Positions 1 to 64,000 of a stretch of DNA of 64,000 nt are shown here, piece after piece. The stretch is from positions 150,506 through 214,505 of the forward strand of contig JAGORR010000001.1 in the NCBI GenBank assembly GCA_018062765.1. The letters are read 5' to 3'. The notes under the pieces are model-generated. The model did no database searches and was not told the origin of the DNA. It saw nothing but the letters and a program-made list of their open reading frames with translations. The translations under genes and the position numbers were made by a program. The DNA is from Minisyncoccota bacterium (lineage in GTDB: Bacteria; Patescibacteriota; Minisyncoccia; Phycocordibacterales; Phycocordibacteraceae). Numbering within the stretch: position 1 is the stretch's first letter; each line of letters begins with the position of its first letter.

Positions 1-103
1 CTGAGGTCGGCGACCCGGGGGCCGGTTTCGAGGCCTAATTTGACGGTTCATCCTCGCTCCTGTATCTTTTGCCTATCTCGCCTAGGCGCGGGCTTTATAT
101 TTC

Positions 104-439
104 ATGTCTCGATCGCTCAAAAAAGGTCCCTACGTGGACGCGAAGCTTATGAAGAAAGTCGCCGGCAAGAAGCCGTCGGAGTCTTCGACTATCCGTACGT
201 GGGCTCGCAACTCCCAGATCGCACCTGAAATGGTGGGGTTCACGTTCGGCGTCCACAACGGCAAGACCCATGTGGACGTCCTCGTTTCCGAGGAGATGGT
301 GGGGCACCGCCTTGGTGAATTCTCTCCGACGAAGAAGTTCCAGCGTCACGGCGGAAAGATGCAGAAGGAGCTTGAGCAGAAGCGCCAGGAGTCCGAAATC
401 GCCTCTGCGAAGGCAGCGAGCGCACCCGCCAAGAAATAA
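104..439 (+). CDS. rpsS: 30S ribosomal protein S19
   Basis: N-terminus [12 protein letters not shown]... is the canonical S19 start; size 111 aa; first gene of a conserved S19-L22-S3-L16 order. Confidence 0.95.
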
Positions 440-442
440 GGT

Positions 443-766
443 ATGAAAGCTGAGCTCACCAACCACAACCAGTCCCCGCGCAAGGTGCGGCTCGTTACCG
501 ATCTCGTGAAGGGTAAGTCGGTGCCGGAGGCACTTAAGGCGCTCACGCTTCTCCCAAAGCGCGCGGCGCTGCCTGTAAAGAAACTCCTTGAGAGCGCGGT
601 CGCGAACGCAAAGGTTTCCGGTGAGAAGGCCGAGGACCTGAAGATAGCGAACATCACGGTCAACTCCGGCGGCATGATGGTGCGCTATATGCCACGCGCC
701 ATGGGTCGCGCGACGCCTATACGCCGCAAGAAGAGCCGCGTCGTACTCACCCTCGCCAAGGCGTAA
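443..766 (+). CDS. rplV: 50S ribosomal protein L22
   Basis: 107 aa; position between S19 and S3; KVRLV.DLV.G motif typical of L22. Confidence 0.93.
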   Translation: MKAELTNHNQSPRKVRLVTDLVKGKSVPEALKALTLLPKRAALPVKKLLESAVANAKVSGEKAEDLKIANITVNSGGMMVRYMPRAMGRATPIRRKKSRVVLTLAKA

Positions 767-774
767 TATTTGAT

Positions 775-1512
775 ATGACTCACACCGTACATCCCTACGC
801 GCACCGCCTCGGCATCATCCGTGATTGGAAGAGTCGCTGGTTTGCTACCGATAAGAAGCAGTTCCGCGAGAACCTCAAGGTTGACGCGGCAGTTCGCGCA
901 TTCATGGGCAAGCGCCTTAAGGGTACCTTTGCCGGCGAGATGGAGCTTGAGCGCACCGCAAGCGAGTTCCGCGTCGTCGTTCACACCGCGCGCCCAGGGC
1001 TTGTCATCGGACGTTCTGGCGAGAACGCAGCGAAGCTTCGCAAGGAGCTTTCCGAGGTTGTCCGCGCTGCTTCCGCTAAGGGCGCAAAGCTCCTCCCAGT
1101 GAAGCTCGACATCATGGAAATCCGTCAGCCGGAGACCAATGCTGCGGTGGTCGCTGCCATGGTCGTCGAGGGTCTCGAGAAGCGTATGCCGTTCCGACGC
1201 GTGCTCAAATCGACCATCGAGAAGGTCATGGCGGTACGCGAGGTGAAGGGTGCTCGCATCGTCGTCTCCGGACGCTTGGGCGGCGCCGACATGTCGCGCA
1301 CCGAGCAGGCGAAGAAGGGTCGCATCCCACTTCAGACCTTCCGCGCGGATGTGGACTTCGCACGCGCGGAGGCGAACACCAAGCTTACCGGTGCTATCGG
1401 CGTGAAGGTGTGGATCTACTTGGGCGACAAGTTCGACACCGCTGCAAAGCCTGCAGCACCGGTTGAGGTACGCCAGGCAACTGGGTACGCAGCTTCGTCG
1501 CGCGCCGCATAA
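775..1512 (+). CDS. rpsC: 30S ribosomal protein S3
   Basis: 245 aa; KH-domain-like segment GLVIGRSGENAAKLRKEL; conserved operon position. Confidence 0.95.
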   Translation: MTHTVHPYAHRLGIIRDWKSRWFATDKKQFRENLKVDAAVRAFMGKRLKGTFAGEMELERTASEFRVVVHTARPGLVIGRSGENAAKLRKELSEVVRAASAKGAKLLPVKLDIMEIRQPETNAAVVAAMVVEGLEKRMPFRRVLKSTIEKVMAVREVKGARIVVSGRLGGADMSRTEQAKKGRIPLQTFRADVDFARAEANTKLTGAIGVKVWIYLGDKFDTAAKPAAPVEVRQATGYAASSRAA

Positions 1513-1518
1513 TCTGCC

Positions 1519-1941
1519 ATGCTTTTTCCTAAGAAAGTAAAACATCGCAAGTGGCAGACGGGCCGGAAGTCACCGGAGCGTTTGAACCGTCCTGATACAC
1601 GCGGCACTAAGGTGTCGTTCGGCTCTTTCGCGCTTAAGGCGACCTCCGCATCGCGTCTCACTTCCAACCAGATTGAAGCAGCCCGCAAGGTCATCACCCG
1701 TGCTACGGGCAAGGGCGGCAAGATGTGGATTCGCGTCTTCCCGGATCGTCCGGTTACGGCGAAGCCTGCAGAGGTGGGCATGGGTTCTGGTAAGGGAGAT
1801 CCGAAGGGCTTCGTATTCGAGGTGCGCCCCGGCCGCGTACTTTTCGAGCTCGACGGCGTACCTGAGGCTGCGGCGCGCGCTAGCCTCCGCCAGGCTGGTA
1901 TGAAGCTTCCTATGCGCACGACCGTAGTCGCACGCAGCTAG
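1519..1941 (+). CDS. rplP: 50S ribosomal protein L16
   Basis: MLFPKKVKHRK..RGT.. start typical of L16; 140 aa. Confidence 0.95.
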   Translation: MLFPKKVKHRKWQTGRKSPERLNRPDTRGTKVSFGSFALKATSASRLTSNQIEAARKVITRATGKGGKMWIRVFPDRPVTAKPAEVGMGSGKGDPKGFVFEVRPGRVLFELDGVPEAAARASLRQAGMKLPMRTTVVARS

Positions 1942-1949
1942 ATTTTGAT

Positions 1950-2141
1950 ATGAACAAGCGCATGAAAGACATCAAGGATAAGACGAAGGAGGAACTCACC
2001 GCCCTTCTTGCTGAGAAGCGGGAGAGCCTGCGCACGCTCCGATTTAGCGCGGCAGGCGCACGCCCTAAGGACCCGTCCGAAGGAAAGACGCTTCGCGCTG
2101 ACATCGCGCGCATCCTCACCGTGCGTAACGCCGCTAAATAA
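1950..2141 (+). CDS. rpmC: 50S ribosomal protein L29
   Basis: 63 aa; KDKTKEELTALLAEKRESL matches the L29 helical signature; follows L16. Confidence 0.9.
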   Translation: MNKRMKDIKDKTKEELTALLAEKRESLRTLRFSAAGARPKDPSEGKTLRADIARILTVRNAAK

Positions 2142-2145
2142 GATT

Positions 2146-2409
2146 ATGGAAACTACCCGCCCACAGACTCTGACCGGCGTCGTCGTAAAGACGGCCATGA
2201 AAGACACCGTCACGGTGGCGGTAGACCGCTACGTGAAGATTCCCAAGTACAAGAAGTACATCACCCGTACGAAAAAGTATCTCGTGCATGACCCGGGTAA
2301 CACTGCCTCGGTAGGGGACCAGGTCACGATTGTCTCAACTCGTCCGATTTCAAAGCTGAAGTCGTTCAAGCTGGCCTCGACCATCCGTAAGGCCGTTGCT
2401 GCCGAATAA
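2146..2409 (+). CDS. rpsQ: 30S ribosomal protein S17
   Basis: ATG at 2146 in the frame of ORF 2008..2409; LTGVVVKTAMKDTVTVAVDRYVKIPKYKKY is an OB-fold S17 signature; the upstream part of the long ORF overlaps L29 and is rejected. Confidence 0.9.
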   Translation: METTRPQTLTGVVVKTAMKDTVTVAVDRYVKIPKYKKYITRTKKYLVHDPGNTASVGDQVTIVSTRPISKLKSFKLASTIRKAVAAE

Positions 2410-2413
2410 TCTT

Positions 2414-2791
2414 ATGTTGCAGCCACAAACCATTGTCACGGTCGCAGATAACTCAGGCGCTAAGGTCGCGCGCATCTTCAAGGTGCTCGGGGGCAGTAAG
2501 CGCCGCTACGCTGCTATCGGCGACGTCATCATCGCCTCTGTCCAGACTGCGGAGCCACGCAAGCCCATTAAGAAGAAGGATATTGTGAAGGCGGTTGTCG
2601 TCCGTACCGTAAAGCCTTACCGTCGTCGTGACGGCTCGTACGTATCGTTTGATGACAACGCGATCGTTATCATCGAGAAGCAGGGTAAGGAGATGGGTCC
2701 TAAGGGGAACCGCGTCTTCGGTCCAGTGCCTCGCGAGCTTACTGAGCGCGGCTGGGCGAACATCGCCGGTATCGCTCCTGAAATCGTCTAA
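2414..2791 (+). CDS. rplN: 50S ribosomal protein L14
   Basis: MLQPQTIVTVADNSGAK... is the canonical L14 start; ATG at 2414. Confidence 0.95.
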   Translation: MLQPQTIVTVADNSGAKVARIFKVLGGSKRRYAAIGDVIIASVQTAEPRKPIKKKDIVKAVVVRTVKPYRRRDGSYVSFDDNAIVIIEKQGKEMGPKGNRVFGPVPRELTERGWANIAGIAPEIV

Positions 2792-2797
2792 CGGCTT

Positions 2798-3163
2798 ATG
2801 AGAAAATATACAAAGCTCAACATTCGAAACCGGAAGAACCCGGTTAAGAAGGCCGTAAAGGTCGCGAAGATGCGCCTTAAGAAAGGCGATGTCGTCATAG
2901 TCGTATCGGGAAAGGACAAAGGGAAGTCCGGCGCCATCACTCGCGTCTTGCCTCTCGTCCGGAAGGTCCTTATCGATGGCGTCGGCGTCGTTAAGCGCCA
3001 TGTAGGGAAGCGCGGCCGCCAGTCGGGCCATATCGTCGAGGCTCCGCGCCCTATCGATGTCTCGAACGTGATGCTCAAGGATCCCAAAGGCGGGAAGCCT
3101 ACCCGCGTAGGACGTTCGGGTGGCGCACGCGTTGCGAAGAAGAGCGGCTCAACCCTCTCGTAA
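2798..3163 (+). CDS. rplX: 50S ribosomal protein L24
   Basis: KOW motif KKGDVVIVVSGKDKGKSG; the start may instead be the internal ATG at 2870 (MRLKKGDVV), which has an AAGG 9 nt upstream. Confidence 0.85.
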   Translation: MRKYTKLNIRNRKNPVKKAVKVAKMRLKKGDVVIVVSGKDKGKSGAITRVLPLVRKVLIDGVGVVKRHVGKRGRQSGHIVEAPRPIDVSNVMLKDPKGGKPTRVGRSGGARVAKKSGSTLS

Positions 3164-3173
3164 TCACTTATTT

Positions 3174-3710
3174 ATGATGCAAACCAAAGAACGAGTGAAG
3201 GGAGCATTCAGGGTGCTCGGCGAAGAGCTGGGGGTGAAGAATGTCATGGCCGCGCCGCGCGTGGAGAAGGTCGTCGTGTCCTCAGGCGTCGGAAAGAAGC
3301 GCGACAAAAAGGTCCTCGAGCTTATCGAGAACCGCATTACGCGCATCACCGGGCAGAAGCCGTCGGCGCGCCCCGCACGCCTTTCCATCGCGTCCTTCAA
3401 GGTACGCGAGGGTGACGTCGTCGGGTACCAAGTGACGCTCCGTGGCGCTCGCATGTATGACTTTTTGGACCGCCTCATCCACGTCGCATTGCCGCGTACT
3501 CGCGACTTCCGCGGCCTTACGGACTCCGCCATCGACGAGATGGGCAACATGACCATAGGTATTAAGGAGCACACCATCTTCCCAGAGACCTCTGACGAGG
3601 AGGTGAAGGACGTCTTCGGGCTCGCGGTGACCATTGTCACTTCGGCGAAGGATAAGAAGTCGGCTACCGCCTTCTTGAAGCACCTCGGCCTCCCAATCCG
3701 CTCGAAATAG
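3174..3710 (+). CDS. rplE: 50S ribosomal protein L5
   Basis: ATG at 3174 (MMQTKER...); FRVLGEELGVKNVMAAPRVEKVVVSSGVG is typical of L5. Confidence 0.95.
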   Translation: MMQTKERVKGAFRVLGEELGVKNVMAAPRVEKVVVSSGVGKKRDKKVLELIENRITRITGQKPSARPARLSIASFKVREGDVVGYQVTLRGARMYDFLDRLIHVALPRTRDFRGLTDSAIDEMGNMTIGIKEHTIFPETSDEEVKDVFGLAVTIVTSAKDKKSATAFLKHLGLPIRSK

Positions 3711-3740
3711 CTCCGCTTGCGGATGGTGTGCTCGGACCCA

Positions 3741-3768
3741 GATCAGCCTCCCTTAGGGGAGGCTGATC
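3741..3768 (+). promoter_or_regulatory. perfect 12-bp stem hairpin GATCAGCCTCCC-TTAG-GGGAGGCTGATC in the unusually long rplE-rpsN spacer
   Basis: inverted repeat read directly; lies in a 166-nt gap, where neighbouring ribosomal genes are separated by 2-15 nt. Confidence 0.5.
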
Positions 3769-3876
3769 ACGTTAAAATTGAGACAAAGCAGACCCGGGAC
3801 TCCCTAGGAAGCCCAAGTTTGACCGCGTACTTAGAGGGTGGTAGATTGTGCTCACGCTCCTCGGAGCTTTTTCTTT

Positions 3877-4146
3877 ATGGCCAAAGCCTCCCAACTCGCC
3901 CGCAACGAAAAGCGCATCAAGCTCGCCGCAAAATACGCGGTGAAGCGCGCGGCTCTTAAGGCTTCCGGAGACCTCGAAGGCCTCCAGAAGCTCCCGAAGA
4001 ATGCTTCCCCGGTCCGCATCAAGAACCGGTGCGCGGTCTCGGGCCGTTCTCGCGGTTACATCCGCGCGTTTGGTCTCTCTCGCATCCAGTTTCGCGAGCT
4101 CGCTCGCGAGGGCAAGATTCCGGGTGTAAAGAAGGCATCTTGGTAG
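3877..4146 (+). CDS. rpsN: 30S ribosomal protein S14 (long, non-zinc form)
   Basis: ATG at 3877 ([16 protein letters not shown]...); 89 aa; ends ...[13 protein letters not shown]; single Cys, so not the Z-type. Confidence 0.9.
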
Positions 4147-4159
4147 ATTTCAGTACGTT

Positions 4160-4552
4160 ATGATCACAGACCGCGTCGGCGATTTCATCATCCGTCTTAA
4201 GAACGCCTCTGCCTCGGGCAAGGCGATGGTTAACGTGCCGCACTCGGCGCACCTTGAGTCTATTGCGAAGAAGCTCATGGAGCTTGGGTATGTCGCTTCG
4301 GTCGAAACTACGCGCAAGGAGGTAGGGAAGACTCTCGATGTCGCGCTTCGCTACGACGACGGCACTCCTCGTATTCGCGGCGTAAAGCGCATCTCGAAGC
4401 CAGGTCGCCGACTCTACACGCCAGCGCGTGAGGCGCACACCGTGAAGAACGGAATCGGAGCACGCCTCATCTCGACTCCGAAGGGCGTCCTTTCCGATAA
4501 GGAGGCACGCAAGGTGCGCGTAGGAGGCGAGGACCTGTTTGAGATTTGGTAA
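4160..4552 (+). CDS. rpsH: 30S ribosomal protein S8
   Basis: MITDRVGDFIIRLKNA... is the canonical S8 start; 130 aa. Confidence 0.95.
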   Translation: MITDRVGDFIIRLKNASASGKAMVNVPHSAHLESIAKKLMELGYVASVETTRKEVGKTLDVALRYDDGTPRIRGVKRISKPGRRLYTPAREAHTVKNGIGARLISTPKGVLSDKEARKVRVGGEDLFEIW

Positions 4553-4556
4553 TCGT

Positions 4557-5090
4557 ATGAGCCGCCTCGCAAAAAAGCCGATAGCCGTACCGCAGAAAGT
4601 GGAGGTCACTTCCGCAGGCGCAACGCTTACCGTAAAGGGAGGCAAGGCGACGCTTTCGCGTCCCATTCACCCTGCAGTCGGTATCGAGGTAACCGCCGAA
4701 GGTATCGTTATCACCGCGAAGAACAACTCGAAGCTCGCAAAGGCGCTTACGGGAACGTTCGCGGCGCACACTCGCTCTATGATTCATGGAGTGGAGACTC
4801 CGTGGAAGCGCGTCCTCGTCCTCGAGGGCGTTGGCTACAAGGTCGAGCTCAAGGGCAAGGAGCTGAACTTCATCGTCGGATTCTCGCACCCGGTCAAGCT
4901 CACCATCCCTGATGGCATCACAGCAACAGTTGAGAAGAACGTGATTACGATTGAGGGCGCGGATAAGGATGCGCTCGGGCAGTTTGCTGCGCACATTCGG
5001 CGCGTAAAGCCACCAGAGCCGTACCTCGGGAAGGGAATCCGATACCAGGACGAGGTCATCCGCCGCAAGCAGGGCAAGAAATCCGTCTAA
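4557..5090 (+). CDS. rplF: 50S ribosomal protein L6
   Basis: ATG at 4557 (MSRLAKKPIAVPQKVEV); two-domain L6 pattern. Confidence 0.95.
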   Translation: MSRLAKKPIAVPQKVEVTSAGATLTVKGGKATLSRPIHPAVGIEVTAEGIVITAKNNSKLAKALTGTFAAHTRSMIHGVETPWKRVLVLEGVGYKVELKGKELNFIVGFSHPVKLTIPDGITATVEKNVITIEGADKDALGQFAAHIRRVKPPEPYLGKGIRYQDEVIRRKQGKKSV

Positions 5091-5096
5091 TCTTTT

Positions 5097-5444
5097 ATGG
5101 CTACTACTCTCTCTAAGAAGGTCATGCGGAAGTCCCGCCACAAGCGCGTTCGCGCGAAGATTTCGGGTACCGAGGCACGTCCGCGCCTCGTCGTATCGAA
5201 GTCGAACCGATTCGTGTCGGCGCAGCTTATCGATGATGTTGCTGGCGTTACCCTCGCCTCAGCGCACGGTCGCGAGTTCCCGGGGGCGCCCACAAGGCAG
5301 GCAGAGGCGGTGGGTACTGAGATAGCGAAGCGCGCAAAGGAAAAGGGCGTTTCCGCAGTCGTCTTCGATCGCGGCGGCTTCGTCTATGCTGCGCAGGTGA
5401 AGGCTCTCGCGGACGCAGCGCGCGCAGGCGGACTCACTTTTTAA
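5097..5444 (+). CDS. rplR: 50S ribosomal protein L18
   Basis: 115 aa; [20 protein letters not shown] is the L18 signature. Confidence 0.95.
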
Positions 5445-5448
5445 TACT

Positions 5449-6063
5449 ATGGCCGACGAAACGCTCACCATGACTGATACCGAAACGACCGCCCCTGCGG
5501 AGGCAGCTCCTGCAGCAGTTGAGACGCCAGTCGCACCAGTGGCAGCAGCACCGGAAGCCCCAGCGCGCGGCGGACGAGGTCGCGGACGCGAGAGCCGTGG
5601 TCGCGGCAATACGCGCGCTCCACGCGAGCGTGGCGAGTTCGACCAGGTCACCATCGCCGTGCGTCGCGTGGCCCGCGTTATGGCCGGCGGTCGTCGCTTC
5701 TCCTTCAGCGTCTCTATCGTCATCGGCGATAAGAAAGGGCGCGTGGGCGTAGGGCTCGGGAAGGGTGCGGATACTGCGCTCGCAATCGATAAGGCGGTGC
5801 GCGACGCGAAGAAGCACCTCATCACCGTTATGCGCACGGACTCAAACTCCATTCCACACGATGTGATTGCTAAGTACGCGTCATCCACCGTAGAGATCAT
5901 GCCGTCAGCCGGTCGCGGACTCGTCGCAGGTTCCGCTATGCGCTCGGTCCTCGAGCTCGCAGGCGTGACGGACGTTGTTACAAAGATTCACACGCGCACC
6001 AAGAACAAGCTGACGATCGCTCGTGCGACTGTCGCAGCGCTTTCATCGCTTCGCGCACGCTAA
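5449..6063 (+). CDS. rpsE: 30S ribosomal protein S5 with an Ala/Pro/Arg-rich N-terminal extension
   Basis: S5 core VTIAVRRVARVMAGGRRFSFSVSIVIGDKKGRVGVGLGKG; followed directly by rplO with no L30 gene. Confidence 0.95.
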   Translation: MADETLTMTDTETTAPAEAAPAAVETPVAPVAAAPEAPARGGRGRGRESRGRGNTRAPRERGEFDQVTIAVRRVARVMAGGRRFSFSVSIVIGDKKGRVGVGLGKGADTALAIDKAVRDAKKHLITVMRTDSNSIPHDVIAKYASSTVEIMPSAGRGLVAGSAMRSVLELAGVTDVVTKIHTRTKNKLTIARATVAALSSLRAR

Positions 6064-6072
6064 TATACCGGT

Positions 6073-6528
6073 ATGCAGCTCAACTCCTTCAAATCCAAAA
6101 CTAAGCGCGCACCAGTGCGTCGCGTAGGTCGCGGTGGCAAGCGCGGAAAGACCTCAGGCCACGGCGGCAAGGGGCAGACGGCGCGCGCAGGGCACAAAAT
6201 TCGCCCAGAGATGCGCGACAAGATAAAGAAGATCCCGAAGCTTCGCGGTCACGGCAAGAACCGCAGTCGCACCGTACGCACGACGCAGGTCACCTACGTG
6301 CCGGTTAACCTCGCGGTTCTCGAGCGTGCGTTTCAGTCTGGCGACACGGTGAACGCTGAGACCCTCATGAAGGCGGGTGTCGTTCGCGCAGTACGCGGCC
6401 GGCTTCCGCGCGTGAAGTTGCTTGCAACCGGCGAGCTTACCAAGGCGCTTACCGTCTCCATCCCCGCGGTCTCCGCATCCGCCAAGGCTGCGATAGAGAA
6501 GGCCGGCGGCTCGGTCCTCCATGATTAG
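6073..6528 (+). CDS. rplO: 50S ribosomal protein L15
   Basis: GRGGKRGKTSGHGGKGQ glycine-rich L15 signature. Confidence 0.95.
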   Translation: MQLNSFKSKTKRAPVRRVGRGGKRGKTSGHGGKGQTARAGHKIRPEMRDKIKKIPKLRGHGKNRSRTVRTTQVTYVPVNLAVLERAFQSGDTVNAETLMKAGVVRAVRGRLPRVKLLATGELTKALTVSIPAVSASAKAAIEKAGGSVLHD

Positions 6529-7798
6529 CGCCTTCTTCAGGAAGCTTCGCCTCGTACTCACCGATTCCACGCTGCGCGCGCGCATCCTTTTCATACTTGG
6601 CGCGTTTGTCCTCTTCCGGTTTCTCGCAGCGATCCCAGTTCCGGGCATCAATCGCGACGCCTTGGAGGCATTCTTTCTCAACAACCAGTTCTTCGGCCTC
6701 TTGAATATCTTCTCGGGCGGCGGGTTCTCGAACCTTTCTCTCGTCATGCTCGGTGTGGGCCCCTATATCACGGCATCTATCATCATGCAGCTCTCCACCA
6801 TCCTCTTCCCGAAGGTGAAGGCGCTCTATTCGGAGGAGGGAGAGGCAGGTCGCGCGAAGTTTACCGCTTGGGGCCGCTACCTCACGGTGCCAATCGCGGT
6901 TACGCAGGGCATCGCGTTTTTGACGCTTCTCCAGAACTCGGGCATCATCGCGCCCCTCTCTTCGCTCGAATTCGCGACAAACGTGCTCCTGATTGCGGCT
7001 GGCTCGATGCTCCTCATGTGGATTGGCGAGCTCATAACCGAATTCGGTATCGGTAATGGTGTCTCGCTCATCATCTTCGCGGGTATCGCGGCAGGGCTTC
7101 CTACGGGTCTTGCGCAGGCCATCTTTACGGCGACTGCCGCCGACATCCCGGCGTACCTTGGCTTCGCAGCTATCGGTATTGCGGTTATTTATGCGGTTGT
7201 ATCTGTCTCAGAGGCAGAGCGTTCTGTTCCTATCGCCTATGCACGTCAGGTGCGCGGTGTGGCGACCTCGTCTGCAGGTGCTTCGACCTATTTGCCGATA
7301 CGCCTCTTGCAGGCCGGTGTGATTCCTATCATCTTCGCGCTCTCGTTGCTGCTTCTTCCGCAAATGATTCTTGCGGGCATCATCTCGCTTGGGTTCCCAG
7401 CATTCCAGGGTGCCTTCGATTGGTACACGGCGTTCTCGGCAAACCCATGGGCATACGGGGCCGCATACTTCGCACTCGTTGTGATGTTCACTTTCTTCTA
7501 TACGTCCATAACGTTCGAACCGAAGCGCGTTGCGGATAACCTTCAGAAGGGAGGCGCGTTCGTTCCAGGCGTCCGTCCAGGCCCTGAGACTGAGCGCTAC
7601 ATTGCGAATGTCGTAGCTCGCGTCACGTTCCCAGGTGCGCTCTTCCTTGGCGCCGTCGCCGTCATCCCATTCGTGGTGCAGGGTATCACTGGCATCTCCT
7701 CCTTGGTCATCGGCGGTACGGCGCTCCTTATCGCAGTACAGGTGGTTCTCGACTTGATTAGAAAGATTGACGCTCAGTTGTCACTTAGGGAGTACTAA
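6521..7798 (+). CDS. secY: preprotein translocase subunit SecY
   Basis: 425 aa, multi-TM; LGVGPYITASIIMQL and GELITEFGIGNGVSLIIFAGI are SecY signatures; overlaps the rplO stop. Confidence 0.95.
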   Translation: MISAFFRKLRLVLTDSTLRARILFILGAFVLFRFLAAIPVPGINRDALEAFFLNNQFFGLLNIFSGGGFSNLSLVMLGVGPYITASIIMQLSTILFPKVKALYSEEGEAGRAKFTAWGRYLTVPIAVTQGIAFLTLLQNSGIIAPLSSLEFATNVLLIAAGSMLLMWIGELITEFGIGNGVSLIIFAGIAAGLPTGLAQAIFTATAADIPAYLGFAAIGIAVIYAVVSVSEAERSVPIAYARQVRGVATSSAGASTYLPIRLLQAGVIPIIFALSLLLLPQMILAGIISLGFPAFQGAFDWYTAFSANPWAYGAAYFALVVMFTFFYTSITFEPKRVADNLQKGGAFVPGVRPGPETERYIANVVARVTFPGALFLGAVAVIPFVVQGITGISSLVIGGTALLIAVQVVLDLIRKIDAQLSLREY

Positions 7799-7840
7799 TT
7801 TCACGACAGCCAAGCTGACGTGAGTGCTAAAGTTATAGCT

Positions 7841-8407
7841 ATGGATTTCGATACCATTTTGTTTATAGGTAAGCCTGGAAGCGGGAAGGGAACCCAGGCC
7901 AAGCTTCTTGCTGAGAAGACCGGATTCCCGATTATTGCCTCAGGCGACTTGTTCCGCGCAATTGTTAAGGAGGAGACACATATCGGTCGCAAGATGAAGG
8001 AGGAGCACGAACAGGGACTCCTCGCTCCTGACTGGTTTGCTATGTACCTATTCCAGAAGTCTGTTCTCGGACTCGATCCCTCTAGCGGCATTATCTTCGA
8101 TGGGTTCGGGCGCAAAGTGCCTGAGGCGAAGGTCGTCGTCGACGTGCTCAATTGGCTTGAGAGGAAATTCACCGCGCTCTACGTGGACGTGCCTGACTCA
8201 GACATCATCGAGCGCCTCGAGCTTCGAAAAGAGAGCTCGGGACGCGCGGACGATCACAGCGTGGAGAAGCGTCTCGAGGAATTCCGCACATACACGGAGC
8301 CCTCGGTCGAGGTGTTCCGCCAGGCAGGACACCTTATCGAGATAGACGGTACGCCGTCAGTCGAAGTGATACACGCTGACATAACGCAGCGCCTCGGCCT
8401 CTCATGA
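7841..8407 (+). CDS. adk: adenylate kinase
   Basis: P-loop GKPGSGKGTQA; the ORF-track start at 7820 is a GTG; the ATG at 7841 gives a canonical N-terminus. Confidence 0.9.
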   Translation: MDFDTILFIGKPGSGKGTQAKLLAEKTGFPIIASGDLFRAIVKEETHIGRKMKEEHEQGLLAPDWFAMYLFQKSVLGLDPSSGIIFDGFGRKVPEAKVVVDVLNWLERKFTALYVDVPDSDIIERLELRKESSGRADDHSVEKRLEEFRTYTEPSVEVFRQAGHLIEIDGTPSVEVIHADITQRLGLS

Positions 8408-9186
8408 CGATACGAACGCCCGAGGAACGCGAAGCGCTCCTGGAGGCAGGGAAACGCCTCGGCGTCATACTCGAGGAGCTTCAAAACTGCATAGCGCCCG
8501 GCGTCACTACGATGGAGCTCGAGGAAGTCGCAGACCGCATGATACGCGAAGGAGGGGACACCACCGCGTTCAAGGGCTATACGCCTGAGGGCGCCGCGCG
8601 ACCTTACCCTGCGTCCCTGTGTGTATCGATAAACGAGGACGTCGTTCACGGAATCCCGAATGAGGGTCCGCGTACGCTCGCAGAAGGCGACATCATTACC
8701 CTAGATCTCGGGCTTACCCATAAGGGCATCATCGTGGATTCCGCGATAACGGTAGGCGTCGGCGCTATTTCAAATACGGACCGAGAGCTCATCGGGGCGA
8801 CTGAGGCGGCGCTCGAGGCTGGTATTGCTGCAGCTAAGGTGGGGGGAAAAGTGGGTGATATCTCTAACGCAATCGAACAGTCGTATAAGGGTACGAAGTT
8901 CGCGATCGTGAAAGTTTTGGGCGGGCACGGCGTAGGGAATCGTGTGCATGAAGAGCCCTTCGTCTCAAATTTCGGGCATCCAGGCACCGGTGAGGAGCTC
9001 GTCGATGGTATGGTGCTTGCTCTCGAGCCTATCGCGACCTCGGGGAAGGGAGGAGTGCTGCTTGCGTCTGACGGCTATACGTATCGCACCAAGGACGGTT
9101 CGCGTGCTGCACACTCCGAGCACACCATCCTTATCGAGAACAACGGCACAACGGTCGTGACTCGCCGACCTTCCGAAAAGTCCTGA
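8404..9186 (+). CDS. map: type I methionine aminopeptidase
   Basis: 260 aa; pita-bread fold motifs (VVHGIP, DIITLDLG, ILIENNG); overlaps the adk stop. Confidence 0.95.
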   Translation: MTIRTPEEREALLEAGKRLGVILEELQNCIAPGVTTMELEEVADRMIREGGDTTAFKGYTPEGAARPYPASLCVSINEDVVHGIPNEGPRTLAEGDIITLDLGLTHKGIIVDSAITVGVGAISNTDRELIGATEAALEAGIAAAKVGGKVGDISNAIEQSYKGTKFAIVKVLGGHGVGNRVHEEPFVSNFGHPGTGEELVDGMVLALEPIATSGKGGVLLASDGYTYRTKDGSRAAHSEHTILIENNGTTVVTRRPSEKS

Positions 9187-9276
9187 GAGGGCTCTTTTCT
9201 CGAAAAATTTGCCTCATGGTATAGTCGTCTCACTAGCGCCTCGGGCGCTCGTACACTATCAATCTGCGATTTTATT

Positions 9277-9885
9277 ATGCCTATTCCGCACCCTAAAAAC
9301 GAGCGCAGCTTCGTGATTATCAAGCCAGATGGAATCCAGCGTTCCCTCGTTGGTGAAATCATCGGACGCTTCGAACGCACAGGCCTCAAGCTGATCGGTC
9401 TCAAAATCACGATTCCAGACTCTGATCGCATCTGGAAGCACTACGACAAGGACGATGCGTGGTTCATAAAGAAGGGGACGAATATCGCGAAGGAGCGCGA
9501 GGCCGCAGGACTCTCCGCGGAGAAGGAGCCCATTGAGTATGGAAAGGACATCATCCGGGCTCTCGACCGCTACATGACCTCGGGTCCCGTCGTCATGATG
9601 GCCTGGGAAGGAAACCAGGCAGTTGGTGTTGTGACGAAGATTACGGGAGGTACAGAACCTGCAACGTCTGATGTCGGTACCATTCGCGGCGACCTCACCA
9701 TCGACTCCTACGGCATTGCAGCAATCGACGATCGCGCGGTGCGTAACCTCATCCACTGCTCGGACACGCCCGAGAATGCGGAGAAGGAAATTGCGCTCTG
9801 GTTCACGCCGGAGGAACTCATTAACTACCGCCTCGTAGGTGATCAGATACTCTACGACGTGAACCTCGACGGCATACTTGAGTAG
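9277..9885 (+). CDS. ndk: nucleoside diphosphate kinase, extended form with about 55-aa insertion
   Basis: ERSFVIIKPDGIQRSLVGEIIGRFERTGLKLIGLK is the NDK signature; 202 aa is longer than the typical 140-150 aa. Confidence 0.88.
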   Translation: MPIPHPKNERSFVIIKPDGIQRSLVGEIIGRFERTGLKLIGLKITIPDSDRIWKHYDKDDAWFIKKGTNIAKEREAAGLSAEKEPIEYGKDIIRALDRYMTSGPVVMMAWEGNQAVGVVTKITGGTEPATSDVGTIRGDLTIDSYGIAAIDDRAVRNLIHCSDTPENAEKEIALWFTPEELINYRLVGDQILYDVNLDGILE

Positions 9886-9911
9886 CTATCGATAGTCTCG
9901 AGCCTACTCTC

Positions 9912-9951
9912 TTGCTCCATCCCGGTGCCTATAGGCACCGGGATGGAGCAA
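9912..9951 (+). terminator. 18-bp perfect-stem hairpin after ndk
   Basis: TTGCTCCATCCCGGTGCC-TATA-GGCACCGGGATGGAGCAA read directly. Confidence 0.6.
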
Positions 9952-10045
9952 TAGGTTTCAAGGGACGCGATTCAAATGCAGGCCAAGCTATCTTAAGAGC
10001 CTATGCCTGCGCGCTCGTTCATCCGCTCCTAACCAAACAATGTCG

Positions 10046-10236
10046 TATAATGGCCCCGGAGCCGATCTTATAAGAGCAACTGTTGTACTTCCGGGAATCC
10101 GATATTCAAGCGTTCGGGAGAATCCTTTTTAGGATTCCGAAGGACACTGTGGGGATACCCACCTGTCAAAGAAGTTGCAACATGGGATCGGCTCCGCATA
10201 CTGCGCGTCTCTCACGAGACGCGCAGTATTGCGTTT
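10046..10236 (+). promoter_or_regulatory. putative cis-regulatory leader RNA (riboswitch-like): TATAAT -10 box, nested helices, intrinsic terminator just upstream of the membrane-protein ORF
   Basis: TATAAT at 10046-10051; 12-nt closing stem CCGGAGCCGATC (10056-10067) pairs with GATCGGCTCCG (10186-10196); inner stems CTTCCGGGAATCC/GGATTCCGAAGG and GCAAC/GTTGC; terminator ACTGCGCGTCTC-TCAC-GAGACGCGCAGT plus ATTGCGTTT at 10200-10236; ORF begins at 10261. Confidence 0.45.
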
Positions 10237-10260
10237 AGGGTCCCGTGATAAAGTGGTCCC

Positions 10261-10614
10261 ATGCGGTATTCGTGGCTCCTTCCGGCGCTCTTCCTCTCAG
10301 CGCTTATCGCCGGCCTCCAGTTCTACGCGGTCAATAACTTCCTCTATTGGTACTACCCGTGGTTCGACGTCCCGATGCATCTGTTGGGCGGAGTGGTTAT
10401 TGCCACCATTCTCGTCGCATTCCTCCATGACTTCCGCCCCAAGCTTTTCGTACTTTTTGCCACGGCGATATTCGTCGGATGGGAGATTTTCGAGCTCTAC
10501 TTCGGTCTTCCGCGCGAGACGAACTACTTCTTTGACACTGCGCTCGACATGCTCAATGACTCTTTAGGCGCGACCGCGGTTTACGCTATCGCACGCATCA
10601 CTGTATGGCGTTGA
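10261..10614 (+). CDS. small 4-TM membrane protein, possibly VanZ-like (D..D..N..G motif)
   Basis: 117 aa, four hydrophobic segments, FDTALDMLNDSLG; function unknown. Confidence 0.5.
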   Translation: MRYSWLLPALFLSALIAGLQFYAVNNFLYWYYPWFDVPMHLLGGVVIATILVAFLHDFRPKLFVLFATAIFVGWEIFELYFGLPRETNYFFDTALDMLNDSLGATAVYAIARITVWR

Positions 10615-11993
10615 GACTTACCTTCTGGGGAGGCGCGGGGACGGTTACGGGCTCTAACTTCCTTGTAGAGGAGGACGAGGCGAAGGTGCTCATAGACTGT
10701 GGACTTGAGCAGGGAAGGGATGTTTCTGGAGACGCGATGTACCAGCCGTTTCCGTACGAGCCTGCTTCTATCGGTGCGCTGATTGTTACGCATGCGCACC
10801 TCGACCATGTGGGGCGTATTCCAAAACTCGTACGCGACGGGTTCCGTGGCCCTATCTACATGACAGCGCCGACAAAGGAGCTCGCGTCGCTCATCCTTCA
10901 CGACAGCGCAGGTATTCTCGGGCAGGACGCGAAGGCGAAGGGCTTGCCGCTTATGTATGAGGAGAAGGACGTTGATGCGGCGTTCGAGCTCGTGGAAGTC
11001 GTCGATTACGGGAAGCCGTTTACCGCAGCGGGTCTTACGTGCGTTATGCGTGACACCGGCCACATCCTCGGGTCCGGGAGCGTGCGTATAGAAGGAAAGG
11101 ATGGCACGGCGCTTGCCCTTACCGGGGATATCGGGAACTCGCCGTCGCCGCTACTCCCGGACTGGCAACCCGTAGCGGATATTGATGCGCTTGTTATGGA
11201 GAGTGTGTACGGCGACCGGTCGCACCCACCTCATGAGGAGCGAGTCGAGAAGTTGCGCAATACTCTCAAAGACGCGATAGCGCGCGGCGGAGCAGTTCTT
11301 ATCCCGGCGTTCTCCCTGGAGCGCACGCAGCTCATGCTCTACGAGCTCTCGAATTTCTTTGCACAGGGTAGTCTCCCTGAGGTCCCGGTGTATCTCGATT
11401 CGCCTTTGGCAATAAAGGTGACGAGTGTTTATGAGAAGTACGGACCGGAGTACTTCAGGAAGGACGCGAAAGCGGAAATGCTCAAGGAGAAGAGCTTGTT
11501 CGAGTTTCCATTTTTAACCAAGACCGAGTCACGGCAGGAGTCGGATGATATCGCGAGCGTGCCGAACCCCAAGATCATCATTGCTGGTGCCGGCATGTCT
11601 CACGGCGGCCGTATCGGGCGTCATGAAGCGCGCCATCTGCCGGATTCGAATTCGACTCTTATCCTGGTGGGCTACCAGGCACCGGGAAGTCCGGGTCGTC
11701 GCATGAAAGACGGAGCTTCAACTGTCCGGCTCGACGGCAAGGATGTCGTCATGCGAGCGAAAGTGGTGAACTTAGAGGGCTGGTCTGCGCACGCGGACCG
11801 TGACGAGCTTATGCGGTTTGCTGAGGAGTCCATTTCTGGCGGGCGCACCAAGGTCGTGTTCACTGCGCTTGGAGAGCCTTCATCCGCGCGCTTCTTAGCG
11901 CAGCGCCTGCATGACTACCTTGGGGCGAAGGCAGTGGTGCCGGTACAGGGCGAGACTTGGGAAGTAACGAAAAGCTCCGTACGAAAGCTATAG
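10605..11993 (+). CDS. beta-CASP family metallo-beta-lactamase ribonuclease (RNase J / CPSF-like)
   Basis: HAHLDHVG metal-binding motif, 462 aa, beta-CASP-like downstream motifs. Confidence 0.75.
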   Translation: MALRLTFWGGAGTVTGSNFLVEEDEAKVLIDCGLEQGRDVSGDAMYQPFPYEPASIGALIVTHAHLDHVGRIPKLVRDGFRGPIYMTAPTKELASLILHDSAGILGQDAKAKGLPLMYEEKDVDAAFELVEVVDYGKPFTAAGLTCVMRDTGHILGSGSVRIEGKDGTALALTGDIGNSPSPLLPDWQPVADIDALVMESVYGDRSHPPHEERVEKLRNTLKDAIARGGAVLIPAFSLERTQLMLYELSNFFAQGSLPEVPVYLDSPLAIKVTSVYEKYGPEYFRKDAKAEMLKEKSLFEFPFLTKTESRQESDDIASVPNPKIIIAGAGMSHGGRIGRHEARHLPDSNSTLILVGYQAPGSPGRRMKDGASTVRLDGKDVVMRAKVVNLEGWSAHADRDELMRFAEESISGGRTKVVFTALGEPSSARFLAQRLHDYLGAKAVVPVQGETWEVTKSSVRKL

Positions 11994-11995
11994 AG

Positions 11996-12019
11996 AAAGC
12001 CCCGCGTCGCGGGGCTTTC
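11996..12019. terminator. bidirectional hairpin AGCCCCGCG-TC-GCGGGGCT between the convergent RNase gene and rplT
   Basis: inverted repeat flanked by A-run and T-run. Confidence 0.6.
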
Positions 12020-12040
12020 TTCTCTTCTGTAACTAAATGC

Positions 12041-12388
12041 TTAGGCGACCTTTTTGATGACGCGGGCGAAGACCTCAGGATGTTCCATCGCGAGCGTAGA
12101 GAGGACCTTGCGGTCGAGCGAGATGCCACCCTTCTTAAGCTTATCGATGAACGAGCTGTAGGACTTGAAGCCGTTCTCACGCACCGCGGCATTAAGGCGG
12201 ACTATCCAAAGCTGGCGCATGTCGGTCTTCTTGTCCTTGCGGTGGTTGAACGCGTACTTGCCGGCGTGGACGAGTGCCTCCTTCGCGAATCGCTCCTTCT
12301 TCGAGCGCGCATGGCGATAGCCCTTCGCACGCTTAAGGACGTTGCGGCGGCGCTTGTTCGATGTGACTCCTCCTTTGACGCGTGCCAT
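12041..12388 (-). CDS. rplT: 50S ribosomal protein L20
   Basis: MARVKGGVTSNKRRRNVLKRAKGYRHARSK is the canonical L20 start. Confidence 0.95.
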   Translation of the reverse strand: MARVKGGVTSNKRRRNVLKRAKGYRHARSKKERFAKEALVHAGKYAFNHRKDKKTDMRQLWIVRLNAAVRENGFKSYSSFIDKLKKGGISLDRKVLSTLAMEHPEVFARVIKKVA

Positions 12389-12395
12389 AAAAAAT

Positions 12396-12425
12396 AGCTT
12401 TTAGCTGATAGCTCTTAGCTTTTAG
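12396..12425 (-). repeat. AGCTNNN heptad tandem array (4 units) ending 6 nt upstream of the rplT start codon
   Basis: minus strand reads CTAAAAGCTAAGAGCTATCAGCTAAAAGCTATTTTTT-ATG. Confidence 0.6.
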
Positions 12426-12639
12426 TAACCTCCTTGGGTCCGCGCTTCGCGACCTTCGTTCCTGGGAAGAAGCGGCGCATGACGCGGTTGGAGACGGCAA
12501 GCGAGACAGAGCGGCGCTTCGCGCTCTTGGTGCGGTTGCGCTCCTTGGCATTGAAATGGTTCTGGCCGCCCTTGCGCGCGACAAGCTTGCCGTTCTTAGT
12601 GACGCGTACCCGCTTCGTATACGATTTGTTGGTTTTCAT
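12415..12639 (-). CDS. rpmI: 50S ribosomal protein L35
   Basis: MKTNKSYTKRVRVTKNGKL is an L35 signature; sits between infC and rplT. Confidence 0.9.
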   Translation of the reverse strand: MKTNKSYTKRVRVTKNGKLVARKGGQNHFNAKERNRTKSAKRRSVSLAVSNRVMRRFFPGTKVAKRGPKEVTKS

Positions 12640-13235
12640 TGTGGTGTTGCTTCGGAAGGCTGTGGCGGCTTGGCTGACTTGTCGCGCTCTATCACGCCCG
12701 CGAAGCCCTTGGGGCTCCGCGCGACCGGTTCCGCTACCTTGTGAGGGTAGGGGATCAAGGCAAGGAATTTATCGAGGCGGGTCTTGAGGAACGCTTCCTC
12801 CATCCCCTTGTAGCGACCCTTGAGGAAGAGCTCGGCACGGACCCGGTGGCCTTCGGCGAGCCATTCGGCTGCCTTGCGGGCCTTGAGCTGCATATCATGC
12901 TCTCCGGTACCTACCTTGATCTGGACCTCCTTGGTCTCGGAAACCTTCGCCTTAGCCCTTACGGCCTTGTCCTTCTTGCTCCGTTCGTACTCGAATTTAC
13001 CATAATCCATGACTTTCGCAACGGGAGGGACGGCCGACGGAGAGATCTCTATAAGGTCGAGACCGACCGCCTCTGCGGCCTTAAGAGCGTCAGCCAAGGA
13101 AAGCACGCCGAGGTTCTCTCCTTCGGCTCCTAGGACACGCAGCTCTGTGGAGCGTATCTCGCGGTTGATGCGTACGGGTTCGGTAGACACTGGCTTGTTA
13201 AGTGCAATATACCACGAAATAGAGCCTATTTGCAA
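12636..13235 (-). CDS. infC: translation initiation factor IF-3; the true start is probably non-AUG (a TTG at 13235 or an in-frame ATT at 13208)
   Basis: VRINREIRSTELRVLGAEGENLGVLSL...VDLIEISP..PVAKVMDYGKFEYE aligns with IF-3; IF-3 genes characteristically use AUU or other non-AUG starts. Confidence 0.88.
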   Translation of the reverse strand: MQIGSISWYIALNKPVSTEPVRINREIRSTELRVLGAEGENLGVLSLADALKAAEAVGLDLIEISPSAVPPVAKVMDYGKFEYERSKKDKAVRAKAKVSETKEVQIKVGTGEHDMQLKARKAAEWLAEGHRVRAELFLKGRYKGMEEAFLKTRLDKFLALIPYPHKVAEPVARSPKGFAGVIERDKSAKPPQPSEATPQ

Positions 13236-13253
13236 GGTGTGACGATAGACGAA

Positions 13254-13278
13254 AAGCGGCGCCCAAAGGGCGCCGCTT
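13254..13278 (-). terminator. hairpin AAGCGGCGCCC-AAA-GGGCGCCGCTT
   Basis: inverted repeat downstream of the minus-strand ORF 13299..13598. Confidence 0.55.
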
Positions 13279-13298
13279 CATCCTTTGCGCATTCCAAG

Positions 13299-13598
13299 CT
13301 ATTGGACCGTCGTAGAAGCGGTAGCTTCGCTTGAAGTTGCCGCGTCTATCTTCGCGCTGAACTCAGCAAGAAGCTGGGAGAGCTCCTCGAGTTCCTCCTC
13401 GCAGTCCTCGCGCGTACCTTCTGGGGTCTGGCAGGCGATGCGGAGTTCCTCGCGCTGGGCGGCGATGCTGTCGTAGCCATCGTCGAGTACAGTCTGTACA
13501 TCCTTCGGGGTTGAAAGCCAGAGGTAGCCGACGACGATAAGAAGGACGAGTAAGATGCCCGCGATGATCCATGCTGTGTTGCTTTCGCGTGTGTCCAT
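13299..13598 (-). CDS. hypothetical single-TM protein with an acidic coiled C-terminal region
   Basis: 99 aa; TM segment IIAGILLVLLIVVGYLWL; terminator downstream. Confidence 0.45.
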   Translation of the reverse strand: MDTRESNTAWIIAGILLVLLIVVGYLWLSTPKDVQTVLDDGYDSIAAQREELRIACQTPEGTREDCEEELEELSQLLAEFSAKIDAATSSEATASTTVQ

Positions 13599-13717
13599 AA
13601 GTCCTAAGTTAGGTGGTAATGCAAATGTAGAAGAGAACCCCGGTCAGGGGCTCCTCGCACCATGCGCTTTTCGTGCTGAAGCCTTCATGAAGTCGTATAC
13701 TGAGTCTCATAACTTCT

Positions 13718-14230
13718 ATGCGGAGCCGTAAGAAGGTTTGCGTCGACGATCTCATGCAAAGCGGTTACTGCTACGAACTGGTTGCTCCAGCGGGCAAGCA
13801 GTTTGATGCGCGCTTCAAGCCACAGCTAACGCCCAAAGAAATGCTCGCGCTCGGAGTCTTTGGTGGGAAATATATGACAGACTGCAAGAAAGAGTTTCCC
13901 GCTGACTGGTTTAGCAAGGCGAAACTTTGTCCCGAGCGGCACAATCCAAAGCTTAATTACTTCGGCAAGAACGCATCGCAGCCGCTCTCGGCATGGCTGG
14001 CGAAAGGATGGATATATAAGGACGATCCGCGCGGGTGGTTTCAGTGGTATTGTCGCTACTATCAAGGGCGGCGCATTCCGAAAGAGGATGAACGGCAGAT
14101 AAAAAGATGGCTCGCGATAAGTAGGCATATTCGTCAGGTGCAAATTAACTGCCGCAAGGGGGATGAGACGTGCCGACCGCGCCAACGGCAAGCGATACTC
14201 CACTGGGCATACGACAGCAGGAAACTATAG
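13718..14230 (+). CDS. conserved hypothetical protein (Trp/Cys-rich; motif WFQWYCRYYQGRR)
   Basis: 170 aa ORF with non-random composition; followed by the hairpin terminator at 14234-14256. Confidence 0.55.
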   Translation: MRSRKKVCVDDLMQSGYCYELVAPAGKQFDARFKPQLTPKEMLALGVFGGKYMTDCKKEFPADWFSKAKLCPERHNPKLNYFGKNASQPLSAWLAKGWIYKDDPRGWFQWYCRYYQGRRIPKEDERQIKRWLAISRHIRQVQINCRKGDETCRPRQRQAILHWAYDSRKL

Positions 14231-14233
14231 GAA

Positions 14234-14256
14234 AAGCGGCGCCAGGGGCGCCGCTT
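14234..14256 (+). terminator. hairpin AAGCGGCGCC-AGG-GGCGCCGCTT + TTT (same family as the one at 13254)
   Basis: inverted repeat read directly. Confidence 0.55.
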
Positions 14257-14262
14257 TCGGGG

Positions 14263-14484
14263 TCACGTCACTATGTCGTAGCCTTCCGCCTTCGCTTTGG
14301 CGAGCCATCGGCCAGCTTCATGAGAGACAGTCGCGTATTCCTGGTGATGACCGCGCGCCGTAAAGTTAGCACAAAGCGTGTCCGCAGCATCCTTGGAAAG
14401 ATCGTGGTGTGCGGGCATCGTTGACCACGTTGTGCAATTCGAGTTCGTTGGTCTGTGGATGAGCATCCATTTCATCTCAGTCAT
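14263..14484 (-). CDS. small hypothetical protein (73 aa)
   Basis: ATG at 14484 preceded by AAGGAAG about 7 nt upstream on the minus strand; MTEMKWMLIHRP...GHHQEYATVSHEAGRWLAKAKAEGYDIVT. Confidence 0.4.
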   Translation of the reverse strand: MTEMKWMLIHRPTNSNCTTWSTMPAHHDLSKDAADTLCANFTARGHHQEYATVSHEAGRWLAKAKAEGYDIVT

Positions 14485-14716
14485 GACAGCTTCCTTTCTT
14501 TGGACATATAAGCATGCGACAGGTACTCGGTATACGGCAGTTACTCGTGGAGGCGTGGGGAATTGACCCACGAATCACTAACCGTTTTGCTCCACGTATT
14601 CGCAAAGCGCTAAGTACTCGCGACCCCGTCTCACGGTATCGTCTACTGACGATACAACGTTCCGACTGTTCAACTCCCGACGCAAGACGCGCAGGCGTCT
14701 TGCTCCACTCCACAAA

Positions 14717-14751
14717 TAAAAATGGCCCGCGCTTATGCGCGAGCCATTTTT
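14717..14751 (-). terminator. hairpin AAAAATGGCCCGCGC-TTAT-GCGCGAGCCATTTTT directly 3' of the tmRNA
   Basis: inverted repeat with flanking T-run. Confidence 0.6.
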
Positions 14752-14758
14752 ATTCTAG

Positions 14759-15163
14759 TGGAGGTGGCGGGAGTTGAACCCGCGTCCAGCCTGGCCTCAA
14801 AACCGAATCTACGACGCATAGCAACCGTTAGGCACTAGGGTAGGGTGCGAGGAACGGTTGCGAAACCACTCCTACCGGATCCCTTATTTAGCTATCTGCT
14901 CGGGAGGACAGATACCGATCTCATAGATTATTCCGCCGCACCGCCTCTACTATGAGCACTAGAGAGGGGAGACGTCGCTATGGCGAAAGCGCGAAGCTTT
15001 TACGCGAGAGCGAACGCGAAGTCCTTTGCACCGAAGTACGGAGACTTCACGCTTGTAGCTGTTTTGGCTGCAAGTTTGTGTGCCTGCGGGATTAAGCTGG
15101 TCAGCAGACTTCCAGCGCGTCGCACGAGATTCAAGGGACAGACCGTCGAAACCGGTCACCCCC
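14759..15163 (-). ncRNA. ssrA: tmRNA (SsrA), about 405 nt
   Basis: 5' end GGGGGUGACCGGUUUCGACGG matches the tmRNA consensus GGGG.UGA...UUCGACGG; 3' end GGACGCGGGUUCAACUCCCGCCACCUCCA is a tRNA-Ala-like T-arm plus acceptor with G3-U70; internal reading frame ...GCA AAG GAC TTC GCG TTC GCT CTC GCG TAA gives the tag AKDFAFALA, parallel to E. coli ANDENYALAA; adjacent to smpB. Confidence 0.8.
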
Positions 15164-15201
15164 GGACAGATGACGAGCGAAGGCTCGCAAGCTTTCCGGG
15201 A

Positions 15202-15651
15202 CTACCGACCTCCTTTGAGTGCGCGGTCGGCTTCGCGCGCAGCATCTTTCTTCTTAAGGTCCTCTCGTTTATCCGCTTTTCCTTTTCCGCGCACAATTGC
15301 GACCCGCACCTTCAGGAGATTCCCTTTATTATACACCTCAATTGGCACTATTGTCAAGCCTTTCTTAGCGTCTGCGTCGCCGAGTATACGGATCTGCGCT
15401 TTGGACAGGAGGAGGCGGCGGCTTCGCTCCGGCTCGTACTCTTTATCGGTGTTCGCAGGCTGGTAGGCCGGGATGGTCGCACCTGCCAAATACGCTTCGC
15501 CGCCGCGGATGACAACGCGCGAGCCATCCAAGGAGCCGCGCTTCGCCTTGAGGGACTTTACTTCGTGTCCTAATAGCTCGATACCCGCCTCGAATTCCTC
15601 GAGACGTTCGAATTTAAGACCCGCTTTCTTATACTCGATCAAGACGCTCAT
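15202..15651 (-). CDS. smpB: SsrA-binding protein SmpB
   Basis: EAGIELLGHEVKSLKAKRGSLDGSRVVIRGGEAYL..RRLLLSKAQIRILGDADAKKGLTIVPIEVY matches SmpB. Confidence 0.9.
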   Translation of the reverse strand: MSVLIEYKKAGLKFERLEEFEAGIELLGHEVKSLKAKRGSLDGSRVVIRGGEAYLAGATIPAYQPANTDKEYEPERSRRLLLSKAQIRILGDADAKKGLTIVPIEVYNKGNLLKVRVAIVRGKGKADKREDLKKKDAAREADRALKGGR

Positions 15652-15690
15652 ATTGAGAGACTACGCGCTCCATTGTATAGTGCAAATTAC

Positions 15691-17667
15691 ATGGCATCTC
15701 CCGCATCCCCCAAGGTCCCCGACAAGAAGGGGAAGAAGAACCCAACGCGTCCCGTACGGAAGCGCTTCAGTCTATTTCCGAGCGGAGGACCCCGGGGTTT
15801 TGCCGGTAACCTCCTTTCTGCAATCATCATCTTCCTCGTCCTGATGAGTCTCTATAGCTTCGTTGCAGGAAGCACGCCGGAGACGGAGGAGATAGCGCTT
15901 TCCCAGGTCGCCGCGGATGTCGTTGCGGGCACGGTGACCGAGATACAGGTTTCGGGCGATACGCTCACACTCGTTTATGCGGACGCTACTAAGAAGGAGG
16001 CGATGAAGGATCCCTCGGCACCCATAACAGAAACGCTCACGGCATACGGCGTCACTCCCGAGCAGCTTGCGAAAGTGAAGATTGAGATAGTAGGGGAGTC
16101 AGGTTTCCAGTACTGGCTTATCGCGCTCGCGCCATTTCTTCTGCCTATCGTCTTCCTCCTCGTGCTGTTCTGGTTTTTGACACGTCAGGTGCGTGGCGCT
16201 GGGATGCAGGCCTTCACGTTCGGACAGTCGAAGGCGCGCATGATAGATCCTGCGGATAACTCGCAACGCGTGACGTTTGCAGATGTCGCCGGCGCAAAGG
16301 AAGCGAAGGAGGAATTGGTAGAGATTGTCGACTTCCTCAAGAACCCGAAGAAATTCCTCGATATCGGCGCGCGTATCCCAAAGGGCATTCTCCTTATGGG
16401 TGCCCCGGGAACCGGTAAGACGATGCTCGCACGCGCGGTCGCGGGCGAGGCGGGCGTACCGTTCTTCTCCATCTCGGGCTCCGAGTTTGTCGAGATGTTC
16501 GTTGGTGTGGGAGCGTCACGCGTGCGCGACCTCTTCCAGGTCGCGAAGCGCACGGCGCCATCCATCATTTTCGTAGACGAGATAGACGCCGTGGGACGCG
16601 TGCGTGGCACAGGGGTAGGCGGTGGCAACGACGAGCGCGAGCAGACCCTCAATCAGATTCTCGTCGAGATGGACGGCTTCGAGCCAACCGAGAAGGTTAT
16701 CGTCATGGCCGCATCAAATCGCCCTGACGTGCTTGATCCAGCACTCCTTCGCCCTGGCCGATTCGATCGCCGCGTTGTTATCGACCTTCCAGACCGCAAA
16801 GACCGCGAGGACATCCTCAATATCCATGCCAGGAAGAAGCCGTTCGGCCCCGACGTTAACCTTGGCGTTGTTGCGGAGCGTACCCCGGGGTTCTCTGGCG
16901 CTGAGCTCTACTCCCTTATGAACGAGGCGGCGATACTCGCTGCGCGCGAGAGCCGCAAGGAGATAACGCAGTACGACCTCATCCGCTCAATAGAGAAGGT
17001 GATGCTGGGCCCCGAGCGCAAGAGCCACCTCCTTTCTAAGAAGGAGAAAGAATTGACGGCGTATCACGAAGCAGGGCACGCGCTCGTATCGAGCGTGCTG
17101 CCAAACGCAGACCCTGTCCACAAGATTTCCATCATCAGCCGCGGGCGCGCGGCGGGCTACACCTTGAAGCTTCCATTCGAGGACAAGAAAATGCAGTCCC
17201 GGAAGCAGTTCAAGGACGATATTGCGGCGACCCTGGGCGGCTACGTAGCGGAGGAAATGGTCTTCGATGACGTCACGACGGGTCCTTCAAACGATCTCTC
17301 AGTAATCTCGTCCTTGGCGCGCAACATGGTCGCGCGCTGGGGCATGTCGGAGAGTCTGGGTGCGGTCGCATATGCGAACGACCGCGAGTTTGGTGGTGCG
17401 GAATACTCCGAGGCAATTGCTGCGAAGATTGACGCCGAGGTATCGCGCATCATTGAGGAGGCGAAGGAGCGCGCACGCGTCGTCCTCACCGACCACCGGA
17501 AGGCGCTCGACTCTATCGCGATGAAGCTCGTTGAGGTAGAGACTATCGAGCGCGAGGAGTTCGAGAAGCTCTTGATACTCAATGGCATAACGCCGAAGGC
17601 GAAGGAGGAAGAGGGTGTCGTCATCGCGCCGGGGACCGCAGGCGGCAACGCTGACCCCCTCGCCTAA
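15691..17667 (+). CDS. ftsH: ATP-dependent zinc metalloprotease FtsH
   Basis: two N-terminal TM segments; Walker A GAPGTGKT; SRH; zinc motif HEAGHAL; ATG at 15691 (the ORF-track start at 15673 is a TTG). Confidence 0.95.
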
Positions 17668-17683
17668 GCAGTACGTAAAAGAT

Positions 17684-17712
17684 ACGCGGCGGCCCGATAC
17701 GGGTCGCCGCGT
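17684..17712. terminator. nested hairpin between convergent ftsH and pyrB
   Basis: ACGCGGCGGCCCGATACGGGTCGCCGCGT. Confidence 0.5.
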
Positions 17713-17721
17713 TAGTGGTCG

Positions 17722-18627
17722 TTAGTCAGGTGCAAGAAGCTCTGCAAGGAGTGCCATGCGTACCGGTGTGCCGTTTCGTGCCTGGGTAAAGTACCGAGCG
17801 CGCGGGTTGGTATCAACGGACGCATGAAGCTCAGACGTCCGTGGAAGGGGGTGCATGACGATGCTGTTTTCAGGAAGCAGCTCAGCATCCCGGGCAGTGA
17901 AGGTGGGTAGCTCTCCCTCCTTTTCTGTCGAATGTCGCTCCTTCTGGAAGCGTGTCAGATAGACGATGTGCGGGCCTCCGCTTGCGGAATCGCTGACGAG
18001 TCCAGGCGAAAGTGAAGTGAGGAATGCATCGCCGGGCTTTGCGCAGTCGGCTGTGCCGTCAAACCGGACGGACTCTATGCCAAGACCAACGCGCGCTGCG
18101 TATCGGTCAAGCATACGTGCGAGGGAGTGCACGGTGCGGCTCATTCGATTATCACCGCGAAACGAAACGACCAATCCCCGGGAAGGAATTAGCCCCTTTT
18201 TCGCCGCTTCCCAGATAGTGAACAGATCCAGTAGCGCTTGGGTCGGATGCTCATTATCACCGTCACCGGCGTTAATGAGCGGGACGTCAGAGACATCGGC
18301 TGCGCGCCTTGCGGACCCCGCGTCAGGGTGGCGCAGTGCGATGACATTCGCGTACCCTGAGATGACGCGTATCGAATCCTCAAGACTCTCGCCCTTGATA
18401 GCGGACGAGAATATACCAGCCTGCTCGCTCCCGATGACGCTCCCGCCGAGACGGATCATCGCGCTTTCAAAGGAGAGGCGAGTTCGCGTCGACGGCTCAT
18501 AGAAGATCGTTGCAAGAATCTTCCGCGGGAAGGATGCAGCGGTTCGCTGCTTGTACCCAAGCACACGGAAGAATAGCCGGTCTAGATCAAGTACATCGAA
18601 GTCGTCTATGGTGACGATATGACGCAT
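17722..18627 (-). CDS. pyrB: aspartate carbamoyltransferase catalytic subunit
   Basis: STRTR, HPTQ and HPLP motifs; 301 aa; AAGG-type SD upstream. Confidence 0.88.
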   Translation of the reverse strand: MRHIVTIDDFDVLDLDRLFFRVLGYKQRTAASFPRKILATIFYEPSTRTRLSFESAMIRLGGSVIGSEQAGIFSSAIKGESLEDSIRVISGYANVIALRHPDAGSARRAADVSDVPLINAGDGDNEHPTQALLDLFTIWEAAKKGLIPSRGLVVSFRGDNRMSRTVHSLARMLDRYAARVGLGIESVRFDGTADCAKPGDAFLTSLSPGLVSDSASGGPHIVYLTRFQKERHSTEKEGELPTFTARDAELLPENSIVMHPLPRTSELHASVDTNPRARYFTQARNGTPVRMALLAELLAPD

Positions 18628-18689
18628 AGTCAGTCCTTTCTAAGGTTCACGTATCTTGCGGCACTCTAGCAGAGCCTCTGTAAAAGAGT

Positions 18690-18713
18690 AGCCCCGGCGC
18701 ATGCGCCGGGGCT
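18690..18713 (-). terminator. hairpin AGCCCCGGCGC-ATG-CGCCGGGGCT between pyrC and pyrB (core repeated at 55713)
   Basis: palindromic; on the minus strand followed by CTCTTTTAC. Confidence 0.6.
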
Positions 18714-18719
18714 TTGTCG

Positions 18720-19817
18720 TTAGGAGGCGATTTGGTACCACAGCTCGTTCACGAACCCGGCTCGTGGGTCCGCGAATGCGATGACCTCGTCGTCTCGCAC
18801 TTTGATCTCAAACGATGGCGTCCAGGATTTCCTGCGAAGCTCCACCATCCTCGCTGACGGGTTGACTCCGTAGAAGAGCGGTCCGTAGACCGACATGAAG
18901 CCGCTGAACGCGAGAACGCCTTTCTCATCGTCGAGCGCGCCTTCTTCGGCGAACACCTGCGCATAGAGTGAAGTCATCGCTGGAGCCGTGAACGCGCCGA
19001 ACGCGCAACACGCCGCCTCCTTGTTCTTCTTAAGATGCGGCGCCGAATCGGTGCCAGCGAAGAAGCGGGAAGACCCAGATGTCGCAGCGCGCCGGAGCGC
19101 GACGCGGTCGTTGTGCGTCTTTACTATAGGCATACACACGCCGTGCACTCGGGCACCGCCGCGGAACAGATCTGCTGCCGTGAGCATGAGATGCTGCGGT
19201 GTGATTGTTCCGGCGATCATCCCGGCGATGCCGTTCTCGACCGCTTCGACACCTTCCTTGGTAGAAAGATGCTCGAGCACGATCTTGAGTCCGGGATGAT
19301 CACGCTGCAGCTTCGGCAACTCTTCGAGCATGTAGATGCGCTCGCGGTCGTGCTGCGGGACCTCGATACCGTCCCACACGGTCACTTCGCCATGGATACA
19401 GAGCGGCATGCCGATCTGTTCCATCATGGTGAGTGTCCGGTGGACCTTCCGCATATCGGTGACGCCATCGGCGGAGTTGTGCGTCCCGCCGCGCGGGTAG
19501 GTCTTCACGGCGTATGCGAGGTGGCCGCCGTCGTACCGGTAGGCATGCATCACGACGTCGGGCCCCAGCTCATCCGTCAGGTAGAGGGTCGGGAGGAGCT
19601 GGAAATCCGGATTCACCGCGCGCGCTTCCGCGAGCACTTCTGACCGATACTCGGCAAGAGAGCGGAGCTTCGTGATAGGCGGCTTCAGATTCGGCATGGC
19701 GAGTGCGATATCGCACACCGCCGCGGTGTAGGGAACGACGACCTTCAGCATATCGCCGTCGCGGAAGTGCGCGTGCATATCTGCAGGGGCGCGTATGACG
19801 ACTGAATCAAGGGGCAT
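18720..19817 (-). CDS. pyrC: dihydroorotase (type II, E. coli PyrC-like)
   Basis: collinear similarity to E. coli PyrC (DMHAHFRDGDMLK..VPYT.., ITPQHL, GTDSAPH); GAAGGAG SD upstream. Confidence 0.9.
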   Translation of the reverse strand: MPLDSVVIRAPADMHAHFRDGDMLKVVVPYTAAVCDIALAMPNLKPPITKLRSLAEYRSEVLAEARAVNPDFQLLPTLYLTDELGPDVVMHAYRYDGGHLAYAVKTYPRGGTHNSADGVTDMRKVHRTLTMMEQIGMPLCIHGEVTVWDGIEVPQHDRERIYMLEELPKLQRDHPGLKIVLEHLSTKEGVEAVENGIAGMIAGTITPQHLMLTAADLFRGGARVHGVCMPIVKTHNDRVALRRAATSGSSRFFAGTDSAPHLKKNKEAACCAFGAFTAPAMTSLYAQVFAEEGALDDEKGVLAFSGFMSVYGPLFYGVNPSARMVELRRKSWTPSFEIKVRDDEVIAFADPRAGFVNELWYQIAS

Positions 19818-19904
19818 GGAATTCTCCTTCAGGTTTCCGGGGTCACCCTAGCACGGGCGAGCGTGGCGGTAAAAGGAAAGGGCGGCCCGTGGGGCCGCCC
19901 TCGT

Positions 19905-20825
19905 TTATGCATACTTCGCCGCGATCTTAGGGTACTCCGATACGAACTCTTGGAGGATGTCAGAGAAGATACGCGGATTCCTGGTGCGGTAGTTCTCGGT
20001 ACCGACCTGTGTGCCGTCGGCACCCGCCATCAGGTGCGTGACAAGCGATTCCGCATCGCGGATGCCGCCGACTCCGATGACGTCCATGGACTTGGGAAGC
20101 TGGCGTCGCGCCTGACGCACCTGGCCGGCTGCGATAGGAAGCATGTACATGCCGCTCACGCCGCCAAGACCATCGTTCGGGTCTATAGCGTCGCGCTTGT
20201 TCTTCCCATCGTACAGATAGCCATTCGGGAATGTGTTCGAGCAGACGACTTCTTGCACATAGTCCCTCGCCTGCACAATCGCCGCGAGGACTTCCTTGAG
20301 AAGTCCCGGGTCCGAGATGGGCGAGAGCTTCACCGCGAGGCGGAATTTTTCCGTCCCCGAGCGGATGGCGAGGATGCCGCGCACCACGCGCTTGGGGTCG
20401 AACGACCATATCGTTTGTTGCTTGCCACCCTCGATGTCGTTGGGGCAGCCGAAGTTCGCCTCGATAGTCGAGGCCCCGGCGCCGTATGCAGCGGAAGCCA
20501 GGATAGCGAGACCTTCCGGACTGTTTGATGCGATGCTGACGCGCAAGGTCTTGCCGCTACGCTTTGCGATCTCTGCGCATGCGTAGATTTCGCTGTTCAC
20601 GTAGCCGAGCCCGCGGTTTGGCATGCCGAGCGAATTGATACCGCCTGGGTCCTGATTACCGGGACCAAACCAGTGGTCGCGCCCGCCGTTCCCAGGACGA
20701 ACCTCGGTGGTGAATGAGCCAACCGTAATCTCGGTCAGCGCTTTCGAGAGCGCGAGCTTGCCGACGTCTTCGCGAGAACGAGCCGTTCCGGCGGCGTTCA
20801 TGAATCGCCACGGTTTCTTTGCCAT
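19905..20825 (-). CDS. pyrD: dihydroorotate dehydrogenase
   Basis: NSLGMPN, ANFGCPN, KLSP and GVGGI motifs; start chosen at the ATG at 20825, which has AGGAGG 5 nt upstream (the ORF-track start at 20849 is 8 codons longer). Confidence 0.88.
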   Translation of the reverse strand: MAKKPWRFMNAAGTARSREDVGKLALSKALTEITVGSFTTEVRPGNGGRDHWFGPGNQDPGGINSLGMPNRGLGYVNSEIYACAEIAKRSGKTLRVSIASNSPEGLAILASAAYGAGASTIEANFGCPNDIEGGKQQTIWSFDPKRVVRGILAIRSGTEKFRLAVKLSPISDPGLLKEVLAAIVQARDYVQEVVCSNTFPNGYLYDGKNKRDAIDPNDGLGGVSGMYMLPIAAGQVRQARRQLPKSMDVIGVGGIRDAESLVTHLMAGADGTQVGTENYRTRNPRIFSDILQEFVSEYPKIAAKYA

Positions 20826-20900
20826 AGAACCTCCTAGTACTTCGCCCATTAGGGACGAGCTTCCGGGCGCACTCTAGCAGACTCCTTATATATATGCGAA

Positions 20901-20925
20901 ACGCCGCCTGGTGTGCCAGGCGGCG
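20901..20925 (-). terminator. hairpin ACGCCGCCTGG-TGTG-CCAGGCGGCGT
   Basis: inverted repeat after the membrane-protein gene. Confidence 0.55.
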
Positions 20926-20931
20926 TTGAGA

Positions 20932-21282
20932 CTAGAGGAGCGAACCGTCACCCGCGGGTGGTTCGTTCTCGCTGTCGATGAGGTGGTAGAGCACCCCGGT
21001 CGAAAGCCAGAGCGCTGTCGCAATCCAGAACAAGGTCCACTGACCGAGTGTCAGGCCGGCGAAGATGCCGATAGCGACAAGCACGAACTCGATTGCGCCG
21101 ATGAAAACGAAGGCACGCGCGGTAGACCGGAATTCGTCGTCCTTCTCGACTGAAAGCGCCGAGAAAATCCATGTGCCCGCCGCAAAGGCGAGATAAGCGC
21201 TAAGCGCGACAAGCTCGATGACGTAGATGAGCACGCGTCCGACGAGCGAGCGGCGTCTGCCGCCGTAGGTTGCATCTGCCAT
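20932..21282 (-). CDS. hypothetical membrane protein (116 aa, 3-4 TM)
   Basis: hydrophobic segments; terminators on both sides. Confidence 0.45.
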   Translation of the reverse strand: MADATYGGRRRSLVGRVLIYVIELVALSAYLAFAAGTWIFSALSVEKDDEFRSTARAFVFIGAIEFVLVAIGIFAGLTLGQWTLFWIATALWLSTGVLYHLIDSENEPPAGDGSLL

Positions 21283-21377
21283 GATTACCTCCCAAAAGGT
21301 ACTCGACCCTTACAGGTTCTTCCTGGAAGATAGCACGAGTCCAAAAATAATGAAGCGTGGCGCGTTGAACACTCGAG

Positions 21378-21407
21378 AAAGCGCCTGTCCCTAGGGACAG
21401 GCGCTTT
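21378..21407. terminator. hairpin AAAGCGCCTGTCCC-TAG-GGACAGGCGCTTT
   Basis: perfect 14-bp inverted repeat with A/T flanks. Confidence 0.6.
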
Positions 21408-21558
21408 GTTTCTTCTCTTGCGTTTGCTTCTTGAGCAAGGCTTCGATGCGTCGCACCAGGCTTTCCATCGGTTCAGACGGATGATTGCTCTTCCGACTGA
21501 GCTCCTCGGCTCGCAGCGCGTATTTCTTCCAGAACTCCGGGCACTCATTCATAGGCAT
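21391..21558 (-). CDS. small hypothetical protein (55 aa) in a tRNA-flanking scar region
   Basis: ATG with AGGAG 5 nt upstream; shared 15-mer ATGCTATCCTTATAC further upstream. Confidence 0.35.
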   Translation of the reverse strand: MPMNECPEFWKKYALRAEELSRKSNHPSEPMESLVRRIEALLKKQTQEKKQSACP

Positions 21559-21589
21559 GACTCCTGCCCGCACTCGCCGTGTATAAGGA

Positions 21590-21860
21590 TAGCATCGGCG
21601 CGGCTTCGACATGTCGTCATGAATAATTCCTACTGCGGCTTGGACTTTGTCGTCACGCATAAATCTCTGCTGAGATTTTGCGCGACCCCGCCTCGCGCCG
21701 TCGCGCTCCGGCTTGGACATGTCGTTTGATACTTGTCGCCACGGTTTGCGGCTATATTCGTTCATTCTTCCGAATCTAGCTCGCAACCTCGGCCCCACCT
21801 CAGCGCTACGCGCTTCCGGTCTGGACAAACGAGAAGACCTGCGCCCCGCAGGCCTTCTCT
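21590..21860. repeat. four degenerate tandem copies of the tRNA 3'-end segment (GGCTTGGAC...) plus a CGCGACCCCGCCTCGCG hairpin motif
   Basis: GGCTTCGACATGTCG, GGCTTGGACTTTGTCG, GGCTTGGACATGTCG and GGTCTGGACAAACGAG resemble the tRNA CGCTTGGACTCGAACC; the 17-mer 21681-21697 recurs at 33693-33709. Confidence 0.55.
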
Positions 21861-21865
21861 GTTTG

Positions 21866-21939
21866 TCCACCCGCTTGGACTCGAACCAAGGACCGCGGAG
21901 GTATAAGCTCCGTGCTCTAACCAACTGAGCTACGGGTGG
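21866..21939 (-). tRNA. tRNA with anticodon UAU (Ile2-type, AUA-decoding), C1-G72, A73
   Basis: minus-strand cloverleaf CCACCCG-UA-GCUC-AGUUGGUUA-GAGC-A-CGGAG-CUUAUAC-CUCCG-CGGUC-CUUGG-UUCGAGU-CCAAG-CGGGUGG-A. Confidence 0.7.
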
Positions 21940-21963
21940 ATATAGGGAGACTGTAGCGCACTC

Positions 21964-24162
21964 TTATTCCGGATGCATCTCGGTCGCGGCGCGGTGGGCG
22001 AGGGCAGCTAATAAGGGATGCCGTTCTAGCCCGGGATCCTTCTCCACCATTACCCTCGCTTCCGTACGAGCCGCCTCGACCATGCGCATGTTCTTAAGGG
22101 CTTCCATGGCGACATCCGATACACCCCACTGGCGTGCGCCGTAGAGTTCTCCTGCGCCGCGGAGTCCGAGATCGTACTCAGCAAGTTCGAACCCGTCCTT
22201 AGCGGTAGTGAGCGCTTTTAGTCGGTCCTTGGTCGCTTGTCCGTACGTCTCGGGAAGCGCGAAGCAATAGGACTGATGCGTCGAGCGAATGACGCGGCCC
22301 CGGAGCTGATGGAGCTGCGCGAGTCCGAAGCGTTCCGCGCCTTCTATCAATATGACCGTCGAGTTAGGCACGTTCACCCCGACCTCAACCACAGAGGTCG
22401 CGACCAGGATGTCGATGTTCCCTCGGGCGTATGAATCCATCACTTCTTCTTTCTCTGTCGGCTTCATCTTGCTGTGGAGTATCCCTATGGAGGAAGAAGG
22501 GAACACTTCGCGTTTTAGTCGCTCTGCTTCCGCCTTCACAGACTTCGCCTGAAGGGCGAGTTCTTTAGCCGGATCCGGCTCGTCGATGCGCGGGCAGATG
22601 ACGTACGCCTGATGTCCTTTCGCGAGCTCCTCGCGCACACGCACGTACGCTTCTTCGCGGTTCTCCTTCGGCAAGGTCTTCGTAATGACGGGCTTACGGC
22701 CTGCCGGCATCTCGTCAAGTACGGAGAGGTCGAGATCGCCATATAACGTGAGTGCCAAGGTCCGGGGGATAGGTGTCGCCGTCATCGACAATAGATGCGG
22801 CGCGATCTTGTCTTTGCGGACCAACGACTGCCGATGGATTTTCCCGAAGCGATGCTGCTCGTCGATGATGGCGTACGCGAGATTCTCGAACTCCAAAGAT
22901 TTCGATATGAGCGCGTGCGTACCGATAACTATCGGTATCTCTCCATTGGCGACCCACTTCTTAAACTGTGCGCGCGAGACCTTGGTCGACTCCTCGCGGT
23001 TCACTTTTGACGGGAACTTGCGGCATTCGCTTCCCGTGATGAGGCCGATCGGTATCGGGTGTTCCTTGAAGTAGGAGACGAACGTAGAGAAATGCTGCTT
23101 CGCGAGAATCTCGGTGGGGCACATATACGCGACCTGCAGGTGTCCTGCCTCGCGCCTCTTTAATACTCCTGCGGCACCCGTACCCTCTATCGCGGGGCGC
23201 GATGTGGCGACAAGATACGCGGTCGCCGCCGCGACCGCGGTCTTTCCGCTTCCGACATCACCCTCTAGAAGCCGGGTCATCGGGTGCGGACGCGCGAAGT
23301 CTTCGAGTATCTCGTCTATGGCACGCTGCTGCGCGTTCGTAGGAGGGAAGGGGAAGGACGCGACGAAGTCGGCAAGGGGTCGCTGTGCGACGTCGACCGG
23401 GAGCGCTCGCTCCTTGCGCGTCTCCTCCTTCCGGAGGTTGACGCCAAGCTGTATGCCGAACACCTCCTCGAACGCGAAGCGCTTGCGAGCGATATCCGCA
23501 TCCTCTTTCTTCTGCGGAAGGTGTATCCAGACGAGCGCGGAGGAAACGGAGGGAAGGTGGTAGCGCTCGCGCAGGTCTTCCGGAAGCGGGTCCTCTACGC
23601 GCTCCAAGGCTCCCGCTTCGAGCGCACGGCGGACGGCGTGTGTAAACCACAGTGACGAGATGCCCTTGCTCTCGGGATATATCGGATGCAGCGTCGTCTC
23701 ATCCTCTGCATCTCCTTTAGCAAAGAGCGTGTCGTGAACCTCGTCCGGAGATATCGGCGTGCGGTCTATCGAGGGGTTCGCAAGATACGCTTTCGCGCCC
23801 GTTCCCGCGACGCGTCCGGTGACGCGTACGACCATCCCATCCGTAAGCGTCTTCGCGATGTAGGGCTGGGAGAACCACATCATCTTTATCTTCCCGGCGG
23901 CGTCATGGAGCCAGGCTTCTGCGACCGGACGCCGCGACTTCCATGTCTTACGCACGTCCGGCTTTCGAATGGTGCCAAATAGAGTGACTTCTGTACCTGG
24001 AGTAACAGAAACAGTCGTCCCGGTCGGTCCCGCCGCCTCATAGCGTGCAGGGAAGTGATAGAGAAGGTCGCGCACGGTACGAATACCGAGTTTCGTAAGT
24101 GCGCGTCTCTGGTCCGACCGTAGCCGGGTGAAATGCTTCTCTACGGGATCGCCAGGCTGCAT
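21964..24162 (-). CDS. recG: ATP-dependent DNA helicase RecG
   Basis: N-terminal LGIRTVRDLLYHFPARYE wedge region, DEAD/DEAH helicase motifs (GDVGSGKT, DEQHRFG); start set at the ATG at 24162 by alignment with E. coli RecG (the ORF-track start at 24234 is a GTG). Confidence 0.9.
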   Translation of the reverse strand: MQPGDPVEKHFTRLRSDQRRALTKLGIRTVRDLLYHFPARYEAAGPTGTTVSVTPGTEVTLFGTIRKPDVRKTWKSRRPVAEAWLHDAAGKIKMMWFSQPYIAKTLTDGMVVRVTGRVAGTGAKAYLANPSIDRTPISPDEVHDTLFAKGDAEDETTLHPIYPESKGISSLWFTHAVRRALEAGALERVEDPLPEDLRERYHLPSVSSALVWIHLPQKKEDADIARKRFAFEEVFGIQLGVNLRKEETRKERALPVDVAQRPLADFVASFPFPPTNAQQRAIDEILEDFARPHPMTRLLEGDVGSGKTAVAAATAYLVATSRPAIEGTGAAGVLKRREAGHLQVAYMCPTEILAKQHFSTFVSYFKEHPIPIGLITGSECRKFPSKVNREESTKVSRAQFKKWVANGEIPIVIGTHALISKSLEFENLAYAIIDEQHRFGKIHRQSLVRKDKIAPHLLSMTATPIPRTLALTLYGDLDLSVLDEMPAGRKPVITKTLPKENREEAYVRVREELAKGHQAYVICPRIDEPDPAKELALQAKSVKAEAERLKREVFPSSSIGILHSKMKPTEKEEVMDSYARGNIDILVATSVVEVGVNVPNSTVILIEGAERFGLAQLHQLRGRVIRSTHQSYCFALPETYGQATKDRLKALTTAKDGFELAEYDLGLRGAGELYGARQWGVSDVAMEALKNMRMVEAARTEARVMVEKDPGLERHPLLAALAHRAATEMHPE

Positions 24163-24285
24163 GCGGCCAGTATACCCAGCACCTTTCACCGCAGATAGGC
24201 GCGCTCGCTTTTCGCATAAGACTGGTATTCGCACTCATGGCCGACGGAGAATAAGGAAGAGGTGCTGGGTATATATAAAGAAGAC

Positions 24286-24310
24286 GGGCGGGAACCAGAG
24301 GTTCCCGCCC
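24286..24310 (-). terminator. hairpin GGGCGGGAACC-AGAG-GTTCCCGCCC after the RTX gene
   Basis: inverted repeat read directly. Confidence 0.55.
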
Positions 24311-24338
24311 GCGTGTTGTATGCGTCGAAGCGCAAGGT

Positions 24339-25319
24339 TCAGGCGAAGAGATAGTCAGCCGACGCCGACGCGATGTCGACGTGGAAGGCATCGGTCGTGA
24401 GCGCGAACTCGTCGGCGCTTGCGACCTTGCCTTTGCCGTCCTGCTCGTACATGTCGGAGGAGAACCAGTCCTGCTGATTGAGCCAGTCGACGGACTCGAT
24501 CTGGACTCCGCGCAGCACCAGGACATCGCGGTCGCCGGTGGCATCCGTGAGGATAAGCCTGTCGGAGTGACGCGGGTCGATCGCGACCTGGTCGGGCGTG
24601 TAGCCGAACAGATTGAACGTGTCGCCTTCTTCGGGATTGAACCCGATAATATGCGACACCCCATTCCTTTCGCCCATGTCAGCCCACATCGAGTACCCAT
24701 CGGCGCCGTCGCCACCGATGGCGACGACTCCGGCGCCGAAGTTGATGCCGTCATAGCCGGCGCCGCCTTCGACTCGCACGATGCCGGACAGGATGACGAA
24801 GGCGTCGTTGCCGTCACCGCCGAACATGCGCGCGGAGCTTCCTTCGAAGCGCAGGTAATCGTGACCCGCGCCGCCTTGCATGACGTCATTGATGCCAGAG
24901 CCGTAGAGCTCATCGTCGCCGTAGCCGCCATTCAGGCGGTTGGTGCCGTTGTTGCCTTGAAGCTCGTCGTCACCTGATCCGCCAAGGAGCGTGTCGTTGC
25001 CGTTGCCGCCGGAGACGAAATCGTCCTCGGAGCCGGCGTCGACGAGGTCGTTGCCGTTCCTGGCGAAAATCCAATCCTCGCCGAAGGAGCCGTAGACGAT
25101 GTCGTGCCCGGCGCCCATATAGATGTCGTCGTCGCCCGCGCCGGCCTTCACCGTGAAGGACATCGAGGTCGAGGAGCCGAGGTTGAGGTAATCGCCCTCG
25201 TGCGACAGCGTGATGAGGGCGCGAACGATAGCCTCCGTCACCGGCACCGCGATGGGGGCCGGCGAGGACACGGTCACAGGGGTCGACATCGTGTAGTTCG
25301 CGACAGAATAGCTGAACAT
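24339..25319 (-). CDS. RTX (hemolysin-type calcium-binding beta-roll) repeat protein
   Basis: tandem GGxGxDxUx nonapeptides (GGNGNDTLLGGSGDDELQGNNGTNRLNGGYGDDELYG...); GGAGAG SD upstream; no N-terminal signal peptide. Confidence 0.8.
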   Translation of the reverse strand: MFSYSVANYTMSTPVTVSSPAPIAVPVTEAIVRALITLSHEGDYLNLGSSTSMSFTVKAGAGDDDIYMGAGHDIVYGSFGEDWIFARNGNDLVDAGSEDDFVSGGNGNDTLLGGSGDDELQGNNGTNRLNGGYGDDELYGSGINDVMQGGAGHDYLRFEGSSARMFGGDGNDAFVILSGIVRVEGGAGYDGINFGAGVVAIGGDGADGYSMWADMGERNGVSHIIGFNPEEGDTFNLFGYTPDQVAIDPRHSDRLILTDATGDRDVLVLRGVQIESVDWLNQQDWFSSDMYEQDGKGKVASADEFALTTDAFHVDIASASADYLFA

Positions 25320-25524
25320 CTATCTCTCCAATCTGAATGAGAACAATAGCCCGTACGTCCCTCGTGGGGAGGGTACATTGGCTCGTATAAGGATAGCATA
25401 TAATTTACATACTGTCAATATAGTGCTGAAACACGCCACCCCTTACTTATTCCTTCATCCAACGCCCCGCATAGTGTTGTCATGAACAGAAGCTTTCGTC
25501 GTCACCTCTAGTACACTGGTACTT

Positions 25525-26703
25525 ATGAAAAAGATCATCACGCTTCTCGCCGCAATCGCATTCACGTTCGTTGGGTCGCTTCCGGTTGCGGCTGCGTCCG
25601 CCAAGAGTCAGGTGCCGGAGGCGATTTCCGCGAGCGAGCTTCAGGCGAAGTACGCGGCCGCTCTCACTTCGGGAGAGAAGGTACGCATCCTCATCGTTCC
25701 AGGACACGAGCCGACACTCGGCGGAACGGAGTACGAAGGATTCTATGAGCGCGAGATGGTCCTCGAGATCGCGGAGAAGCTCGCCGGTAGCCTCTCTGCG
25801 AACCCTCGGTTCGAGGTATTCACGACGCGCACGATTAGCGGTTGGAATCCGGAGTTCGCGAGTTATTTCAAGAAAGGGGAAAGGAAGACTAAGAAATTCG
25901 TCGCTGATCAAAAGAAGCTTTTCGAGAAGAAGGTGAAGAAGGGCGACATAGAGGAGCGGACAGAGGAAGTGCCGCATGCGACCGCCCGTAACGACATCGC
26001 GCTCCGCCTGTACGGCGTCAACCGATGGGCGAATGAAAACGGCATCGATCTTCTCATCCATCTCCATATCAACGACACCGGCGGCGGGGAAGCGCTCCGC
26101 AACAGTACCTCTGGATTCGCGATATACGTGCCTGACGCAGGATACGGGAACGGCGAAGCATCGCGCGAAGTCGCAGAGCCTATATTCGCGCGACTCGGCG
26201 CGATAGCGGCAACGTCGACGCTCCCGATCGAAAACCAAGGAATAGTCGAGGATCAATCACTGATCGCGATAGGCGCATATGATTCGTTGGCGGCGCCATC
26301 GGTTCTCATCGAATACGGATACATCACGGAGCCTAAGTTCCTCCACATCGAGACACGACGCACGGTGTCTACCGATCTCGCGTACCAGACGTATCGCGGT
26401 GTGCAGGATTTCTTCAAGCAACCCGCTCCGGTAACGCACCCGAGCCTGGTGCTTCCGTATGCATGGGTGGAAGGGAAGCACGCTGAAGGAGCGTCTGTGC
26501 AGACCTATGCGCTCCAGGTCGCGCTCCGTTCGCTCGGCTTCTACCCGATTTCCGGAAAGACGCTTACGGAGTGTCCGATTTCCGGTATTTGGGACGAATG
26601 CACGACGAGCGCGCTCAAAGCCTTCCAGGCCTCGCGGACTCTCACGCAGACAGGAGAGATAGGTCCTGCGACGAAAGCCGCTCTTACTCAGGCAGGCGTA
26701 TAG
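25525..26703 (+). CDS. N-acetylmuramoyl-L-alanine amidase (Amidase_3) with C-terminal peptidoglycan-binding domain; signal peptide
   Basis: N-terminal MKKIITLLAAIAFTFVGSLPVAAASA; ILIVPGHEP..E.E and LIHLHINDTGG amidase motifs; C-terminal ALQVALRSLGFYP...ALKAFQ is a PG_binding_1-like domain. Confidence 0.82.
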   Translation: MKKIITLLAAIAFTFVGSLPVAAASAKSQVPEAISASELQAKYAAALTSGEKVRILIVPGHEPTLGGTEYEGFYEREMVLEIAEKLAGSLSANPRFEVFTTRTISGWNPEFASYFKKGERKTKKFVADQKKLFEKKVKKGDIEERTEEVPHATARNDIALRLYGVNRWANENGIDLLIHLHINDTGGGEALRNSTSGFAIYVPDAGYGNGEASREVAEPIFARLGAIAATSTLPIENQGIVEDQSLIAIGAYDSLAAPSVLIEYGYITEPKFLHIETRRTVSTDLAYQTYRGVQDFFKQPAPVTHPSLVLPYAWVEGKHAEGASVQTYALQVALRSLGFYPISGKTLTECPISGIWDECTTSALKAFQASRTLTQTGEIGPATKAALTQAGV

Positions 26704-26750
26704 TGTCGCGTATATAGTAGCTATTTCGTCCGCTCGAGCGGTCCTTAGCG

Positions 26751-26790
26751 ACGAAGTGCGAGCGCGGATGCGCTCGCACTTCGTTTTTAT
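26751..26790 (+). terminator. 15-bp stem hairpin ACGAAGTGCGAGCGC-GGAT-GCGCTCGCACTTCGT + TTTTTAT
   Basis: classic intrinsic terminator after the amidase gene. Confidence 0.75.
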
Positions 26791-26901
26791 CCCATAGGTA
26801 TGCGCTCGTTTGTCCACAGTACATTTGTGTGGAGAGCAGACATTGCTTGGTATCGTCTAGAACAAGCAGGGGGCAAACCATTACTCGGTTTCGCCTTACC
26901 A

Positions 26902-29900
26902 ATGTCTACTCTAAAACGTGCGCTCATCGTCCTCGTCTTTGCATTTTGCGTACCCCAAGTATCGTTTGCAGCCTCTCCCTCGATTTCAGAACTCGAGAAG
27001 CTCTTGCGTGATCTGACCGAGCAGATCGAGCAGCTTCTAGCGCAGCGGGGGAATGACCCCGCGGAGATTTCAATGACCTCACCGGAGGACGGTGATTCGT
27101 TCGCATACGGCGACCGCATGAAGGTAAGTTGGCGTGCAGAGAATGTTCCGAAGAAAAGCGAGGTGTGCGTGTCGCTTGTTTCAAACGATGTCGATGGCTC
27201 AAGCAGTCCATTCTCGTCAGGCGACGGCTGCAAGAAGGCAAAGAACGGGACATCATCGGTAACAGGCAAGATCGATGACGACCTCGACTCGGGACTCTAT
27301 GACGTTATCGTCAGCTTAAAGACATGGGGCGGCTGGACGATTACGGGGGACGCGGTCGACGATATTCGCATCGATGACGAGCAGGATTTGGATGAGGACT
27401 ATGAAGAGGACGAAGATCGCGGAGATGACGACGACCTCGAGTACGAACTCGTTTCGCGCACATACGACGAAGGAGATGCGCTCGCCGAAGGTGCAGACAT
27501 AGACGGCATGTACCTCCGCGTAAAGAACGAGGGAAACCGCGACGTCACGATATATCCTGACGACGAGTGCCAGGTGTACTACGAGATTCGTCGCCAAGGT
27601 TCTGATAGCCTCGTCTATTCTTCGCAGGACGAAGATGAATGCGAAACGTATCGCAGCGCATCAGACGGTGCCTCCTACACCATAGAGGATGGTGACGATA
27701 TCGAACTCGATGTATCACACGATGAGGATGATTATCACTTGTCGCTCGGCGTCTATAGATTGATCGGATACCTCGCAGGGTACGGCAGCGACTCCTTCCG
27801 ATTTGAGGTGAAAGATGCGGACGGGTACGGACTTGGCGATCTCGAGATATACGTCGATGGCGACCGTGAAGTAGACCGTGACGATCGAACAAGAAGTGAG
27901 GCTGAGAATGAATGTGATGCAGTTGCGGATGCGAATCCTACCTCCGCCATACGTTGCGAATGGGACGACACGGTCATATATGAACGCGCAGAAGGGGAGG
28001 CGCGCGGGACCTACATCGCGTACAAGGACAACGTCGAATTCGTCCGTACGGAGAACGTGACGCAGGCGGAGGCAATCGCGAGCTGCAAGACGAGCATTAC
28101 CGCTAACCCAGGCAAGAGTTTCAAATGCACCTGGAACGGTGCGACGGTCCATACCGGCATCGTGTACAAGGTGACCGTGTCGAGCCCGAACAGCGGAACC
28201 TACGCGGCAGGCTCACCGATATCGGTAAGCTGGACGAGCCCATCAAGTTTCCCGTCAGACAGTATTCTTTGCGCGACCCTCGTACAGGGAACGAATGAGA
28301 CGGCTGTCGGCTCATGTGTGACAGGCGCGAAGGCGTCCGGAACGATAGCGGGTACAATCTCTTCGAGACTCTCCGGGAGTTATTACGTACGTGTTGCAGT
28401 TGCCTCAAAGAGCGCAACCCTTCTCGCCAGCGACTCGAGCACGAACGCGCTCACTATTACGAAGGCGCAGACGAGCTTGCTTGACCGTGTACTAGGGCGC
28501 CTCATGGCGGGTGTAGGGCAGGTGCTTGGTGCTTCGACCATGACTCTTACGCGCGATCTTACGATAGGATCCTCCGGCGCTGATGTAACGGCACTACAAA
28601 AGTGGCTTTATGCAGAAGGCTACATGACGCAGAAGGATACCGGGTATTTCGACCTAAAGACCCAACTTGGTGTCATGTCAGTCCAGCTAAAGTACAGCAT
28701 CGCGCCTGCTAACGGATTCGTGGGCGTTATCACGCGCGCTAAAATCAATGCGCTTATGGCTGCGACGCCCGCGCCTTCATCAACGAGTCTCTCGTTTGCC
28801 GCTGACGATCCATGGGTGAATGAGGGTCGATTCATACAGGGGGATACGAGTGACCCGACCGTGGACGAAGAGATATTCGCACTTGAGGCGACTGCAGGAC
28901 CAGGAAACGACATCACAGTTGATTCTCTACCCGTGACTTTTTCCCTTACCGGGGTTTCGAAGCTTGCCGACATGTTCTCGTCTCTCCGTCTCCTTGCTGA
29001 CGGCGAAGAAATAACGAGCGTAACGCCGTCGGGTACTTCAAAGACGGTGGTCTTCAAGGATCTCGATCACACTATCGAAGCAGGGGAGCGCACGAGCTTC
29101 TTCATCTTCGCTGACCTTAAGCCGCTTGCAGGGCTGTTCGCCAACGGCGGTACGTTCAGACTAAACTTTGGTGAGACACAGACGGACTCTGCTAGTTTTC
29201 TCGCAACAAACGAAGCAGGCACGAAGCTGACTGACGCACAGATCATGGGTGGAGCTTCAGCAGGAGAATTCGCGGTAAGTGCCGCCGGCATCCTTGCCGA
29301 CTTCATCGCTGCGAGCGAGACAGTGACAGAAGGTTCAGTAGGGGATACGGGCACCTTCACGATTACCTTCGAGGTAACCGCGATAGGCTCTGACGTATAC
29401 ATTCCGAGGTCAGCAAACACGACCGGCACTCCAGGTGTTCTGTATCGAGTCGTGGGTTCATCCGCGGCGAGCGCACAAAAGAGCGCTGTACTCGATAGCT
29501 CAGGCGACTCATCTGGCGCGGATTACATCGTCGACGAAGCGGATAGCGAGGAATTTGATCTGACGGTCATCGTCACCCCAACCGTTACTGGCGAGTATAG
29601 CGTTACTGCAGATAAACTTTTCTATCGCACCACATCTGGTGGAGCGCTTTCAAGTGTTACTCTTGCGGACTTCGAGACCGATGACGTCCTGCTTACGGTA
29701 GGCGGGGGTACACCATCGTGCATCCTCTCAGTATCTGCAACGACGATCGAAGCGGGAAAGAATTTTACGCTTACCTGGACGAGCGAAAACGCAACGAGCG
29801 CATCTCTAAACCTCGGAGTCGGTGCTGTTGCGGTGCGTGGCTCGCGTACCATGTCGCTTACAGAGGAGGGTCCAACCCAGGCCGAGCTTACGGTTACCAA

Positions 29901-30684
29901 TGCAGGAGGCACAAGGGCCACTTGCGAGGCATGGTTCCTGATATCGAAACCAATCAGTGCTGGAGTTGCGTACGAAGCAGCGTCACTAAACGCAACGACA
30001 CCAACGCCAACCATTAAAGGCAGCGCGACCTATGTCGTGAAGAACTTCAAACTTACTGGCACGCGTGCGGACGGCACGAATGCGTTCACCTCGAAGACCG
30101 TGAAGCCGTCGACCGATGGTAAATGGTCGGTAACACTCAAGGCTCTTAGGAACGGAACCTACACACTCGGCGCTGTCGGGACAAACGGAAGCAAAATTGA
30201 AGGCCGTGCAACTCTCGTGGTGAATGCCGAGGTGACGTATCGCGCTGTTCTCGACGGAGTCGTCGCGGATGAGATCAAGGGTCTTACCGAAGAAGAAGCA
30301 CTTGCTCGCTGTAAGGCCACCGCGGACGAGAACAGAGCAAAAAAGATTCACTGCGTATGGGACGGCAAGAAGATATATGAGCGTGGAGGGGCCGCTGCGT
30401 ACGAAATGTATGTCGACGGAGTGCTCAAGGTGTCGATTGCGCTTGCATCAAAGAGTGGAGCAGAGAAAAATTGTAAAGCGCAGGTCACGAAGTATTCCAC
30501 GAAGCCCGTCAAATGTACCTGGAACGGAGAGGTCTTTTATGACGAGCCTGCGATAGGTTCATCGACTGCCTCGACCACCGCAATGTATCGCGCGCCGAGC
30601 CGCCTCATGAGCCTTGTCGCCGGAGTCGGTACGGTGCTTACCGAGATTCCGAAGAACCTGTTGAAAATCTTCAGGTTCCAATAA
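26902..30684 (+). CDS. giant secreted/cell-surface protein (1260 aa): signal peptide, coiled coil, acidic tract, two copies of a 4-Cys repeat domain (C..C.W(D/N)..YER...C...KCTWNG), central peptidoglycan-binding domain
   Basis: ATG at 26902 gives MSTLKRALIVLVFAFCVPQVSFAASP; repeat copies span about 27900-28160 and 30280-30540; PG-binding-like TLTRDLTIGSSGADVTALQKWLYAEGY. Confidence 0.78.
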   Translation: MSTLKRALIVLVFAFCVPQVSFAASPSISELEKLLRDLTEQIEQLLAQRGNDPAEISMTSPEDGDSFAYGDRMKVSWRAENVPKKSEVCVSLVSNDVDGSSSPFSSGDGCKKAKNGTSSVTGKIDDDLDSGLYDVIVSLKTWGGWTITGDAVDDIRIDDEQDLDEDYEEDEDRGDDDDLEYELVSRTYDEGDALAEGADIDGMYLRVKNEGNRDVTIYPDDECQVYYEIRRQGSDSLVYSSQDEDECETYRSASDGASYTIEDGDDIELDVSHDEDDYHLSLGVYRLIGYLAGYGSDSFRFEVKDADGYGLGDLEIYVDGDREVDRDDRTRSEAENECDAVADANPTSAIRCEWDDTVIYERAEGEARGTYIAYKDNVEFVRTENVTQAEAIASCKTSITANPGKSFKCTWNGATVHTGIVYKVTVSSPNSGTYAAGSPISVSWTSPSSFPSDSILCATLVQGTNETAVGSCVTGAKASGTIAGTISSRLSGSYYVRVAVASKSATLLASDSSTNALTITKAQTSLLDRVLGRLMAGVGQVLGASTMTLTRDLTIGSSGADVTALQKWLYAEGYMTQKDTGYFDLKTQLGVMSVQLKYSIAPANGFVGVITRAKINALMAATPAPSSTSLSFAADDPWVNEGRFIQGDTSDPTVDEEIFALEATAGPGNDITVDSLPVTFSLTGVSKLADMFSSLRLLADGEEITSVTPSGTSKTVVFKDLDHTIEAGERTSFFIFADLKPLAGLFANGGTFRLNFGETQTDSASFLATNEAGTKLTDAQIMGGASAGEFAVSAAGILADFIAASETVTEGSVGDTGTFTITFEVTAIGSDVYIPRSANTTGTPGVLYRVVGSSAASAQKSAVLDSSGDSSGADYIVDEADSEEFDLTVIVTPTVTGEYSVTADKLFYRTTSGGALSSVTLADFETDDVLLTVGGGTPSCILSVSATTIEAGKNFTLTWTSENATSASLNLGVGAVAVRGSRTMSLTEEGPTQAELTVTNAGGTRATCEAWFLISKPISAGVAYEAASLNATTPTPTIKGSATYVVKNFKLTGTRADGTNAFTSKTVKPSTDGKWSVTLKALRNGTYTLGAVGTNGSKIEGRATLVVNAEVTYRAVLDGVVADEIKGLTEEEALARCKATADENRAKKIHCVWDGKKIYERGGAAAYEMYVDGVLKVSIALASKSGAEKNCKAQVTKYSTKPVKCTWNGEVFYDEPAIGSSTASTTAMYRAPSRLMSLVAGVGTVLTEIPKNLLKIFRFQ

Positions 30685-30703
30685 TCTCCGGCAGGTAGAA
30701 GAG

Positions 30704-30729
30704 AAAAGCCGTCCCCAGGGGCGGCTTTT
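30704..30729 (+). terminator. hairpin AAAAGCCG...CGGCTTTT after the giant gene
   Basis: inverted repeat with T-run. Confidence 0.55.
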
Positions 30730-30751
30730 CCCTGTTTGGTACTATGGCCGG

Positions 30752-31888
30752 ATGAAAGCAGAAAAGAAACGGATACTCGCGGCCTATAAGAAGCAAGGCA
30801 GTCGCATAGAAACAAAAGCGAGGACGCGGCTTAAGGATCGGAAGGATTTTTCGCTGTGGTACACGCCGGGAGTGGGCGTGGCAGCGACACATTTAGCCGA
30901 GCATCCGTCTGATGCGCGCTCGATGAGTGTGAAAAGAAATTCCATCGCGATTGTCTCTGATGGTACGGCAGTGCTTGGGCTAGGTGACATTGGTCCCTAT
31001 GGAGCTCTGCCGGTCATGGAAGGTAAGGCACTCATATTTCGAGAGATGGCCGGGATAGATGCGTGGCCATTGGTTCTTGATACCAAGGACCCAGATGAGA
31101 TTGTCAGAATTGTAAAGGCGATAGCTCCTGGCTTCGGAGGAATCAATCTTGAAGATATCTCTGCGCCACGTTGTTTTGACATCGAGAGAAGGTTGCAGGA
31201 TGAACTTTCGATACCGGTGATGCACGACGATCAGCACGGCACCGCGGTCGTGGTTCTTGCCGGCCTCATGAACGCGGCGAAGGTGGTGAAGAAAGATTTG
31301 AAGAAGCTCAAGGTCGTCATCTCAGGCGCTGGGGCCGCCGGTGTCGCGATCGCAAAGCTCTTGCTTGCTTCCGGAGTGAAAGACCTCATCGTGCTCGACC
31401 GGGCAGGAACCATTCACGCTGGCCGACCGGACCTTCCGGAGCAGAAGCAGGAACTCGCAACTCACACCAATCCTCGAGGAGTAGTAGGCGGACTCGCTGA
31501 AGCGCTTACCGGTGCGGACGTGATAGTTGGCGTATCTGGTCCAGGACTTATGACCGCTCATGACGTAAGAATCATGGCGGATGATCCTATCGTGTTCGCG
31601 CTCGCGAATCCTGTTCCAGAGATTCTTCCGGAAGAAGCGAAAAAGGGCGGTGCAAAAGTTATCGCAACTGGTCGGTCTGATTTTCCAAATCAGCTTAATA
31701 ACGCACTGGTGTATCCGGGAATATTCAGAGGCGCTCTCGACAAGGGGGTTACAAAAATTACGGAAGAAACAAAGGTGCGTGCAGCTCGGGCACTCGCGGC
31801 GCTCGTCGCAAAACCTTCCGCAGAGAAAATCATTCCAGGACTCCTTGATAAACGTGTAGTGAAAGCGGTTGCGCGCTCGGTGCGATAA
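30752..31888 (+). CDS. NAD(P)-dependent malic enzyme (short form)
   Basis: FSLWYTPGV, DGTAVLGLGDIGP, PVMEGKA and GAGAAG motifs. Confidence 0.9.
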   Translation: MKAEKKRILAAYKKQGSRIETKARTRLKDRKDFSLWYTPGVGVAATHLAEHPSDARSMSVKRNSIAIVSDGTAVLGLGDIGPYGALPVMEGKALIFREMAGIDAWPLVLDTKDPDEIVRIVKAIAPGFGGINLEDISAPRCFDIERRLQDELSIPVMHDDQHGTAVVVLAGLMNAAKVVKKDLKKLKVVISGAGAAGVAIAKLLLASGVKDLIVLDRAGTIHAGRPDLPEQKQELATHTNPRGVVGGLAEALTGADVIVGVSGPGLMTAHDVRIMADDPIVFALANPVPEILPEEAKKGGAKVIATGRSDFPNQLNNALVYPGIFRGALDKGVTKITEETKVRAARALAALVAKPSAEKIIPGLLDKRVVKAVARSVR

Positions 31889-31895
31889 TGGATGC

Positions 31896-32318
31896 ATGAA
31901 GCGAAGCGCGCCATCGAGTCTCTACCAGTTCTTCATCACGCTGCCGGACCGGTTCTATCCCTTTCGAACAGAGGTAGAAGGACGCTGGGTACGAGGTCTT
32001 CGTGCCTACGAGAAGGCGGTGGCTCGTCACGAGCGAAAGTATGGGCACGGTCACATCGGCTACGGACTGAATTGCTACCGAAGCTGCTTTCATGTGCTCG
32101 GCTCGATTGTCCTTATCGTCATTGCCACCTTTGTCGCGAAGAACTACTTCGGAAGTGATGCTGCGCTCTATATCCTGCTTGCGCTCGTTGTTGTAGGCAT
32201 GGCATTCCAAGAGTTCTATCTACATCCGAAGCGATACCGGCAGCTCCGCAAAAAGGGAGTGCTCGATTGGCTTTCGTGGACGGTGCCTATCGGGGTGTAT
32301 CTTTACTTCTTTATATAA
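31896..32318 (+). CDS. hypothetical membrane protein
   Basis: 140 aa from the ATG at 31896; three hydrophobic segments. Confidence 0.45.
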   Translation: MKRSAPSSLYQFFITLPDRFYPFRTEVEGRWVRGLRAYEKAVARHERKYGHGHIGYGLNCYRSCFHVLGSIVLIVIATFVAKNYFGSDAALYILLALVVVGMAFQEFYLHPKRYRQLRKKGVLDWLSWTVPIGVYLYFFI

Positions 32319-32350
32319 AAGCGAGCCGCGTCATAGACGCGGCTCGAAAG

Positions 32351-33505
32351 TTAATGGGCGGCCATGAGCCCGGCAAGAACGGATTCGGGACCCACAAGTC
32401 CGGGGAACGCTTCGTCGCCTACGATTACCGTGCGGGGAGCCCGGCATGGAGGCTTGAATCGGTAGAACCCTGGACGGTTGGTGGGCGTAAGCCTACGGTG
32501 CACCCACGTGAGTGACTCGTCTGCGAATTTCTCACCGACCCGATTCCCCGTGAGGTAGGGCGCGATGCGTGAGCCGCCAGCAAGCATAAAGGTGCTATCG
32601 GCGCTGTCTCCTGCGTAGAGCCCACTTTCCAGGTCTGTGAGCGTGTCACCTGCAACAAAAACGCGAAGCGAGTGCGCCTTAACGCCGGACGCGCTGGAGA
32701 TCTCTCGGATGATGTGCTCGATCGCTTGGTGCTTGCGCGCCTTGCGCGGCATGAGATAGATCACGTACCTGCCTTTATCCGGGTGGCTCTCATCGACTAT
32801 CGTCATCGATGTAAGTACATCAAGGCGAAGGTCGTGAGAAACCATTGCTTTCGGGATGATACCGCTCCTCATCATGTCTCTGAGCTCAAGAAGCGCGTAG
32901 CGCACTCGACGCATCTCGGAAAACGCATGCAACCCTTTGAATTCGAGCTGTATGCGATAAGGAAGCGGTTCGACATCCGTAACGCCCTCACGGTAGTTCT
33001 TCGTGGACTCGATGGGCGCTCGGTATTTCCATGCATCGATGGCGCGCAGTATCGAGCGTGCATGGAGTCGCCACTCACGCATCGCCGGAACATAGACTTC
33101 GTCTTCCCGGTATCCGCACTCATGCCGCACGTGGATACCGACGCCGAAGCTGTTGATGATGTCCGGATCGCGCAGATGCTTGAAGAATGGATGATCGTCG
33201 TCAGGGATGGTCATGCACCGTCCTGATGCATCCAAGCCCCATTTCTGGGCCCCGCGCTCAAAGCCCTGAGCACTCGAGAGCGCGAACGACTTGGCGGTCA
33301 TGACCATCTCGGTGGTGCGCGCGGTCGATATGACCGTGACCCCGGTTTCCTTGGCGTAGGCTCTCACGGCACTTCGGGCAGCGAGCTCGCTTTCCGTTGC
33401 CTCGTTCCTGCCGTTTATCATCGTGCCGTCAACGTCGAGCACCGTTATGGTTGCGCCCGGTACGAGATTCCGGACCGCTTCGGATCCGGTATATACGCTA
33501 TGCAT
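32351..33505 (-). CDS. HAD-superfamily (IIB-like) hydrolase with a large cap domain
   Basis: motif I VLDVDGTM, motif IV VFVAGDTLTDLE; 384 aa. Confidence 0.72.
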   Translation of the reverse strand: MHSVYTGSEAVRNLVPGATITVLDVDGTMINGRNEATESELAARSAVRAYAKETGVTVISTARTTEMVMTAKSFALSSAQGFERGAQKWGLDASGRCMTIPDDDHPFFKHLRDPDIINSFGVGIHVRHECGYREDEVYVPAMREWRLHARSILRAIDAWKYRAPIESTKNYREGVTDVEPLPYRIQLEFKGLHAFSEMRRVRYALLELRDMMRSGIIPKAMVSHDLRLDVLTSMTIVDESHPDKGRYVIYLMPRKARKHQAIEHIIREISSASGVKAHSLRVFVAGDTLTDLESGLYAGDSADSTFMLAGGSRIAPYLTGNRVGEKFADESLTWVHRRLTPTNRPGFYRFKPPCRAPRTVIVGDEAFPGLVGPESVLAGLMAAH

Positions 33506-33692
33506 CTGGTCCCCCTAGGACAGTGGTGAAGTAAGGTACAGCCGGACTGCACTCTATATATAGGAGGGTGAGGGATTTATGAAGAGGGCTGGGGGAGGGA
33601 TTCGGCCAAGAACATTTTGACTTGCCGTCGCTCCGACTTTCGAATCCTGGATTCGGTCACAGATAATTTCCTCGTCGCCACTCGGAAATTTC

Positions 33693-33709
33693 CGCGACCC
33701 CGCCTCGCG
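33693..33709. repeat. 17-mer hairpin motif CGCGACCCCGCCTCGCG (second copy; first at 21681-21697)
   Basis: exact 17-nt match between the two tRNA-adjacent regions. Confidence 0.6.
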
Positions 33710-33836
33710 GTTTTGCCTGCTGGCAAAACATCGCTCTGGCTTTCGAATCCCTCCCGTCTCGCTTGCGCGAGACCGCCGCGTTCCGCGGCGCCTCCGCAAA
33801 TGAAAAAGACTGCCGCAGGGCAGTCACTTTCATTTG

Positions 33837-33927
33837 CGGAGGGGGAGGGATTCGAACCCTCGATACGGGTATTAAACCGTATAGCGGATTAGCAATCCAC
33901 CGCTTTCAGCCGCTCAGCCACCCCTCC
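33837..33927 (-). tRNA. tRNA-Ser (anticodon GCU), long variable arm
   Basis: GGAGGGG-UG-GCU-GAGCGGCUGAA-AGC-G-GUGGA-UUGCUAA-UCCGC-(21-nt variable arm)-GAGGG-UUCGAAU-CCCUC-CCCCUCC-G. Confidence 0.85.
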
Positions 33928-33935
33928 CGTGTCGG

Positions 33936-34307
33936 TCATCCTAGCTTAGGTTCCGCTCTTTTCCAATGCAGGAGCGCAAGCGCTATAGCAATACCGGCGA
34001 TTGAGAGATCGCGGAACAATACCTCGAATTGCACGGGGTTGGTAACGACGATGAATACGAGGATAAGCGCCGAGAGGGCAGCCGGCACCGCGATGCGACG
34101 CCCCGAGAGAAGCCAGAACGCAAGCACTATCTCTACAGCACCAAACAGGTGCAAGAGTACCTCGTTTGAGAAGGGCCAGAGCGCTGCCGCGAGCGCCGGG
34201 ATGTACCCGAGCCATGACAAGGGCTCAAACCATGCATGTACCGCAGGGTAGAGCAGAGAGAATGCGAGCGCGAGCCGGAGGACGAAATCTGCGTGCCGAA
34301 GAGCCAT
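33936..34307 (-). CDS. DoxX-like small membrane protein (hypothetical)
   Basis: 123 aa, four TM segments. Confidence 0.45.
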   Translation of the reverse strand: MALRHADFVLRLALAFSLLYPAVHAWFEPLSWLGYIPALAAALWPFSNEVLLHLFGAVEIVLAFWLLSGRRIAVPAALSALILVFIVVTNPVQFEVLFRDLSIAGIAIALALLHWKRAEPKLG

Positions 34308-34500
34308 ACCAATACTGATTGAGACTATCCTAGCACTCCCTCATGAAGGATTGCTGTGCCCGGTTAGTACAAAACAGCATAATGTCCTCGCTTCGGACAT
34401 TCTTGATGACCAAGCGTTCGTTCCTATATTGCGTATTTAGTAGGAAATGTACGACTGACATAGGAAGCAATGCAGTTTTGTCCTACCGGGTGTGGAAACA

Positions 34501-35118
34501 TTACGCGTATGCGAGCGCGATAGGGTAGAGGTGCACCGCGCCCGCGCGCTTTAAGGAGAGTATCGCTTCCCGCATCGTTGTTCCGGTAGTGATGACATCA
34601 TCGAGGACAACGTAATGGATAGCAGGATCACACGTTTGTGAAAGGAATGCGCCGCGCAGATTCCTAAGCCGCTCCTTTCGTCCCAGTCTGGCCTGGTGTT
34701 CAGACTCGCTTTGTCGAGTGAGTAGTTTGGTCTCGAGGGAAAAGCGTGCGTCTCGTCGTTTGTGGAGTGCTTCGCGCGCAATGCGCTCGCACTGATTGAA
34801 TCCGCGCTCCTTAAGCCTTCGAGTGGAAAGCGGGATGGGTATGATGACGGCGCCAGGGAGTGTCTTCTCAAGATGTTCAGATACGAGCGCGCCTAAGAGC
34901 GCTTGCGCACGTTCGTCGCCGCGGTACTTCGCAGAGCGAACAAGCGCGGCGACTGTCGGATGCTTAAAAGGAAGGAGTGCCGAGGTTAGCGGATCAGTCG
35001 CAGGAAGTTGCTTCGTATCCAGGAGCGTCCGCAGCATTTCCGGAGTCGCCGAAGCTGCAAGCATAGCGTCGGAGGTCCTTGGGAATAGGAAATCGAGTAC
35101 AAGCGAGAGGAGTCGCAT
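34501..35118 (-). CDS. comF: ComF-family competence protein (phosphoribosyltransferase domain)
   Basis: GFNQ...R..N..GAF and VVLDDVITTGTT PRTase motif. Confidence 0.78.
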   Translation of the reverse strand: MRLLSLVLDFLFPRTSDAMLAASATPEMLRTLLDTKQLPATDPLTSALLPFKHPTVAALVRSAKYRGDERAQALLGALVSEHLEKTLPGAVIIPIPLSTRRLKERGFNQCERIAREALHKRRDARFSLETKLLTRQSESEHQARLGRKERLRNLRGAFLSQTCDPAIHYVVLDDVITTGTTMREAILSLKRAGAVHLYPIALAYA

Positions 35119-35186
35119 GGCATTAGTATCAGGTGCTTTTCACGCTCATGCGGCACAAGCTGCGTGGTATTGGGTATAATGGCGGC

Positions 35187-36299
35187 ATGGGTCTCTTTGA
35201 TTCGCTCTTCAGCGGCTTTTCCAAGAAAAAAAGCCGAAGCGTACTCGGCGTCGACATCGGGTCGTCGTCCTTGAAGGTCGTGCAACTCAGGAAGGATGGA
35301 GGCGCTGCCATACTTGAAACGTATGGAGAGCTCGCGCTCGGGCCCTACGGAGGCAAGGAGGTTGGTCAGGCGACGAATCTCCCTGCGGCAAAAGTTGTAG
35401 AGACGCTCACGGATCTCATGCGGGAAGCAAATGTCACTACAGCGGACTCCGGAGTCTCAATACCGTTCTCTCGGACCTTGATTACGCTTGTCGAGCTGCC
35501 GCGTCGGGAAAGTCCCGAGGAGCAGAAAACCGTTATCGAGCTTGAGGCCCGGAAGTACATTCCGGTTCCGTTCACAGAAGTTCAACTCGACTGGTTCATG
35601 GTGCCAAGCGCGTCGACCGCAGTACCCGGTCAGACGACAGTGCCCACCCAAGGTGAGAAGGTGAAGGTGCTTCTCGTTGCTGTGCACAACGACATGCTTT
35701 CACTACTTGAGGGAGTGGTGCGAGGCGCACAGCTTGCAGCCTCTTTCTATGAGATAGAGATTTTCAGTACGATACGTTCCGTCGTCGATGAGCCGGTGAA
35801 GCCAGTCATGGTGCTCGATATAGGGGCTTCTGCGACCAAGGTGTATGTAGTCGAGCATGGTGTCGTCGCGCTTTCTCATACGATTCCGTCGGGCGGCCAG
35901 GACGTAACGCGCGCGATTTCATCGGCACACGGACTCTCCATCGACCAAGCAGAGAGTCTAAAGAAGGAACATGGATTCCGCGGAACGCCCACAAAGGGAT
36001 ATGAACGCAAGACCGTCGAGCTCGTGTTCTCGCGCATATTCGATGAAGCGCGACGTGTCCTCTCGCAGTTCGAGACCGCAAACCAGAAAGCTGTTTCATC
36101 GATTGTGCTTACCGGTGGTGGGGGAGTTACCAAAGAACTCGCCGAATTCGCCAAGACCGTATTCCAGGTTCCGGTTGCGCTTGCTGATCCATTCGGAAAA
36201 ACCGAGGCGCCTGCCTTCATGCGTCCGGTTCTCGAGGAAATTGGTCCTGAATTCGCCGTCGCGGTCGGCCTCGCTTTGCGCAAACTTGAAGAGTTCTGA
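35187..36299 (+). CDS. pilM: type IV pilus assembly protein PilM
   Basis: actin-like ATPase fold; GVDIGSSSLKVVQL; ATG at 35187. Confidence 0.85.
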   Translation: MGLFDSLFSGFSKKKSRSVLGVDIGSSSLKVVQLRKDGGAAILETYGELALGPYGGKEVGQATNLPAAKVVETLTDLMREANVTTADSGVSIPFSRTLITLVELPRRESPEEQKTVIELEARKYIPVPFTEVQLDWFMVPSASTAVPGQTTVPTQGEKVKVLLVAVHNDMLSLLEGVVRGAQLAASFYEIEIFSTIRSVVDEPVKPVMVLDIGASATKVYVVEHGVVALSHTIPSGGQDVTRAISSAHGLSIDQAESLKKEHGFRGTPTKGYERKTVELVFSRIFDEARRVLSQFETANQKAVSSIVLTGGGGVTKELAEFAKTVFQVPVALADPFGKTEAPAFMRPVLEEIGPEFAVAVGLALRKLEEF

Positions 36300-36356
36300 A
36301 GCGGCGCTGTGCATAACTCCACTATCGTAAGCAATTAAGCGGCTATACTGACTCTC

Positions 36357-37085
36357 GTGGCCGTTCCTCCAACAATCCCCACATCATTCGTGCCGAAGCA
36401 GCCGGTAGAGATGCATCCGCGTCATACCGAGTCGAGCGGCAACATGTTCCTCGTCATCGGGTTCGTCGTTATTGGCGTTGCCCTCCTCGCGTCAGCAGGC
36501 GTATTTGGATACGAGTCGTATCTCACGAACCAGCGCCAGGTACGCGCCGATGAGCTTCAGGTATACGAGAAGCGCGCTGATAACGAGGACAAGGAAACGC
36601 TCGATAATCTCGTTCGACTCGAGAATCGCCTCCTTGCCGCTGATACCATTTTGAACGCACATACGATGCCATCAGGACTCTTCCGCGAGCTTGAGATGGA
36701 AACGCTTGAGAATGTCCGGTTCCTCACCTTCGAGTACGGATTTGGTGATGATGGCGAAATAGAGCTGCGCATGACCGGTGAAGCCCGCACCTTTAACGCG
36801 CTTGCGGCGCAGTCCGAAGCATTCGCTGATGACCTCAGCAGCATCCATCGCGCGATATTCTCAGGCATAAGCACTAACGAAGAAGGAGTTGTCCAATTCG
36901 AGCTTACCGCCATCGTTAATCCGGACCTCGTCACCATCACTCGTACCGTTCCTGACGCGTGGCTCGCGAATCCGGCGCCCGCAGACGCGCCAGAAACTGA
37001 CGTCATGCTCGAGGCCGAGCTCATCGAAGGAGAGTCGGTCGATGAGTCGATTCTTGACGAAGAAGTCCCACCAATAACACCATGA
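36357..37085 (+). CDS. pilN: type IV pilus assembly protein PilN-like (bitopic)
   Basis: single TM FLVIGFVVIGVALLASAGVFGY then coiled-coil periplasmic domain; start uncertain (GTG at 36357, ATG at 36408 or 36441). Confidence 0.68.
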   Translation: MAVPPTIPTSFVPKQPVEMHPRHTESSGNMFLVIGFVVIGVALLASAGVFGYESYLTNQRQVRADELQVYEKRADNEDKETLDNLVRLENRLLAADTILNAHTMPSGLFRELEMETLENVRFLTFEYGFGDDGEIELRMTGEARTFNALAAQSEAFADDLSSIHRAIFSGISTNEEGVVQFELTAIVNPDLVTITRTVPDAWLANPAPADAPETDVMLEAELIEGESVDESILDEEVPPITP

Positions 37086-37639
37086 TGTCCCGGCTCGTAC
37101 CATTCGCGCTCATACTTATCGCCATCGGTTTGTTCTTCGGCTATGTGAAGCCGACGTGGCAGGGACCTATACGCATTCTTGAGGAAGACATCGCAACCTT
37201 CGACCGAACGCTCGAGGCGGCAGAGGATTTCCAGAAGAAGCTCTCGGAACTCGATGCACAGAGCAAACAGATTCCTCAGCAGAGCCTCGACCGTCTAGGA
37301 GTGTTTCTTCCTAACGGAGCGGACAACATTAGCCTGATTCTTGACCTCACGGAGCTTGCAGAGCGCACGAACATGGAGATAACTACGTTCGACACGCCAG
37401 AGCCTGCCGCAAAGGGAGATTCAAGCGATACGGACCTTGGATCAAGTTCCACGTACGAGTCTCTGGAGATGACGCTGACGGCGCAAGGCACCTACACGGA
37501 TTTCCGTGTCTTCCTTGACGCCGTGGAGCGTAGTCTCCGGCCGCTTGATGTGGTTGGTATCACGGTCGCGAATTCGGAGACCGGCGTCTATGAATACCAG
37601 ATAGTAGTACGGTTTTACTGGCTCGCTCAAGCATCATGA
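37082..37639 (+). CDS. pilO: type IV pilus assembly protein PilO-like
   Basis: N-terminal TM, coiled coil; operon position after pilN; overlapping stop/start. Confidence 0.62.
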   Translation: MMSRLVPFALILIAIGLFFGYVKPTWQGPIRILEEDIATFDRTLEAAEDFQKKLSELDAQSKQIPQQSLDRLGVFLPNGADNISLILDLTELAERTNMEITTFDTPEPAAKGDSSDTDLGSSSTYESLEMTLTAQGTYTDFRVFLDAVERSLRPLDVVGITVANSETGVYEYQIVVRFYWLAQAS

Positions 37640-37932
37640 ACTTCCTCGCAAAGAACAACGCGCTCACTATAGGTCTCGTCGCAATCGTACTCCTTGGCGT
37701 AGGGTATCTTGTATTCTTTGCAAACTCAGAGGCTGAGGTACCAGACACGACGTCAGGGGCCAAGACTACACCTACCGAATTCCGCTTCATCGCACTCGAG
37801 GCTCAGCTTTCTGCGATAAAACTCGATACGGCAATTCTTTCCGACAAGCGATTCCTCGAACTTGTTTCGTTGGAGACACCAATAGATCCCGAAGACAAGG
37901 GACGTGAGGATCCGTTCGCGCCGCTTCCGTAG
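37636..37932 (+). CDS. small single-TM pilus-associated protein (possibly PilP-like)
   Basis: 98 aa; translationally coupled between pilO and pilB. Confidence 0.42.
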   Translation: MNFLAKNNALTIGLVAIVLLGVGYLVFFANSEAEVPDTTSGAKTTPTEFRFIALEAQLSAIKLDTAILSDKRFLELVSLETPIDPEDKGREDPFAPLP

Positions 37933-38015
37933 CAAATCAATTCTTATCCGCACCATAGCGCCGCCGAGAAGCGGCGCGCGGTGTATCATTACTCGTGTAT
38001 GCGTCGCCGCTTGGC

Positions 38016-39776
38016 ATGAAAGTACTCTCGATACTCGCTGACAAGGGTCTTATAAAGGCGGACGATGTTCCTGCGATAACCAGGGAGCTCCGCGAAAAGG
38101 GCGCGACTCTCGAGTTTGTGCTCGAGAAGCGTAGTGTTGACGCCGAGTCGCTCTTGAAAGCACGCGCAGAGGAGTATGGATTACCCGCGCGTACCCTAGC
38201 TGCGGAGAATCCGGTCTCGGATGCGGCGCTTCATTTCATACCGGAGGATTCCGCACGTCATTACGGCTTTATTCCGCTTTCTACCGAGGAGGGCGTGCTT
38301 GAGATTGGCATCCGTAATCCGGACAACATCGAGGCCTTGGATGCGCTGCAGTTCATCTCGACCAGGGTGGGAATGCCTTACAAGCTTTTCCTGGTGAGTG
38401 AAGGTGACTTCAAGCGGGTGATGGATCAGTACCAGAACCTCTCCGGAGAAGTCGATGAGGCTCTTACCGAGTTCGAGGGCACGGTTAAGGAGGAGGAGGC
38501 AGAGATGCAGAAGGCCTCGGGGAAGTCCGGAGGGAAGGGTACTGAGACGACAGACATCAAGGCTGATGCACCGGTGACCAAGATAGTCGCGACCATTCTG
38601 CGGTACGCGGTCGAAGGAGGTGCTTCTGACATCCACGTCGAACCGTCGGCCGAGAAGACTCGTGTCAGGTTCCGTATGGACGGAGACCTGCATACCTCGC
38701 TTGAGTTGCCGGGTAAGGTGCACCCTGCGGTGGTTGCACGTATCAAGATTCTTTCGCAACTCCGGCTCGACGAAAAGCGTAAGCCGCAGGACGGCCGCTT
38801 TACGGCAACCGTGGAAGGTCGTCGCATCGACTTCCGTATCTCCACATTCCCCACGGAGTACGGAGAGAAGGTGGTGATGCGTATTCTCGACCGTGCGAAA
38901 TCCTCGACGACCCTTGAGAGCGTCGGATTCTCAAAGGACCAACTCTCGACCGTTCGAGAACTCCTTCAAGTGCCTTACGGCATCGTGCTTATTTCAGGAC
39001 CGACCGGATCCGGTAAATCGACGACGCTCTTTGGCATGCTTTCGGAGCTCGACCGCGAGCGCTTCAATGTCGTTTCTGTGGAGGATCCGGTCGAGTATGA
39101 GATACAGGGCGTCGCTCAGTCACAGGTGCATCCTGAAATCGGTTATACGTTCGCCTCAGGTCTGCGCTCCATTCTCCGCCAGGACCCGGACATCATCATG
39201 GTGGGAGAGATCCGCGATAAGGAGACCGCGCAGCTTGCTATTCAGGCCGCGCTCACTGGTCACTTGGTATTTTCCACCATCCACACCAACACGGCTGTGG
39301 GTGCTATACCTCGTCTGGTCGACATGGGTGTCGACCCGTACCTCATCGCTCCTACGCTGATTGCCGTTATCGGGCAGCGGCTCGTTAGAAGGCTCTGTCC
39401 TGGCGCAGGGGTTGAGATTCCGGTTACCGAGAGCATCAAGGGCTTACTCGAGAAGCAATTCTCTGATCTATCACCGGAGGCGAGAGCAAAGATACCTGCG
39501 TTCGAGCACCTCTATAAGCCGGGTACTGCGCCCGATTGCCCGAACGGAACGCGCGGGCGCATTGGCGTATTCGAGATACTACGAATGACAAAGGAGCTCG
39601 AACATATCGTACTTACGAACCCGGTAGAGGAGCAGATTTACCCCGCAGCGCGCAAGGAAGGCATGCTCAGTATGCGCGAAGACGCCATAGTGAAGGCGTT
39701 AGACGGCATCATCCCGTTCTCGGAGGTGAACACACTTGGGGGACAACTGTTTGCGGATGAGGACGAAGCGCCGTAG
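38016..39776 (+). CDS. pilB: type IV pilus assembly ATPase PilB (GspE family)
   Basis: Walker A GPTGSGKSTT; Asp box; His box; zinc tetracysteine absent; N-terminal GSPII-like domains. Confidence 0.9.
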   Translation: MKVLSILADKGLIKADDVPAITRELREKGATLEFVLEKRSVDAESLLKARAEEYGLPARTLAAENPVSDAALHFIPEDSARHYGFIPLSTEEGVLEIGIRNPDNIEALDALQFISTRVGMPYKLFLVSEGDFKRVMDQYQNLSGEVDEALTEFEGTVKEEEAEMQKASGKSGGKGTETTDIKADAPVTKIVATILRYAVEGGASDIHVEPSAEKTRVRFRMDGDLHTSLELPGKVHPAVVARIKILSQLRLDEKRKPQDGRFTATVEGRRIDFRISTFPTEYGEKVVMRILDRAKSSTTLESVGFSKDQLSTVRELLQVPYGIVLISGPTGSGKSTTLFGMLSELDRERFNVVSVEDPVEYEIQGVAQSQVHPEIGYTFASGLRSILRQDPDIIMVGEIRDKETAQLAIQAALTGHLVFSTIHTNTAVGAIPRLVDMGVDPYLIAPTLIAVIGQRLVRRLCPGAGVEIPVTESIKGLLEKQFSDLSPEARAKIPAFEHLYKPGTAPDCPNGTRGRIGVFEILRMTKELEHIVLTNPVEEQIYPAARKEGMLSMREDAIVKALDGIIPFSEVNTLGGQLFADEDEAP

Positions 39777-39786
39777 CATACAGCGT

Positions 39787-40182
39787 ATGGATACTAAGTA
39801 TCGGATATACCTCACCGACGACGATCACTTCCTTCTCGATATGTACTCGGTCAAGTTCCGAGCCTCTGGGCACGAGGTCATTGCGTGTAATGGTGGCGAG
39901 GAGCTTATCGCAGCTATCAAGGATAAGGGCGTTCCGGACGCGGTGCTCCTCGACATCGTGATGCCGGGAATGGACGGATTCCAGACCTTGGAAGCCATCA
40001 GGAAGGACAAGCTTCTTCCGGAAACGACGACCGTTATCGTGCTTTCAAATCAGGGACAGGATACTGATATCGAGAAAGCGAAATCACTCGGCGCGAAGGG
40101 GTATATCGTAAAGGCTTCGGCCATCCCGTCCGAGGTACTCACCGAGACACTGAACCTTATCAATAAAAATAAAGCAGCATGA
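39787..40182 (+). CDS. CheY-like response regulator receiver (PilH-like)
   Basis: YLTDDD...LLDIVMPGMDG...K receiver motifs; embedded between pilB and pilT. Confidence 0.8.
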   Translation: MDTKYRIYLTDDDHFLLDMYSVKFRASGHEVIACNGGEELIAAIKDKGVPDAVLLDIVMPGMDGFQTLEAIRKDKLLPETTTVIVLSNQGQDTDIEKAKSLGAKGYIVKASAIPSEVLTETLNLINKNKAA

Positions 40183-41237
40183 GCGCAAACCGCCTAGGAA
40201 CCCTTCTCGATACGGTCGTGAAGGAAGGAGGTTCCGACCTCCATCTTTCTGTAGGAAAGCCTCCCGTTATTCGTGTTTCTGGTGCGCTCGTACCTTTGTT
40301 GCGTGAGAGCCCGATGACCGGGGAGGAGACGCACGCCATTTTAAAATCCATAACACCCGCCACTCGCTGGCCAGTGTTCGAACAGGTTCAGGCCATAGAC
40401 TTCTCGCACCAGCACACCGACGGCTCGCGCTTTCGCGTAAACGGCTACACCGTGCAGGGCACGGTAGCTATCGCGATGCGGCTCATTCCTCGCGAGATAC
40501 GCACGTTTAAGGATCTCAACCTGCCGCCCATACTCGAGGTGTTTTCTCAGCGCCAGCAAGGCTTCTTCCTCCTGGTGGGGCCGGTTGGTCAGGGAAAATC
40601 GACGACGATGGCAGCCATCATCGATCGTATCAATGAGACCCGAGCCGAGCACATCGTCACGATTGAAGACCCGGTCGAGTATCTCTATACCGAGAAGAAA
40701 TCGATGATCCACCAGCGCGAGGTGTTCATCGATGCGCCTGATTTCCCGCAGGCCTTGAAGTCCGCGTTCCGTGAGGACGTGAACGTCATCATGGTGGGCG
40801 AGATGCGCGACCAGGAGACTATCTCGAGCGCGGTTACTGCGGCAGAGACCGGCCACCTCGTGCTCTCGACCCTGCACACTAATAACGCGTCGCAGACCAT
40901 CGACCGTATCATCGATATCTTCCCACCTAATCAGCAAGGACAGGTGCGCGTGCAGCTAGCAGGTTCCTTGCTCGGTATCTTCTCGCAACGGCTCGTGCCG
41001 CGCATTGCCGGAGGTCTCATTCCGGCGTACGAGCTTCTCATTAACAACTCCGCCGTAGCGAACCTTATTCGTGAGGGTCGCACGCACGAGATATCCACAG
41101 TTATACAGACGAGCTCTCAGGACGGCATGATCGACATGGACCGCTCGCTTGCGGAGCTGGTGCGTCGTGGGGAAGTGACCATTGAACATGCGTATGAGCG
41201 GGCGACCGATCAGAAGTCCTTCGAACGCTACTTGTAG
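40179..41237 (+). CDS. pilT: twitching-motility / pilus retraction ATPase PilT
   Basis: GPVGQGKSTT Walker A; AIRNLIREG-like motif AVANLIREGRTHE. Confidence 0.9.
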   Translation: MSANRLGTLLDTVVKEGGSDLHLSVGKPPVIRVSGALVPLLRESPMTGEETHAILKSITPATRWPVFEQVQAIDFSHQHTDGSRFRVNGYTVQGTVAIAMRLIPREIRTFKDLNLPPILEVFSQRQQGFFLLVGPVGQGKSTTMAAIIDRINETRAEHIVTIEDPVEYLYTEKKSMIHQREVFIDAPDFPQALKSAFREDVNVIMVGEMRDQETISSAVTAAETGHLVLSTLHTNNASQTIDRIIDIFPPNQQGQVRVQLAGSLLGIFSQRLVPRIAGGLIPAYELLINNSAVANLIREGRTHEISTVIQTSSQDGMIDMDRSLAELVRRGEVTIEHAYERATDQKSFERYL

Positions 41238-41404
41238 GCCGTAGAAAATCGCGATCTGCGGTGTTGCCGCTACGTCTCAGAGTCTCACTGTATACCGTAT
41301 ACGGTTCGACTCTTCGCCTTGCGGCGCCCGTGAGCTCATCGGTTTTCTCCAGCCCTCGTCCTCGGGGCGGGTGCGATATACACCTCCCTGGCTTTCTTTC
41401 CTTT

Positions 41405-41434
41405 CTAAAAGCTATAAGCTAATAGCTAACAGCT
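41405..41434 (+). repeat. AGCTNNN heptad array (4 units) abutting the pilC start codon
   Basis: CTAAAAGCTATAAGCTAATAGCTAACAGCT-ATG. Confidence 0.6.
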
Positions 41435-42643
41435 ATGTTATTTTTCTACCGCGCTCTTGATCAGGACGGCCACGAACGGGAGGGAACCGTCGAGGCGCTC
41501 TCGATGGATGTCGCCGTTACGACGCTGCAGCGGCGTAATCTCATCGTCTCCTCAATAACGCCTGCGGAGACTAAGGGCGTCCTCCAGATGGAAGTGCCGT
41601 TCATCAATTCGGTTTCCAACAAGGATGTTGTCATCCTCTCGCGTCAGATTGCGACCTTGTTCGAGGCGCAGGTCTCTGCGCTCCGCATTTTCCGCCTTTT
41701 GGCGAGCGAGGTAGATAACGCGAAGCTTTCTGAGATACTCACCAAGGTCGCCGATGACCTTCAGGGAGGAAGCCCAATCTCCAAGGCGCTCTCGAAGCAT
41801 CCGAAGGTGTTCACTGCGTTCTACGTCAACATGGTGCGCGCCGGAGAGGAGGCAGGAAAGCTCTCCGAGACCTTCGGATACCTGGCTGACTACCTTGATC
41901 GTACGTACGAGGTGATGAGTAAGGCTCAGAACGCCCTTATCTATCCGGCGTTCGTCATATTCACATTCGTTGTCGTGATGGGTCTCATGCTCACGATGGT
42001 CATCCCGAACATCTCGAAGATCATCATCGAATCGGGCCAGCCTATCCCTATCTACACGCAGATAGTCATCGGCCTATCTGAATTCGTCGTCAATTTCGGC
42101 ATATTGATACTCATCGCTCTCTTGGTAGGCGCCTTCTTCGCATGGCGTTCGTCACAGACCGCGTCCGGCCGGTTCTTCTTCGATAACCTGAAATTGAACG
42201 TGCCGTACGTGGGAGAGCTTTATAAGAAGCTCTACCTATCACGTATTTCGGACAACTTCTCGACAATGCTTATCTCAGGCGTCGCAGTGGTCGAAGCGAT
42301 AGAGATTACGGGTGCTGTCGTCGGAAGCTCGGTGTACGAGGGAATCCTGAAGCGCGTCGCTGACGACGTGAAGGGCGGGCTCTCTATCTCGGAAGCGCTT
42401 GGCCGCCACAAGGAGGTACCGGGCATCATGGTCGCCATGATCAAGGTGGGTGAGGAGACGGGAGAGTTAGGTTCCATCCTCAATACGCTCGCGAAGTTCT
42501 ATCGACGCGAGGTCTCGAACGCGGTTGATACCCTGGTCGACCTTATCGAGCCGTTGATGATTGTTTTCTTGGGTCTTGGTGTTGGAGTCCTTCTTGCTGC
42601 GGTGCTTATCCCTATCTACAACCTCGCCGGTTCTATAGGCTAA
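41435..42643 (+). CDS. pilC: type IV pilus platform protein PilC (GspF family)
   Basis: two GspF repeats, polytopic; 402 aa. Confidence 0.9.
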   Translation: MLFFYRALDQDGHEREGTVEALSMDVAVTTLQRRNLIVSSITPAETKGVLQMEVPFINSVSNKDVVILSRQIATLFEAQVSALRIFRLLASEVDNAKLSEILTKVADDLQGGSPISKALSKHPKVFTAFYVNMVRAGEEAGKLSETFGYLADYLDRTYEVMSKAQNALIYPAFVIFTFVVVMGLMLTMVIPNISKIIIESGQPIPIYTQIVIGLSEFVVNFGILILIALLVGAFFAWRSSQTASGRFFFDNLKLNVPYVGELYKKLYLSRISDNFSTMLISGVAVVEAIEITGAVVGSSVYEGILKRVADDVKGGLSISEALGRHKEVPGIMVAMIKVGEETGELGSILNTLAKFYRREVSNAVDTLVDLIEPLMIVFLGLGVGVLLAAVLIPIYNLAGSIG

Positions 42644-42920
42644 AAGGATTCTAGACACGCACCTGCATTGTTACCGCGGCGACTCAGCATTTCACCGTAT
42701 GCCGATACGGCTCAATGCTTCGTCTTGCGGCGCCTCGCATCTACATGCCTATAACCCTTTTATCGTTGCAGCGACTGATTCTTTTATGCGCGCTCCGGAA
42801 AAATTCAAAGGTACGAATTCATCACTTGTCCACACGGGGGACAAGCGCGTGTCTAATCCGGCGTACAATGATAGGCAAGCGGAGATTATCCGTCCCATAC
42901 CAATTATCTAAACCTTTATC

Positions 42921-43436
42921 ATGATTCGCGCATCTCTCGGCCACGTCAAAGGACACCTTAAGGGGCACCTCAAAGGATTCACCCTCATCGAGCTCCTCGT
43001 CGTGATCGCTATTATCGGTATTCTCTCGTCAGTCGTGCTCGCATCTCTCTCAACTGCGCGCTCCAAGGGTCAGGATGCGAAGGTTCAGGAACAGATGCAG
43101 GCGATGCGCACAGCAGCTGAAATTTACTACAGCAGCAATGCAAACTCGTACGGCACGGCGGGTACGGCATGTTCGGGTGGCATATTCGGTGATCCTGGCT
43201 CTAACATGAATGCGCTCATCGACGAGACTGAGGCAGCTAACGGCACTCCAAGCATGGACTGTGCTAACAGCACCACCGCATGGGCAGTCGCATCAGAGCT
43301 TCCTTCTGGCGGATCGTGGTTCTGTGTCGACTCGACCGGTTGGGCTGGTTCAAAAGCTAAGGACGGTTCTGCAGTTACGGCACTTACTGGAGCTGCGGGT
43401 GCAAAGGCATCTGCAAACGCTACAGTCTGCCGCTAG
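42921..43436 (+). CDS. type IV pilin (prepilin with 19-aa leader MIRASLGHVKGHLKGHLKG|FTLIELLVV)
   Basis: class III signal G|FTLIE + hydrophobic helix; C-terminal Cys pair. Confidence 0.82.
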   Translation: MIRASLGHVKGHLKGHLKGFTLIELLVVIAIIGILSSVVLASLSTARSKGQDAKVQEQMQAMRTAAEIYYSSNANSYGTAGTACSGGIFGDPGSNMNALIDETEAANGTPSMDCANSTTAWAVASELPSGGSWFCVDSTGWAGSKAKDGSAVTALTGAAGAKASANATVCR

Positions 43437-43453
43437 CACTTACTCCGGAGTAG

Positions 43454-43492
43454 CAAACATCCCCAGCCAGAAGGCTGGGGATGTTTGCTTTT
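43454..43492 (+). terminator. 15-bp stem hairpin CAAACATCCCCAGCC-AGAA-GGCTGGGGATGTTTG + CTTTT
   Basis: classic intrinsic terminator after pilin 1. Confidence 0.75.
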
Positions 43493-43509
43493 AGGGGTAC
43501 ACTGGAAGC

Positions 43510-44073
43510 ATGGACAAAGCTGTTAGCTATCAGCTGTTAGCTGTTAGAAGGAAATTCCAAACTGAGCCATATGCATTCTCTAAGCTGTCAGCTAAAAGCT
43601 GTCAGCTAAAAGCTACTCCCGGGTTTACCTTGATCGAACTCCTCGTCGTCATTGCCATAATTGGCATACTTGCGACCGTGGTAGTCGTTTCTATGTCAGC
43701 ATCTAAGGATACGGGGCGGGACGCAGCAGTGAAGTCGAACCTCGGAAGCTTGCAGGTGCAGGCGTCGCTTTACTACAACATCGGTTCAACGTTTGGATCT
43801 GCCACGACAAGCTGTGTGCCTGCATCTGGAAGCGTGTTCAATGACACGACGACGACCGTGGATGACATCACGAAGGCTGCGATTGCGGATGCAACGGAGA
43901 ACGCGAAGGGCAATGTGATGGTCTGTCGCGCAGCGCCAAATGCGTGGGCGGCGGGGGCTCAGCTTTCAAGTGGAAACTACTGGTGCGTGGATTCGAGGGG
44001 TGCCGCGCGTGAGGTTGAAGCGTTTACCACGGCAGATCTGTCCGCTTCGACCCCGCTCTGCCCGTCGTCATAG
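43510..44073 (+). CDS. type IV pilin 2 with a long N-terminal extension before G|FTLIELLVV
   Basis: only in-frame ATG is 43510, giving a 38-aa pre-sequence; the extension is encoded by AGCTNNN heptad arrays; start uncertain. Confidence 0.75.
   Translation: MDKAVSYQLLAVRRKFQTEPYAFSKLSAKSCQLKATPGFTLIELLVVIAIIGILATVVVVSMSASKDTGRDAAVKSNLGSLQVQASLYYNIGSTFGSATTSCVPASGSVFNDTTTTVDDITKAAIADATENAKGNVMVCRAAPNAWAAGAQLSSGNYWCVDSRGAAREVEAFTTADLSASTPLCPSS
43518..43547 (+). repeat. AGCTNNN heptad array (AGCTGTTAGCTATCAGCTGTTAGCTGTTAG)
   Basis: 7-bp periodicity read directly. Confidence 0.6.
43583..43614 (+). repeat. AGCTNNN heptad array (AGCTGTCAGCTAAAAGCTGTCAGCTAAAAGCT)
   Basis: 7-bp periodicity read directly; immediately precedes the ACTCCCGGGTTTACC (T-P-G-F-T) cleavage site. 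Confidence 0.6.
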
Positions 44074-44076
44074 CCT

Positions 44077-44838
44077 GTGGAGGTCGTACTTCCGTTGTTT
44101 TTGTTCGGGCTCGGGGCAACCTTGGCGAGCTTTATGCTCGTCGTTGCCGAGCGCATGCATACGGGCGAATCCTGGCGCGCTGGCCGTTCACGCTGCAACT
44201 CGTGCGCGCACGAACTAGGGCCTCTCGACCTCATACCCGTACTTTCGTGGCTTCTCTCGGGAGGGAAGTGCCGCAGGTGCGGCTCACGCGTACCGGCTGC
44301 CTATCTGGTCGCTGAAGCTCTTCTTGGCTCGTTATTCGTGGTCGCGTACCTGGTAACCGGCCTCTCTATAGCCCTTCCTGTGCTTCTTGCGTGTCTCGCG
44401 CTCCTCCTTGCGCTGGTCGCATATGACCTGCGCCACATGATGCTACCGAGCGGGCTGTCCTGGCCCCTCATTCTCCTGTCACTTCTTTACGCGTACCTCG
44501 TTGCTCCGACGTCCTACGAGCTCGGTGTCGTTCTCCTCACCTCAGGGCTCGTCGCTGCGTTTTTCTTCGCATTCCACGTCGCTTCAGGCGGGCGCGCGAT
44601 GGGTCTCGGTGACGCGCCACTCGGAGCCGCGCTTGCGCTGATTGCGGGCCCCTTGGCATTCTCTGGTGTCATCTACTCCTTTTGGATAGGCGGAGTTATC
44701 GGCATCTTCGTGTTGTTAGCCCGCGCTCCCGGGACTAGAATAGGTATTGAGGTGCCGTTCGCGCCATTTTTGGCCGCTGGCTCCCTTCTCGCTCTCTTCA
44801 CTTCATGGGACATCCTTTACATAATCGGCATAAGCTAG
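44077..44838 (+). CDS. pilD: prepilin peptidase PilD (A24 family)
   Basis: C..C...C..C zinc motif (RCNSCAHEL...GKCRRCGS), catalytic-Asp region GLGDAPLG; GTG start at 44077. Confidence 0.85.
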   Translation: MEVVLPLFLFGLGATLASFMLVVAERMHTGESWRAGRSRCNSCAHELGPLDLIPVLSWLLSGGKCRRCGSRVPAAYLVAEALLGSLFVVAYLVTGLSIALPVLLACLALLLALVAYDLRHMMLPSGLSWPLILLSLLYAYLVAPTSYELGVVLLTSGLVAAFFFAFHVASGGRAMGLGDAPLGAALALIAGPLAFSGVIYSFWIGGVIGIFVLLARAPGTRIGIEVPFAPFLAAGSLLALFTSWDILYIIGIS

Positions 44839-45578
44839 CTACGAGCTATCAGCTACGAGCTATCAGCTTGGGATCTGAATCAGGCTTTTTCCGCAAGCCA
44901 AGAGCTAAAAGCCAACAGCTAAAGGCCGTACCCGGCTTCACCTTAATCGAGATGCTCGTTGTGCTTGCGATTATTGTCATCGTCACTGGCATCGCGATAG
45001 GTGGACATGCGAGTTTCGGACGAACGCTTTCTCTCAATAACGCTGCGTACAGCGTGGCCCTGACTCTCCGCGAGGCACAAACCTATGGCTTTACGAGCCG
45101 CGGCTATACGGGCATACAGAACACGGGGTACGGAGTTTCATTCTCGTCTGCGACGGGCTTCTCGCTGTTTGCGGATACGTATCCTGCAGTCGCAGCCTCA
45201 GCTACGCCGGACCAGCCTCCCGGTAACGGGCGCTATGACGCGGGTGTCGCGCCCTCAGGCTGCCCGGGCGCCGAGTGCGTCACGAATTACACCTTGAATA
45301 ACGGGTACTCCGTCGCAAAGTTCTGCGTGAAGCCGGAATCCGCGACGAGCGATTGGATTTGCAATACGACAAGCACGCTCACCAAGATGGATATCGTCTT
45401 CAAGCGGCCCGAATCAGATGCGCGTATTTCAGGAAGGCTCGGTTCCAGTGATAGCGGTTGGTCGGACGAGTACGTGCGCGCGTGCGTCTCGGTCGCGGGA
45501 AGCTCAGGCGACACGCGTACCGTCTCAATTTCTGAGGCAGGGCAGATCGCCGTATCAAATGGCGTATGTGGATCATGA
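44805..45578 (+). CDS. type IV pilin 3 with a long N-terminal extension before G|FTLIEMLVV
   Basis: in-frame ATG at 44805 lies inside the pilD 3' end; the pre-sequence ...SYQLRAIS...RAKSQQLKAVPG parallels pilin 2; start uncertain. Confidence 0.68.
   Translation: MGHPLHNRHKLATSYQLRAISLGSESGFFRKPRAKSQQLKAVPGFTLIEMLVVLAIIVIVTGIAIGGHASFGRTLSLNNAAYSVALTLREAQTYGFTSRGYTGIQNTGYGVSFSSATGFSLFADTYPAVAASATPDQPPGNGRYDAGVAPSGCPGAECVTNYTLNNGYSVAKFCVKPESATSDWICNTTSTLTKMDIVFKRPESDARISGRLGSSDSGWSDEYVRACVSVAGSSGDTRTVSISEAGQIAVSNGVCGS
44833..44868 (+). repeat. AGCTNNN heptad array (AGCTAGCTACGAGCTATCAGCTACGAGCTATCAGCT)
   Basis: 7-bp periodicity read directly; begins at the pilD stop codon. Confidence 0.6.
44903..44926 (+). 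repeat. degenerate AGCTNNN array (AGCTAAAAGCCAACAGCTAAAGGCC)
   Basis: read directly; encodes the AKSQQLKA leader segment. Confidence 0.5.
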
Positions 45579-46219
45579 GAAACGTAACGAACAGCGAAGG
45601 ACGTAGGGAGCGCAGTGCAGTGCGGGAGAGCAGCTCCGTATTCTGTTCTCTGTCCGCTAAACGCTCTTTCCGCGGCTACACTCTCATCGAGCTCATCGTC
45701 TCAGTCGCTATCTTCGCTATTGTGATGCTCGCAGCGACCGGTGCGTATCTCGCATTCATCAACTACAACCGTCGCGCGACGCAAAACGCGGCACTCATGA
45801 GCTCATTGTCGTTTGCAATTGATTCCATGGCGCGCGATATCCGTACCGGCACCAACTACGCCTGCAGTGCGACTGGCCCTGGAGCCTGCAGCTCATCCGG
45901 CGTCGATCGCTTCTACTTCACGGATGCGGATGGCTGTGAAGTGGACTACCGGTTTACCGGTAGCGCGCTCCTACGGACGACCGACGATACGGTAAATGGT
46001 TGCGAGGCGCGGACGAACGTCCCAATCATCCGCTCTGATGTGACACCGGGTATCACCCTTAATGATGTGACCTTCTACGTACGCGGTACGGTATTGAACG
46101 ACCGTACGCAAGGCTTCGTCACCATCGTAGTGTCCGGCACGACCCTCATCGTTGATACTGGGGAAGAGCTGCCGTTTTCCATAGAAACAAGCGCGACTTC
46201 GCGCATACCTGACTTATGA
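45566..46219 (+). CDS. minor pilin / pseudopilin (prepilin motif RG|YTLIELIVSVAIFAIV)
   Basis: class III signal plus hydrophobic helix; long pre-sequence again. Confidence 0.68.
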   Translation: MWIMRNVTNSEGRRERSAVRESSSVFCSLSAKRSFRGYTLIELIVSVAIFAIVMLAATGAYLAFINYNRRATQNAALMSSLSFAIDSMARDIRTGTNYACSATGPGACSSSGVDRFYFTDADGCEVDYRFTGSALLRTTDDTVNGCEARTNVPIIRSDVTPGITLNDVTFYVRGTVLNDRTQGFVTIVVSGTTLIVDTGEELPFSIETSATSRIPDL

Positions 46220-46803
46220 GCACGAAAGCCTTCACGTTGGTCGAGACCTTGGTCGCTATTACGGTGATGACGATTGCCACTTTGGCGCCGTTTGCTGCGG
46301 TACAGCAGGTTATGCGCGCATCGAATCTCTCGCATGATCAGCTCGTTGCCTCATCGCTTGCGCAGGAAGCAGTCGAATACGTGCGCTTCGTTCGCTACAC
46401 TAACTGGCTTAAGAGCGAGGAGAATGAGGGAGGTACAGGCGAGTATGAGCCACTGAAGGGGCTTAACGGGACTTCTGGTCCTAACTGCCTAGGCACAAAC
46501 ACCTGCACGATAGATGCACGTAAGGCACCGTACTCGGGCTCGACACTACAGGGCGCCGCCTACTGTACCGCAAGCGGTGCGAACCCATGCGCGCGGCTCT
46601 ACAGAACTGCTGAAGGCCTCTACACGCAGGATGCATCTGAGACTGATGGAACAGCCAACACTCAGACTGAATTTCTGCGTACGGTTTCAGTCGATGAGTC
46701 CACGGAAGGCGATGGGTATGTCACGGTTACGGTGCGCGTTACCTGGACCGACCGAGGTACTCATGAAATTGAACTCGAGGAGAACCTCTATAATTGGCTC
46801 TAG
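46216..46803 (+). CDS. minor pilin (MSTKA|FTLVETLVAITV)
   Basis: short leader then FTLVE hydrophobic helix. Confidence 0.75.
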   Translation: MSTKAFTLVETLVAITVMTIATLAPFAAVQQVMRASNLSHDQLVASSLAQEAVEYVRFVRYTNWLKSEENEGGTGEYEPLKGLNGTSGPNCLGTNTCTIDARKAPYSGSTLQGAAYCTASGANPCARLYRTAEGLYTQDASETDGTANTQTEFLRTVSVDESTEGDGYVTVTVRVTWTDRGTHEIELEENLYNWL

Positions 46804-46804
46804 T

Positions 46805-47284
46805 ATGAAAGGCTTCACACTTCTCATTGCGGTCGTCCTCGCTTCGGTTGCAGCCGCAGTTACGCTTGCGCTCACGACGCTCGCATATAAGAGCCTCGTA
46901 CTTTCGTCCGCGGCGCAGGAATCGCAGTTCGCGTTCTATGCGGCTGATGCGGCGCTTGAGTGTCTCTTGTATCACGACAGTAGCAACTATCCGCCGAATC
47001 AAGTGACTCCTACGTTTCCACTCACCTCGACCCCGGGAGATAAGGAGATAGAGTGCGCGCTGTCGGGCGATATCGAGCTCCTTGGCTCTCGCACTGGAAG
47101 CGGCTCATCATTACAAACGAAGTACGCGAGCGATTGGTTCACTATCCACGGTAATCGCTGTGCGAAGGTAACGCTTTTCAAGACATCGACGACGGTACGG
47201 GGATACGCAGAAGGAACGAATGTCGCGTGTACGGACCTTTCTAATCCGCGCGGCATCGTCCGCGCCATACGGGCAACCTACTAA
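46805..47284 (+). CDS. minor pilin (MKG|FTLLIAVVLASV)
   Basis: ATG at 46805 inside the longer ORF 46514..47284; canonical MKGFTLL prepilin start. Confidence 0.7.
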   Translation: MKGFTLLIAVVLASVAAAVTLALTTLAYKSLVLSSAAQESQFAFYAADAALECLLYHDSSNYPPNQVTPTFPLTSTPGDKEIECALSGDIELLGSRTGSGSSLQTKYASDWFTIHGNRCAKVTLFKTSTTVRGYAEGTNVACTDLSNPRGIVRAIRATY

Positions 47285-47352
47285 GTACCTTGGTAAGGCG
47301 CCCCTCGCGCACCCTCGCGTCACAGGTATTTTCCGCGTAGGATTTAAGAACA

Positions 47353-49374
47353 ATGCAACCACCTGAGGAAGCACGTGCACGGGCCGCCAAACTGCGCTTG
47401 GCCATACGGAAGTATCGTGCGCTCCAGCATGAGAAAGACGAGACCGCGCTTCCGGAGGGAGCGCTCGACTCGCTGAAGCACGAGCTCTCGAGTCTTGAAG
47501 AAGCATACCCAGAGCTCGTAACGGCGGACTCGCCGACCCAGAAAGTCGCAGGGGCGGTGCTTCCCGAGCTTAAGAAGGTGCGGCATAAGGTCGCCCAGTG
47601 GTCCCTTAACGATGCGTTCGATGAAAGCGATGTGCAGGCGTTTGCTGAGCGCGTCGAGCGAGGACTCGATCGGGCCGGTGTCTCCACGCGTCCGGAATAT
47701 TCCTGTGAACTTAAAATCGACGGTCTTCATATCGTGCTGACCTACGAGAAAGGGAAACTGACACAGGCCGCGACCCGCGGGGATGGCACGATGGGCGAGG
47801 ATGTGACGCATACCGTGCGCATGATCAAGTCCGTGCCAGAGCGCCTAACGCGTGCGGTGGATCTGGTTGTTGAGGGAGAAATCTACATGAGCCGTGCAGG
47901 CTTCCAAAAGCTGAACGCAGCAAGAAGGCGCGCGGGAGAACCGGAGTTCGCGAACGCACGGAACGTCGCGGCGGGTTCCGTTCGCCAGCTTGATCCGCGG
48001 GTAACTGCCGAGCGCCCCTTAGGCGCATACCTCTACGACATCAATCTGCTTGCCGGGGCTGACATGCCCGTAACGCAAACCAAGGAGCTCGCGCTCATAA
48101 AAGAGCTCGGACTTCCAGTAAATCGCCATAGTGTACACGCGGACACTATTGATGAAGTGCTCGCGTTCTGGAAGGAATGGGGTGACGAAAAGAAGCGAGA
48201 CGAGGAGGACTATCTCATCGACGGGGTGGTGGTGAAGCTCGAAAGCCGCAGGCAACAGGAGCTCCTAGGCTATACCGGTAAGGCGCCGCGGTTCGCGCTC
48301 GCTATAAAGTTCGCTGCCGAGCAGGTGACGACCGTGTTGGAAGACATCGGACTCCAGCTGGGTCGCACAGGGAAGCTCACTCCGGTCGCGCACCTGCGGG
48401 CGGTATCGGTCGCGGGAACGACCGTGGCGCGTGCGACGTTACACAATGAGGATTTCATACGGCAGAAGGATATACGCATCGGGGACACGGTCATTCTGCA
48501 GAAGGCGGGCGACATCATCCCTGAGGTCGTCGAGGTGGTGCGCGAGCTGCGTCCGAAGGATGCGGAGGCTTGGACTTTTCCTGAATACTCACCCTTGTGC
48601 GCAGGCGACGGAAAGATTGAACGCGTTCCGGGAGAGGCAGCGCACCGGTGCAAGGTGGGAGGCTCTTATGGCGAGCAGGTATTGAAACTCGCGCACTTTG
48701 TCGGGAAGAGCGCTCTCGATATCGACGGCTTCGGGAAAAAATCCATCGAGCTTCTGATGCAGCACGAGCTCGTCTCGTCCTATGACGACCTGTTTGAGCT
48801 CACCGAGGACGAGCTTTCGGCACTGCCCGGCATGGGTGAAGTGTCCGCGAAGAAGCTTATCGATTCTATACGAAACGCGAAGCGGGTTCCTTTTAACCGA
48901 CTCCTGGTGGGGCTTTCTATTCCTCATGTAGGCGAGGAGACCGCGCTCCTCTTAGCTCGCAAGTTTAGGCATCTCATGCGTCTATCGCAGCAAGGGACTG
49001 AGGACTTGATGGAAGTCGACGGGATAGGAGAGATTGTTGCCAAGTCGGTCGCATCCTGGTTTAGAGATGAGGGCAACAAGGAGATGCTCGAGCGTCTTAC
49101 TGCGCATGTGAAAGTCGAGATAGTGGAGGACCCTGCGAAGGGGGGCATCCTGGAGGGCGCGACAGTTGTTGTCACCGGAACCCTGCCGACACTTTCTCGT
49201 GATAGGGCGAAAGCGCTTGTGATTGGCGCCGGCGGCACGGTGTCCGGTTCGGTATCGGGGAAGACTACGTTCGTGCTTTCAGGCGATAAGCCGGGCTCTA
49301 AGCTCGATAAGGCGCGTGAGCTCGGAGTACCCGTCATCGACGAAAACGCCTTCCTAAAACGACTCGGAAAATAG
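47353..49374 (+). CDS. ligA: NAD-dependent DNA ligase LigA
   Basis: adenylation-site lysine CELKIDGLHIVLTYEKG, OB, Zn-finger, HhH and BRCT regions. Confidence 0.95.
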   Translation: MQPPEEARARAAKLRLAIRKYRALQHEKDETALPEGALDSLKHELSSLEEAYPELVTADSPTQKVAGAVLPELKKVRHKVAQWSLNDAFDESDVQAFAERVERGLDRAGVSTRPEYSCELKIDGLHIVLTYEKGKLTQAATRGDGTMGEDVTHTVRMIKSVPERLTRAVDLVVEGEIYMSRAGFQKLNAARRRAGEPEFANARNVAAGSVRQLDPRVTAERPLGAYLYDINLLAGADMPVTQTKELALIKELGLPVNRHSVHADTIDEVLAFWKEWGDEKKRDEEDYLIDGVVVKLESRRQQELLGYTGKAPRFALAIKFAAEQVTTVLEDIGLQLGRTGKLTPVAHLRAVSVAGTTVARATLHNEDFIRQKDIRIGDTVILQKAGDIIPEVVEVVRELRPKDAEAWTFPEYSPLCAGDGKIERVPGEAAHRCKVGGSYGEQVLKLAHFVGKSALDIDGFGKKSIELLMQHELVSSYDDLFELTEDELSALPGMGEVSAKKLIDSIRNAKRVPFNRLLVGLSIPHVGEETALLLARKFRHLMRLSQQGTEDLMEVDGIGEIVAKSVASWFRDEGNKEMLERLTAHVKVEIVEDPAKGGILEGATVVVTGTLPTLSRDRAKALVIGAGGTVSGSVSGKTTFVLSGDKPGSKLDKARELGVPVIDENAFLKRLGK

Positions 49375-49414
49375 CACGTAGAAGAAGGAAGGCCGCTCGT
49401 GCTAAAGTGGCCGC

Positions 49415-49702
49415 ATGATAGGGAACGAGGAGGTTAAGAAGCTCGCGTCACTCGCGCGCATCGATATCAAGGAGGAGGACCTACCGCGCTTCGTCGCGGA
49501 ATTTGATGGCATCCTCGCCTATGTCGGACAGCTCGAGATGCTTACGGCTTCTGGTGAGGCGACCGTTCCGGCGCTCAGGAACGTCATGCGTGAGGACGGT
49601 ACTCCGCACGAATCTGGCGCGTTCACCGAGAAGCTCGTAGCGCAGTTCCCGGCTCGGAAGGGGGATGCGCTTTCTGTAAAGCAGATTATTTCCCATGACT
49701 AA
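49415..49702 (+). CDS. gatC: Asp/Glu-tRNA amidotransferase subunit C
   Basis: 95 aa; LASLARIDIKEEDLPRFVAEFDGILAYVGQL is typical of GatC. Confidence 0.88.
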   Translation: MIGNEEVKKLASLARIDIKEEDLPRFVAEFDGILAYVGQLEMLTASGEATVPALRNVMREDGTPHESGAFTEKLVAQFPARKGDALSVKQIISHD

Positions 49703-51125
49703 GGCGCTCAACGAGCTGACGATAGTCGAAGCGGGTAAGGGGCTTCGCGCAAAGGAATTCACGGTACGCGAGCTGTGGGATGCGTGCGTGGCAGCTGCCC
49801 ACGAGAAGAACCCGGAGTTGAACGCCTACTTGGAGATTTTTGGCGCGGACGCCGCGGCAATTGACGCCGCGCAGGCACGTATCGATGCGGGAAATGCTCC
49901 GGCCCTCTGCGGCATACCGCTTGCGATTAAGGACAATATTCTCATAGAAGGGAAGGTCGCGAGCGCGGCCTCCAAGATGCTCGAGAACTACGTTGCTACC
50001 TATGACGCGACGGTGATTCGTAAATTGAAAGAAGCAGGAGCGTTGTTTGTCGGACGCACGAACATGGATGAGTTTGCGATGGGTTCCTCGACAGAGAACT
50101 CTGCATTCGGTCCTTCAAAAAACCCGTATGATACGGCGCGCGTCCCGGGAGGTTCATCCGGCGGTTCTGCATCCGCGGTCGCTGCGAACATGTGTATCGC
50201 AGCGCTCGGCACCGACACCGGAGGTTCGATACGTCAGCCTGCGGCTCACACGGGGCTCACGGGTATTAAGCCGACCTATGGCAGTGTGTCACGCCACGGC
50301 CTTATCGCGCTCGGAAGTTCGCTTGACCAGGCGGGACCGCTTGCAAAATCGGTCGATGACGCGCGGCTGTTGCTTGCAGCCCTCGCGGGACAGGACTCGT
50401 TAGACGCGACTACGATCCCAGAAGGTCTGTATGCTGCAGCAGAGGATAAGAAACAGCTCGTAATCGGCGTTCCGCGACATCTTCTTTCGGAAGGTATCGA
50501 CCCCGATGTTCTTTCCGCATTCGAAGACGCGCTCAAGGCGCTCGAAGCGAAGGGTCATACGGTGAAGGAGGTATCGCTCCCGACAAGCTCGTACGCGTTA
50601 CCTGCCTACTATGTCGTCATGCCGGCGGAGGCGTCTACGAATCTCGCGCGGTTTGATGGCGTCCGGTATGGACTCGCCAAGCGCGGCGAAACCTTGCTAA
50701 GAGACTATGTCGAATCGAAGACTGCAGGATTTGGTAAGGAGACTATCCGACGCATACTTCTTGGCACATTCGTGCTTTCTGCCGGATATATTGATGCGTA
50801 TTACAAGAAGGCGGAGCGAGCACGGGACCTTCTGCGCAAGGAATGCAATGACGCATTTAGTGAATGTGATGTAATTGCCTTCCCGACGACACCGTCGCCC
50901 GCGTTCCGTTTTGGTGAGAAGAGTGATCCCGTAGCGATGTACCTCGAGGACGTATTCACGGTCACCGCAAACCTTACCGGTATGCCCGCGATATCCGTAC
51001 CGATGGGAACCGTCGAGCGCGATGGCAAGACGCTCCCGATAGGCATCCACTTCACCGCGCCTCATGGCGCTGACGATGTCCTGTTTACGATAGGAAACGA
51101 TGTCGGAAGGACGCTTGCCGCGTAG
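49695..51125 (+). CDS. gatA: Glu-tRNA(Gln) amidotransferase subunit A
   Basis: amidase signature GGSSGGSASAVAA...GTDTGGSIRQPAA. Confidence 0.95.
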   Translation: MTKALNELTIVEAGKGLRAKEFTVRELWDACVAAAHEKNPELNAYLEIFGADAAAIDAAQARIDAGNAPALCGIPLAIKDNILIEGKVASAASKMLENYVATYDATVIRKLKEAGALFVGRTNMDEFAMGSSTENSAFGPSKNPYDTARVPGGSSGGSASAVAANMCIAALGTDTGGSIRQPAAHTGLTGIKPTYGSVSRHGLIALGSSLDQAGPLAKSVDDARLLLAALAGQDSLDATTIPEGLYAAAEDKKQLVIGVPRHLLSEGIDPDVLSAFEDALKALEAKGHTVKEVSLPTSSYALPAYYVVMPAEASTNLARFDGVRYGLAKRGETLLRDYVESKTAGFGKETIRRILLGTFVLSAGYIDAYYKKAERARDLLRKECNDAFSECDVIAFPTTPSPAFRFGEKSDPVAMYLEDVFTVTANLTGMPAISVPMGTVERDGKTLPIGIHFTAPHGADDVLFTIGNDVGRTLAA

Positions 51126-51199
51126 TAAAGCCGGATAGGCGCACATCACTGTTCGAACGGATCAAGGAAGGTTTTTACTGCGGGGTATAATAGAAAGTA

Positions 51200-51820
51200 A
51201 TGGACGGGAACGCGCCCATCGCGACTACTACGAACGTTGTTTCTACTCCGTATACCCTTAATATCGAGGGTATCTTCGGTGCGTTCTATCGGTTCCTTGT
51301 TGATCTTGCTGGATTATCGTCAGGGACGGATTGGATATCTCTCGTCACCTCGATATGGATTGTCGTGACGGTGCTCGCGTATCTCTTTTCTGCTGGCGTC
51401 ATCGCGCTCCTGGTGTACCTGTCCGTGCGTCAGCATCAGATAGAGCTTGAGGAGGCGGACAAGTACGATTTTCTCTCGAAGGAGGAAGCGGAGGACACTA
51501 CCGAGCACTCACGATGGGGTCACGTGCAGTCACTTATCGAAAGCGGTTCACCAAGCGAATGGCGACAAGCGATTATCGAGGCAGATATCATGCTCGACGA
51601 TGTGCTTGCGTCCTATGGGTACCCCGGAAATTCCGTGGGCGAGAAACTGAAGGCAGGGGACCCCTCGCGCTTCCGCACCCTGCAGGACGCATGGGATGCT
51701 CATAAGGTGCGCAACGACATTGCGCACCAGGGTTCGGGTTACCAGCTTACAGAGCAGATGGCGCACCGCACTATCGCAAAATATCGCAACGTATTTCTGG
51801 AGTTCGGAGTCATTTCCTGA
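51200..51820 (+). CDS. membrane-anchored protein with C-terminal HEPN-like domain (R-x4-H motif RNDIAHQ)
   Basis: two N-terminal TM segments; C-terminal ...AWDAHKVRNDIAHQGSGYQLTEQMAHRTIAKYRNVF. Confidence 0.45.
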   Translation: MDGNAPIATTTNVVSTPYTLNIEGIFGAFYRFLVDLAGLSSGTDWISLVTSIWIVVTVLAYLFSAGVIALLVYLSVRQHQIELEEADKYDFLSKEEAEDTTEHSRWGHVQSLIESGSPSEWRQAIIEADIMLDDVLASYGYPGNSVGEKLKAGDPSRFRTLQDAWDAHKVRNDIAHQGSGYQLTEQMAHRTIAKYRNVFLEFGVIS

Positions 51821-51884
51821 CTTGTAAAACCCCCGTTGCGGGGTATACTGGGGCTAACTAACGGTCCGTAGCCGCTAGGGGTAT

Positions 51885-51955
51885 AGCGGGGTGGAGGAGT
51901 GGTACCTCACGAGGCTCATAACCTCGGGACGCCGGTTCGAGTCCGGCCCCCGCAA
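51885..51955 (+). tRNA. putative initiator-type tRNA (anticodon CAU) with unpaired A1/A72 and compact D-loop/variable loop
   Basis: AGCGGGG-UG-GAGG-AGUGGUA-CCUC-A-CGAGG-CUCAUAA-CCUCG-GGAC-GCCGG-UUCGAGU-CCGGC-CCCCGCA-A; A11:U24 pair (an initiator feature); non-canonical, so needs a tRNA-finder to confirm. Confidence 0.45.
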
Positions 51956-51998
51956 CAAGAATACAAAAGACCGCCGCTGGCGGTCTTTTGTATTCTTG
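51956..51998. terminator. 20-bp stem hairpin CAAGAATACAAAAGACCGCC-GCTG-GCGGTCTTTTGTATTCTTG
   Basis: very long perfect inverted repeat immediately 3' of the tRNA, between convergent units. Confidence 0.75.
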
Positions 51999-52185
51999 TA
52001 TGACGGGGGAGCAAGCGAAGCTTGCGTCCGGACTCGAAAGGCGCAGCTATATGCGAGTCTTCGAGCATTGCGAGCCGGGGTCGAGAGTGCGAGTCAGATT
52101 GCGAATACTTGGAGCAATATGGCCGCAACTCGTGACCGAGCCGGCCTCAAATCAAAAAGCGGCACGCATAGCGTGCCGCCCTCGT

Positions 52186-53157
52186 CTAAGTTCCGGACCC
52201 GAACCGCTTCTCATAGAGCCCGTCGGCAAGTTCAATCATCCGATCGCGGCCGATGAGCGCATCTCGCCAGTCTTCCGGGATGCCTTCCACGCCATAGTGC
52301 GCGCCAAGGAGTCCGCCGGCGACCGCTGCTGCGGTGTCGGTATCGCCCGAGAAGCGCACTGCAAGCTCGAGACCATTCGCAAATGACTCCGCATTCAAGA
52401 GGGACCAAGCTGCGATGTGGAAGGTGTGGAGTGCCGAGCCTGCAGGCCCGCCGGTCTTCATCCACTTGTTGGTCGTCTTCGGGCGCAGAAGCTCGTGGTG
52501 TTCCATCGACAGCAGATAGGCAAGCTCGGGGTCGTCGATTCGCTCATGTCGTGTGGTTTCCCAAGCGACGTCCCGGTCGAGGCCCACAAGGAGTGCCTTC
52601 AAGAGATGGACATACTGCACGCAGCATTCGATGGCTGTCGGATGGATGTGCGTCACAGACGACGACGCCGCGACGATGCGCTGCCAGCCCTCGCTGCTTC
52701 CCAGAAGCCAGAGGCCCAAGGGAGCGCTCCGCATCAGACTTCCATTCGAGGCGATGTACGGCTTGTCATCGCGCGCCTGCGACTCCTCGTAGGTGGGAGA
52801 CTCAAGCATAATGCGTGTCGTACCGCCAAAGCCATCCGGCTTTCCGTCCCAGATGAAGCTCTTTCCGCCGATAACCTCACGGAAAAGCTGGTACTGGTGC
52901 GCGGGGTCTGAGCCGTCGCGCTCGACGATGCTTACCGCGAGCGCCGCGGTGAGTTCCGTATCGTCGGTGGGTCGTCCGGCCTCGAAGAATCCGGAGCGAC
53001 CCCAGGGGTCGGCGTAGCGGTGCGGCACGAGTCCGCCGCGTTTTGCGAGTCCCTCGTCGATATACGAGGGACTCTTCTTTTCATAAGGCGCACCGAGCGA
53101 GTCGCCGGCATACACGCCAAGAAGCGAGCCGCGGAAGCGTTCTTTGAGCGAAACCAT
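52186..53157 (-). CDS. ADP-ribosylglycohydrolase family protein (DraG/ARH-like)
   Basis: GDSLGAPYE, TDDTELTAALA, NGSLMR and SGDTDT.AAVAGGLLGA motifs; ATG at 53157 with AAGGAGG 7 nt upstream. Confidence 0.8.
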   Translation of the reverse strand: MVSLKERFRGSLLGVYAGDSLGAPYEKKSPSYIDEGLAKRGGLVPHRYADPWGRSGFFEAGRPTDDTELTAALAVSIVERDGSDPAHQYQLFREVIGGKSFIWDGKPDGFGGTTRIMLESPTYEESQARDDKPYIASNGSLMRSAPLGLWLLGSSEGWQRIVAASSSVTHIHPTAIECCVQYVHLLKALLVGLDRDVAWETTRHERIDDPELAYLLSMEHHELLRPKTTNKWMKTGGPAGSALHTFHIAAWSLLNAESFANGLELAVRFSGDTDTAAAVAGGLLGAHYGVEGIPEDWRDALIGRDRMIELADGLYEKRFGSGT

Positions 53158-53225
53158 TAAAGATCCTCCTTGAATCTGCCCGCACCCTACCACAGAGGGT
53201 GCGAGGGCTCTATATGGACGGAGCG

Positions 53226-53921
53226 CTAAAGAACCTCGATTTCCTCCACGTTCTTCTTAGCGAAACGATACAGCTCTGCAGGGCGGAAGCGGCCACCAGC
53301 GCGCTTTTTACCGAGCGCCTTCAATACGCCGATTTTAAGTATCTTCTTACGGAAATTGCGCTTATCAAGGCTTGTGCCGAGTATCGCTTCGTACGCTTTC
53401 TCAAGTTCGGTGAGCGTGAACTCGACAGGCATCAGCTTGCCGACCAAGGTCGTATACGTCGCGCGCGATGCGAGACGCGCTATCGCGGTGCGGAGAATCT
53501 CGTCATGGTCATAAGCGAGTCCTTTAAGGCGCGCTACCGGCACCCAAGAGGCTCCGTTCGCGTCCATTTGCTCCTCGCTTGAAAGGCTATCCCAGGGAAC
53601 AAGCGCGAGGTATGCGACCGCAACGACACGCCCGCGCGGGTCGCGGTCTACTTCACTGAAGGTGTAGAGCTGCTCGTGATACACCTTCCGTGCGTCGACG
53701 CCCGCCTTCTCCATGAGGTGCCGTATCGCAGATTCCTCCGCTGTTTCCTTAGGAGCCAAGAGGCCGCCTGGGAGGCCTCTCGTGTTAGGGAAGTGGGGTG
53801 GGCGCTCTACTTTTATAAGACGCACAAAGAGCGCGCCGTCGCGAATCGTAAATAGGGCGGTATCGACGGCAACAATCGCGAAGCGGAGCGTGTCGGTCAT
53901 AGGAAAAGCATACCAGCGCAT
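53226..53921 (-). CDS. Nudix hydrolase fused to a C-terminal winged-helix domain (NrtR-like ADP-ribose-responsive regulator / ADP-ribose pyrophosphatase)
   Basis: Nudix box GLPGGLLAPKETAEESAIRHLMEKAGV; C-terminal FTLTELEKAYEAILG...RNFRKKIL matches the NrtR wHTH; alternative start at 53900. Confidence 0.72.
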   Translation of the reverse strand: MRWYAFPMTDTLRFAIVAVDTALFTIRDGALFVRLIKVERPPHFPNTRGLPGGLLAPKETAEESAIRHLMEKAGVDARKVYHEQLYTFSEVDRDPRGRVVAVAYLALVPWDSLSSEEQMDANGASWVPVARLKGLAYDHDEILRTAIARLASRATYTTLVGKLMPVEFTLTELEKAYEAILGTSLDKRNFRKKILKIGVLKALGKKRAGGRFRPAELYRFAKKNVEEIEVL

Positions 53922-53924
53922 TGC

Positions 53925-53953
53925 TTATTGTCAATTGAACACGAACATTGACG
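53925..53953. promoter_or_regulatory. candidate operator: near-palindromic TTATTGTCAATTGAACA CGAACATTGACG in the divergent nrtR-like / pnuC intergenic region
   Basis: core palindrome TCAATTGA plus GTCAAT...ATTGAC inverted repeat, read directly. Confidence 0.35.
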
Positions 53954-54003
53954 TGGTGGATTGCTATGATAGTGTATAAATCACACTAATAAGGAAACCT
54001 GGT

Positions 54004-54720
54004 ATGAATAATGCAACTGCCGTCATAAAGCTCCTCGGCCCCCTAAGGGGGGTGATGGAGCAGGCCTATGTCGCCCTCGCCATGCTGCTTGTCACGGTGG
54101 CATACGAGCTTGGTTCGTCATATCTCGTACCTGGCTCCTCCTTTAATTGGTGGGAATTCATTGGTACATGGGCTGGGCTCGTATGCGTGTGGCTCTCGCG
54201 CACCGAGAACGTGCTGTGCTGGCCGTGGGGCATCGTGAGCGCTGCGGCGTTTGGTATGTTCTTCTGGCAAATCGGACTCCCGGGGCAGCAGTGGCTCAAT
54301 TGGGGTTACTTCTTGGTCATTCAACTCTGGGCCTGGCCGCACTGGGTATTTGGCGGGAGGATGCGAACCGAGCTTCCAGTGACACGACTCTCCCTTAAGG
54401 GACGTCTCACGGCTCTCGCTGCGCTCGTCGCTGGCACGCTCACTGTGTATTTCGCTATAGACGCGTTGGTGCCTGGGTCTCTGTATCCGGCGCTCGACGC
54501 GACTGTGGTCGCCTCGAGTATCGTTGCGCAGTTCCTCCTCGGCAGGAAGAAGATAGAGAGTTGGATACTCTGGCTCGGGCCAGTGAATCTGCTTTCCATC
54601 ACGCTCTTCTTTGCTGCAGGTGCCTACACGGTAATGGCGCTTTACGTCGCGTTCTTCATCCACGCCTGCTTCGCGCTTCGTACATGGTCAAAGACGCGAG
54701 CGGAGAACACTCATGTTTAA
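54004..54720 (+). CDS. pnuC: nicotinamide riboside transporter PnuC
   Basis: 7-TM; W.W...N and Q..LNWGY motifs; AAGGAAA SD. Confidence 0.82.
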   Translation: MNNATAVIKLLGPLRGVMEQAYVALAMLLVTVAYELGSSYLVPGSSFNWWEFIGTWAGLVCVWLSRTENVLCWPWGIVSAAAFGMFFWQIGLPGQQWLNWGYFLVIQLWAWPHWVFGGRMRTELPVTRLSLKGRLTALAALVAGTLTVYFAIDALVPGSLYPALDATVVASSIVAQFLLGRKKIESWILWLGPVNLLSITLFFAAGAYTVMALYVAFFIHACFALRTWSKTRAENTHV

Positions 54721-55675
54721 GCGCGGAGTCGTCATCGGGAAGTTCTACCCGCCTCATCGAGGGCATAAGTACCTTATCGATACAGCGAAAAGCCAATGCG
54801 AGCATCTCGCCGTCATCGTCTGCTGGAAGAAGAGTCAGGAGATATCCGGCGTAGAGCGGGCGAGGTGGATTAAGCACATTCATCCGGACGTTGAGGTAAA
54901 GCTCCTTGATGACGACCGGCTCGCCGAGGACGACTCAGCGGCGTGGGCAGAGAACACGCTCGCGGTACTCGGGTACGTGCCGGATGCCGTTTTCACCTCG
55001 GAAGCGTATGGAGATCCATACGCTTCCTTCATGGGAGCAGTGCATGTACTCGTCGACAAAGAGCGTACGCATATCCCAATATCGGGGACGATGGTACGGA
55101 GTAACCCAATAAAGTATGCAACGTTCCTGGAGCCGGTTGTGCGTGCGAGTTTCTCGCGCCGGGTATGTGTCGTTGGAGCAGAGTCGACGGGAACGACGAC
55201 TCTTGCCAAAGCGCTCGCTGCGCACTACAAGACCGTATGGGTGCCTGAATATGGACGGCTGTATTCGGAAGGAAAGCTGTCTGCAGGAGACGAGGCTTTG
55301 TGGCGCACGGAGGAGTTCGTCACCATCGCAAAAGCGCAGGCCGAGCTCGAGGATAGTCTCGCGGAGGCAGGGAACGGACTCGTGATATGCGACACGGACG
55401 CGTTTGCGACCGGCGTCTGGCATGAACGATATATGGGCACGCGGTCGAGCGCGGTCGAGCAGATTGGTGCCGCACGCCGACCGGATCTTTACCTCCTTAC
55501 CGGAGACGAGATTCCATTTGTGCAGGATGGAACGCGCGACGGCGAACATATACGACATGATATGCATCATCGGTTTATCGAGCGACTTGAGGAATCTGAA
55601 CGACCATACCTCCTGATTGACGGTTCGAAGGAGGAGAGACTTACAAAAGCCATCGCGGCGATAGATGCTTTGTAG
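54713..55675 (+). CDS. nadR: bifunctional NMN adenylyltransferase / ribosylnicotinamide kinase (NadR-like, without HTH)
   Basis: GKFYPPHRGH nucleotidyltransferase motif; P-loop GAESTGTTTLAKALA; overlaps the pnuC stop. Confidence 0.85.
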   Translation: MFKRGVVIGKFYPPHRGHKYLIDTAKSQCEHLAVIVCWKKSQEISGVERARWIKHIHPDVEVKLLDDDRLAEDDSAAWAENTLAVLGYVPDAVFTSEAYGDPYASFMGAVHVLVDKERTHIPISGTMVRSNPIKYATFLEPVVRASFSRRVCVVGAESTGTTTLAKALAAHYKTVWVPEYGRLYSEGKLSAGDEALWRTEEFVTIAKAQAELEDSLAEAGNGLVICDTDAFATGVWHERYMGTRSSAVEQIGAARRPDLYLLTGDEIPFVQDGTRDGEHIRHDMHHRFIERLEESERPYLLIDGSKEERLTKAIAAIDAL

Positions 55676-55712
55676 TTCTCGAAGACGGCATATGTCGTGA
55701 GGAATGCAGTAA

Positions 55713-55736
55713 AAGCCCGGCGCATGCGCCGGGCTT
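55713..55736. terminator. hairpin AAGCCCGGCGC-ATG-CGCCGGGCTT (core shared with 18690-18713)
   Basis: palindrome between convergent nadR and the downstream minus-strand gene. Confidence 0.6.
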
Positions 55737-55740
55737 CACA

Positions 55741-56106
55741 TTACCCTTCAGTACGGATGAGGCTTGCGTCGTAGAGGTCGCGAGCATTGACCAGCCTTTT
55801 GAGCTCGAGCCGAAAACCGTTCCGCTTCAGGAACTCGTTGAAATGAAACATCCTCCTGGACCAGTCATTGCTCATCCTGAAGATGACCCTGACGTCGCCT
55901 TTGTTGCGGTACTTCTTCAGAGTAGCGACCGCCGCTTTGTAGTGCGGCTTCACCGCACCATCGCGGCTCGGCAGCAGGTCGACCGCCTGATCGAGTGCGA
56001 GCCACTCCTTCTCGGTGATAGCCGCCGGCGTGTGTGTCTTGTGCTGCAATTGTACTGCCATCTTCGCCCTCCAAGGTTCATTGCTGATGAACGGTATAGC
56101 AGCCAT
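55741..56106 (-). CDS. hypothetical protein (122 aa from the internal ATG)
   Basis: ORF 55741..56259; the shorter start at 56106 avoids overlap with the plus-strand membrane ORF. Confidence 0.35.
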   Translation of the reverse strand: MAAIPFISNEPWRAKMAVQLQHKTHTPAAITEKEWLALDQAVDLLPSRDGAVKPHYKAAVATLKKYRNKGDVRVIFRMSNDWSRRMFHFNEFLKRNGFRLELKRLVNARDLYDASLIRTEG

Positions 56107-56144
56107 GGCCTCGCTCTGCAACGTGGGCTTGGTATAGTTTCCCC

Positions 56145-56519
56145 ATGCCTCGTTTCCGTATAGAAAACCATCCCCTGCTCCCAGAGCTTGGGATACCGGC
56201 GCTCGCGTCCTTTCTCTTCCTTGCATTCCAATCCAACGGCGCCTTGTCAGAACTCTCACTGACCGCGTTCGTGGTCGCTGTGTCTTTCATCATCTTCCTC
56301 GTTAAAGACCATCGGCATGAGCGCCGTCTTTTCATCATCGGCATGCTGGTGGGCTGCGTCATAGAAGTCGGGCTCCGGGTCTTCGGCTATCAACAGCATT
56401 GGACACAGGCGTCATTTTTTGGCATCCCGTACTGGCTCCCAATAGCGTGGGGCATCGGGTTCGTGCTCATCACACGTCTTGGCATACTCACGCGGGGCTT
56501 GAAGGTGATAGAGTCGTAG
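56145..56519 (+). CDS. hypothetical membrane protein (124 aa)
   Basis: three to four TM segments; precedes the nucleotidyltransferase gene. Confidence 0.42.
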   Translation: MPRFRIENHPLLPELGIPALASFLFLAFQSNGALSELSLTAFVVAVSFIIFLVKDHRHERRLFIIGMLVGCVIEVGLRVFGYQQHWTQASFFGIPYWLPIAWGIGFVLITRLGILTRGLKVIES

Positions 56520-56526
56520 GAATCAT

Positions 56527-57225
56527 ATGCAGGCCGTCATACTCGCCGCAGGGAAGGGAACACGCATGAAAGACCTTACCGAGGAGGTCCCTAAGCCGAT
56601 GCTTGAAGTACTCGGGAAGACCCTCTTGGAGCATAAGTTCGACGAGCTTCCGGAGACGGTGCGGGAAGTCATCTTGGTAATCGGTTACCACGGCGACGTC
56701 ATCCGTAACCGATTCGGTGACTCCTATAACGGTCGCTCTATTCGTTACGTTGTCCAGGAAACACTTGATGGTACGATGGGCGCGGTCTCTAAAGCGAAGG
56801 AGCTAATTGAAAACCGTTTTCTCGTAATGATGGGCGACGATTTGTATGCGCGTGCCGATATACAGAGGTGCGTGGATTCCAAAGATTGGGCGCTTGTCGC
56901 AGAAGAGACCACGCACATGGCCTCGGGTGGCAAGGTGGTAACCGACGAACATGGCGTTATCTTGGACATTGTTGAAGGAGAACATCATGGGACGGAAGGT
57001 TTGATGAACACCAATCTCTTTGTGCTTGATGCCAGGATATTCGGCGAGCCTATGGTGCCTAAGTCCTCAGGCTCATCCGAGTTTGGTCTGCCGCAGACGG
57101 TGCTCCCAGCGGCTAAACGGCTCGGCATCCCGCTCCACGTCATCCCGGTTACCTCATGGATACAGATAACCGCGCCCGAGGATATCAAGCGGGCGGAGGA
57201 GCGACTTCGCGCGAACGCGGTCTGA
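56527..57225 (+). CDS. sugar-phosphate nucleotidyltransferase (NTP_transferase family)
   Basis: AVILAAGKGTRM G-x-G-T-R signature. Confidence 0.78.
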   Translation: MQAVILAAGKGTRMKDLTEEVPKPMLEVLGKTLLEHKFDELPETVREVILVIGYHGDVIRNRFGDSYNGRSIRYVVQETLDGTMGAVSKAKELIENRFLVMMGDDLYARADIQRCVDSKDWALVAEETTHMASGGKVVTDEHGVILDIVEGEHHGTEGLMNTNLFVLDARIFGEPMVPKSSGSSEFGLPQTVLPAAKRLGIPLHVIPVTSWIQITAPEDIKRAEERLRANAV

Positions 57226-57401
57226 TTTGTGCTGCTGGAAGCTTGGCCAAGCCTCATTCGTCGCCGTCGCTCCTCATTCCGCTCGGCCCTGGCCCGGCGG
57301 ATTTTCGTACTCGAGAATCATCGCCAGGCCGTGCAAGTCCTTACGCAAGACGCGCAGGCTTCTTGCTCCACCAGCACAAAACCGCTCTACGACCGTATTT
57401 G

Positions 57402-57475
57402 TGCTGGTGGAAGGACTTGCACCTTCGACCTTGGGTTTATGAGTCCCATGCTCTAACTACCTGAGCTACACCAGC
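57402..57475 (-). tRNA. tRNA-Met (anticodon CAU, elongator-type; could be lysidine-Ile)
   Basis: GCUGGUG-UA-GCUC-AGGUAGUUA-GAGC-A-UGGGA-CUCAUAA-ACCCA-AGGUC-GAAGG-UGCAAGU-CCUUC-CACCAGC-A; Y11:R24; its 3' end forms part of a downstream terminator hairpin CCACCAGCACAAA...TTTGTGCTGGTGG. Confidence 0.8.
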
Positions 57476-57671
57476 GTGTTGGAAAAATAGCATATTTTCG
57501 ACCTTCGGCGAACTTATTCAAAGGGTTGCGATGAGTCGAAAAAACCGATAAAGTGCGCATACGAGGAACCGCTATGCGGTTCGTGGCACTTGCGGGGAAA
57601 GCCTCCTGATAGTCGGCTTCCTCCCGCGGCGCTCGGTCGGAGATCGGTGCTAGCACCATCTCCTCCCTCGC

Positions 57672-57745
57672 TTGCGGGAGTAGCTCAACTGGTTAGAGCG
57701 CCGCCCTGTCACGGCGGAGGTTGCGGGTTCAAGTCCCGTCTCTCG
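57672..57745 (+). tRNA. tRNA-Asp (anticodon GUC)
   Basis: GCGGGAG-UA-GCUC-AACUGGUUA-GAGC-G-CCGCC-CUGUCAC-GGCGG-AGGUU-GCGGG-UUCAAGU-CCCGU-CUCUCGC-G. Confidence 0.9.
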
Positions 57746-59343
57746 CGCAGAAAGGGACTCAAGGAGCTGAAAGGCTCCTTTTGTCCTTTCCCTACGCCAT
57801 TCTTTTTGGTTCTAACCGAATCAACTTCAGCTTCGATAGCTTCGTGCTTCTCAGCAAGGGGCTTCAGCCATTCGTTGAGCGTTATGGCTATCTTCTGGTC
57901 TTTTAGCGTGTAGTTCTGACCAAGAGCCAATAGAATCTCTTTCTTTGTCTGGAGGTCGCCTGTTGAGAAGGTCTGGCGAGCGTGGCAAGCAAATTTAAAT
58001 GCGTTTTCAGTAAGCTCGATCCAGATAGCCGCACGATTCTCCGTTTTCTTAACCTCGTCCTTCAAGGTTTGAAGCTGCATCTGGAGTGTCTTCCTTTCTT
58101 TCAGGAACTCTTCGTCGCCGATTAACTCCCGATAGCGCATCTTCGTAAGGGTATCTAGCTGATTCTGAGTTGAAAGAAGAGCTCTCTGCTGGGTTTCGTG
58201 TATTTTGGTTCTTTCAAATATCTCGCTGTCATTTTGCTCGTTTATCACCTCTAACGCCCATTCTTTGAACTTGATGGGAATCTCAATAGTCTCAAGTACT
58301 TCTCCGATCTGGCTCTCAAGGTCTACAGAAGAGAGATAGGTTCTCTGTGAGCAGGTTTCAGAGCCTTTCCTGCGTCGCGTGCAGTAGTAGTAAGTAAACG
58401 TCTTAACCTCTCCCGTTCGCTTGATAACCTTTGTTTTATTAATAGCCGTAATCGAGCTTCCGCATTCTCCGCAAGAGATAATTCCCGTAAACGGAAACTC
58501 ATGCGTCTTGGGGCGGGGGCGGCCTTCACGACCGAGGAGCATCTGTACCTTGTCGAACTCTTCGGCAGTAATCATCGCCTCATGCTTACCCGGATGAATC
58601 TCACCTCGATACCGAAAGGAGCCCATATAGAACGGGTCTGTGAGAATCCGATAGATAGTACTTCTAGAGATAGGTTTCGAACCCCTCCTCTTCATCGGCC
58701 GTGTTCGTAGGCCCCAGTTGTTATTAACAACGTTTAGCAATGCTGGCGGTGTATAAGCGCCCGTAAGCATATGGTCCCAAAGCCTGCGAATCAGAGGGAA
58801 CCGATCAGGGTCTTTAATGATGTAGTTCTCTCCACGAATCTCAATTCGTGTATTCAGATACCCCAGCGGTGCCATGATTGGCGCGATACCTTTCTGAATC
58901 TTGTCCTCTAAACCGCGTCTCACACCCTTTTTCAGGTCAAGGATGAATTGGTTTGCTGACCCGCTTTCAACGCTTAAAAGAAGCGCATTGTCGTCCGGAC
59001 GGTACTCCCTGCTAACAGTCCGTATCAGGGAGATGGTGCCTTGCTGGAGCATCCATTGAATCGTCCCACTATCTACGGGATTCCTCGAAAGACGATTAAT
59101 CTCCCAGCAAAGTATTCCCGTAGCCTCACCCTTTTCCAGACGCTCCAGCATATGACCGAAAACTGGTCGATTATGAGGGCTTTTAGCAGACTTCGACTCC
59201 CTCAATATGTCTACGATTTCGAACCCAGAACTCTCGGCAAGCTGGATCAACCTTTCGGTCTGGCTCTCTATGGACTGAACTTGTCGATCCTCGCTTTCGG
59301 AAGATTTTCGGGCGTACAGGAAGAATTTCGGCTTAGGGGTCAT
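57709..59343 (-). CDS. large serine recombinase (resolvase-type catalytic domain + recombinase domain + zinc ribbon)
   Basis: FLYARKSSESEDRQVQSIESQ catalytic Ser region, INRLSRN; Cys cluster CGECGSS...YYYC...C; C-terminal 12 codons encoded by the antisense of the tRNA-Asp 3' end. Confidence 0.88.
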   Translation of the reverse strand: MTPKPKFFLYARKSSESEDRQVQSIESQTERLIQLAESSGFEIVDILRESKSAKSPHNRPVFGHMLERLEKGEATGILCWEINRLSRNPVDSGTIQWMLQQGTISLIRTVSREYRPDDNALLLSVESGSANQFILDLKKGVRRGLEDKIQKGIAPIMAPLGYLNTRIEIRGENYIIKDPDRFPLIRRLWDHMLTGAYTPPALLNVVNNNWGLRTRPMKRRGSKPISRSTIYRILTDPFYMGSFRYRGEIHPGKHEAMITAEEFDKVQMLLGREGRPRPKTHEFPFTGIISCGECGSSITAINKTKVIKRTGEVKTFTYYYCTRRRKGSETCSQRTYLSSVDLESQIGEVLETIEIPIKFKEWALEVINEQNDSEIFERTKIHETQQRALLSTQNQLDTLTKMRYRELIGDEEFLKERKTLQMQLQTLKDEVKKTENRAAIWIELTENAFKFACHARQTFSTGDLQTKKEILLALGQNYTLKDQKIAITLNEWLKPLAEKHEAIEAEVDSVRTKKNGVGKGQKEPFSSLSPFLRERRDLNPQPPP

Positions 59344-59460
59344 AAGTGATTGGTTTAATCAAAGCACGCGCCGCCCCGAGTGAGTTTTCCGACATCGTAT
59401 AGCTCCAATCCGGTACTTTGATTAATTTGATTAATAATCATGCGAAAGGCGTCATTTAAC

Positions 59461-60288
59461 CTAGAAAACCTGATCATCTCGTTCGCGCACGAGGTTCTGC
59501 AGGACGCTGTTAAAGTAGGCCGCTGGATTCTCAACCTCCTCAAAGGCAGATGAGGCACGAAAACGCTCAAGGGCCTCTTCAATAACGTCGATTCCATACT
59601 TATGGACCGACCCGATAAGGAAATCCATCTTCGTTTCCCCAAGTTCCTGCGCAATCTCCCAGCACCGCTCCTCCTCACTCGTTTCAGGTAAGAACCGTTC
59701 TACAGATAAATTTCTGCTCCTTTTAGGAGAATCGATTGCGCGTATATCGATTTTCTTTTTGGTATAGGTATCGGTATTAGGAGCTCTGAATGTCTCTGTA
59801 ATCGAATGGTTCTTTTGCAAAGCATATAAGCCACCATCAAGACTTTTTGACCTCTGACTTCCTGACTCAAGCTCTGGAATCGCCTCTGCCGTAGTGACGG
59901 TTTCAGGAGTGGACTCACCTCTGACTTGCTCGGCTTCAAAGTAGTGAGTGATTCTTCTGGGAGGACGAGGACGCCCATTGTTATCCTTCCCGATTGCGGG
60001 CCACCAGTCTAAGTAAACTTGGAACGAACCTCTGCAACCCGCACGTGGCCGGTAGTATATGTACTTCTTACATTTCAAGGATAAGAGGATCTTGTTAGCG
60101 TAGTTAGCTGTTGCTCCTTGTGGTAGGGAGTCCTCCGCAAGGCTAGTTAGATCAACTATCGCCATACTGTACGGGTTACCGAGCTGGCGTAGCCACTCGA
60201 GCATCTGCCTCTCGGGCTTGCTAATGCGCCGTTCCCGGTAGTCATCGGCGTAACTCCGGGGAATCGTTATGAAGCTATATTCCTGCAT
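59461..60288 (-). CDS. hypothetical protein of the integrated element (275 aa; possible replication/primase-like)
   Basis: ORF only; no recognisable motif. Confidence 0.45.
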   Translation of the reverse strand: MQEYSFITIPRSYADDYRERRISKPERQMLEWLRQLGNPYSMAIVDLTSLAEDSLPQGATANYANKILLSLKCKKYIYYRPRAGCRGSFQVYLDWWPAIGKDNNGRPRPPRRITHYFEAEQVRGESTPETVTTAEAIPELESGSQRSKSLDGGLYALQKNHSITETFRAPNTDTYTKKKIDIRAIDSPKRSRNLSVERFLPETSEEERCWEIAQELGETKMDFLIGSVHKYGIDVIEEALERFRASSAFEEVENPAAYFNSVLQNLVRERDDQVF

Positions 60289-60439
60289 ACATGCTCATCG
60301 TTCTCCGTGTGAACCAAAGTCAGTCTCATCAGCGTTGCTAGAGCGTTACCGACCTCCCGCGCCTTAACCCGGTCGAGCGTTACACCATATTCGGCCTCAT
60401 ATAGGCCCTGAAGCTCCTTAAGACGGGAATCCGAGATCT

Positions 60440-60763
60440 TCATGGTCTAGAGTCGTACAGGCGAGATTTGAGCGTCTTTTGAGCGTTAAACAGGCCTTGC
60501 GGCTCTACCAGGAGCCTGCCAAGCCAGAAGGCCTCAACGGCCCTAACAAGACTCTCGTCTTGCTTAAAGTAAAAAACTGCTCGGCCCGGATCGGACCGGT
60601 CTATGCCAACATAGACTGCTCCTAACGCGAGGAGACTGGCGGCCAGCGGAAAGTCCGAGGTCCCGTATTCATGTTCATTTTTCACCATGCCCGTATCTTG
60701 GGGGCGTGGATTCTTAAGATTCTTTAAGAAACGATCACCATTTCCCAGGCGCTGCGTCGTCAA
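60440..60763 (-). CDS. hypothetical small protein of the integrated element (107 aa)
   Basis: ORF only; conserved-looking C-terminal FYFKQDESLVRAVEAFWLGRLLV. Confidence 0.4.
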   Translation of the reverse strand: MTTQRLGNGDRFLKNLKNPRPQDTGMVKNEHEYGTSDFPLAASLLALGAVYVGIDRSDPGRAVFYFKQDESLVRAVEAFWLGRLLVEPQGLFNAQKTLKSRLYDSRP

Positions 60764-61715
60764 TAGGTTCTAGGTAGCTGCGGTTCAGACTCACGCCCTG
60801 TGTGGTGATTACAAAAAAATCTTTAGCGCCTGCAACATCCAGTTTCGTTTGTATGGCGAGAAATTGGTCGTAAAGAATCTTCCACTTGCCCTTCTTGGTG
60901 AAATCTACGATTTCGAAGAGTTCGTCAAAGAGCCAATCCTTCTTCGAGTCGGTCCAAAAGGCCCTTAGCGTATCGTGTTGTTTAGAGGTTTTCTTAAATT
61001 GTACGAAAACCTCACCTGTCCAAAGTCTTGAAGAACTTTCCTCGAAATACGGTATTCGCGATAAGGCAGTCTCAGAATTTTCTTCTTTCTTTGGATTGGC
61101 ATTGGTGTTGTAAATCAGCGTGTCTAGATTTTTGCTTATCCAGTTAAGTGCGCGGGCTTTAATAGTGATTTCGAATAGAAGATTCGGATAGAGACCAAAA
61201 TATATACCCTCACCCGCGCGTTCGGACTCTAATTCAAGGATTTCGTCGATACTGACTTTTCCAGATAACACGGTGTTCAAGATTGGGTAACCAGCTAGTT
61301 CGGCAAGATTCTTTGCTTTGGTCTTTTCACCTTTCCGCAGGAGATCGAGGAAAGATTCTGTGAGTGGATCGAAGTCGTTATCGTGACCATCAAAATGACT
61401 AAAGAGTAACTGCTTCTCGTAGGTAATGAATCCTTCTGCTTCCAGCTCCGGTAATGTCTTCGAGACTGCGTAATGGAATTGACCAAGAGAGTAAAGAGAG
61501 AGGGCATAGGTAACAACTTGGTGCGTTCCTACGCCATACCCCGCAAGCGGAATCAGGAGCAACCGCGCCTCATTCGAGAGTTTCACATCACGAACCATTC
61601 TCATTTGCCCAAGTATTGCACCTCGGTAGCCTAGTTCAACTTGTCCCAGAACACCACTTGCGCAAGCACCGTCAAGGAGTAGGGTACAGATAAGTTTGAA
61701 TATATGAGTATGCAA
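60735..61715 (-). CDS. hypothetical protein of the integrated element (326 aa), AT-rich
   Basis: ORF only; composition differs from the host genes. Confidence 0.45.
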   Translation of the reverse strand: MHTHIFKLICTLLLDGACASGVLGQVELGYRGAILGQMRMVRDVKLSNEARLLLIPLAGYGVGTHQVVTYALSLYSLGQFHYAVSKTLPELEAEGFITYEKQLLFSHFDGHDNDFDPLTESFLDLLRKGEKTKAKNLAELAGYPILNTVLSGKVSIDEILELESERAGEGIYFGLYPNLLFEITIKARALNWISKNLDTLIYNTNANPKKEENSETALSRIPYFEESSSRLWTGEVFVQFKKTSKQHDTLRAFWTDSKKDWLFDELFEIVDFTKKGKWKILYDQFLAIQTKLDVAGAKDFFVITTQGVSLNRSYLEPIDDAAPGKW

Positions 61716-62165
61716 AATCGCGATACTGTTGCGGAATATATTACCGGAGATTTAGACCGTGTATTAGAAGCTGAAAGGAGTCGTAGCAAGGAGTTCTCAA
61801 CAAACCTGCGAACCTACGCTTGGCAGGCTTTTCTAGCCCTAGCTGAGGTCATTGTTGCGGTGGCCATCGTATCAGATTTATACGGATCTGACGTCACTAT
61901 CATTGCATTGCTCTTGTTGATTTATGTAGTGATTAGAGTCAATTTCTCTAACTTGTTCTTTTTCTTTCAAGCGCACACTACAGCAATGGCCAAGGAGATA
62001 TTCGATATAAAGGAAAAGGTGGGTATCGATGTGAGCGGTGAATACGAAAAGATAAAAGTGGCGAATCGAATATTAAGACGCTCGACAGTAGTAAACATGA
62101 TTCATACTGTCGGCTTGTTTCTTATCTTCGTCCTTGCGCTCCTAACGCTCTTCTCAACGTATTAA
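61704..62165 (+). CDS. hypothetical membrane protein of the integrated element
   Basis: 153 aa, two to three TM segments. Confidence 0.4.
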   Translation: MSMQNRDTVAEYITGDLDRVLEAERSRSKEFSTNLRTYAWQAFLALAEVIVAVAIVSDLYGSDVTIIALLLLIYVVIRVNFSNLFFFFQAHTTAMAKEIFDIKEKVGIDVSGEYEKIKVANRILRRSTVVNMIHTVGLFLIFVLALLTLFSTY

Positions 62166-62178
62166 CGAATCTCTTCTT

Positions 62179-62409
62179 ATGAAAAAACTTCTACAGGAAA
62201 ACTGGTTCAAGATTCTGATTTTGGCGCTCGGACTTTATGCGATTACAGTTACTCCTTTCAAGTACGCTGATAGAGCGCTATGGGCGGAGGAAAGGCTTAC
62301 GGCTTTTAATAAATGCGTCGAGGACTTCTCCATTGAAGGTGCGATAGATAAATATAGTGCCTACCAGTCTATGTTCCGTGCTTGCAAGAACATGAGCGAT
62401 GAATTTTAG
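62179..62409 (+). CDS. small hypothetical membrane protein of the integrated element
   Basis: 76 aa, one TM segment. Confidence 0.35.
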   Translation: MKKLLQENWFKILILALGLYAITVTPFKYADRALWAEERLTAFNKCVEDFSIEGAIDKYSAYQSMFRACKNMSDEF

Positions 62410-62532
62410 GGCAAAATATCTTAACCACACCCCTTCATTGACACCACATGGCCATACGCGTAGGGTGAATATATACCCGCTCCGGCTGGCCGAAAGGCTC
62501 GCCGGAGTTTCGTTATACAGGCCTGTATTTAC

Positions 62533-63147
62533 TTGGTAGAATGGGTCGAAATGGAAACCATCCTCCTAATAGACGGTGAAAATTTTAAAGGGAAGATAAA
62601 GACCGTCTTCAAGAACGCAGGCAAAGAGAGACCCGTTTGGTACGAGTATGATTTCAAGGGTCTTCTAGATAAGGTTCTGGACGGGTTAGCCATCGATAGA
62701 AAAGTTTTTTACTTTGCGCGCGTTAAGGAGCATCAGGATAGCCGAGAGAAGTCAAAGCAACTTATTGAAGAACAGCGCTATCTGAAGGATCATCTAGAGA
62801 AACATGGCTTCGAGGTAATCCTTTCAGGGCGAGTCCGAGGCCAATGGGAGGAAGGACTTGGAGGTAAAAAGGCGCTGGTATTCAAGGAGAAGGGTGTTGA
62901 TGTAAAGGTTGCTGTCGATATGGTGAGTCTCTCTTGTGATAAAAGAGCGAAAGAGATAATTCTTGGCAGTTCAGACTCTGATTTACAGCCAGCAATCAAA
63001 GAAGTCAGGGATCGAGGGATCGCTTGCATGTATCTAGGTTTTGAGGCTCAGCCAAATAAGGGCTTAACATATACTACGAATAGGACAATTTTAATACGCG
63101 ACGCTGAAGTTTTGGAGTTTGAGAAATACCAAAAGCCTCTCATTTAG
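62533..63147 (+). CDS. NYN-domain (LabA-like PIN-fold) putative ribonuclease
   Basis: ILLIDGENF...GVDVKVAVDMVSL...ILGSSDSDLQPAIKEV motifs. Confidence 0.72.
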   Translation: MVEWVEMETILLIDGENFKGKIKTVFKNAGKERPVWYEYDFKGLLDKVLDGLAIDRKVFYFARVKEHQDSREKSKQLIEEQRYLKDHLEKHGFEVILSGRVRGQWEEGLGGKKALVFKEKGVDVKVAVDMVSLSCDKRAKEIILGSSDSDLQPAIKEVRDRGIACMYLGFEAQPNKGLTYTTNRTILIRDAEVLEFEKYQKPLI

Positions 63148-63210
63148 AAGCGGTCAGGTTTATAGACTGACGTATTTCAGTTCCCACTTCCTCCACTAGG
63201 GCGCGCAAGA

Positions 63211-63238
63211 CACGAAGTCCCCGAAAGGGGACTTCGTG
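63211..63238 (+). terminator. 12-bp stem hairpin with GAAA tetraloop CACGAAGTCCCC-GAAA-GGGGACTTCGTG
   Basis: read directly; downstream of the NYN gene. Confidence 0.6.
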
Positions 63239-63877
63239 CTTGTCGCGAGAGTTCGAAGAGAAGCTTCGAAAGGGACTTGAACGGCGCAGCGACGATTCGT
63301 CAGCAGACGTATCCGCGAGCCGGGGCTGCAGGCGAGTCGAGTAACGACGAGACGAGACCGAAAGCCAAGCCTGTCCTACGCAGAATGGAAAAGCCGGCGA
63401 AAGCCGGTCTTTTCTTTATTCTGTCGACGAGCTGTTTATACGTGGGGCGTATAAACAGGGACTTGAATGCCGCAGCTATATGCGAGCAGCAGCGAGCATT
63501 GCCAGGCAGGGCCGGGAAAATTAGTGAGCGACGGCGAGCTAACTATTCATGGCCTAGCCCGTCTCTCGCGCCATCGGTCTGAGCTATACTCCCTATATAT
63601 GCCCCCAACCACACCGACCCCGCCTGTAGCTCCTCCGCCCGCACCCGCGCCATCAAGCATGAAGGCGTACTTTATGTGGTTCGTGGTCATCGATACCCTC
63701 ATCGTCATCGCGATAGTCATCGGACTTTATTACTGGTTTGAGATGCGTGCAGAAATCGCGAAGCCGGACCCGGCACAGGCGTATTCCGTAGAATAGGCTT
63801 GGAAATATATCCTCGCGACTTTACGGTAGGGGACCGCATCGTGTAATACTTTTATCAAAGCCACTTAACTAACCCTC

Positions 63878-64000
63878 ATGGACCTACTTGCTATTCGTAC
63901 ATTCGCCATCGTCGGCGTCATGCTCGTCGTGACCGCCTTCTCGACGCGCCTCAATAAGGCGTTCGAAACCGCTTGGGAGATGTGGGGTCTTTTCATCGGA
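63878..64000 (+). CDS. partial 5' end of a membrane protein gene running off the window
   Basis: ATG at 63878, hydrophobic MDLLAIRTFAIVGVMLVVTAF... Confidence 0.3.
   Translation, partial: MDLLAIRTFAIVGVMLVVTAFSTRLNKAFETAWEMWGLFIG

Follow-up and report, generated by a model that had tools for sequence, protein, structure and literature searches.

The window analysed here, a stretch of 64,000 nucleotides, carries on its forward strand an open reading frame at 26902..30684 whose 1260-aa translation agrees residue for residue with P0001, entitled 'MAG: peptidoglycan-binding protein [Candidatus Pacebacteria bacterium]' at NCBI. The reading frame and the CPR origin of the organism, both put forward in an initial annotation made from the DNA, are confirmed by this identity. 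The longest open reading frame begins at 26800; the 1260-aa form (start MSTLKR) is that called by NCBI, and P0002, which is 70% identical to P0001, begins at the equivalent position. On inspection, the first 23 residues look like a Sec signal peptide. They include a basic n-region, a hydrophobic core and the residues S-F-A ahead of a putative cleavage site between MSTLKRALIVLVFAFCVPQVSFA and AS, and this signal-like sequence is conserved in P0002. The protein therefore appears to be secreted, as had been proposed. The features of the locus, all on the + strand, are as follows. Bit scores of the repeat units are against a family HMM whose 122 units come from other proteins, those of the window and of P0002 being excluded.

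25525..26703, + strand: upstream gene on the same strand, cell-wall amidase with Amidase_3 and PG_binding_1 (Pfam)
26902..30684, + strand, stop codon included: gene for the 1260-aa, apparently secreted protein with PG_binding_1 (list of open reading frames and translation)
26902..26970, + strand: putative Sec signal peptide, aa 1-23, MSTLKRALIVLVFAFCVPQVSFA (inspection of the sequence)
27055..27396, + strand: domain A (beta-rich, with a Cys pair), aa 52-165; domain C is its paralogue (local alignment)
27832..27993, + strand: unit 1a, aa 311-364, C338/C352 (49.2 bits, i-Evalue 1.8e-17; tandem AF2 model)
28000..28164, + strand: unit 1b, aa 367-421, C395/C409 (66.2 bits, i-Evalue 8.6e-23; AF2 single-unit model)
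28159..28476, + strand: domain C (beta-rich, with a Cys pair), aa 420-525; domain A is its paralogue (local alignment)
28573..28743, + strand: PG_binding_1, aa 558-614 (Pfam PF01471, E=1.2e-6)
30226..30390, + strand: unit 2a, aa 1109-1163, C1137/C1151 (50.3 bits, i-Evalue 7.9e-18; fold by homology)
30391..30552, + strand: unit 2b, aa 1164-1217, C1191/C1205 (50.7 bits, i-Evalue 6.2e-18; fold by homology)
30553..30681, + strand: C-terminal tail with the hydrophobic segment LMSLVAGVGTVL (sequence; conserved in P0002)

The PG_binding_1 domain (29 bits, above the Pfam cut-off of 23, covering profile positions 1-56 of 57) occupies a central position between two pairs of units, so that the two cysteine-containing segments do flank a peptidoglycan-binding domain as originally described. 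Domains A and C are related to each other (local alignment score 70, z=7.2). Related CPR proteins match the Ig-like family Kre9_KNH in Pfam; in P0001 this family gives only a sub-threshold match, located elsewhere than domain A (aa 946-974). Cys-pair domains of the Ig-like or Kre9_KNH type resemble the units in being extracellular, in occurring in the same proteins and in carrying one conserved Cys pair, but they are all-beta, of about 100 aa, and form a separate family. The hydrophobic segment of the tail resembles aa ~530-545, directly ahead of PG_binding_1. The order of the Amidase_3 gene and the unit gene is repeated in the contig that encodes P0002 (L046), and an amidase-like PG_binding_1 neighbour is present at a further locus (L016). 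The amidase is a possible functional partner of the unit protein, linked to it by synteny only.

The duplication of the cysteine-containing segment is real. Smith-Waterman alignment of the two copies scores 139 (z=20.7), while 2000 shuffles gave 28.9 +/- 5.3 and at most 58; a BLASTP self-comparison of P0001 missed the repeat. The segments extend over aa 311-421 and 1109-1217 and not, as first delimited, over 345-430 and 1135-1215. Their supposed terminal placement holds for the second, which lies near the terminus, but not for the first, which starts at residue 311. Each segment is itself a tandem of two homologous two-Cys units of about 55 aa (C-x13-C-x-W). All six pairwise comparisons of the four units are significant (z=11-16, the observed score being reached in 0/1000 shuffles), and the cysteine spacing, given earlier as x8-11, is C-x13-C in 4/4 units. 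The residues A23, C27, C41 and W43 (A-x3-C-x13-C-x-W) are invariant in 8/8 units of P0001 and P0002. No further units were found in the window outside the gene at 26902..30684.

AlphaFold2 models predict the unit to be an autonomous beta-beta-alpha-beta-beta module which folds alone. The model of unit 1b (pLDDT 95.6, pTM 0.78) has strands at 3-9, 12-20, 40-45 and 48-54 and a helix at 22-35, and that of units 1a and 1b in tandem (pLDDT 93.8) contains two full sets of these elements; its pTM of only 0.63 fits two separate modules. These observations bear on the original description of each segment of about 100 aa as a single domain in which four cysteines form two disulfides. The units of P0001 are always paired, with linkers of 0-2 aa, which would suit such a domain, but the halves of a segment are homologous to each other, each is predicted to fold by itself, and units in other proteins can be single, odd-numbered, far apart or in arrays of up to 8. 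Models and alignments thus replace this domain with two independent two-Cys modules in tandem, and we regard the four-cysteine fold as extremely improbable.

An exhaustive HMMER search of 1.84 billion proteins recovered 270 cluster representatives of the unit family at E<=1e-3 and 80 at <=1e-10. The short profiles A1 and A3 yielded no relatives in word-indexed searches, the index failing on queries of about 55 aa. For the family, 342 units were located in 151 proteins, with one to eight units per protein and linkers between adjacent units mostly of -5 to +20 aa; in some members, such as P0011, units inside one protein are near-identical. Across the family both cysteines are conserved at 99-100%, the alanine at -4 at 93% and the tryptophan at +2 at 87%, and 308 of the 342 units contain exactly two cysteines. 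The unit therefore defines a real and recurring domain family in which the Cys pair is invariant, with one cysteine in the helix and the other in strand 3. Conservation is also seen at polar helix positions spaced i, i+4, i+8 (N28 49%, N32 48%, N36 64%) and at R/K42, T44 and Y/F51, which the strand parity relative to C43 would place on the uncovered face of the sheet. The four units of the window diverge more than any others seen, with a mean identity of 27-32% to other units. They keep the core residues, but of N28 and N32 each unit retains one or none, and a binding site at these positions, if there is one, may therefore be altered in P0001.

In the co-variation of 1326 pairs across the family, C29-C43 ranks 2nd, 28-32 3rd, C29-W45 10th and A25-C43 11th, and the three pairs that involve a cysteine place the helix near strand 3. 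Both the hairpins and the Cys pair emerged from mean-field DCA. A hydrophobic N-terminal segment is present in 121 of the 146 family proteins with a full start. From the invariance of the cysteines, their co-variation and these export signals we infer that the helix and strand-3 cysteines form a disulfide which would stiffen the module outside the cell.

No recognised family had been named for these segments, and a confident match to a known one had been set beforehand as the refuting result. The unit has no match in Pfam-A, NCBIfam or PDB sequence profiles, and Foldseek of its model against the PDB gave nothing at E<=1e-3; neither a curated carbohydrate-binding or adhesin domain (Pfam, NCBIfam, PDB) nor any other family was matched with confidence. 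In the literature we found no paper with the CTWNG motif and nothing specific on protein families shared by CPR bacteria and predators. Among the best fold resemblances is a small uncharacterised phage protein, BFVD A0A6J5NQS2, at TMq 0.74 (rmsd 2.2, E=0.025); another, at TMq 0.55, is Dmd of phages T4/RB69 (5hy3_B, 5i8j). These phage proteins differ from the unit in lacking the Cys pair, the repeats and an export signal, none reaches E<=1e-3, and identities are 7-18%; they are cytoplasmic or of unknown function and so have no bearing on that of the unit.

In several ways the unit resembles the B1 domains of protein G and protein L (IgG_binding_B, beta-grasp). All are of about 55 aa with the order hairpin-helix-hairpin and form tandem repeats on the surface proteins of bacteria, where they are (for the unit, would be) autonomous binding modules. 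A diverged kinship with these domains of Gram-positive surface proteins could account for the shared length and the nearly identical positions of the elements, and the hhalign alignment (P=0.0024) brings the helix and the first two strands into register. The hhalign probability is nevertheless just 12%, and protein L gives no match. There is no Pfam hit to IgG_binding_B at E<=10 and no PDB sequence-profile match in spite of the many GB1 entries, and GB1 is not among the top 50 Foldseek matches in the PDB. GB1 has no disulfide, and immunoglobulin binding is not expected in the organisms that carry the unit. The GB1 fold is defined by a mixed sheet of order 2-1-4-3 in which strand 1 is parallel to strand 4. 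In the unit the order may be another, as DCA favours antiparallel contacts of strand 1 with strand 3 (i+j about 48-50) over contacts of strand 1 with strand 4, the signal being weak. A diverged relationship with these domains appears very unlikely.

A scan of species-representative genomes with a degenerate DNA pattern gave 45 matches, reduced to 40 verified loci after five false or unverifiable ones (L007, L021, L029, L034, L040) were dropped. Half of these (20) are from Patescibacteria, 12 from Myxococcota (including Bradymonadia), 5 from Bdellovibrionota and 3 from others; the pattern recovers only about 40% of known members (61/151 proteins), so this phyletic picture may be incomplete. The pattern was absent from viral contigs. 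Mean identity is about 41-44% between phyla and 46-49% within phyla, values biased by the search pattern. The commonest partner is PG_binding_1, a three-helix wall-binding domain not homologous to the unit, which a local HMM found in 48/151 family proteins. At the CPR loci it is present both in the unit proteins and in neighbouring genes, whereas in the Bdellovibrionota and Myxococcota members examined the units reside in lipoproteins devoid of it, with lipobox-type N-termini in Bdellovibrionales and Cystobacter. Pfam scans of sampled family proteins showed further partners, among them the spacer-type Ig-like domains Kre9_KNH, Bact_surface_Ig-like and N_BRCA1_IG. A cyanobacterial assembly (Hyella) encodes a single unit C-terminal to a Ser/Thr kinase domain, after a hydrophobic segment; with this segment read as a transmembrane helix, the unit looks like the ectodomain of the kinase. 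The gene neighbourhoods in Bdellovibrionales (L035) and Cystobacter (L032) consist of housekeeping genes and gave no functional lead.

Taken together, the data lead us to view the unit, with a probability of about 0.5, as an extracellular, probably disulfide-stapled surface repeat module that would act as a multivalent binding or adhesion unit. No annotated or experimentally studied relative was found, so that any function of the unit is inferred. P0001 would be exported through Sec and displayed on the surface, its central PG_binding_1 domain probably tying it to the peptidoglycan of its own cell. The two pairs of units, one on each side of this domain, would then be displayed and could bind, multivalently, an envelope ligand of another cell or wall material. 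Four observations hint at binding over mere spacing: the conserved polar helix positions together with the 28-32 co-variation, the conserved R/K42, T44 and Y/F51 on the presumed uncovered sheet face, the ectodomain-like single unit of Hyella, and the distribution of the verified loci over lineages.

The units could also be purely structural, rigid and possibly disulfide-stapled beads which set the reach of a surface protein without any ligand, like the Ig-like, Rib and G5-E stalk repeats. We consider this unlikely, though a serious possibility. It would suit the arrays of one to eight units with short linkers, the association with spacer-type Ig-like domains, and the near-identity of adjacent units in proteins such as P0011, which indicates recent tandem expansion and is typical of stalk repeats; the retention of core residues in the window units, from which most of the conserved Asn positions are gone, would be expected too. 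On the other hand, the cross-phylum identity is unusually high for a spacer (with the bias of the search pattern noted above), polar positions are conserved and not the core alone, and in the Hyella kinase one unit is apparently the sole domain past the predicted transmembrane segment.

The strong association with PG_binding_1, the adjoining Amidase_3 gene and the apparent kinase ectodomain also recall PASTA domains (PF03793; PBPs and PrkC/PknB-type kinases), which are likewise small alpha+beta extracellular repeats in beads-on-a-string arrays involved in peptidoglycan biology. The units might accordingly be additional anchors to the cell's own wall or muropeptide sensors, similar to PASTA or SPOR, which bind the peptidoglycan of the same cell or its fragments and not another cell. 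The likeness of the model to the PASTA region of PrkC (3py9, E=1.7, TMq 0.55) is not significant, however, and neither PASTA (PF03793) nor SPOR is matched in Pfam. PASTA has one helix and three strands and no conserved Cys pair, while four strands are predicted here, and the lipoproteins examined in Bdellovibrionota and Myxococcota do without PG_binding_1. Binding of the cell's own wall thus seems decidedly unlikely.

For the multivalent binding module which we prefer, the lineages concerned provide circumstantial support for a role in adhesion or host interaction, reduced by the loss of most conserved Asn positions in the window units. The near-exclusive occurrence, in the genome scan, in ultra-small symbionts and in bacteria preying on bacteria hints at a role in touching other cells. 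More speculatively, the unit may be a cell-contact module common, by descent or transfer, to CPR episymbionts, Bdellovibrionota and Myxococcota/Bradymonadia. Its conserved Asn stripe and the exposed face of its sheet would then bind some conserved constituent of the target envelope, thereby mediating attachment to host or prey. This extension is, in our opinion, rather doubtful.

Little is known of how CPR/Patescibacteria attach to host cells, and their surface proteins are mostly unannotated. What was a '1260-aa hypothetical peptidoglycan-binding protein' now has a domain map, whose repeated unit is a compact, confidently modelled domain family absent from the curated libraries searched and for which no curated name was found. 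The restriction to lineages of episymbionts and predators seen in the genome scan provides a concrete hypothesis that is cheap to pursue, and because some members belong to organisms that can be cultured, namely Cystobacter fuscus, Archangium minus and relatives of Bdellovibrio, binding and knockout work is feasible. Should the units be no more than spacers, they would still be useful for annotating several hundred protein clusters; if they do serve in cell contact, they would constitute a sequence marker of a bacterivorous or epibiotic lifestyle.

The longest open reading frame at this gene covers 26800–30684 (+). Read from 26902 (MSTLKR...), it gives a 1260-aa protein identical to P0001 of NCBI, which is encoded on a 638-kb contig and annotated as 'MAG: peptidoglycan-binding protein [Candidatus Pacebacteria bacterium]'. 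Its sole close relative, P0002 (1263 aa, 70% identity), starts at the equivalent position. Judged by inspection only, the N-terminus of P0001 reads as a putative Sec signal peptide, MSTLKRALIVLVFAFCVPQVSFA/AS. PG_binding_1 at aa 558–614 is the only Pfam match (29 bits against a cut-off of 23), and NCBIfam returned nothing except SleB, far below threshold, over the same region. The protein contains 17 Cys, and its two Cys-pair beta-rich domains, A (aa 52–165) and C (aa 420–525), are paralogous (z = 7.2). Its layout is as follows:

N-terminal part: signal peptide, short heptad-like segment, domain A, acidic stretch, beta domain, units 1a and 1b
After unit 1b: domain C, PG_binding_1, about 300 beta-rich aa, two Ig-like regions, units 2a and 2b, hydrophobic tail

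The protein has a pair of mutually similar hydrophobic segments, LGRLMAGVGQVLGAS and RLMSLVAGVGTVLTEI, both of them kept in P0002 and shorter than a classical transmembrane helix needs:

28459–28536 (aa ~520–545), directly before PG_binding_1
30553–30681 (aa 1218–1260), in the C-terminal tail

The duplicated Cys-bearing segment of the initial annotation is real: aa 310–425 and 1105–1220 align with a score of 139, far above chance (28.9 ± 5.3 in 2000 shuffles; z = 20.7). Each segment had been taken as one four-cysteine domain with C-x8-11-C spacing, a reading that we now consider very improbable. Each consists of two homologous ~55-aa units in a row (1a and 1b, 2a and 2b): all six unit-unit comparisons give z = 11–16, the observed score being reached in 0 of 1000 shuffles, and the spacing is exactly C-x13-C throughout (C338/352, C395/409, C1137/1151 and C1191/1205). 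All units have an Ala at position -4 from the first Cys and a Trp at +2 from the second, and they are absent from every other ORF of the 64-kb window.

Word-indexed searches with short unit profiles found no relatives. An exhaustive HMMER search with an eight-unit profile against 1.84 billion protein representatives matched 270 proteins at E≤1e-3 (80 at ≤1e-10 and 15 at ≤1e-30), with 1–8 units per protein. The best 151 proteins hold 342 units, with the consensus xxGTYxGYLNGxLFITTxNIT+ADALANCKxNAxxNPxxSIRCTWNGEEIY; both Cys are conserved at 99–100%, Ala at 93% and Trp at 87%, and 308 of the 342 units have exactly two Cys. Neighbouring units are mostly spaced by -5 to +20 residues, some by hundreds. 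An N-terminal hydrophobic segment is present in 121 of 146 Met-start proteins. The four window units are divergent (mean identity 27–32% to other family units); their scores of 49–66 bits against a family HMM that excluded the window and P0002 units make their membership unambiguous.

For unit 1b, AlphaFold2 with a 128-sequence alignment predicted strands at 3–9 and 12–20, a helix at 22–35 and strands at 40–45 and 48–54 (pLDDT 95.6, pTM 0.78). The two-disulfide fold envisaged earlier gave way to two complete sets of these elements in the tandem 1a+1b model, whose pLDDT of 93.8 and pTM of 0.63 indicate two modules whose orientation to each other is not fixed with confidence. The first Cys lies mid-helix and the second mid-strand 3. 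Mean-field co-variation analysis of 332 units (Meff 292) recovered both hairpins and ranked C29-C43 2nd, C29-W45 10th and A25-C43 11th among 1326 pairs. This co-variation, the invariance of the two Cys and the export signals jointly support a predicted helix-to-sheet disulfide in each unit.

The initial annotation recognised no family for this domain, and this holds for the unit: Pfam gave zero matches to the window units at E≤10 and none over the unit itself in 16 scanned family proteins, and neither NCBIfam nor PDB sequence profiles matched it. In the proposed Foldseek comparison of the unit 1b model with the PDB, no entry reached E≤1e-3, the top matches being C. difficile SlpA (7acz; E=0.47, TMq 0.53), T4 Dmd (5hy3_B; TMq 0.55) and the PrkC PASTA region (3py9; E=1.7), and the tandem model did no better. 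Fold matches in BFVD were small uncharacterised phage proteins only (best E=0.025, TMq 0.74). Protein G B1 (GB1) was tested directly because its elements nearly coincide in position with those of the unit. The hhalign alignment brings strands 1 and 2 and the helix into register at 12% probability (P=0.0024), protein L did not match, and GB1 was missing from the top 50 Foldseek PDB matches; co-variation weakly favours antiparallel contacts of strands 1 and 3, whereas GB1 pairs strands 1 and 4 in parallel. Homology to GB1 is thus hardly credible, and the unit was not filed as a beta-grasp or IgG_binding_B member. Neither the curated libraries nor the PDB searches used here yielded a counterpart to it; as a kind, small extracellular modules repeated along surface proteins are familiar.

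A degenerate DNA pattern for A-x2-N-C-x6-N-P-x5-C-T-W, which recovers 61 of the 151 family proteins, was scanned against one genome per GTDB species and returned 45 loci, 40 with HMM-verified units. By record title these are:

Patescibacteria (CPR), 20 loci: 8 Saccharibacteria; the rest including Parcubacteria/Paceibacterota, Gracilibacteria, Peregrinibacteria, Uhrbacteria and Kaiserbacteria
Myxococcota, 12 loci: Archangium minus, Cystobacter fuscus (two), Archangium sp., Nannocystis, Polyangium, Myxococcales MAGs, Bradymonadia
Bdellovibrionota, 5 loci
Unclassified groundwater MAG, 1 locus
Cyanobacterial assembly (Hyella), 1 locus
'Pseudomonadota' MAG, 1 locus

The phyla that, to our knowledge, dominate the collection yielded no loci, and the pattern was not found in IMG/VR viral contigs. 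This distribution is suggestive of a lineage-restricted family of episymbionts and predators. One Gracilibacteria locus (L040, 274–336) matches the pattern and has no HMM unit on table-11 translation; Gracilibacteria read UGA as Gly, so its ORF may be split by that translation.

The CPR proteins examined carry the unit among Ig-like domains. In Bdellovibrionales, a single Ig-like domain precedes 5–7 units in lipoproteins with a lipobox. Myxococcota have lipoproteins with two extra-Cys units, or proteins in which N_BRCA1_IG or TARSH_C-like domains are joined to units. Archangium/Cystobacter units (L014, L018, L025, L031, L032, L036) have at least two further conserved Cys each (for example GYTCGTSSHFITTESISCQDARRKC...YCTWN...GAC), which suggests additional disulfides in this clade. 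In five loci from Myxococcales, Bradymonadia and 'Pseudomonadota' MAGs (L015, L020, L027, L037, L038) the unit is fused to a conserved Cys-rich C-terminal domain, matching Pfam TARSH_C (E ~3e-9) in L015 and L027, the only two scanned; TARSH_C is otherwise an animal extracellular-matrix domain. The sole cyanobacterial match is a kinase gene:

L004, 2197–3507 (+), Hyella patelloides assembly, Ser/Thr protein kinase (Pkinase E=7.7e-27)

Its product has, in order, a kinase domain, a hydrophobic segment and a single C-terminal unit, a placement by which the unit appears to be the kinase ectodomain. Contamination of a non-axenic culture could be the source of the 14-kb contig.

The P0001 gene is preceded on the same strand by an amidase gene, with an RTX-repeat gene directly upstream of the latter and RecG farther off, and is followed by malic enzyme:

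25525–26703 (+), Amidase_3 and PG_binding_1 gene (Pfam)
24339–25319 (−), RTX calcium-binding nonapeptide repeat protein, 326 aa (HemolysinCabind E=5.7e-14)

This order is repeated around P0002, where the RTX counterpart (298 aa) has no Pfam match on record; the genomes being closely related, it is weak evidence for a functional link. Elsewhere in the window, GC falls from ~0.57 to ~0.48 over 57674–64000, a stretch that looks like a mobile element inserted at a tRNA-Asp gene; two ORFs without Pfam match and an NYN-domain ORF (62533–63147) lie past its recombinase. ARAGORN also found a tRNA-Ile(UAU), uncommon in bacteria, where a lysidine-modified CAU tRNA usually decodes AUA.

57674–57748, tRNA-Asp, start of the low-GC stretch
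57709–59343 (−), large serine recombinase, first in that stretch (Resolvase, Recombinase, Zn_ribbon_recom)
21865–21939 (−), tRNA-Ile, anticodon UAU (tat)
51885 and 57401, tRNA-Met(CAT) genes (ARAGORN)

P0001 appears to be an exported multi-domain protein; it combines a peptidoglycan-binding domain with four autonomous two-Cys modules of an extracellular repeat family. Each module is presumably stapled by one disulfide, and the modules would act as multivalent binding or adhesion units. We give this binding role a probability of roughly 0.5. In its favour are the conserved and co-varying polar helix positions N28, N32 and N36 (i, i+4, i+8), the conserved R/K42, T44 and Y/F51, which strand parity would place on the uncovered sheet face, the lone unit apparently serving as a kinase ectodomain, and the occurrence of almost all scan loci in bacteria that fasten onto or attack other bacteria. 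Against it, the family is without a characterised relative, the Asn positions are mostly lost from the window units, and near-identical unit arrays resemble stalks; that the units are pure spacers is a lesser possibility. PG_binding_1 occurs in 48 of the 151 family proteins, and CPR unit genes often lie inside clusters of PG_binding_1 genes; a special case of binding, to the cell's own wall or to muropeptides, nevertheless seems rather unlikely. Three Saccharibacteria MAGs (L023, L024, L005) have unit genes in runs of 2–5 consecutive PG_binding_1-protein genes, and two neighbouring genes of L023 each carry units. The analysis yields a cleanly defined domain, a confident model and a suggestive pattern of occurrence in episymbionts and predators, with members in culturable organisms.

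Follow-up and report, generated by a model that had tools for sequence, protein, structure and literature searches.

The stretch of DNA analysed here (the window, 64 kb) carries short tandem arrays of AGCT, repeated every 7 nt, at the starts of pilC, pilin 2, pilin 3 and rplT, which raises the question of what these arrays are and whether they act on the genes that they adjoin. The host is a Paceibacterota (CPR) MAG with few Shine-Dalgarno (SD) sites and apparently with partly leaderless initiation.

A family of AGCT heptads at four gene starts

Six AGCT-N3 arrays of 4-5 units each were found at the four gene starts. The core has only six mismatches over 112 positions, the spacers take 10 different forms among 23, and spacer position 1 is a purine in every unit, giving the unit AGCT-R-N-N. 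A 3-unit pattern gave 12 matches against 0.00 in 100 dinucleotide-preserving shuffles, and a 4-unit pattern with up to two mismatches gave 12 against 0.02 expected. Distances of 7, 14 and 21 nt far exceed all others among all AGCT pairs, and a period-7 scan for any 3-mer returned the AGCT arrays together with a single weak unrelated chain (CGA x4 at 51556-51579). Tandem Repeats Finder (TRF) independently detected the arrays with a period of 7 or, as exact doublets, of 14. The array sequences were all the same in five independent assemblies, so that they are not an assembly artefact. The arrays form a single genome-specific family of tandem 7-nt units, in which exact 14-nt doublets are frequent. 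The first-pass annotation had called them non-random, located at gene 5' ends and neither CRISPR nor conventional promoter, all of which was upheld, and its gene identities were correct by Pfam (T2SSF for PilC, three N_methyl prepilins and an A24 prepilin peptidase). Its count of four to five exact AGCT per array held for the other arrays, with the exception of 44896-44930, where only two are exact.

Two of the arrays stand alone, A-rich and in sense orientation, directly 5' of a start codon. The pilC solo array (41403..41434, + strand) reads CTAAAAG CTATAAG CTAATAG CTAACAG CT, or (AGCTANN)x4, with four exact units at 41410-41434, the last adjoining the ATG at 41435, and a degenerate fifth starting at 41403; pilC itself (41435..42643, +) belongs to the T2SSF family (PF00482, E 2.9e-55), and no SD motif was present at its array. 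The rplT solo array (12396..12420, - strand) has four AGCT units between the rpmI stop codon and the rplT ATG. Its sense (-) strand sequence is AGCTAAG AGCTATC AGCTAAA AGCT, followed by ATTTTTT and the rplT ATG (12388-12386), and the rpmI stop codon (12417-12415) lies within its first unit. Against shuffles, the fold z was -0.65 at pilC and -0.22 at rplT. Comparison of 44 pilC upstream regions, with alignment to those of L409, L006 and L031, pointed to TGCGATATA (41372..41380, +) as the remnant of an extended -10 element with a putative promoter function; many relatives have TGcGATAAT 8-9 nt before a leaderless pilC ATG, whereas the equivalent here lies 54 nt upstream of the ATG.

Array pairs within the pilin 2 and pilin 3 leaders

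The extended leader-peptide coding region of pilin 2 (43510..43623, +), delimited by the ORF and the N_methyl motif, runs from the ATG to the Gly preceding F-T-L-I-E, 38 codons in all, as compared with MKRG in the sister species L006, and ATG 43510 is the sole in-frame ATG, GTG or TTG upstream of that motif. Array A (43518..43549, +) lies in inverted orientation and reads AGCTGTT AGCTATC AGCTGTT AGCTGTT AG, with four exact units at 43518-43542 and a partial AG. Array B (43583..43614, +), in sense orientation, is an exact 14-nt doublet, (AGCTGTC AGCTAAA)x2.4, with five AGCT units and 100% matches in TRF; one of its three frames is open, and this is the pilin frame. RNA folding predicted a long imperfect hairpin between the two arrays, with -32.2 kcal/mol for 43515-43617 (z -2.75; 0 of 200 shuffles as stable). 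A -10-like hexamer read from the sequence, TACACT (43498..43503, +), is located 6 nt before the pilin 2 ATG and 3' of the terminator-like hairpin of pilin 1 (43461-43480), and the same type of layout occurs in L006 (TAGACT + 6 nt + ATG), L408 and L410. This spacing suggests that the pilin 2 mRNA may be leaderless.

In pilin 3, array A (44833..44868, +) consists of AGCT + (AGCTACG AGCTATC)x2.3, an exact 14-nt doublet, with five units at 44837-44868 and an extra AGCT before them at 44833. It opens with AGCTAGCT, within which lies the stop codon of pilD (44077..44838, +), the A24 prepilin peptidase gene (PF06750, PF01478), and a promoter-like TTCACT-17-CATAAT, a consensus match only, ends at 44825, 7 nt before the array. 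The extended leader-peptide coding region (44805..44936, +), defined by the ORF and by sister-species comparison, comprises 44 codons if read from ATG 44805 and 23 if read from TTG 44866, which is in frame and immediately 3' of array A; in L006 the pilin leader has 15 aa (MGHPFHHRHRLRERG) from the ATG homologous to 44805. Array B (44896..44930, +) is in sense orientation and degenerate, AGCCAAG AGCTAAA AGCCAAC AGCTAAA GGCCGTA, and its 3' end is homologous to that of pilin 2 array B (..AAAGCTACTCCCGG / ..AAAGGCCGTACCCGG). The two pilin 3 arrays together folded no better than shuffles (z -0.03).

In both genes the opposed array pair constitutes an in-frame leader insertion of about 90-100 nt. 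That these arrays lie within the ORF, as in-frame leader-peptide insertions, and that the paired arrays are mutually inverted had been overlooked in the earlier reading. Each of the three heptad inserts found in leaders has exactly one open frame, the pilin frame; as they keep this sole open frame, the inserts of pilin 2 and pilin 3 are read through. As only pilin 2 beats its shuffles, a hairpin is not common to the arrays; AGCT at 7-nt spacing is, and a sequence-specific binder of DNA or RNA would suit this just as well.

Age and possible action of the arrays

AGCT arrays were found in none of 47 related pilC loci, among them that of a sister species with a 96% identical PilC. The first-pass annotation had offered a regulatory site whose absence from the orthologous loci of relatives would count against it; these loci lack the arrays in 47 of 47 relatives, so that, on this comparison of sequences, the arrays are not a conserved pilus regulatory site, and, being absent from sister lineages, they have no essential role. 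Different heptads occupy the same pilC spot in L006 ((GTAACCT)x3), L028 ((CTANNNN)x5), L038 ((CTAGNGC)x3.4) and L409 ((GGCGATA)x2 + AGCTATA). The other-core arrays of relatives, often inverted pairs, occur upstream of pilC (fold z -3.2) and in the pilin 5 leader (z -3.39) of L006, upstream of pilT in L044 (z -7.88) and on both sides of a PF05635 gene (E 2.3e-36) in L038. Five more inserts in the prepilin leaders of relatives are all in frame, and three of the four that were folded clearly beat their shuffles, comprising L011 (10026; z -4.36), L038 (9877; z -6.83) and a second L011 insert with z -1.63. Prepilin leaders of relatives also contain unrelated hairpin or MITE-like inserts. Strains at 100% and 95% DNA identity have the rplT array, while those at 96% and 91% lack it and show only 'AAAAGCTAAGacattttcgtATG' (one AGCT, 11-nt spacer); the array is thus a recently gained stretch of about 15 nt. 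The gained units, AGCTATC and AGCTAAA, are those of the pilin arrays and not copies of the local AGCTAAG. Judged from these comparisons, the AGCT arrays at the 5' edges of the four genes were inserted or expanded recently and are specific to this lineage.

An SD-like motif precedes only 15 of 72 ORFs, and across the genome TAnnnT hexamers are most frequent 6-7 nt ahead of start codons. The host thus appears to use SD-poor, leaderless initiation, and in line with the first-pass suggestion of a leaderless-mRNA initiation element, an initiation-related role is plausible for the pilC and rplT solo arrays. Our tentative preference, at somewhat less than even confidence, is that the arrays exert a cis effect on their transcripts, by way of 5'-proximal structure or RNase III and by SD-less initiation. 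The arrays would be transcribed as the extreme 5' part of largely leaderless, SD-less mRNAs, with predicted transcription start and processing sites, and this position would favour cis action on the transcript over a conserved DNA operator. Heptad units, copied or slipped, would let arrays arrive and grow, to persist only where insertion is tolerated, and PilD would remove the extended leader. Paired arrays would give 5'-proximal double-stranded RNA, clearest for pilin 2, of the kind that RNase III cuts in rRNA intervening sequences and in the Haemophilus influenzae hmw leader, which may set mRNA stability or translatability; if the leader of pilin 2 or of pilin 3 were cut, its sole start codon would be parted from the pilin body, so that cleavage could only repress. 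Solo arrays would be unstructured A-rich spacers with stop codons, where ribosomes could initiate or re-initiate without an SD site. Any benefit to the host would be secondary and is unproven.

Passive selfish or mutational repeats, spread by slippage, template switching or other copying, offer a possible if doubtful explanation: they would be merely tolerated, with no effect on expression, in the intergenic spacers, 5' UTRs and cleaved leader peptides of a compact genome, and the AGCT core would be conserved for the copying mechanism and not for host function. This accords with a very recent gain, patchy among close relatives, with different cores at the same sites in sister species, with exact 14-nt doublets that indicate recent duplication and with the unrelated inserts in relatives' prepilin leaders; purifying selection on pilins would account for the in-frame state, and, according to work cited in PMC4679880, heptamers outnumber all other long simple sequence repeats of prokaryotes, with polymerase slippage proposed as the cause. 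However, AGCT-R is common to six arrays at four loci despite differing spacers, for which local slippage alone is insufficient, just as it leaves the pilin-type units at rplT unaccounted for, and both the tight placement at start codons and the orientation on phage contigs (in 65 of 96 cases, p = 7e-4, the next gene downstream has the A-rich strand as its sense strand) speak against mere tolerance. In the viral scans AGCT at period 7 was not shown to be commoner than at period 8 among the matches listed. The same orientation bias is unexpected with a palindromic operator, and arrays of DNA operators, in which each heptad binds one dimer of a small cooperative repressor, either ribbon-helix-helix (omega-like or MetJ-like) or a PF05635 four-helix-bundle protein, are unlikely. 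If a gene is leaderless, any operator placed 3' of its start site must fall in coding sequence, hence in the leader peptide, and the palindromic 4-bp core, the free 3-bp spacers and the 4-5 contiguous units, direct and inverted, suit such a protein; omega of pSM19035 binds contiguous 7-bp heptads in either orientation, one dimer per unit (PMC9499535, PMC2441792), low-GC phage contigs have (AAGCTTN)n arrays fused directly to a TTGACA -35 box, and PF05635 genes always lie between such arrays. Yet no candidate regulator was found, one array sits inside the infC-rpmI-rplT operon, where a promoter is not expected, and, as the core differs between sister species whose PilC proteins are 96% identical, a regulator would have to co-evolve very rapidly or be replaced.

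It is quite improbable that the pilC array arose by tandem duplication of a promoter element, as 7-bp copies of a leaderless -10 (GCTATAA) forming a series of sigma pause sites or of weak -10 elements that overlap. Relatives do show ...TGcGATAAT + 8 nt + ATG, and -10-like heptads at the homologous spot in L031 (GCTATAAGCTATAGGTAC ATG) and L409 (GGCGATA GGCGATA AGCTATA GATAC ATG), and phage arrays look like copies of the adjacent -35 box; but TATAAG, TAATAG and TAACAG lack the final T conserved in host -10-like elements, a consensus promoter scan gave 0 matches in the arrays, and the arrays downstream of the ATG in pilin ORFs and at the rpmI-rplT junction are left unexplained. Hardly any weight falls on a contingency locus, in which pilin 2 and pilin 3 would be turned on and off by frame shifts as 7- or 14-nt units are gained or lost, after the model of Neisseria opa CTCTT, while unit number would tune pilC, as with the hmw heptamers. 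A unit length not divisible by 3, surface-filament genes, exact 14-nt doublets and the variable copy number of heptamers in the Coxiella intervening sequence (IVS; PMC4990558) and in hmw (PMC12721329) are in its favour. The first-pass idea of pilin switching nevertheless finds no support, since unit number was constant in the five independent assemblies, the units are only 4-5 and imperfect (2.3-2.4 doublets), far short of characterised phase-variable tracts, for which the minimum given in the case of hmw is 11 repeats (PMC12721329), and the housekeeping gene rplT bears such arrays too. A metagenome scan for length variants found zero copies of the locus itself in the data scanned.

Comparison with known repeat systems

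Whether they act in cis on the transcript, as we prefer, or not, the AGCT arrays are members of the dispersed heptanucleotide repeats (cyanobacterial STRR, "long simple sequence repeats", TAACTGA type). This class is widespread but poorly understood, so that membership gives the kind of array and not its mechanism; the earlier reading had overlooked it. STRRs were reportedly defined by Mazel et al. in 1990. As in these repeats, a 7-nt unit is present in a few to tens of copies, one unit at many loci, in non-coding sites close to gene boundaries, and the AGCT-type units TTAGCTG, AGCTAAA and AAAAGCT were found in Calothrix and Pseudanabaena plasmids. Unlike them, the arrays here have a 4-5 nt core with free spacers instead of a perfect 7-mer, lie within ORFs, in frame, at two loci, and belong to a small-genome CPR bacterium. 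In Xanthomonas and Nostoc, GGGNATC repeats lie <=50 bp from ORF ends, with a preference for four units, and most of them are transcribed (PMC4692102). TAACTGA repeats of marine Beggiatoaceae occur in 2-6 copies a few nt upstream of start codons without SD sites, ribosomal-protein operons among them, overlap upstream stop codons, have rare in-ORF copies at protein termini and have been proposed to take part in translational regulation (MacGregor 2015, PMC4679880). The window arrays share the place next to start codons, the rarity of SD sites, the stop-codon overlap and a ribosomal-protein operon; by contrast, the TAACTGA unit is a different one, its repeats are perfect, 169 sets per genome are documented as against a 64-kb scan here, and its description has neither the inverted pairs nor the leader-peptide insertions of the window.

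Neisseria opa genes carry CTCTT repeats in the signal-peptide coding region, and there too the unit is not a multiple of 3 and lies within the cleaved leader of a surface protein, but in opa the tracts are perfect repeats, long and of very variable length, while the window arrays show no length variation in five assemblies and are also found outside surface-protein genes. MetJ binds tandem 8-bp met-boxes, one dimer each. Its operators and those of omega resemble the arrays in their contiguous short units, direct or inverted, but the arrays are not confined to promoters. The (ATCTTTC)n array of the H. influenzae adhesin genes hmw1A and hmw2A is likewise a heptamer array in a transcribed 5' region, where it forms one arm of a long 5'-UTR hairpin that is cleaved by RNase III and controls expression (PMC12721329); it differs in its 11 or more units, which make a long, perfect tract subject to phase variation, in having a G-rich region as its second arm, where pilin 2 has a second array, and in lying in a 5' UTR and not in a leader peptide.

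The cassettes of PF05635 ("23S rRNA intervening-sequence protein"; S23p, four-helix-bundle, Avd-like) have inverted array ends in 16/16 cases, of period 7 or 8, at 12/12 plasmid loci, in L038, where the cassette sits between pilT and pilC, and in three viral contigs; one plasmid locus had lost its upstream array to an IS element. They include cyanobacterial, Bacteroidota, Gemmatimonadota and phage loci, and an Azospirillum locus that is a true 23S rRNA intervening sequence with heptad inverted ends. In the Coxiella IVS, heptamers whose copy number differs among strains lie ahead of the S23p ATG, and the first repeat is where RNase III cleaves (PMC4990558). Neither a PF05635 gene nor an RNase III signature was found within the 64-kb window, whose elements are either solo arrays or pairs that enclose 27-33 nt and no ORF, and they lie in mRNA, not rRNA, where excision by RNase III, harmless for a 23S IVS, would destroy pilin mRNA. 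The pilin 2 and pilin 3 inserts nonetheless have the array-spacer-array build of these cassettes, and the Calothrix cassette, (TTAGCTG)/(AGCTAAA), has AGCTGTT/AGCTAAA units as in the window.

AGCT heptad arrays of the pilus cluster and the rpmI-rplT junction

The pilus cluster of the window comprises, according to Pfam, pilB, a CheY-like receiver protein, pilT, pilC, five N_methyl prepilins and a prepilin peptidase. Four exact AGCT units at 7-bp spacing make up the pilC array (41410-41434), which abuts the pilC ATG at 41435, as well as pilin 2 array A (43518-43542) and the rplT array (12396-12420), and five exact units make up pilin 2 array B (43583-43614) and pilin 3 array A (44837-44868). 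The list of arrays in the first-pass annotation held for these five; the sixth, pilin 3 array B (44896-44930), reads AGCC/AGCT/AGCC/AGCT/GGCC and is degenerate, hence weaker than had been described. The three-unit pattern gave 12 matches in the window versus 0.00 across 100 dinucleotide-preserving shuffles, bearing out the earlier view that the arrays are non-random. Tandem Repeats Finder, applied with no prior, assigned each of the six arrays a period of 7 or 14, with period-14 doublets at four, the exact doublets at 43582-43614 and 44837-44868 reaching only 2.3-2.4 copies. AGCT tetramers are mostly 7, 14 or 21 nt apart, and an any-3-mer period-7 scan recovered the AGCT arrays plus just one weak, unrelated chain; apart from this chain, AGCT-R-N-N, present at all four loci, is the only period-7 family in the 64 kb. 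Identical arrays were found in five independent assemblies (NCBI MAG GCA_017991435.1, three Logan runs and one ENA assembly) and therefore do not represent an assembly artefact. The arrays are a real and statistically solid observation.

Over all arrays the AGCT core carries 6 mismatches in 112 positions, and among the 23 spacers there are 10 distinct sequences, each with A or G at position 1. With a unit of 7 nt and a length of 25-35 nt, the arrays differ from CRISPR arrays, which need repeats of approximately 24-48 nt and unique spacers of similar length; CRISPR, iterons and helical phasing are all excluded by unit size. Rfam scanning of the window returned just tmRNA and five tRNAs, the arrays reaching no family's gathering score. 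Among the tRNA genes of the window is a tRNA-Ile with the anticodon TAT (UAU; 21865-21939, minus strand), which is uncommon in bacteria.

Every array lies either directly upstream of a coding sequence or within its 5' end. Within the 64 kb, those of pilC and rplT are intergenic and abut start codons, and those of pilin 2 and pilin 3 reside in the ORF, in the cleaved leader peptide, and are read through. On the sense strand of the following gene, the solo arrays next to start codons display purine-first, A-rich spacers: AGCTATA AGCTAAT AGCTAAC AGCT is directly joined to the pilC ATG, and AGCTAAG AGCTATC AGCTAAA AGCT is followed by ATTTTTT and the rplT ATG, the rpmI stop codon falling within the first unit. 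The gap from array to ATG is thus 0 nt for pilC and 7 nt for rplT, with a Shine-Dalgarno (SD) motif at neither. Stop codons occur in two frames of the pilC array, in two frames of the rplT array and in none of pilin 3 array A, at least one frame being open everywhere.

The genome around these arrays, whose related loci all come from Paceibacterota, Parcubacteria or Kaiserbacteria-like MAGs, is that of a CPR bacterium and contains few ribosome-binding sites. An SD-like 4-mer was detected at 15 of the 72 long ORFs in the window, even under a lenient criterion, and TAnnnT hexamers are concentrated 6-7 nt before start codons, with 9 genes at these two positions versus approximately 0.9 per position elsewhere. 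Examples of this -10-like hexamer include 43498-43503 and those preceding the ORFs that start at 6073, 25525, 30752, 36357, 37995 and 51200. At pilin 2, TACACT lies 6 nt upstream of the ATG, in the position of TAGACT in the sister species L006; in many relatives TGcGATAAT lies 8-9 nt before the pilC ATG, or this ATG directly follows the pilT stop codon. The TAnnnT peak together with scarce SD motifs suggests, at the sequence level, widespread leaderless mRNAs in this Paceibacterota genome. The earlier proposal of a leaderless-mRNA or initiation element therefore fits its genomic setting, the leaderless mRNAs themselves being predicted.

A separate motif of approximately 80 nt, ..GTTGCCGC..CACCGTAT.CCGATACGG..CTTGCGGCGCC.., occupies both intergenic regions flanking pilC (41255-41345 and 42660-42750) and recurs in L006 (7225-7315) and in L409, a CPR relative (140-230). 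In its consensus fold an outer stem encloses the inner hairpin CCGUAU/AUACGG, and 8 of 18 predicted pairs are changed on both sides; this motif, which matches no Rfam family, is possibly a structured RNA or a terminator-like element.

Origin of the arrays and leader inserts in related genomes

Pilin 2 and pilin 3 each contain two arrays, both pairs lying in the ORF between the start codon and the G/FTLIE cleavage motif. The proximal arrays are in sense (AGCTGTC/AGCTAAA in pilin 2, AGCCAAG/AGCTAAA in pilin 3) and the distal ones inverted (AGCTGTT... in pilin 2, AGCTACG/AGCTATC in pilin 3), separated by 33 nt in pilin 2 and 27 nt in pilin 3; no start codon follows either B array. In L006, from the sister MAG CAZMFT01, whose PilC is 96% identical, the pilin 2 leader is MKRG and the pilin 3 leader is MGHPFHHRHRLRERG, starting from an ATG homologous to that in the window. 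Compared with these short leaders, the 38 and 44 codons of the pilin 2 and pilin 3 leaders in the window indicate array-carrying in-frame insertions of approximately 90-100 nt. The arrays and the 3' ends (AAAGCTACTCCCGG and AAAGGCCGTACCCGG, respectively) are shared by the pilin 2 and pilin 3 inserts, and the central parts are unrelated; given these centres and the absence of a target-site duplication at the insert borders, a MITE/REP-like element was rejected. The pilin 2 array pair is predicted to fold at -32.2 kcal/mol (z -2.75 relative to shuffled sequences), with none of 200 shuffles folding as well, while the pilin 3 pair folds no better than shuffles (z -0.03). A single RNA hairpin common to all arrays was rejected because pilin 2 alone outperforms its shuffles and the pilC and rplT arrays are solo. 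The leader of pilin 1 has a repeat of another kind, a 12-nt tandem unit encoding GHVK-GHLK-GHLK directly before G/FTLIE (42936-42975), which is kept in L006 and L409 and is thus a protein-level repeat unrelated to the AGCT heptads.

No AGCT array was present at pilC in any of 44 related loci, nor in three more obtained via the closest PilC homologues, so the arrays, taken as conserved sites, fail the comparison with orthologous loci that the first-pass annotation had named as refuting. Of the strains whose contigs encode an identical L20, those at 100% and 95% DNA identity carry the rplT array and those at 96% and 91% have AAAAGCTAAGacattttcgtATG alone; this single-AGCT form in relatives indicates that the rplT array grew from one AGCT at the rpmI stop codon. 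More distant strains vary at rplT in presence or absence of the array, with no change in unit count. Judged from these sequence comparisons, the arrays are young insertions rather than conserved sites. The PilC cluster at 90% identity has a single member and yielded no intermediate strains, and a search for PilC homologues returned nothing between 96% and 100% identity. A metagenome scan that allowed 86-114 nt between the pilin 2 flanks found 0 matches, the locus itself not being recovered.

Tandem repeats in related genomes have other cores, CAGG/CCTG in L006 and TAG/CTA in the CPR relative L038, versus AGCT in the window. At pilC of L006, (GTAACCT)x3 abuts the ATG and (CAGGNNN)x4 lies approximately 40 nt further upstream (fold z -3.2); the corresponding positions in two other CPR relatives contain (CTANNNN)x5 ending in CTATG (L028) and (GGCGATA)x2 AGCTATA GATAC ATG (L409). 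In L044, also a CPR relative, two complementary 14-mer arrays lie between the response-regulator gene and pilT (z -7.88), and in L038 (TAGNNNN)x5 and (NNNNCTA)x5 form inverted repeats around a gene inserted between pilT and pilC. The fifth pilin leader of L006 bears an in-frame (CAGGNNN)4.5-loop-(CCTGNNN)4.3 insert (z -3.39) where the window has MKG, and all three heptad inserts in leader peptides possess one single open frame, namely that of the pilin. Five further prepilin-leader inserts, all in frame, were identified in related Parcubacteria: two in L011 (8640-8756 and 9935-10050), one in L041 (9711-9831) and two in L038 (9778-9901 and 10380-10503). Folding against shuffles gave clear values of z -4.36 for L011 at 10026 and z -6.83 for L038 at 9877, and only z -1.63 for the other L011 insert; the folds of the L041 insert and of the other L038 insert have no shuffle comparison. 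Both L011 inserts are MITE-like, with the terminal inverted repeat CCCCGTTAGAGAAA and the target-site duplication GGGTTTAC exactly at the Gly-Phe-Thr codons. These repeated in-frame inserts thus make the cleaved leader peptide a recurrent landing site at which inserts are translated through.

Heptad arrays in phage contigs and at PF05635 genes

AGCT heptad arrays are common in phage contigs (at least 120 loci), often a few to 25 nt upstream of an SD and ATG, and some contigs carry many. Scans of viral sequences returned at least 120 loci for AGCT at period 7, at least 120 for AGCT at period 8 and 65 for ACGT at period 7. In the viral contig L190 (3952-10512, GC 0.60), AGCT arrays separate consecutive same-strand genes, and five inverted array pairs each surround a GC-rich palindrome, for example GCGCGCCttGGCGCGC, an array-spacer-array layout also seen in pilin 2. 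Other viral contigs of GC 0.35-0.41 (L087, L093, L096, L111, L133, L172, L182 and L194) have (AAGCTTN)n arrays fused to a TTGACA -35 box, with a TAGGAT or TATAAT -10 box approximately 17 nt later; the AAGCTTN unit itself resembles a -35 hexamer, and L225 and L247 show the same layout with (ACGTTGA)n. In Deinococcus murrayi (L068 4660-4734), (GCAGCCG)x5 is followed by AGCTGAG AGCTGAC AGCTGAC at the 3' end of a mechanosensitive-channel-like ORF, at a convergent gene junction, and was judged unrelated to pili.

The gene inserted between pilT and pilC in L038 (5564-5998) belongs to PF05635 (E 2.3e-36), the "23S rRNA intervening-sequence protein" family, and also to TIGR02436, an Avd-related four-helix-bundle protein. 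With this protein as query, a search of all collected loci matched viral contigs originally included as an ACGT-heptad control, in which arrays of (ACGTTCA)n and (ACGTTGA)n, inverted to each other, flank a PF05635 gene; a third viral case was found later, and a two-sequence alignment search of viral contigs for more such loci returned only the two already known. Plasmid records with PF05635 homologues numbered 34, mostly cyanobacterial, of which 12 were examined (Nostoc, Calothrix, Pseudanabaena, Stanieria, Anabaena, Picosynechococcus, Geminocystis, Leptolyngbya, Gemmatirosa, Azospirillum and Riemerella). Every one of the 12 has tandem arrays of period 7 or 8 at the gene; in 11 these make an inverted pair on both sides, and in the twelfth an IS element has cut off the upstream side. 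In Azospirillum the cassette lies within 23S rRNA and is a genuine intervening sequence; cassettes between adjacent operon genes are located at nrdB/nrdA, cas6/cas4 (in two genera), cas10/cmr3 and pilT/pilC, and the ORF stop codon lies inside the downstream array in several. All 16 cases examined (L392-L403, L038 5564-5998, L225, L247 and L218) associate a PF05635 gene with period-7 or -8 arrays, as inverted pairs with one side lost in one case, and span Cyanobacteriota, Bacteroidota, Gemmatimonadota, Pseudomonadota, Patescibacteria and phage contigs. In the 20-40 kb around three cassettes comparable arrays appear only every few kb, which makes the flanking pairs specific to the PF05635 gene. 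None of the 120 viral AGCT loci listed has a PF05635 gene beside it, so most arrays stand alone, outside such cassettes.

Some cassettes share units with the window: (TTAGCTG) and (AGCTAAA) in Calothrix, and (AAAAGCT)x15.6 directly before the ATG in Pseudanabaena; that of Anabaena sp. 90 uses the CAGG family, as in L006. BDA76508.1, the PF05635 protein of Calothrix PCC 7716, has AGCTGTT/AGCTAAA units on its flanks, as they occur in the window. On the plasmid of Calothrix sp. PCC 7716 (L411), an intergenic (TAGCTAA)x3.7 array at 13018-13043 lies 3.8 kb from the AGCT-flanked PF05635 cassette, so the AGCT family is dispersed in this strain too. The 64-kb window contains no PF05635 gene, as evidenced by tblastn and a profile from 12 such proteins, and no RNase III signature. 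In the part of the literature covered, no published general link between PF05635 genes and heptamer arrays was found, the single case of Coxiella aside; the consistent pairing with inverted heptad arrays across phyla may be a new aspect.

Possible modes of action and relation to known repeats

As the array positions are probably transcribed, the arrays would act in cis on RNA. Paired arrays would form dsRNA, an RNase III substrate of the type established experimentally in intervening sequences and the hmw leader, and in a leaderless gene the cleaved leader peptide would be the only possible place for such an RNA module. The A-rich solo arrays of pilC and rplT, which bear stop codons, would stand in for the missing ribosome-binding site and support initiation or re-initiation without an SD, as proposed for TAACTGA repeats. 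This cis action on the transcript, with 5'-proximal dsRNA and RNase III for the paired arrays and SD-less initiation for the solo ones, is tentatively put forward as the most likely mode of action, at somewhat short of an even chance because the pilin 3 pair shows no fold of its own, the solo arrays have no partner, cleavage within the pilin leaders could result in nothing but repression, and a DNA-binding protein would explain AGCT at 7-nt spacing, the common denominator of all arrays, equally well.

Passive selfish or slippage-derived repeats are an unlikely but serious alternative; the units added at rplT, AGCTATC and AGCTAAA, match those of the pilin arrays rather than the unit already present at the site. 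Operators of omega or MetJ type, or an array bound by a PF05635 protein, would account for the shared spacing and are considered rather improbable. Arrays as conventional promoters were rejected, a consensus promoter being absent inside them, and tandem copies of a -10 element are given very little weight. Phase variation, which the first-pass annotation had linked to pilin switching, is slightly less credible again, as the arrays are identical in the five assemblies, with constant unit count and no length polymorphism, and the tracts are short and imperfect.

With regard to origin, heptad arrays and PF05635 genes may together constitute one previously unrecognised mobile cassette of very broad phylogenetic range, an "intervening sequence outside rRNA". 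Such a cassette would insert into transcribed DNA between genes or at gene starts (nrdB/nrdA, cas6/cas4, cas10/cmr3, pilT/pilC, 23S rRNA helix 45 and prepilin leader peptides), and its inverted arrays would be recognised by the Avd-like PF05635 protein, RNase III or both. The AGCT arrays of this CPR genome would then be ORF-less or solo derivatives, co-opted as 5' control modules within the cleavable leader peptides encoded by leaderless pilin mRNAs. Taken as a whole, from mobile unit through array recognition to co-opted derivatives, this is doubtful.

Type IV pili in CPR bacteria are thought to serve host attachment and DNA uptake, and the frequent hairpin inserts in prepilin leaders may be a lineage-specific means of tuning how pilins are expressed. 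The locus is a small, tractable case, a minimal genome with almost no 5' UTRs and repeats exactly at start codons or, unusually, in frame inside prepilin leader peptides, so that transcription, RNA folding and translation are separable experimentally. The PF05635 pairing ties heptanucleotide repeats to intervening-sequence and Avd-like proteins.

Heptanucleotide tandem repeats were reportedly described in cyanobacteria in 1990. PMC4679880 cites them as the commonest of the long simple repeats of prokaryotes. For GGGNATC repeats, four is the preferred number of units, and these repeats are transcribed and located no more than 50 bp from ORF ends (PMC4692102). TAACTGA repeats lie a few nt from SD-less start codons, including those of ribosomal-protein operons (PMC4679880). 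In the Coxiella intervening sequence, 2-3 GACAGAT heptamers precede the S23p ATG and RNase III cuts at the first (PMC4990558), and in the H. influenzae hmw leader dsRNA formed by a heptamer array is an RNase III substrate that controls adhesin expression (PMC12721329).

Unlike contingency loci, which have long perfect tracts of varying unit number, the window arrays have 4-5 units with differing spacers, 14-mers in 2.3-2.4 copies and an invariant number in five assemblies. Omega-like heptad operators are bound by a small cognate DNA-binding protein in the promoters it controls; of the window arrays, one is inside the rpmI-rplT junction. Intervening-sequence cassettes combine inverted, stem-forming ends with a PF05635 ORF and are excised from the transcript by RNase III; in the window the pilin 2 pair (z -2.75) resembles such ends, the pilin 3 pair (z -0.03) and the solo arrays of pilC and rplT do not, and the 27-33 nt between paired arrays hold no ORF. 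As in the TAACTGA type, a forward array lies within a few nt of an SD-less start codon at pilC and rplT, but not at the pilin B arrays, and the forward stop codons in all three frames of that type are lacking. The closest likeness is to the STRR or long simple sequence repeat class, with a head-to-tail 7-nt unit that recurs at unlinked loci (four AGCT loci) and differs between genomes (the cores of L006 and L038). Repeats of this class lie mainly in non-coding DNA near gene boundaries, and of the four window loci two are intergenic and two lie in leader-peptide coding sequence. The arrays belong to this known but unexplained kind of heptanucleotide repeat, to which their in-frame residence in CPR prepilin leaders may add a new aspect.

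Follow-up and report, generated by a model that had tools for sequence, protein, structure and literature searches.

We found that the window, the whole 64,000-nt stretch of Minisyncoccota DNA analysed here, probably contains a plasmid-like element, 57750–63207, inserted by a large serine recombinase (LSR) between the 3′ end of tRNA-Asp and the native hairpin and structured unit of that gene. A preliminary description had proposed an LSR-bearing element integrated at the tRNA-Asp 3′ end of a CPR-like genome, and both points are supported; the genome is of the CPR/Patescibacteria. The ends, however, differ from the 57672–63571 given there, and we hold with good confidence that the element is 5,458 bp long and lies between 6-bp CGCGCA cores (Table 1). 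GC content along the window falls from ~0.57 to 0.41–0.52 in the element, with a minimum at 60.75–62.75 kb; overall it is 0.468 in the element and 0.569 in the remaining window, a 10-point drop. The distinct composition and AT-rich stretch described earlier are thus real, but the shift ends at ~63200 rather than at 63571, and 63208–63573 is host-like (0.568).

Table 1. Features of the tRNA-Asp locus and its integrated element, in positions of the window.
Feature	Position	Strand	Remarks
tRNA-Asp(GTC)	57674-57748	+	integration target; ARAGORN; Rfam tRNA 70.2 bits
LSR, 544 aa	57709-59343	-	intact ORF; Resolvase, Recombinase, Zn_ribbon_recom domains
B arm	within tRNA-Asp		T-loop, T-stem, acceptor 3′ strand
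attL core CGCGCA	57744-57749		last tRNA bases and first trailer base; matches 63202-63207
P′ arm	57750-57790		contains terminator-like hairpin; overlaps LSR C-terminal codons, opposite strand
Terminator-like hairpin in P′ arm	57761-57780	+	stands in for the tRNA's own terminator
275-aa protein	59461-60288	-	position is that of replication proteins in related elements
58-aa protein	60267-60443	-	weakly conserved beside DUF5659 gene in other elements
DUF5659 protein	60440-60688	-	82 aa (gene callers); 107 aa from TTG at 60763
326-aa protein (mechanical ORF)	60735-61715	-	gene callers: 289 aa, 60735-61604; no family match
151-153-aa hydrophobic protein	61704-62165	+	no family match
76-aa protein, one hydrophobic segment	62179-62409	+	no family match
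NYN-domain protein, 198 aa	62551-63147	+	PF01936 6e-13
P arm of attP/attR, GTTCCCACTTCCTCCACTAGGG	63180-63201		motif conserved in related elements
attR core CGCGCA	63202-63207		adjoins conserved P arm
Host hairpin hp0 (..GTCCCCGAAAGGGGAC..)	63208-63241	+	inverted repeat; native terminator-like hairpin of tRNA-Asp, displaced
Structured unit, copy 1	63245-63384	+	CM R1 108 bits; host, outside element
Structured unit, copy 2	63427-63572	+	CM R1 88 bits; 3′ end 63558-63571 is the 14-bp repeat

The tRNA-proximal gene encodes a serine recombinase, and no ORF of the element matched Phage_integrase (tyrosine integrase) in Pfam. The catalytic domain (PF00239, E 6e-17, residues 8–152) is followed by the recombinase domain (PF07508, 9e-9) and the zinc ribbon (PF13408, 8e-11), and in PHROGs the protein matches the integrase family phrog_95 (E 4e-67). 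Alignment with 43 homologs showed that Y10, R12 and S14 of the Y-A-R-x-S motif of serine recombinases, R84-L85-x-R87, and the zinc-ribbon cysteines C291, C294, C321 and C331 are invariant; the catalytic serine, for which an alignment had been suggested, is therefore present as S14. The nearest solved structures, A118 integrase and SprA, are distant (PDB E ~1e-6), with residues 216–423 aligning with the A118 integrase C-terminal domain (4KIS/6DNW), and matches to XisF and CcrB in NCBIfam are far under the cut-offs. The last 40 nt of the ORF (~12 codons) are antisense of tRNA-Asp, with the stop codon 40 nt inside; this overlap, already pointed out for the 544-aa protein, proved to be a property of the whole family. 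The integrated protein ends in ...FLRERRDLNPQPPP* (544 aa), and the excised form computed from the revised junction in ...FLRALVEEVGTEIRQSINLTASK (553 aa). The end predicted before, ...RERRARP, fails with its repeat-based junction, because the 14-bp repeat is not a duplication made by this insertion.

The LSR clade is encoded in at least 578 species-level genomes, mostly Patescibacteria, whereas in IMG/VR we found two relatives, both weak (36% and 22% identity). Of the 80 related loci that we took from public genome contigs, ARAGORN placed a tRNA at the end of the LSR ORF in 64, and Rfam added 6 (one tmRNA, two tRNAs with introns and three truncated by a contig end); in total, 70 of the 77 assessable loci (~91%) have the end of the ORF within a tRNA or a tmRNA gene. 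The translated antisense T-arm is recognizable as D-(L/S)-N in the protein tail of 33 of the 43 homologs. Judging from where the ORFs end, insertion at tRNA ends is almost invariable in the clade, a rare preference among serine integrases. Nearest LSR relatives have the same target tRNA in 35 of 47 cases, where chance would give 21%, and subclades have switched between different t(m)RNA targets, of which there are at least nine; tRNA-Asp is occupied in 14 of the 80 loci, each in a different species-level genome. Related elements range from 5.5 to ~9.4 kb and differ completely in cargo. A PHROGs search of the element revealed no virion, packaging or lysis genes. At the position of the 275-aa protein, relatives carry replication genes, a Toprim primase in L011 and Prim-Pol, PriCT_1 and AAA_25 in L029, which suggests integrative elements of a plasmid-like kind and not phages.

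The right end was placed by the P-arm motif, GTTCyNACnTCnTCCACTAGnnCGCGCA, in an argument drawn from five loci. The motif lies at the far end of four tRNA-Asp LSR elements, L011, L029, L030 (twice), at a distance of 9.1–9.4 kb from tRNA-Asp in L011 and L029, and in L051 it is fused to the 3′ end of the LSR gene. Indeed, window positions 63178–63211 are 91% identical to L051 over 34 nt, precisely at the end of its LSR ORF, and the right end in the window is 100% identical to L030 over 19 nt, beside the far end of the L030 element. At the other end, homologs of the P′ hairpin (GGGAC, a hairpin with a GAAA loop and a T-run) were found in L030, L051 and L137. An hp0-type CCCCGAAAGGGG hairpin stands directly 3′ of tRNA-Asp in L091, L105, L113 and L094. 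The far end is not marked by a directly repeated tRNA 3′ segment, the core common to both ends being 6 bp. Inverted symmetry between P and P′ was not significant in an ungapped test (14/30 matches, z ~2.6). L030 has a second P arm, past its tRNA-linked unit.

Joining 57749 to 63208 would restore the tRNA–hairpin–unit order of empty sites. The rejoined sequence is 64–72% identical over ~210 nt to tRNA-Asp, hairpin and unit on six contigs (L113, L091, L105, L094, L167 and L117), whereas the junction first proposed shows homology in the tRNA part only and 50–54% identity overall. The search for an empty tRNA-Asp site in related genomes, suggested in the preliminary description, thus succeeded six times at the revised junction, though in no case within the species: neither a same-species empty site nor a circular-junction read or contig was found, and the contigs with the exact LSR or neighbouring proteins were all occupied. 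A further comparison is offered by the relative L088, which has an identical tRNA-Asp, no LSR and a neighbouring gene 83% identical to that of the window; there, a hairpin and unit orthologous to those of the window directly follow tRNA-Asp. The order tRNA-Asp, LSR element, unit also recurs in L008, L012, L029 and L030.

The boundary at 63571 had been based on a 14-bp sequence, CCCGTCTCTCGCGC, which indeed occurs exactly twice in the window (57735–57748, 2 bp from the position reported for the first copy, and 63558–63571) against an expectation of 0.08. Repeats of the tRNA 3′ end are the classic sign of tRNA-integrating islands, and the 3′ ends of the units, which resemble a tRNA end plus hairpin, could be secondary att sites (compare the second P arm of L030). 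Yet a 5.8-kb element, 57749–63571, whose integration would have duplicated the tRNA 3′ end, is very improbable. The segment 63208–63573 has host GC and is made up of two copies of the unit seen after every t(m)RNA gene of the window; L088, without an LSR, has the orthologous hairpin and unit; the conserved P arm and core lie at 63180–63207; and the attB rejoined under this reading fits real empty sites in their tRNA part only. Furthermore, serine integrases neither need nor create long identity blocks, as the att sites of phiC31, Bxb1 and A118 illustrate. From these comparisons, the second copy of the repeat is unrelated to the LSR insertion and belongs to unit copy 2, of which it forms the 3′ end. 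A different right end is suggested by L088 when compared alone: its tRNA-Asp leads directly into a near-identical match of 63380–63432, with 57753–63384 absent, and CGCAGAA at 63378–63384 (a repeat of 57746–57752) fits equally well. The element would then span 5,632 bp and include hp0 and unit 1 as part of attP, and the degenerate 3′ end of unit 1 does look like a tRNA end, as expected of a P arm. We regard this as unlikely, given that hp0 and unit 1 have host GC and are collinear with the region downstream of tRNA-Asp in six empty sites, that the P-arm motif common to L011, L029, L030 and L051 lies upstream of hp0, and that the L051 LSR end is fused to this motif and not to a unit. Moreover, unit copy number changes independently of LSRs: the tRNA-Met unit of the window (57228–57375) is absent from L088, and L113 and L143 have an extra tRNA-3′-like fragment 3′ of their unit.

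The element between the CGCGCA cores may also have become fixed and lost its mobility. Four to five independent assemblies of the organism show no polymorphism, related LSRs occupy tRNA-Asp in the 14 fetched loci mentioned above, and decayed or tandem copies are known (L051; the second P arm of L030). Even so, that the locus is a once-mobile element, now a fixed remnant or domesticated, with a recombinase that no longer integrates or excises, is quite unlikely: the LSR has its full length and has kept every invariant residue, both att arms are intact, the GC content is still 10 points away from that of the host, and the family shows wholly different cargo, variable size and repeated changes of target.

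In the mechanism that we propose for insertion at the CGCGCA cores, the LSR would act as the catalyst. One LSR dimer would occupy attB, from the tRNA T-loop, T-stem and acceptor 3′ strand through CGCGCA to the start of the native hairpin, and a second dimer attP, from the P arm GTTCCCACTTCCTCCACTAGGG through CGCGCA to the P′ arm GAAAGGGACTCAAGG...; strands would be exchanged at a dinucleotide within the common CGCGCA, which presumably contains the crossover. The tRNA would be left intact, receiving a new trailer and terminator-like hairpin from the element. The integrated LSR ORF would stop in the tRNA antisense, and the excised ORF would read into the P arm; the gene lacks a stop of its own before the crossover because attP lies within the 3′ end of the ORF. 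The element can presumably still excise, and would replicate once excised.

The LSR shares its three-domain order and the Y-A-R-x-S motif with A118/LI Int, SPbeta SprA, phiC31, Bxb1, TP901-1, CcrB and XisF, and the element probably has, as in those systems, a short 6-bp core rather than a long identity block; its integrase gene likewise adjoins attP. However, sequence similarity to those integrases is only remote, the targets are t(m)RNA 3′ ends and not protein-coding genes, and attP lies inside the integrase ORF, so that the stop codon depends on the integration state. The carriers are also unlike those of phage and ICE integrases, being 5–10-kb non-phage elements of Patescibacteria. Insertion of serine-integrase elements into t(m)RNA genes has been predicted computationally, as here, with TIGER/Islander (Mageeney et al. 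2020, PMC7192596), which assigned 14 of 297 serine-integrase islands (4.9%) to such genes, compared with 44.5% of tyrosine-integrase islands; the authors noted that use of these genes “has not been reported previously” for a serine integrase and that proof is needed. In contrast to that 4.9%, a whole clade is described here that uses t(m)RNA genes in ~91% of the assessable loci. The actinomycete AICEs (pSAM2, SLP1), small replicons, also integrate at the 3′ ends of tRNA genes and keep the tRNA functional, but they combine a tyrosine integrase with a long tRNA identity segment, whereas here a serine integrase would act with a 6-bp core and the insertion point follows the last tRNA base. AICEs encode their own replication protein; in the present family replication genes were recognized in the relatives L011 and L029. 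Integration also alters the ORF 3′ end in SSV1-type integrases of Sulfolobus, where attP is inside the ORF, and mycobacteriophages BPs and Brujita have attP within a coding region and integration-dependent immunity. Compared with these, the change in the LSR is confined to its final 12 (integrated) or 21 (excised) residues, as computed from the sequence.

The sole cargo gene common across the family encodes the DUF5659 protein (PF18903, 5.9e-8), and 35 of the 80 fetched loci have a homolog; in the best 14 listed, this is located upstream of the LSR and shares its strand. The adjacent 58-aa protein has tblastn matches in L037, L060 and L008, and L011 has a 67-aa gene at its position. For the 275-aa protein we found no match in Pfam, PHROGs, NCBIfam or PADLOC, and its AF2 single-sequence model had a pLDDT of 41 and was unusable; structures were modelled for two cargo proteins, neither usable. 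No recognizable replication gene was seen in the window element, and no recombination directionality factor was identified. A Pfam search confirmed the NYN domain reported earlier and also showed the DUF5659 domain. Apart from the phrog_95 integrase, the NYN protein alone matches PHROGs (two families of unknown function), and its gene is preceded by a promoter-like site at 62514–62542. The suggestion of a defence or toxin cargo draws weak support from low-scoring PADLOC matches of the NYN protein (HEC-09, 3.2e-8; NYN, 7.5e-8), the six other cargo proteins giving no match in PADLOC, NCBIfam or PHROGs.

The structured unit, of ~145 nt, has a copy 3′ of each t(m)RNA gene of the window. Its scaffold of three covarying hairpins is constant, and two arm segments vary by locus. 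The 5′ arm is the exact reverse complement of the 3′ end and trailer of the adjacent tRNA, the ends of the unit form an acceptor-like helix, and its 3′ end copies that of a tRNA. A scan of 57000–64000 with Rfam 15 gave nothing at E ≤ 1 except tRNAs, and in 63200–63600 the best match had E 0.53 and 17 bits against a 114-bit threshold. In being a structured RNA right behind a tRNA on the same strand, with an acceptor-like helix formed from its ends and a 3′ end copying that of a tRNA, the unit resembles plant dicistronic tRNA-snoRNA genes, tmRNA and viral tRNA-like structures; unlike these, it belongs to no Rfam 15 family, reverse-complements its own tRNA in the 5′ arm and follows every t(m)RNA gene of the window. 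That it represents a new class of programmable structured RNA, its two arms rewritten at each locus as the exact reverse complement of the 3′ end and trailer of the neighbouring t(m)RNA, is a speculative idea with a small chance of being right. If so, pairing of the transcript, either to the 3′ half of the pre-tRNA or to tRNA-gene DNA, would control tRNA 3′ maturation or read-through, or would mark or shield the site at which serine integrases of this t(m)RNA-targeting kind act in these bacteria.

The open reading frame that ends inside the tRNA-Asp gene encodes a large serine recombinase (LSR) that matches an integrase family in PHROG (4e-67); its nearest solved structures, both distant, are the A118 integrase and SPbeta SprA. 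In serine recombinases the Y-A-R-x-S motif carries the nucleophilic serine, and the corresponding Y10, R12 and S14 are invariant in an alignment of the LSR with 42 homologs, as are R84-L85-x-R87 and the four zinc-ribbon cysteines. The three domains of the protein (see table) and the position of the final 40 nt of its ORF, antisense within tRNA-Asp, bear out the preliminary description of a 544-aa LSR reading across attL into the tRNA.

Serine integrases are valued genome-engineering tools and are believed to avoid tRNA genes. The clade to which this LSR belongs is large: at least 578 species-level genomes (a lower bound), mostly Patescibacteria, encode a relative. Homologs carry the names Parcubacteria, Taylorbacteria or Patescibacteria; for an identical LSR fragment the name is Candidatus Pacebacteria. 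An antisense tRNA lies at the ORF end in 64 of the 80 best related LSR loci (His 25, Asp 14, Trp 7, Asn 6, Gln 5, Ser 4, Ile 2, Glu 1). Rfam resolved six more: a tmRNA (L070), three tRNAs cut by the contig end, and two tRNAs split by group I introns (L008 and L018), consistent with the recent report of tRNA-Asp and tRNA-Asn genes with introns in Patescibacteria (PMC13011429). Leaving out three loci where the ORF runs off the contig, 77 can be assessed, and in 70 of these the ORF ends within a t(m)RNA gene. Translated in frame, the antisense T-arm gives D-(L/S)-N, which is present in the tail of 33 out of 43 aligned homologs. Nearest relatives had the same target in 35 of 47 cases (21% by chance); LSR subclades are therefore site-specific, and they cover at least eight tRNA species plus tmRNA. 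Judged from these sequences, the clade almost exclusively uses tRNA and tmRNA 3′ ends.

In contrast, the main survey of integrative elements found t(m)RNA use in just 4.9% of serine-integrase islands, noted that such use by serine integrases had not previously been reported, and requested proof (PMC7192596). Our literature search turned up no account of a serine-integrase clade that targets tRNA genes in candidate phyla radiation (CPR) bacteria, nor any later than that survey. As far as we found, then, this t(m)RNA-targeting clade of CPR bacteria is undescribed. It offers a natural series of related enzymes whose att sites differ but are related, all on the conserved T-arm, which makes it helpful for work on the evolution of serine-integrase specificity. 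It is also a source of integrases for CPR bacteria, for which we know of no genetic tools.

Where the element ends required revision. The preliminary description had bounded it by a 14-bp repeat of the tRNA-Asp 3′ end, with the far copy as attR. The raw observations behind this claim are real, because the repeat, the GC drop, the LSR domains and the overlap of ORF and tRNA all hold: the 14-mer CCCGTCTCTCGCGC has two exact copies in the 64-kb window (0.08 matches expected), at 63558-63571 and at 57735-57748 (2 bp from the coordinate first assigned), and GC falls from ~0.57 to 0.41-0.52 past 57750, with a minimum at 60.75-62.75 kb. The far copy, however, is not attR; it forms the last 14 nt of the second copy of a ~145-nt structured unit linked to tRNA-Asp, and lies in DNA of host-like GC (0.568 over 63208-63573). 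The notion that attR (..GCGCCA) is a relic of an ancestral encoded CCA was ruled out, since none of the six t(m)RNA genes of the window encodes CCA at its 3′ end. (The window tRNA-Ile has the anticodon TAT.)

The right end was located by comparison with other LSR loci. Window positions 63178-63211 are matched in L030, where TCCACTAGGGCGCGCAAGA stands at the far end of a tRNA-Asp LSR element immediately ahead of a hairpin and the unit, and in L051, where a 34-nt match (91%) lies exactly at the end of the LSR ORF. In L051 the motif is therefore joined to the P′ side, an attP-type junction, which sits in a tandem array at tRNA-Asp. A tolerant pattern search for GTTCyNACnTCnTCCACTAGnnCGCGCA, which we read as the P arm of attP, also found it ~9.4 kb (L011) and ~9.1 kb (L029) from tRNA-Asp, and a second time in L030. 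Both the P-arm motif (63202-63207) and the tRNA (57744-57749) end in CGCGCA, and therefore the element would span 57750-63207 (5,458 bp), limits that coincide with the GC shift. When 57749 and 63208 were rejoined in silico, tRNA-Asp was followed by the hairpin CCCCGAAAGGGG and then by the unit, collinear with six empty sites (64-72% identity over ~210 nt). Rejoining at 63571 instead gave 50-54% overall identity to the empty sites, with homology apparent only in the tRNA part.

L088 (GCA_964565655.1), a relative whose neighbouring gene is 83% identical, by itself would suggest an end at 63378-63384: its identical tRNA-Asp, with no LSR behind it, runs into a hairpin and ~130 nt that match window 63380-63560, and not 63572 onward. 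This match gave the earliest indication that the insertion does not have its right end at the 14-bp repeat. An end at 63378-63384 is nevertheless less likely, because the P-arm motif and CGCGCA core lie upstream of it, ending at 63207, because the junction 57749|63208 is collinear with the empty sites, and because the order tRNA-Asp, LSR element, unit recurs in L008, L012, L029 and L030. No right end stood out in an ungapped scan for the P′ arm in reverse complement, and the visual match TTTCAGyTCC is not significant alone. Repeats of the tRNA 3′ end of at least 10 bp were mostly not found across the 80 loci, in line with what is expected of serine integrases; two long ones (L012 and L030) turned out to be unit 3′ ends.

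The window sequence lies within GCA_017991435.1 (JAGOQO010000002.1). No empty site turned up among contigs that carry the exact LSR, the NTP-transferase upstream or the 65-aa protein downstream; all of them were occupied. A 1.8-kb ENA contig (L006) had looked empty from its gene table, and its sequence is an occupied attL. Three Logan contigs (L002, L004 and L005, from SRR11088469 and SRR11088468), which represent independent assemblies of this organism, all break inside the tRNA-Met beside tRNA-Asp. We had considered branching from an empty allele; the contigs simply break there, probably a repeat-induced assembly break and no sign of an alternative allele. The L051 array (1700-5990) holds, in this order, tRNA-Asp, a ~70-nt remnant of an LSR 3′ end, three metabolic-looking genes and a P-arm/core/P′ junction fused to an intact LSR, which suggests that a second element integrated at the attR of an earlier element that has since decayed.

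Since the integrase ORF overlaps attP at its 3′ end, the stop codon varies with integration state. The integrated form ends in ...FLRERRDLNPQPPP* (544 aa), and by the junction 57749|63208 the excised form is predicted to end in ...FLRALVEEVGTEIRQSINLTASK* (553 aa), which resembles ...LRGLVDEVGT... encoded at the L051 junction; the tail ...RERRARP* proposed earlier was a product of the wrong junction. An attP within the ORF would thus give two protein isoforms set by integration state. The P′ arm also carries, on the tRNA strand, a terminator-like hairpin (57761-57780) conserved in L030, L051 and L137, and the element therefore substitutes for the displaced tRNA-Asp terminator. Overall, an integrated serine-integrase element at tRNA-Asp with an ORF across attL stands, while its extent, att repeat and excised isoform had to be replaced.

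Coordinates of features in the window and in related LSR loci (L handles), with exact complementary runs between unit and tRNA or tmRNA
Feature	Position	Strand	Remarks
tRNA-Asp(GTC)	57674-57748	+	ARAGORN and Rfam
LSR ORF, 544 aa	57709-59343	-	Resolvase, Recombinase, Zn_ribbon_recom domains
Six window t(m)RNA genes	14758-15163, 21865-21939, 33836-33927, 51885-51956, 57401-57475, 57674-57748		
Unit after tmRNA	14548-14712	-	covariance model; runs 12 + 7 nt
Unit after tRNA-Ile, divergent	21631-21743	-	covariance model
Unit after tRNA-Ser	33639-33783	-	covariance model; runs 15 + 14 nt
Unit after tRNA-Met	52005-52151	+	covariance model; runs 11 + 10 + 6 nt
Unit after tRNA-Met	57228-57375	-	covariance model; runs 14 + 12 nt
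Units after tRNA-Asp, beyond element	63245-63384 and 63427-63572	+	covariance model; unit 1, runs 11 + 8 nt
tmRNA-ending clade member	L070 3765-4169	-	Rfam
Intron-split tRNA targets	L008 11630-11991, L018 11624-11900	-	group I introns; missed by ARAGORN
Reverse transcriptase (RVT_1)	L030 6500-7549	+	
KAP NTPase	L029 3591-5828	-	
Prim-Pol + PriCT_1 + AAA_25 replicase	L029 7386-9272	+	
Toprim primase	L011 6538-8727	+	
LOOT motif	L008 6917-7035, L018 6504-6625, L059 2559-2673	-	3-7.5 kb upstream of LSR gene

The strangest feature of the region is the tRNA-linked unit, which came to light in a scan of metagenome contigs for the 3′ end of tRNA-Asp. Where no LSR is adjacent, tRNA-Asp in Patescibacteria-type contigs is followed by a terminator-like hairpin and then by this conserved sequence, laid out as GCGAGAG, hairpin H1, GGGACTTGAA..., hairpin H2, ..., hairpin H3, ...CCAAGTCCCGTCTCTCGCGCA. 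An alignment of ten copies supports 51 pairs, with 92.6% of cells paired and both sides changed in 32 pairs; none of 500 shuffles matched this covariation, and slid controls were at most 44% paired. With a covariance model built from the copies, each t(m)RNA gene of the window proved to have a same-strand unit behind it. Every copy examined follows a t(m)RNA gene on its own strand, stands in tandem behind another unit (in L091 a unit at 1550-1686 lies ~530 nt past the one that follows tRNA-Asp), or lies across an LSR element from tRNA-Asp; the gap to the t(m)RNA is -15 to ~50 nt (~120 nt for the divergent tRNA-Ile copy). In L088 the unit at 57228-57375 is precisely absent (10690-10710), the tRNA-Met abutting the NTP-transferase stop codon, and L088 keeps the unit of the other tRNA-Met at the orthologous position (8198-8348); units therefore come and go as discrete blocks at tRNA 3′ ends. 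They are confined to a subset of Parcubacteria-type lineages, with matches in about 12 of the 80 LSR loci. The unit thus takes ~150 nt per tRNA in a streamlined genome and covaries strongly, and neither an Rfam search nor a literature search returned a matching family or a description of it.

The 5′ arm of the unit, split into two halves by H1, exactly reverse-complements the real 3′ end and trailer of the tRNA, and the 3′ arm repeats that 3′ end directly, in more degenerate form. Folded as a single transcript, the tRNA 3′ half pairs with the unit 5′ arm (z about -8.5 and -8.9). Unit pairs include 58 G-U against 19 A-C (p ~1e-5, in an alignment that had been fitted to the model), which argues for a unit RNA on the tRNA-sense strand. 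The unit may be a processed non-coding RNA, an element that acts in cis within tRNA transcripts, or a miniature mobile element specific for tRNA ends. Several other identities were discarded. Some copies, excluding unit 1 of the window, have an ATG frame, and the hairpins covary, which speaks against coding; neither ARAGORN nor Rfam supported a tRNA, tmRNA, group I intron, known ribozyme or TIGR array, and the RNAs of TIGR arrays measure 36 nt; a guide resembling a pseudouridylation pocket was discarded because the unpaired target bases between the arms range in number from 0 to 4. At the base of H2 (window 63260-63330; consensus ..GCC-GGAGCG..[H2]..CGCGAG-GC..) an internal loop has GA dinucleotides conserved on both strands; on visual impression, proteins might bind here through a kink-turn-like motif of tandem sheared G-A pairs.

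To our knowledge, the mobile elements of Patescibacteria are poorly known, and the elements analysed here amount to a common class of small integrative replicons described for the phylum. By their gene content they appear to be plasmid-like integrative elements and not prophages: IMG/VR contains just two weak relatives, and besides the integrase family PHROG matched only the NYN protein, with two families of unknown function. Cargo is unconserved across related elements except for the DUF5659 gene, present in 35 of 80 loci, and a small neighbouring gene; in the 14 best matches listed the DUF5659 gene and the LSR share a strand, with DUF5659 upstream. As a query for homologs DUF5659 matched only itself, the literature search found no description of it, and single-sequence AF2 models of DUF5659 (pLDDT 61) and of the 275-aa protein (pLDDT 41) were of too low quality to support fold searches. 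A defence or toxin module among the window cargo, as suggested, is possible and has no support here: PADLOC matches to the NYN protein are weak, and the other cargo proteins are unassigned, none matching a PHROGs, PADLOC or NCBIfam family. The cargo of the L030, L029 and L011 elements is highly variable and partly defence-like. Three related loci contain the LOOT RNA motif (Rfam RF03000, function unknown; 69-97 bits), probably inside the LSR elements, and therefore the genomic context of LOOT may be CPR integrative elements.
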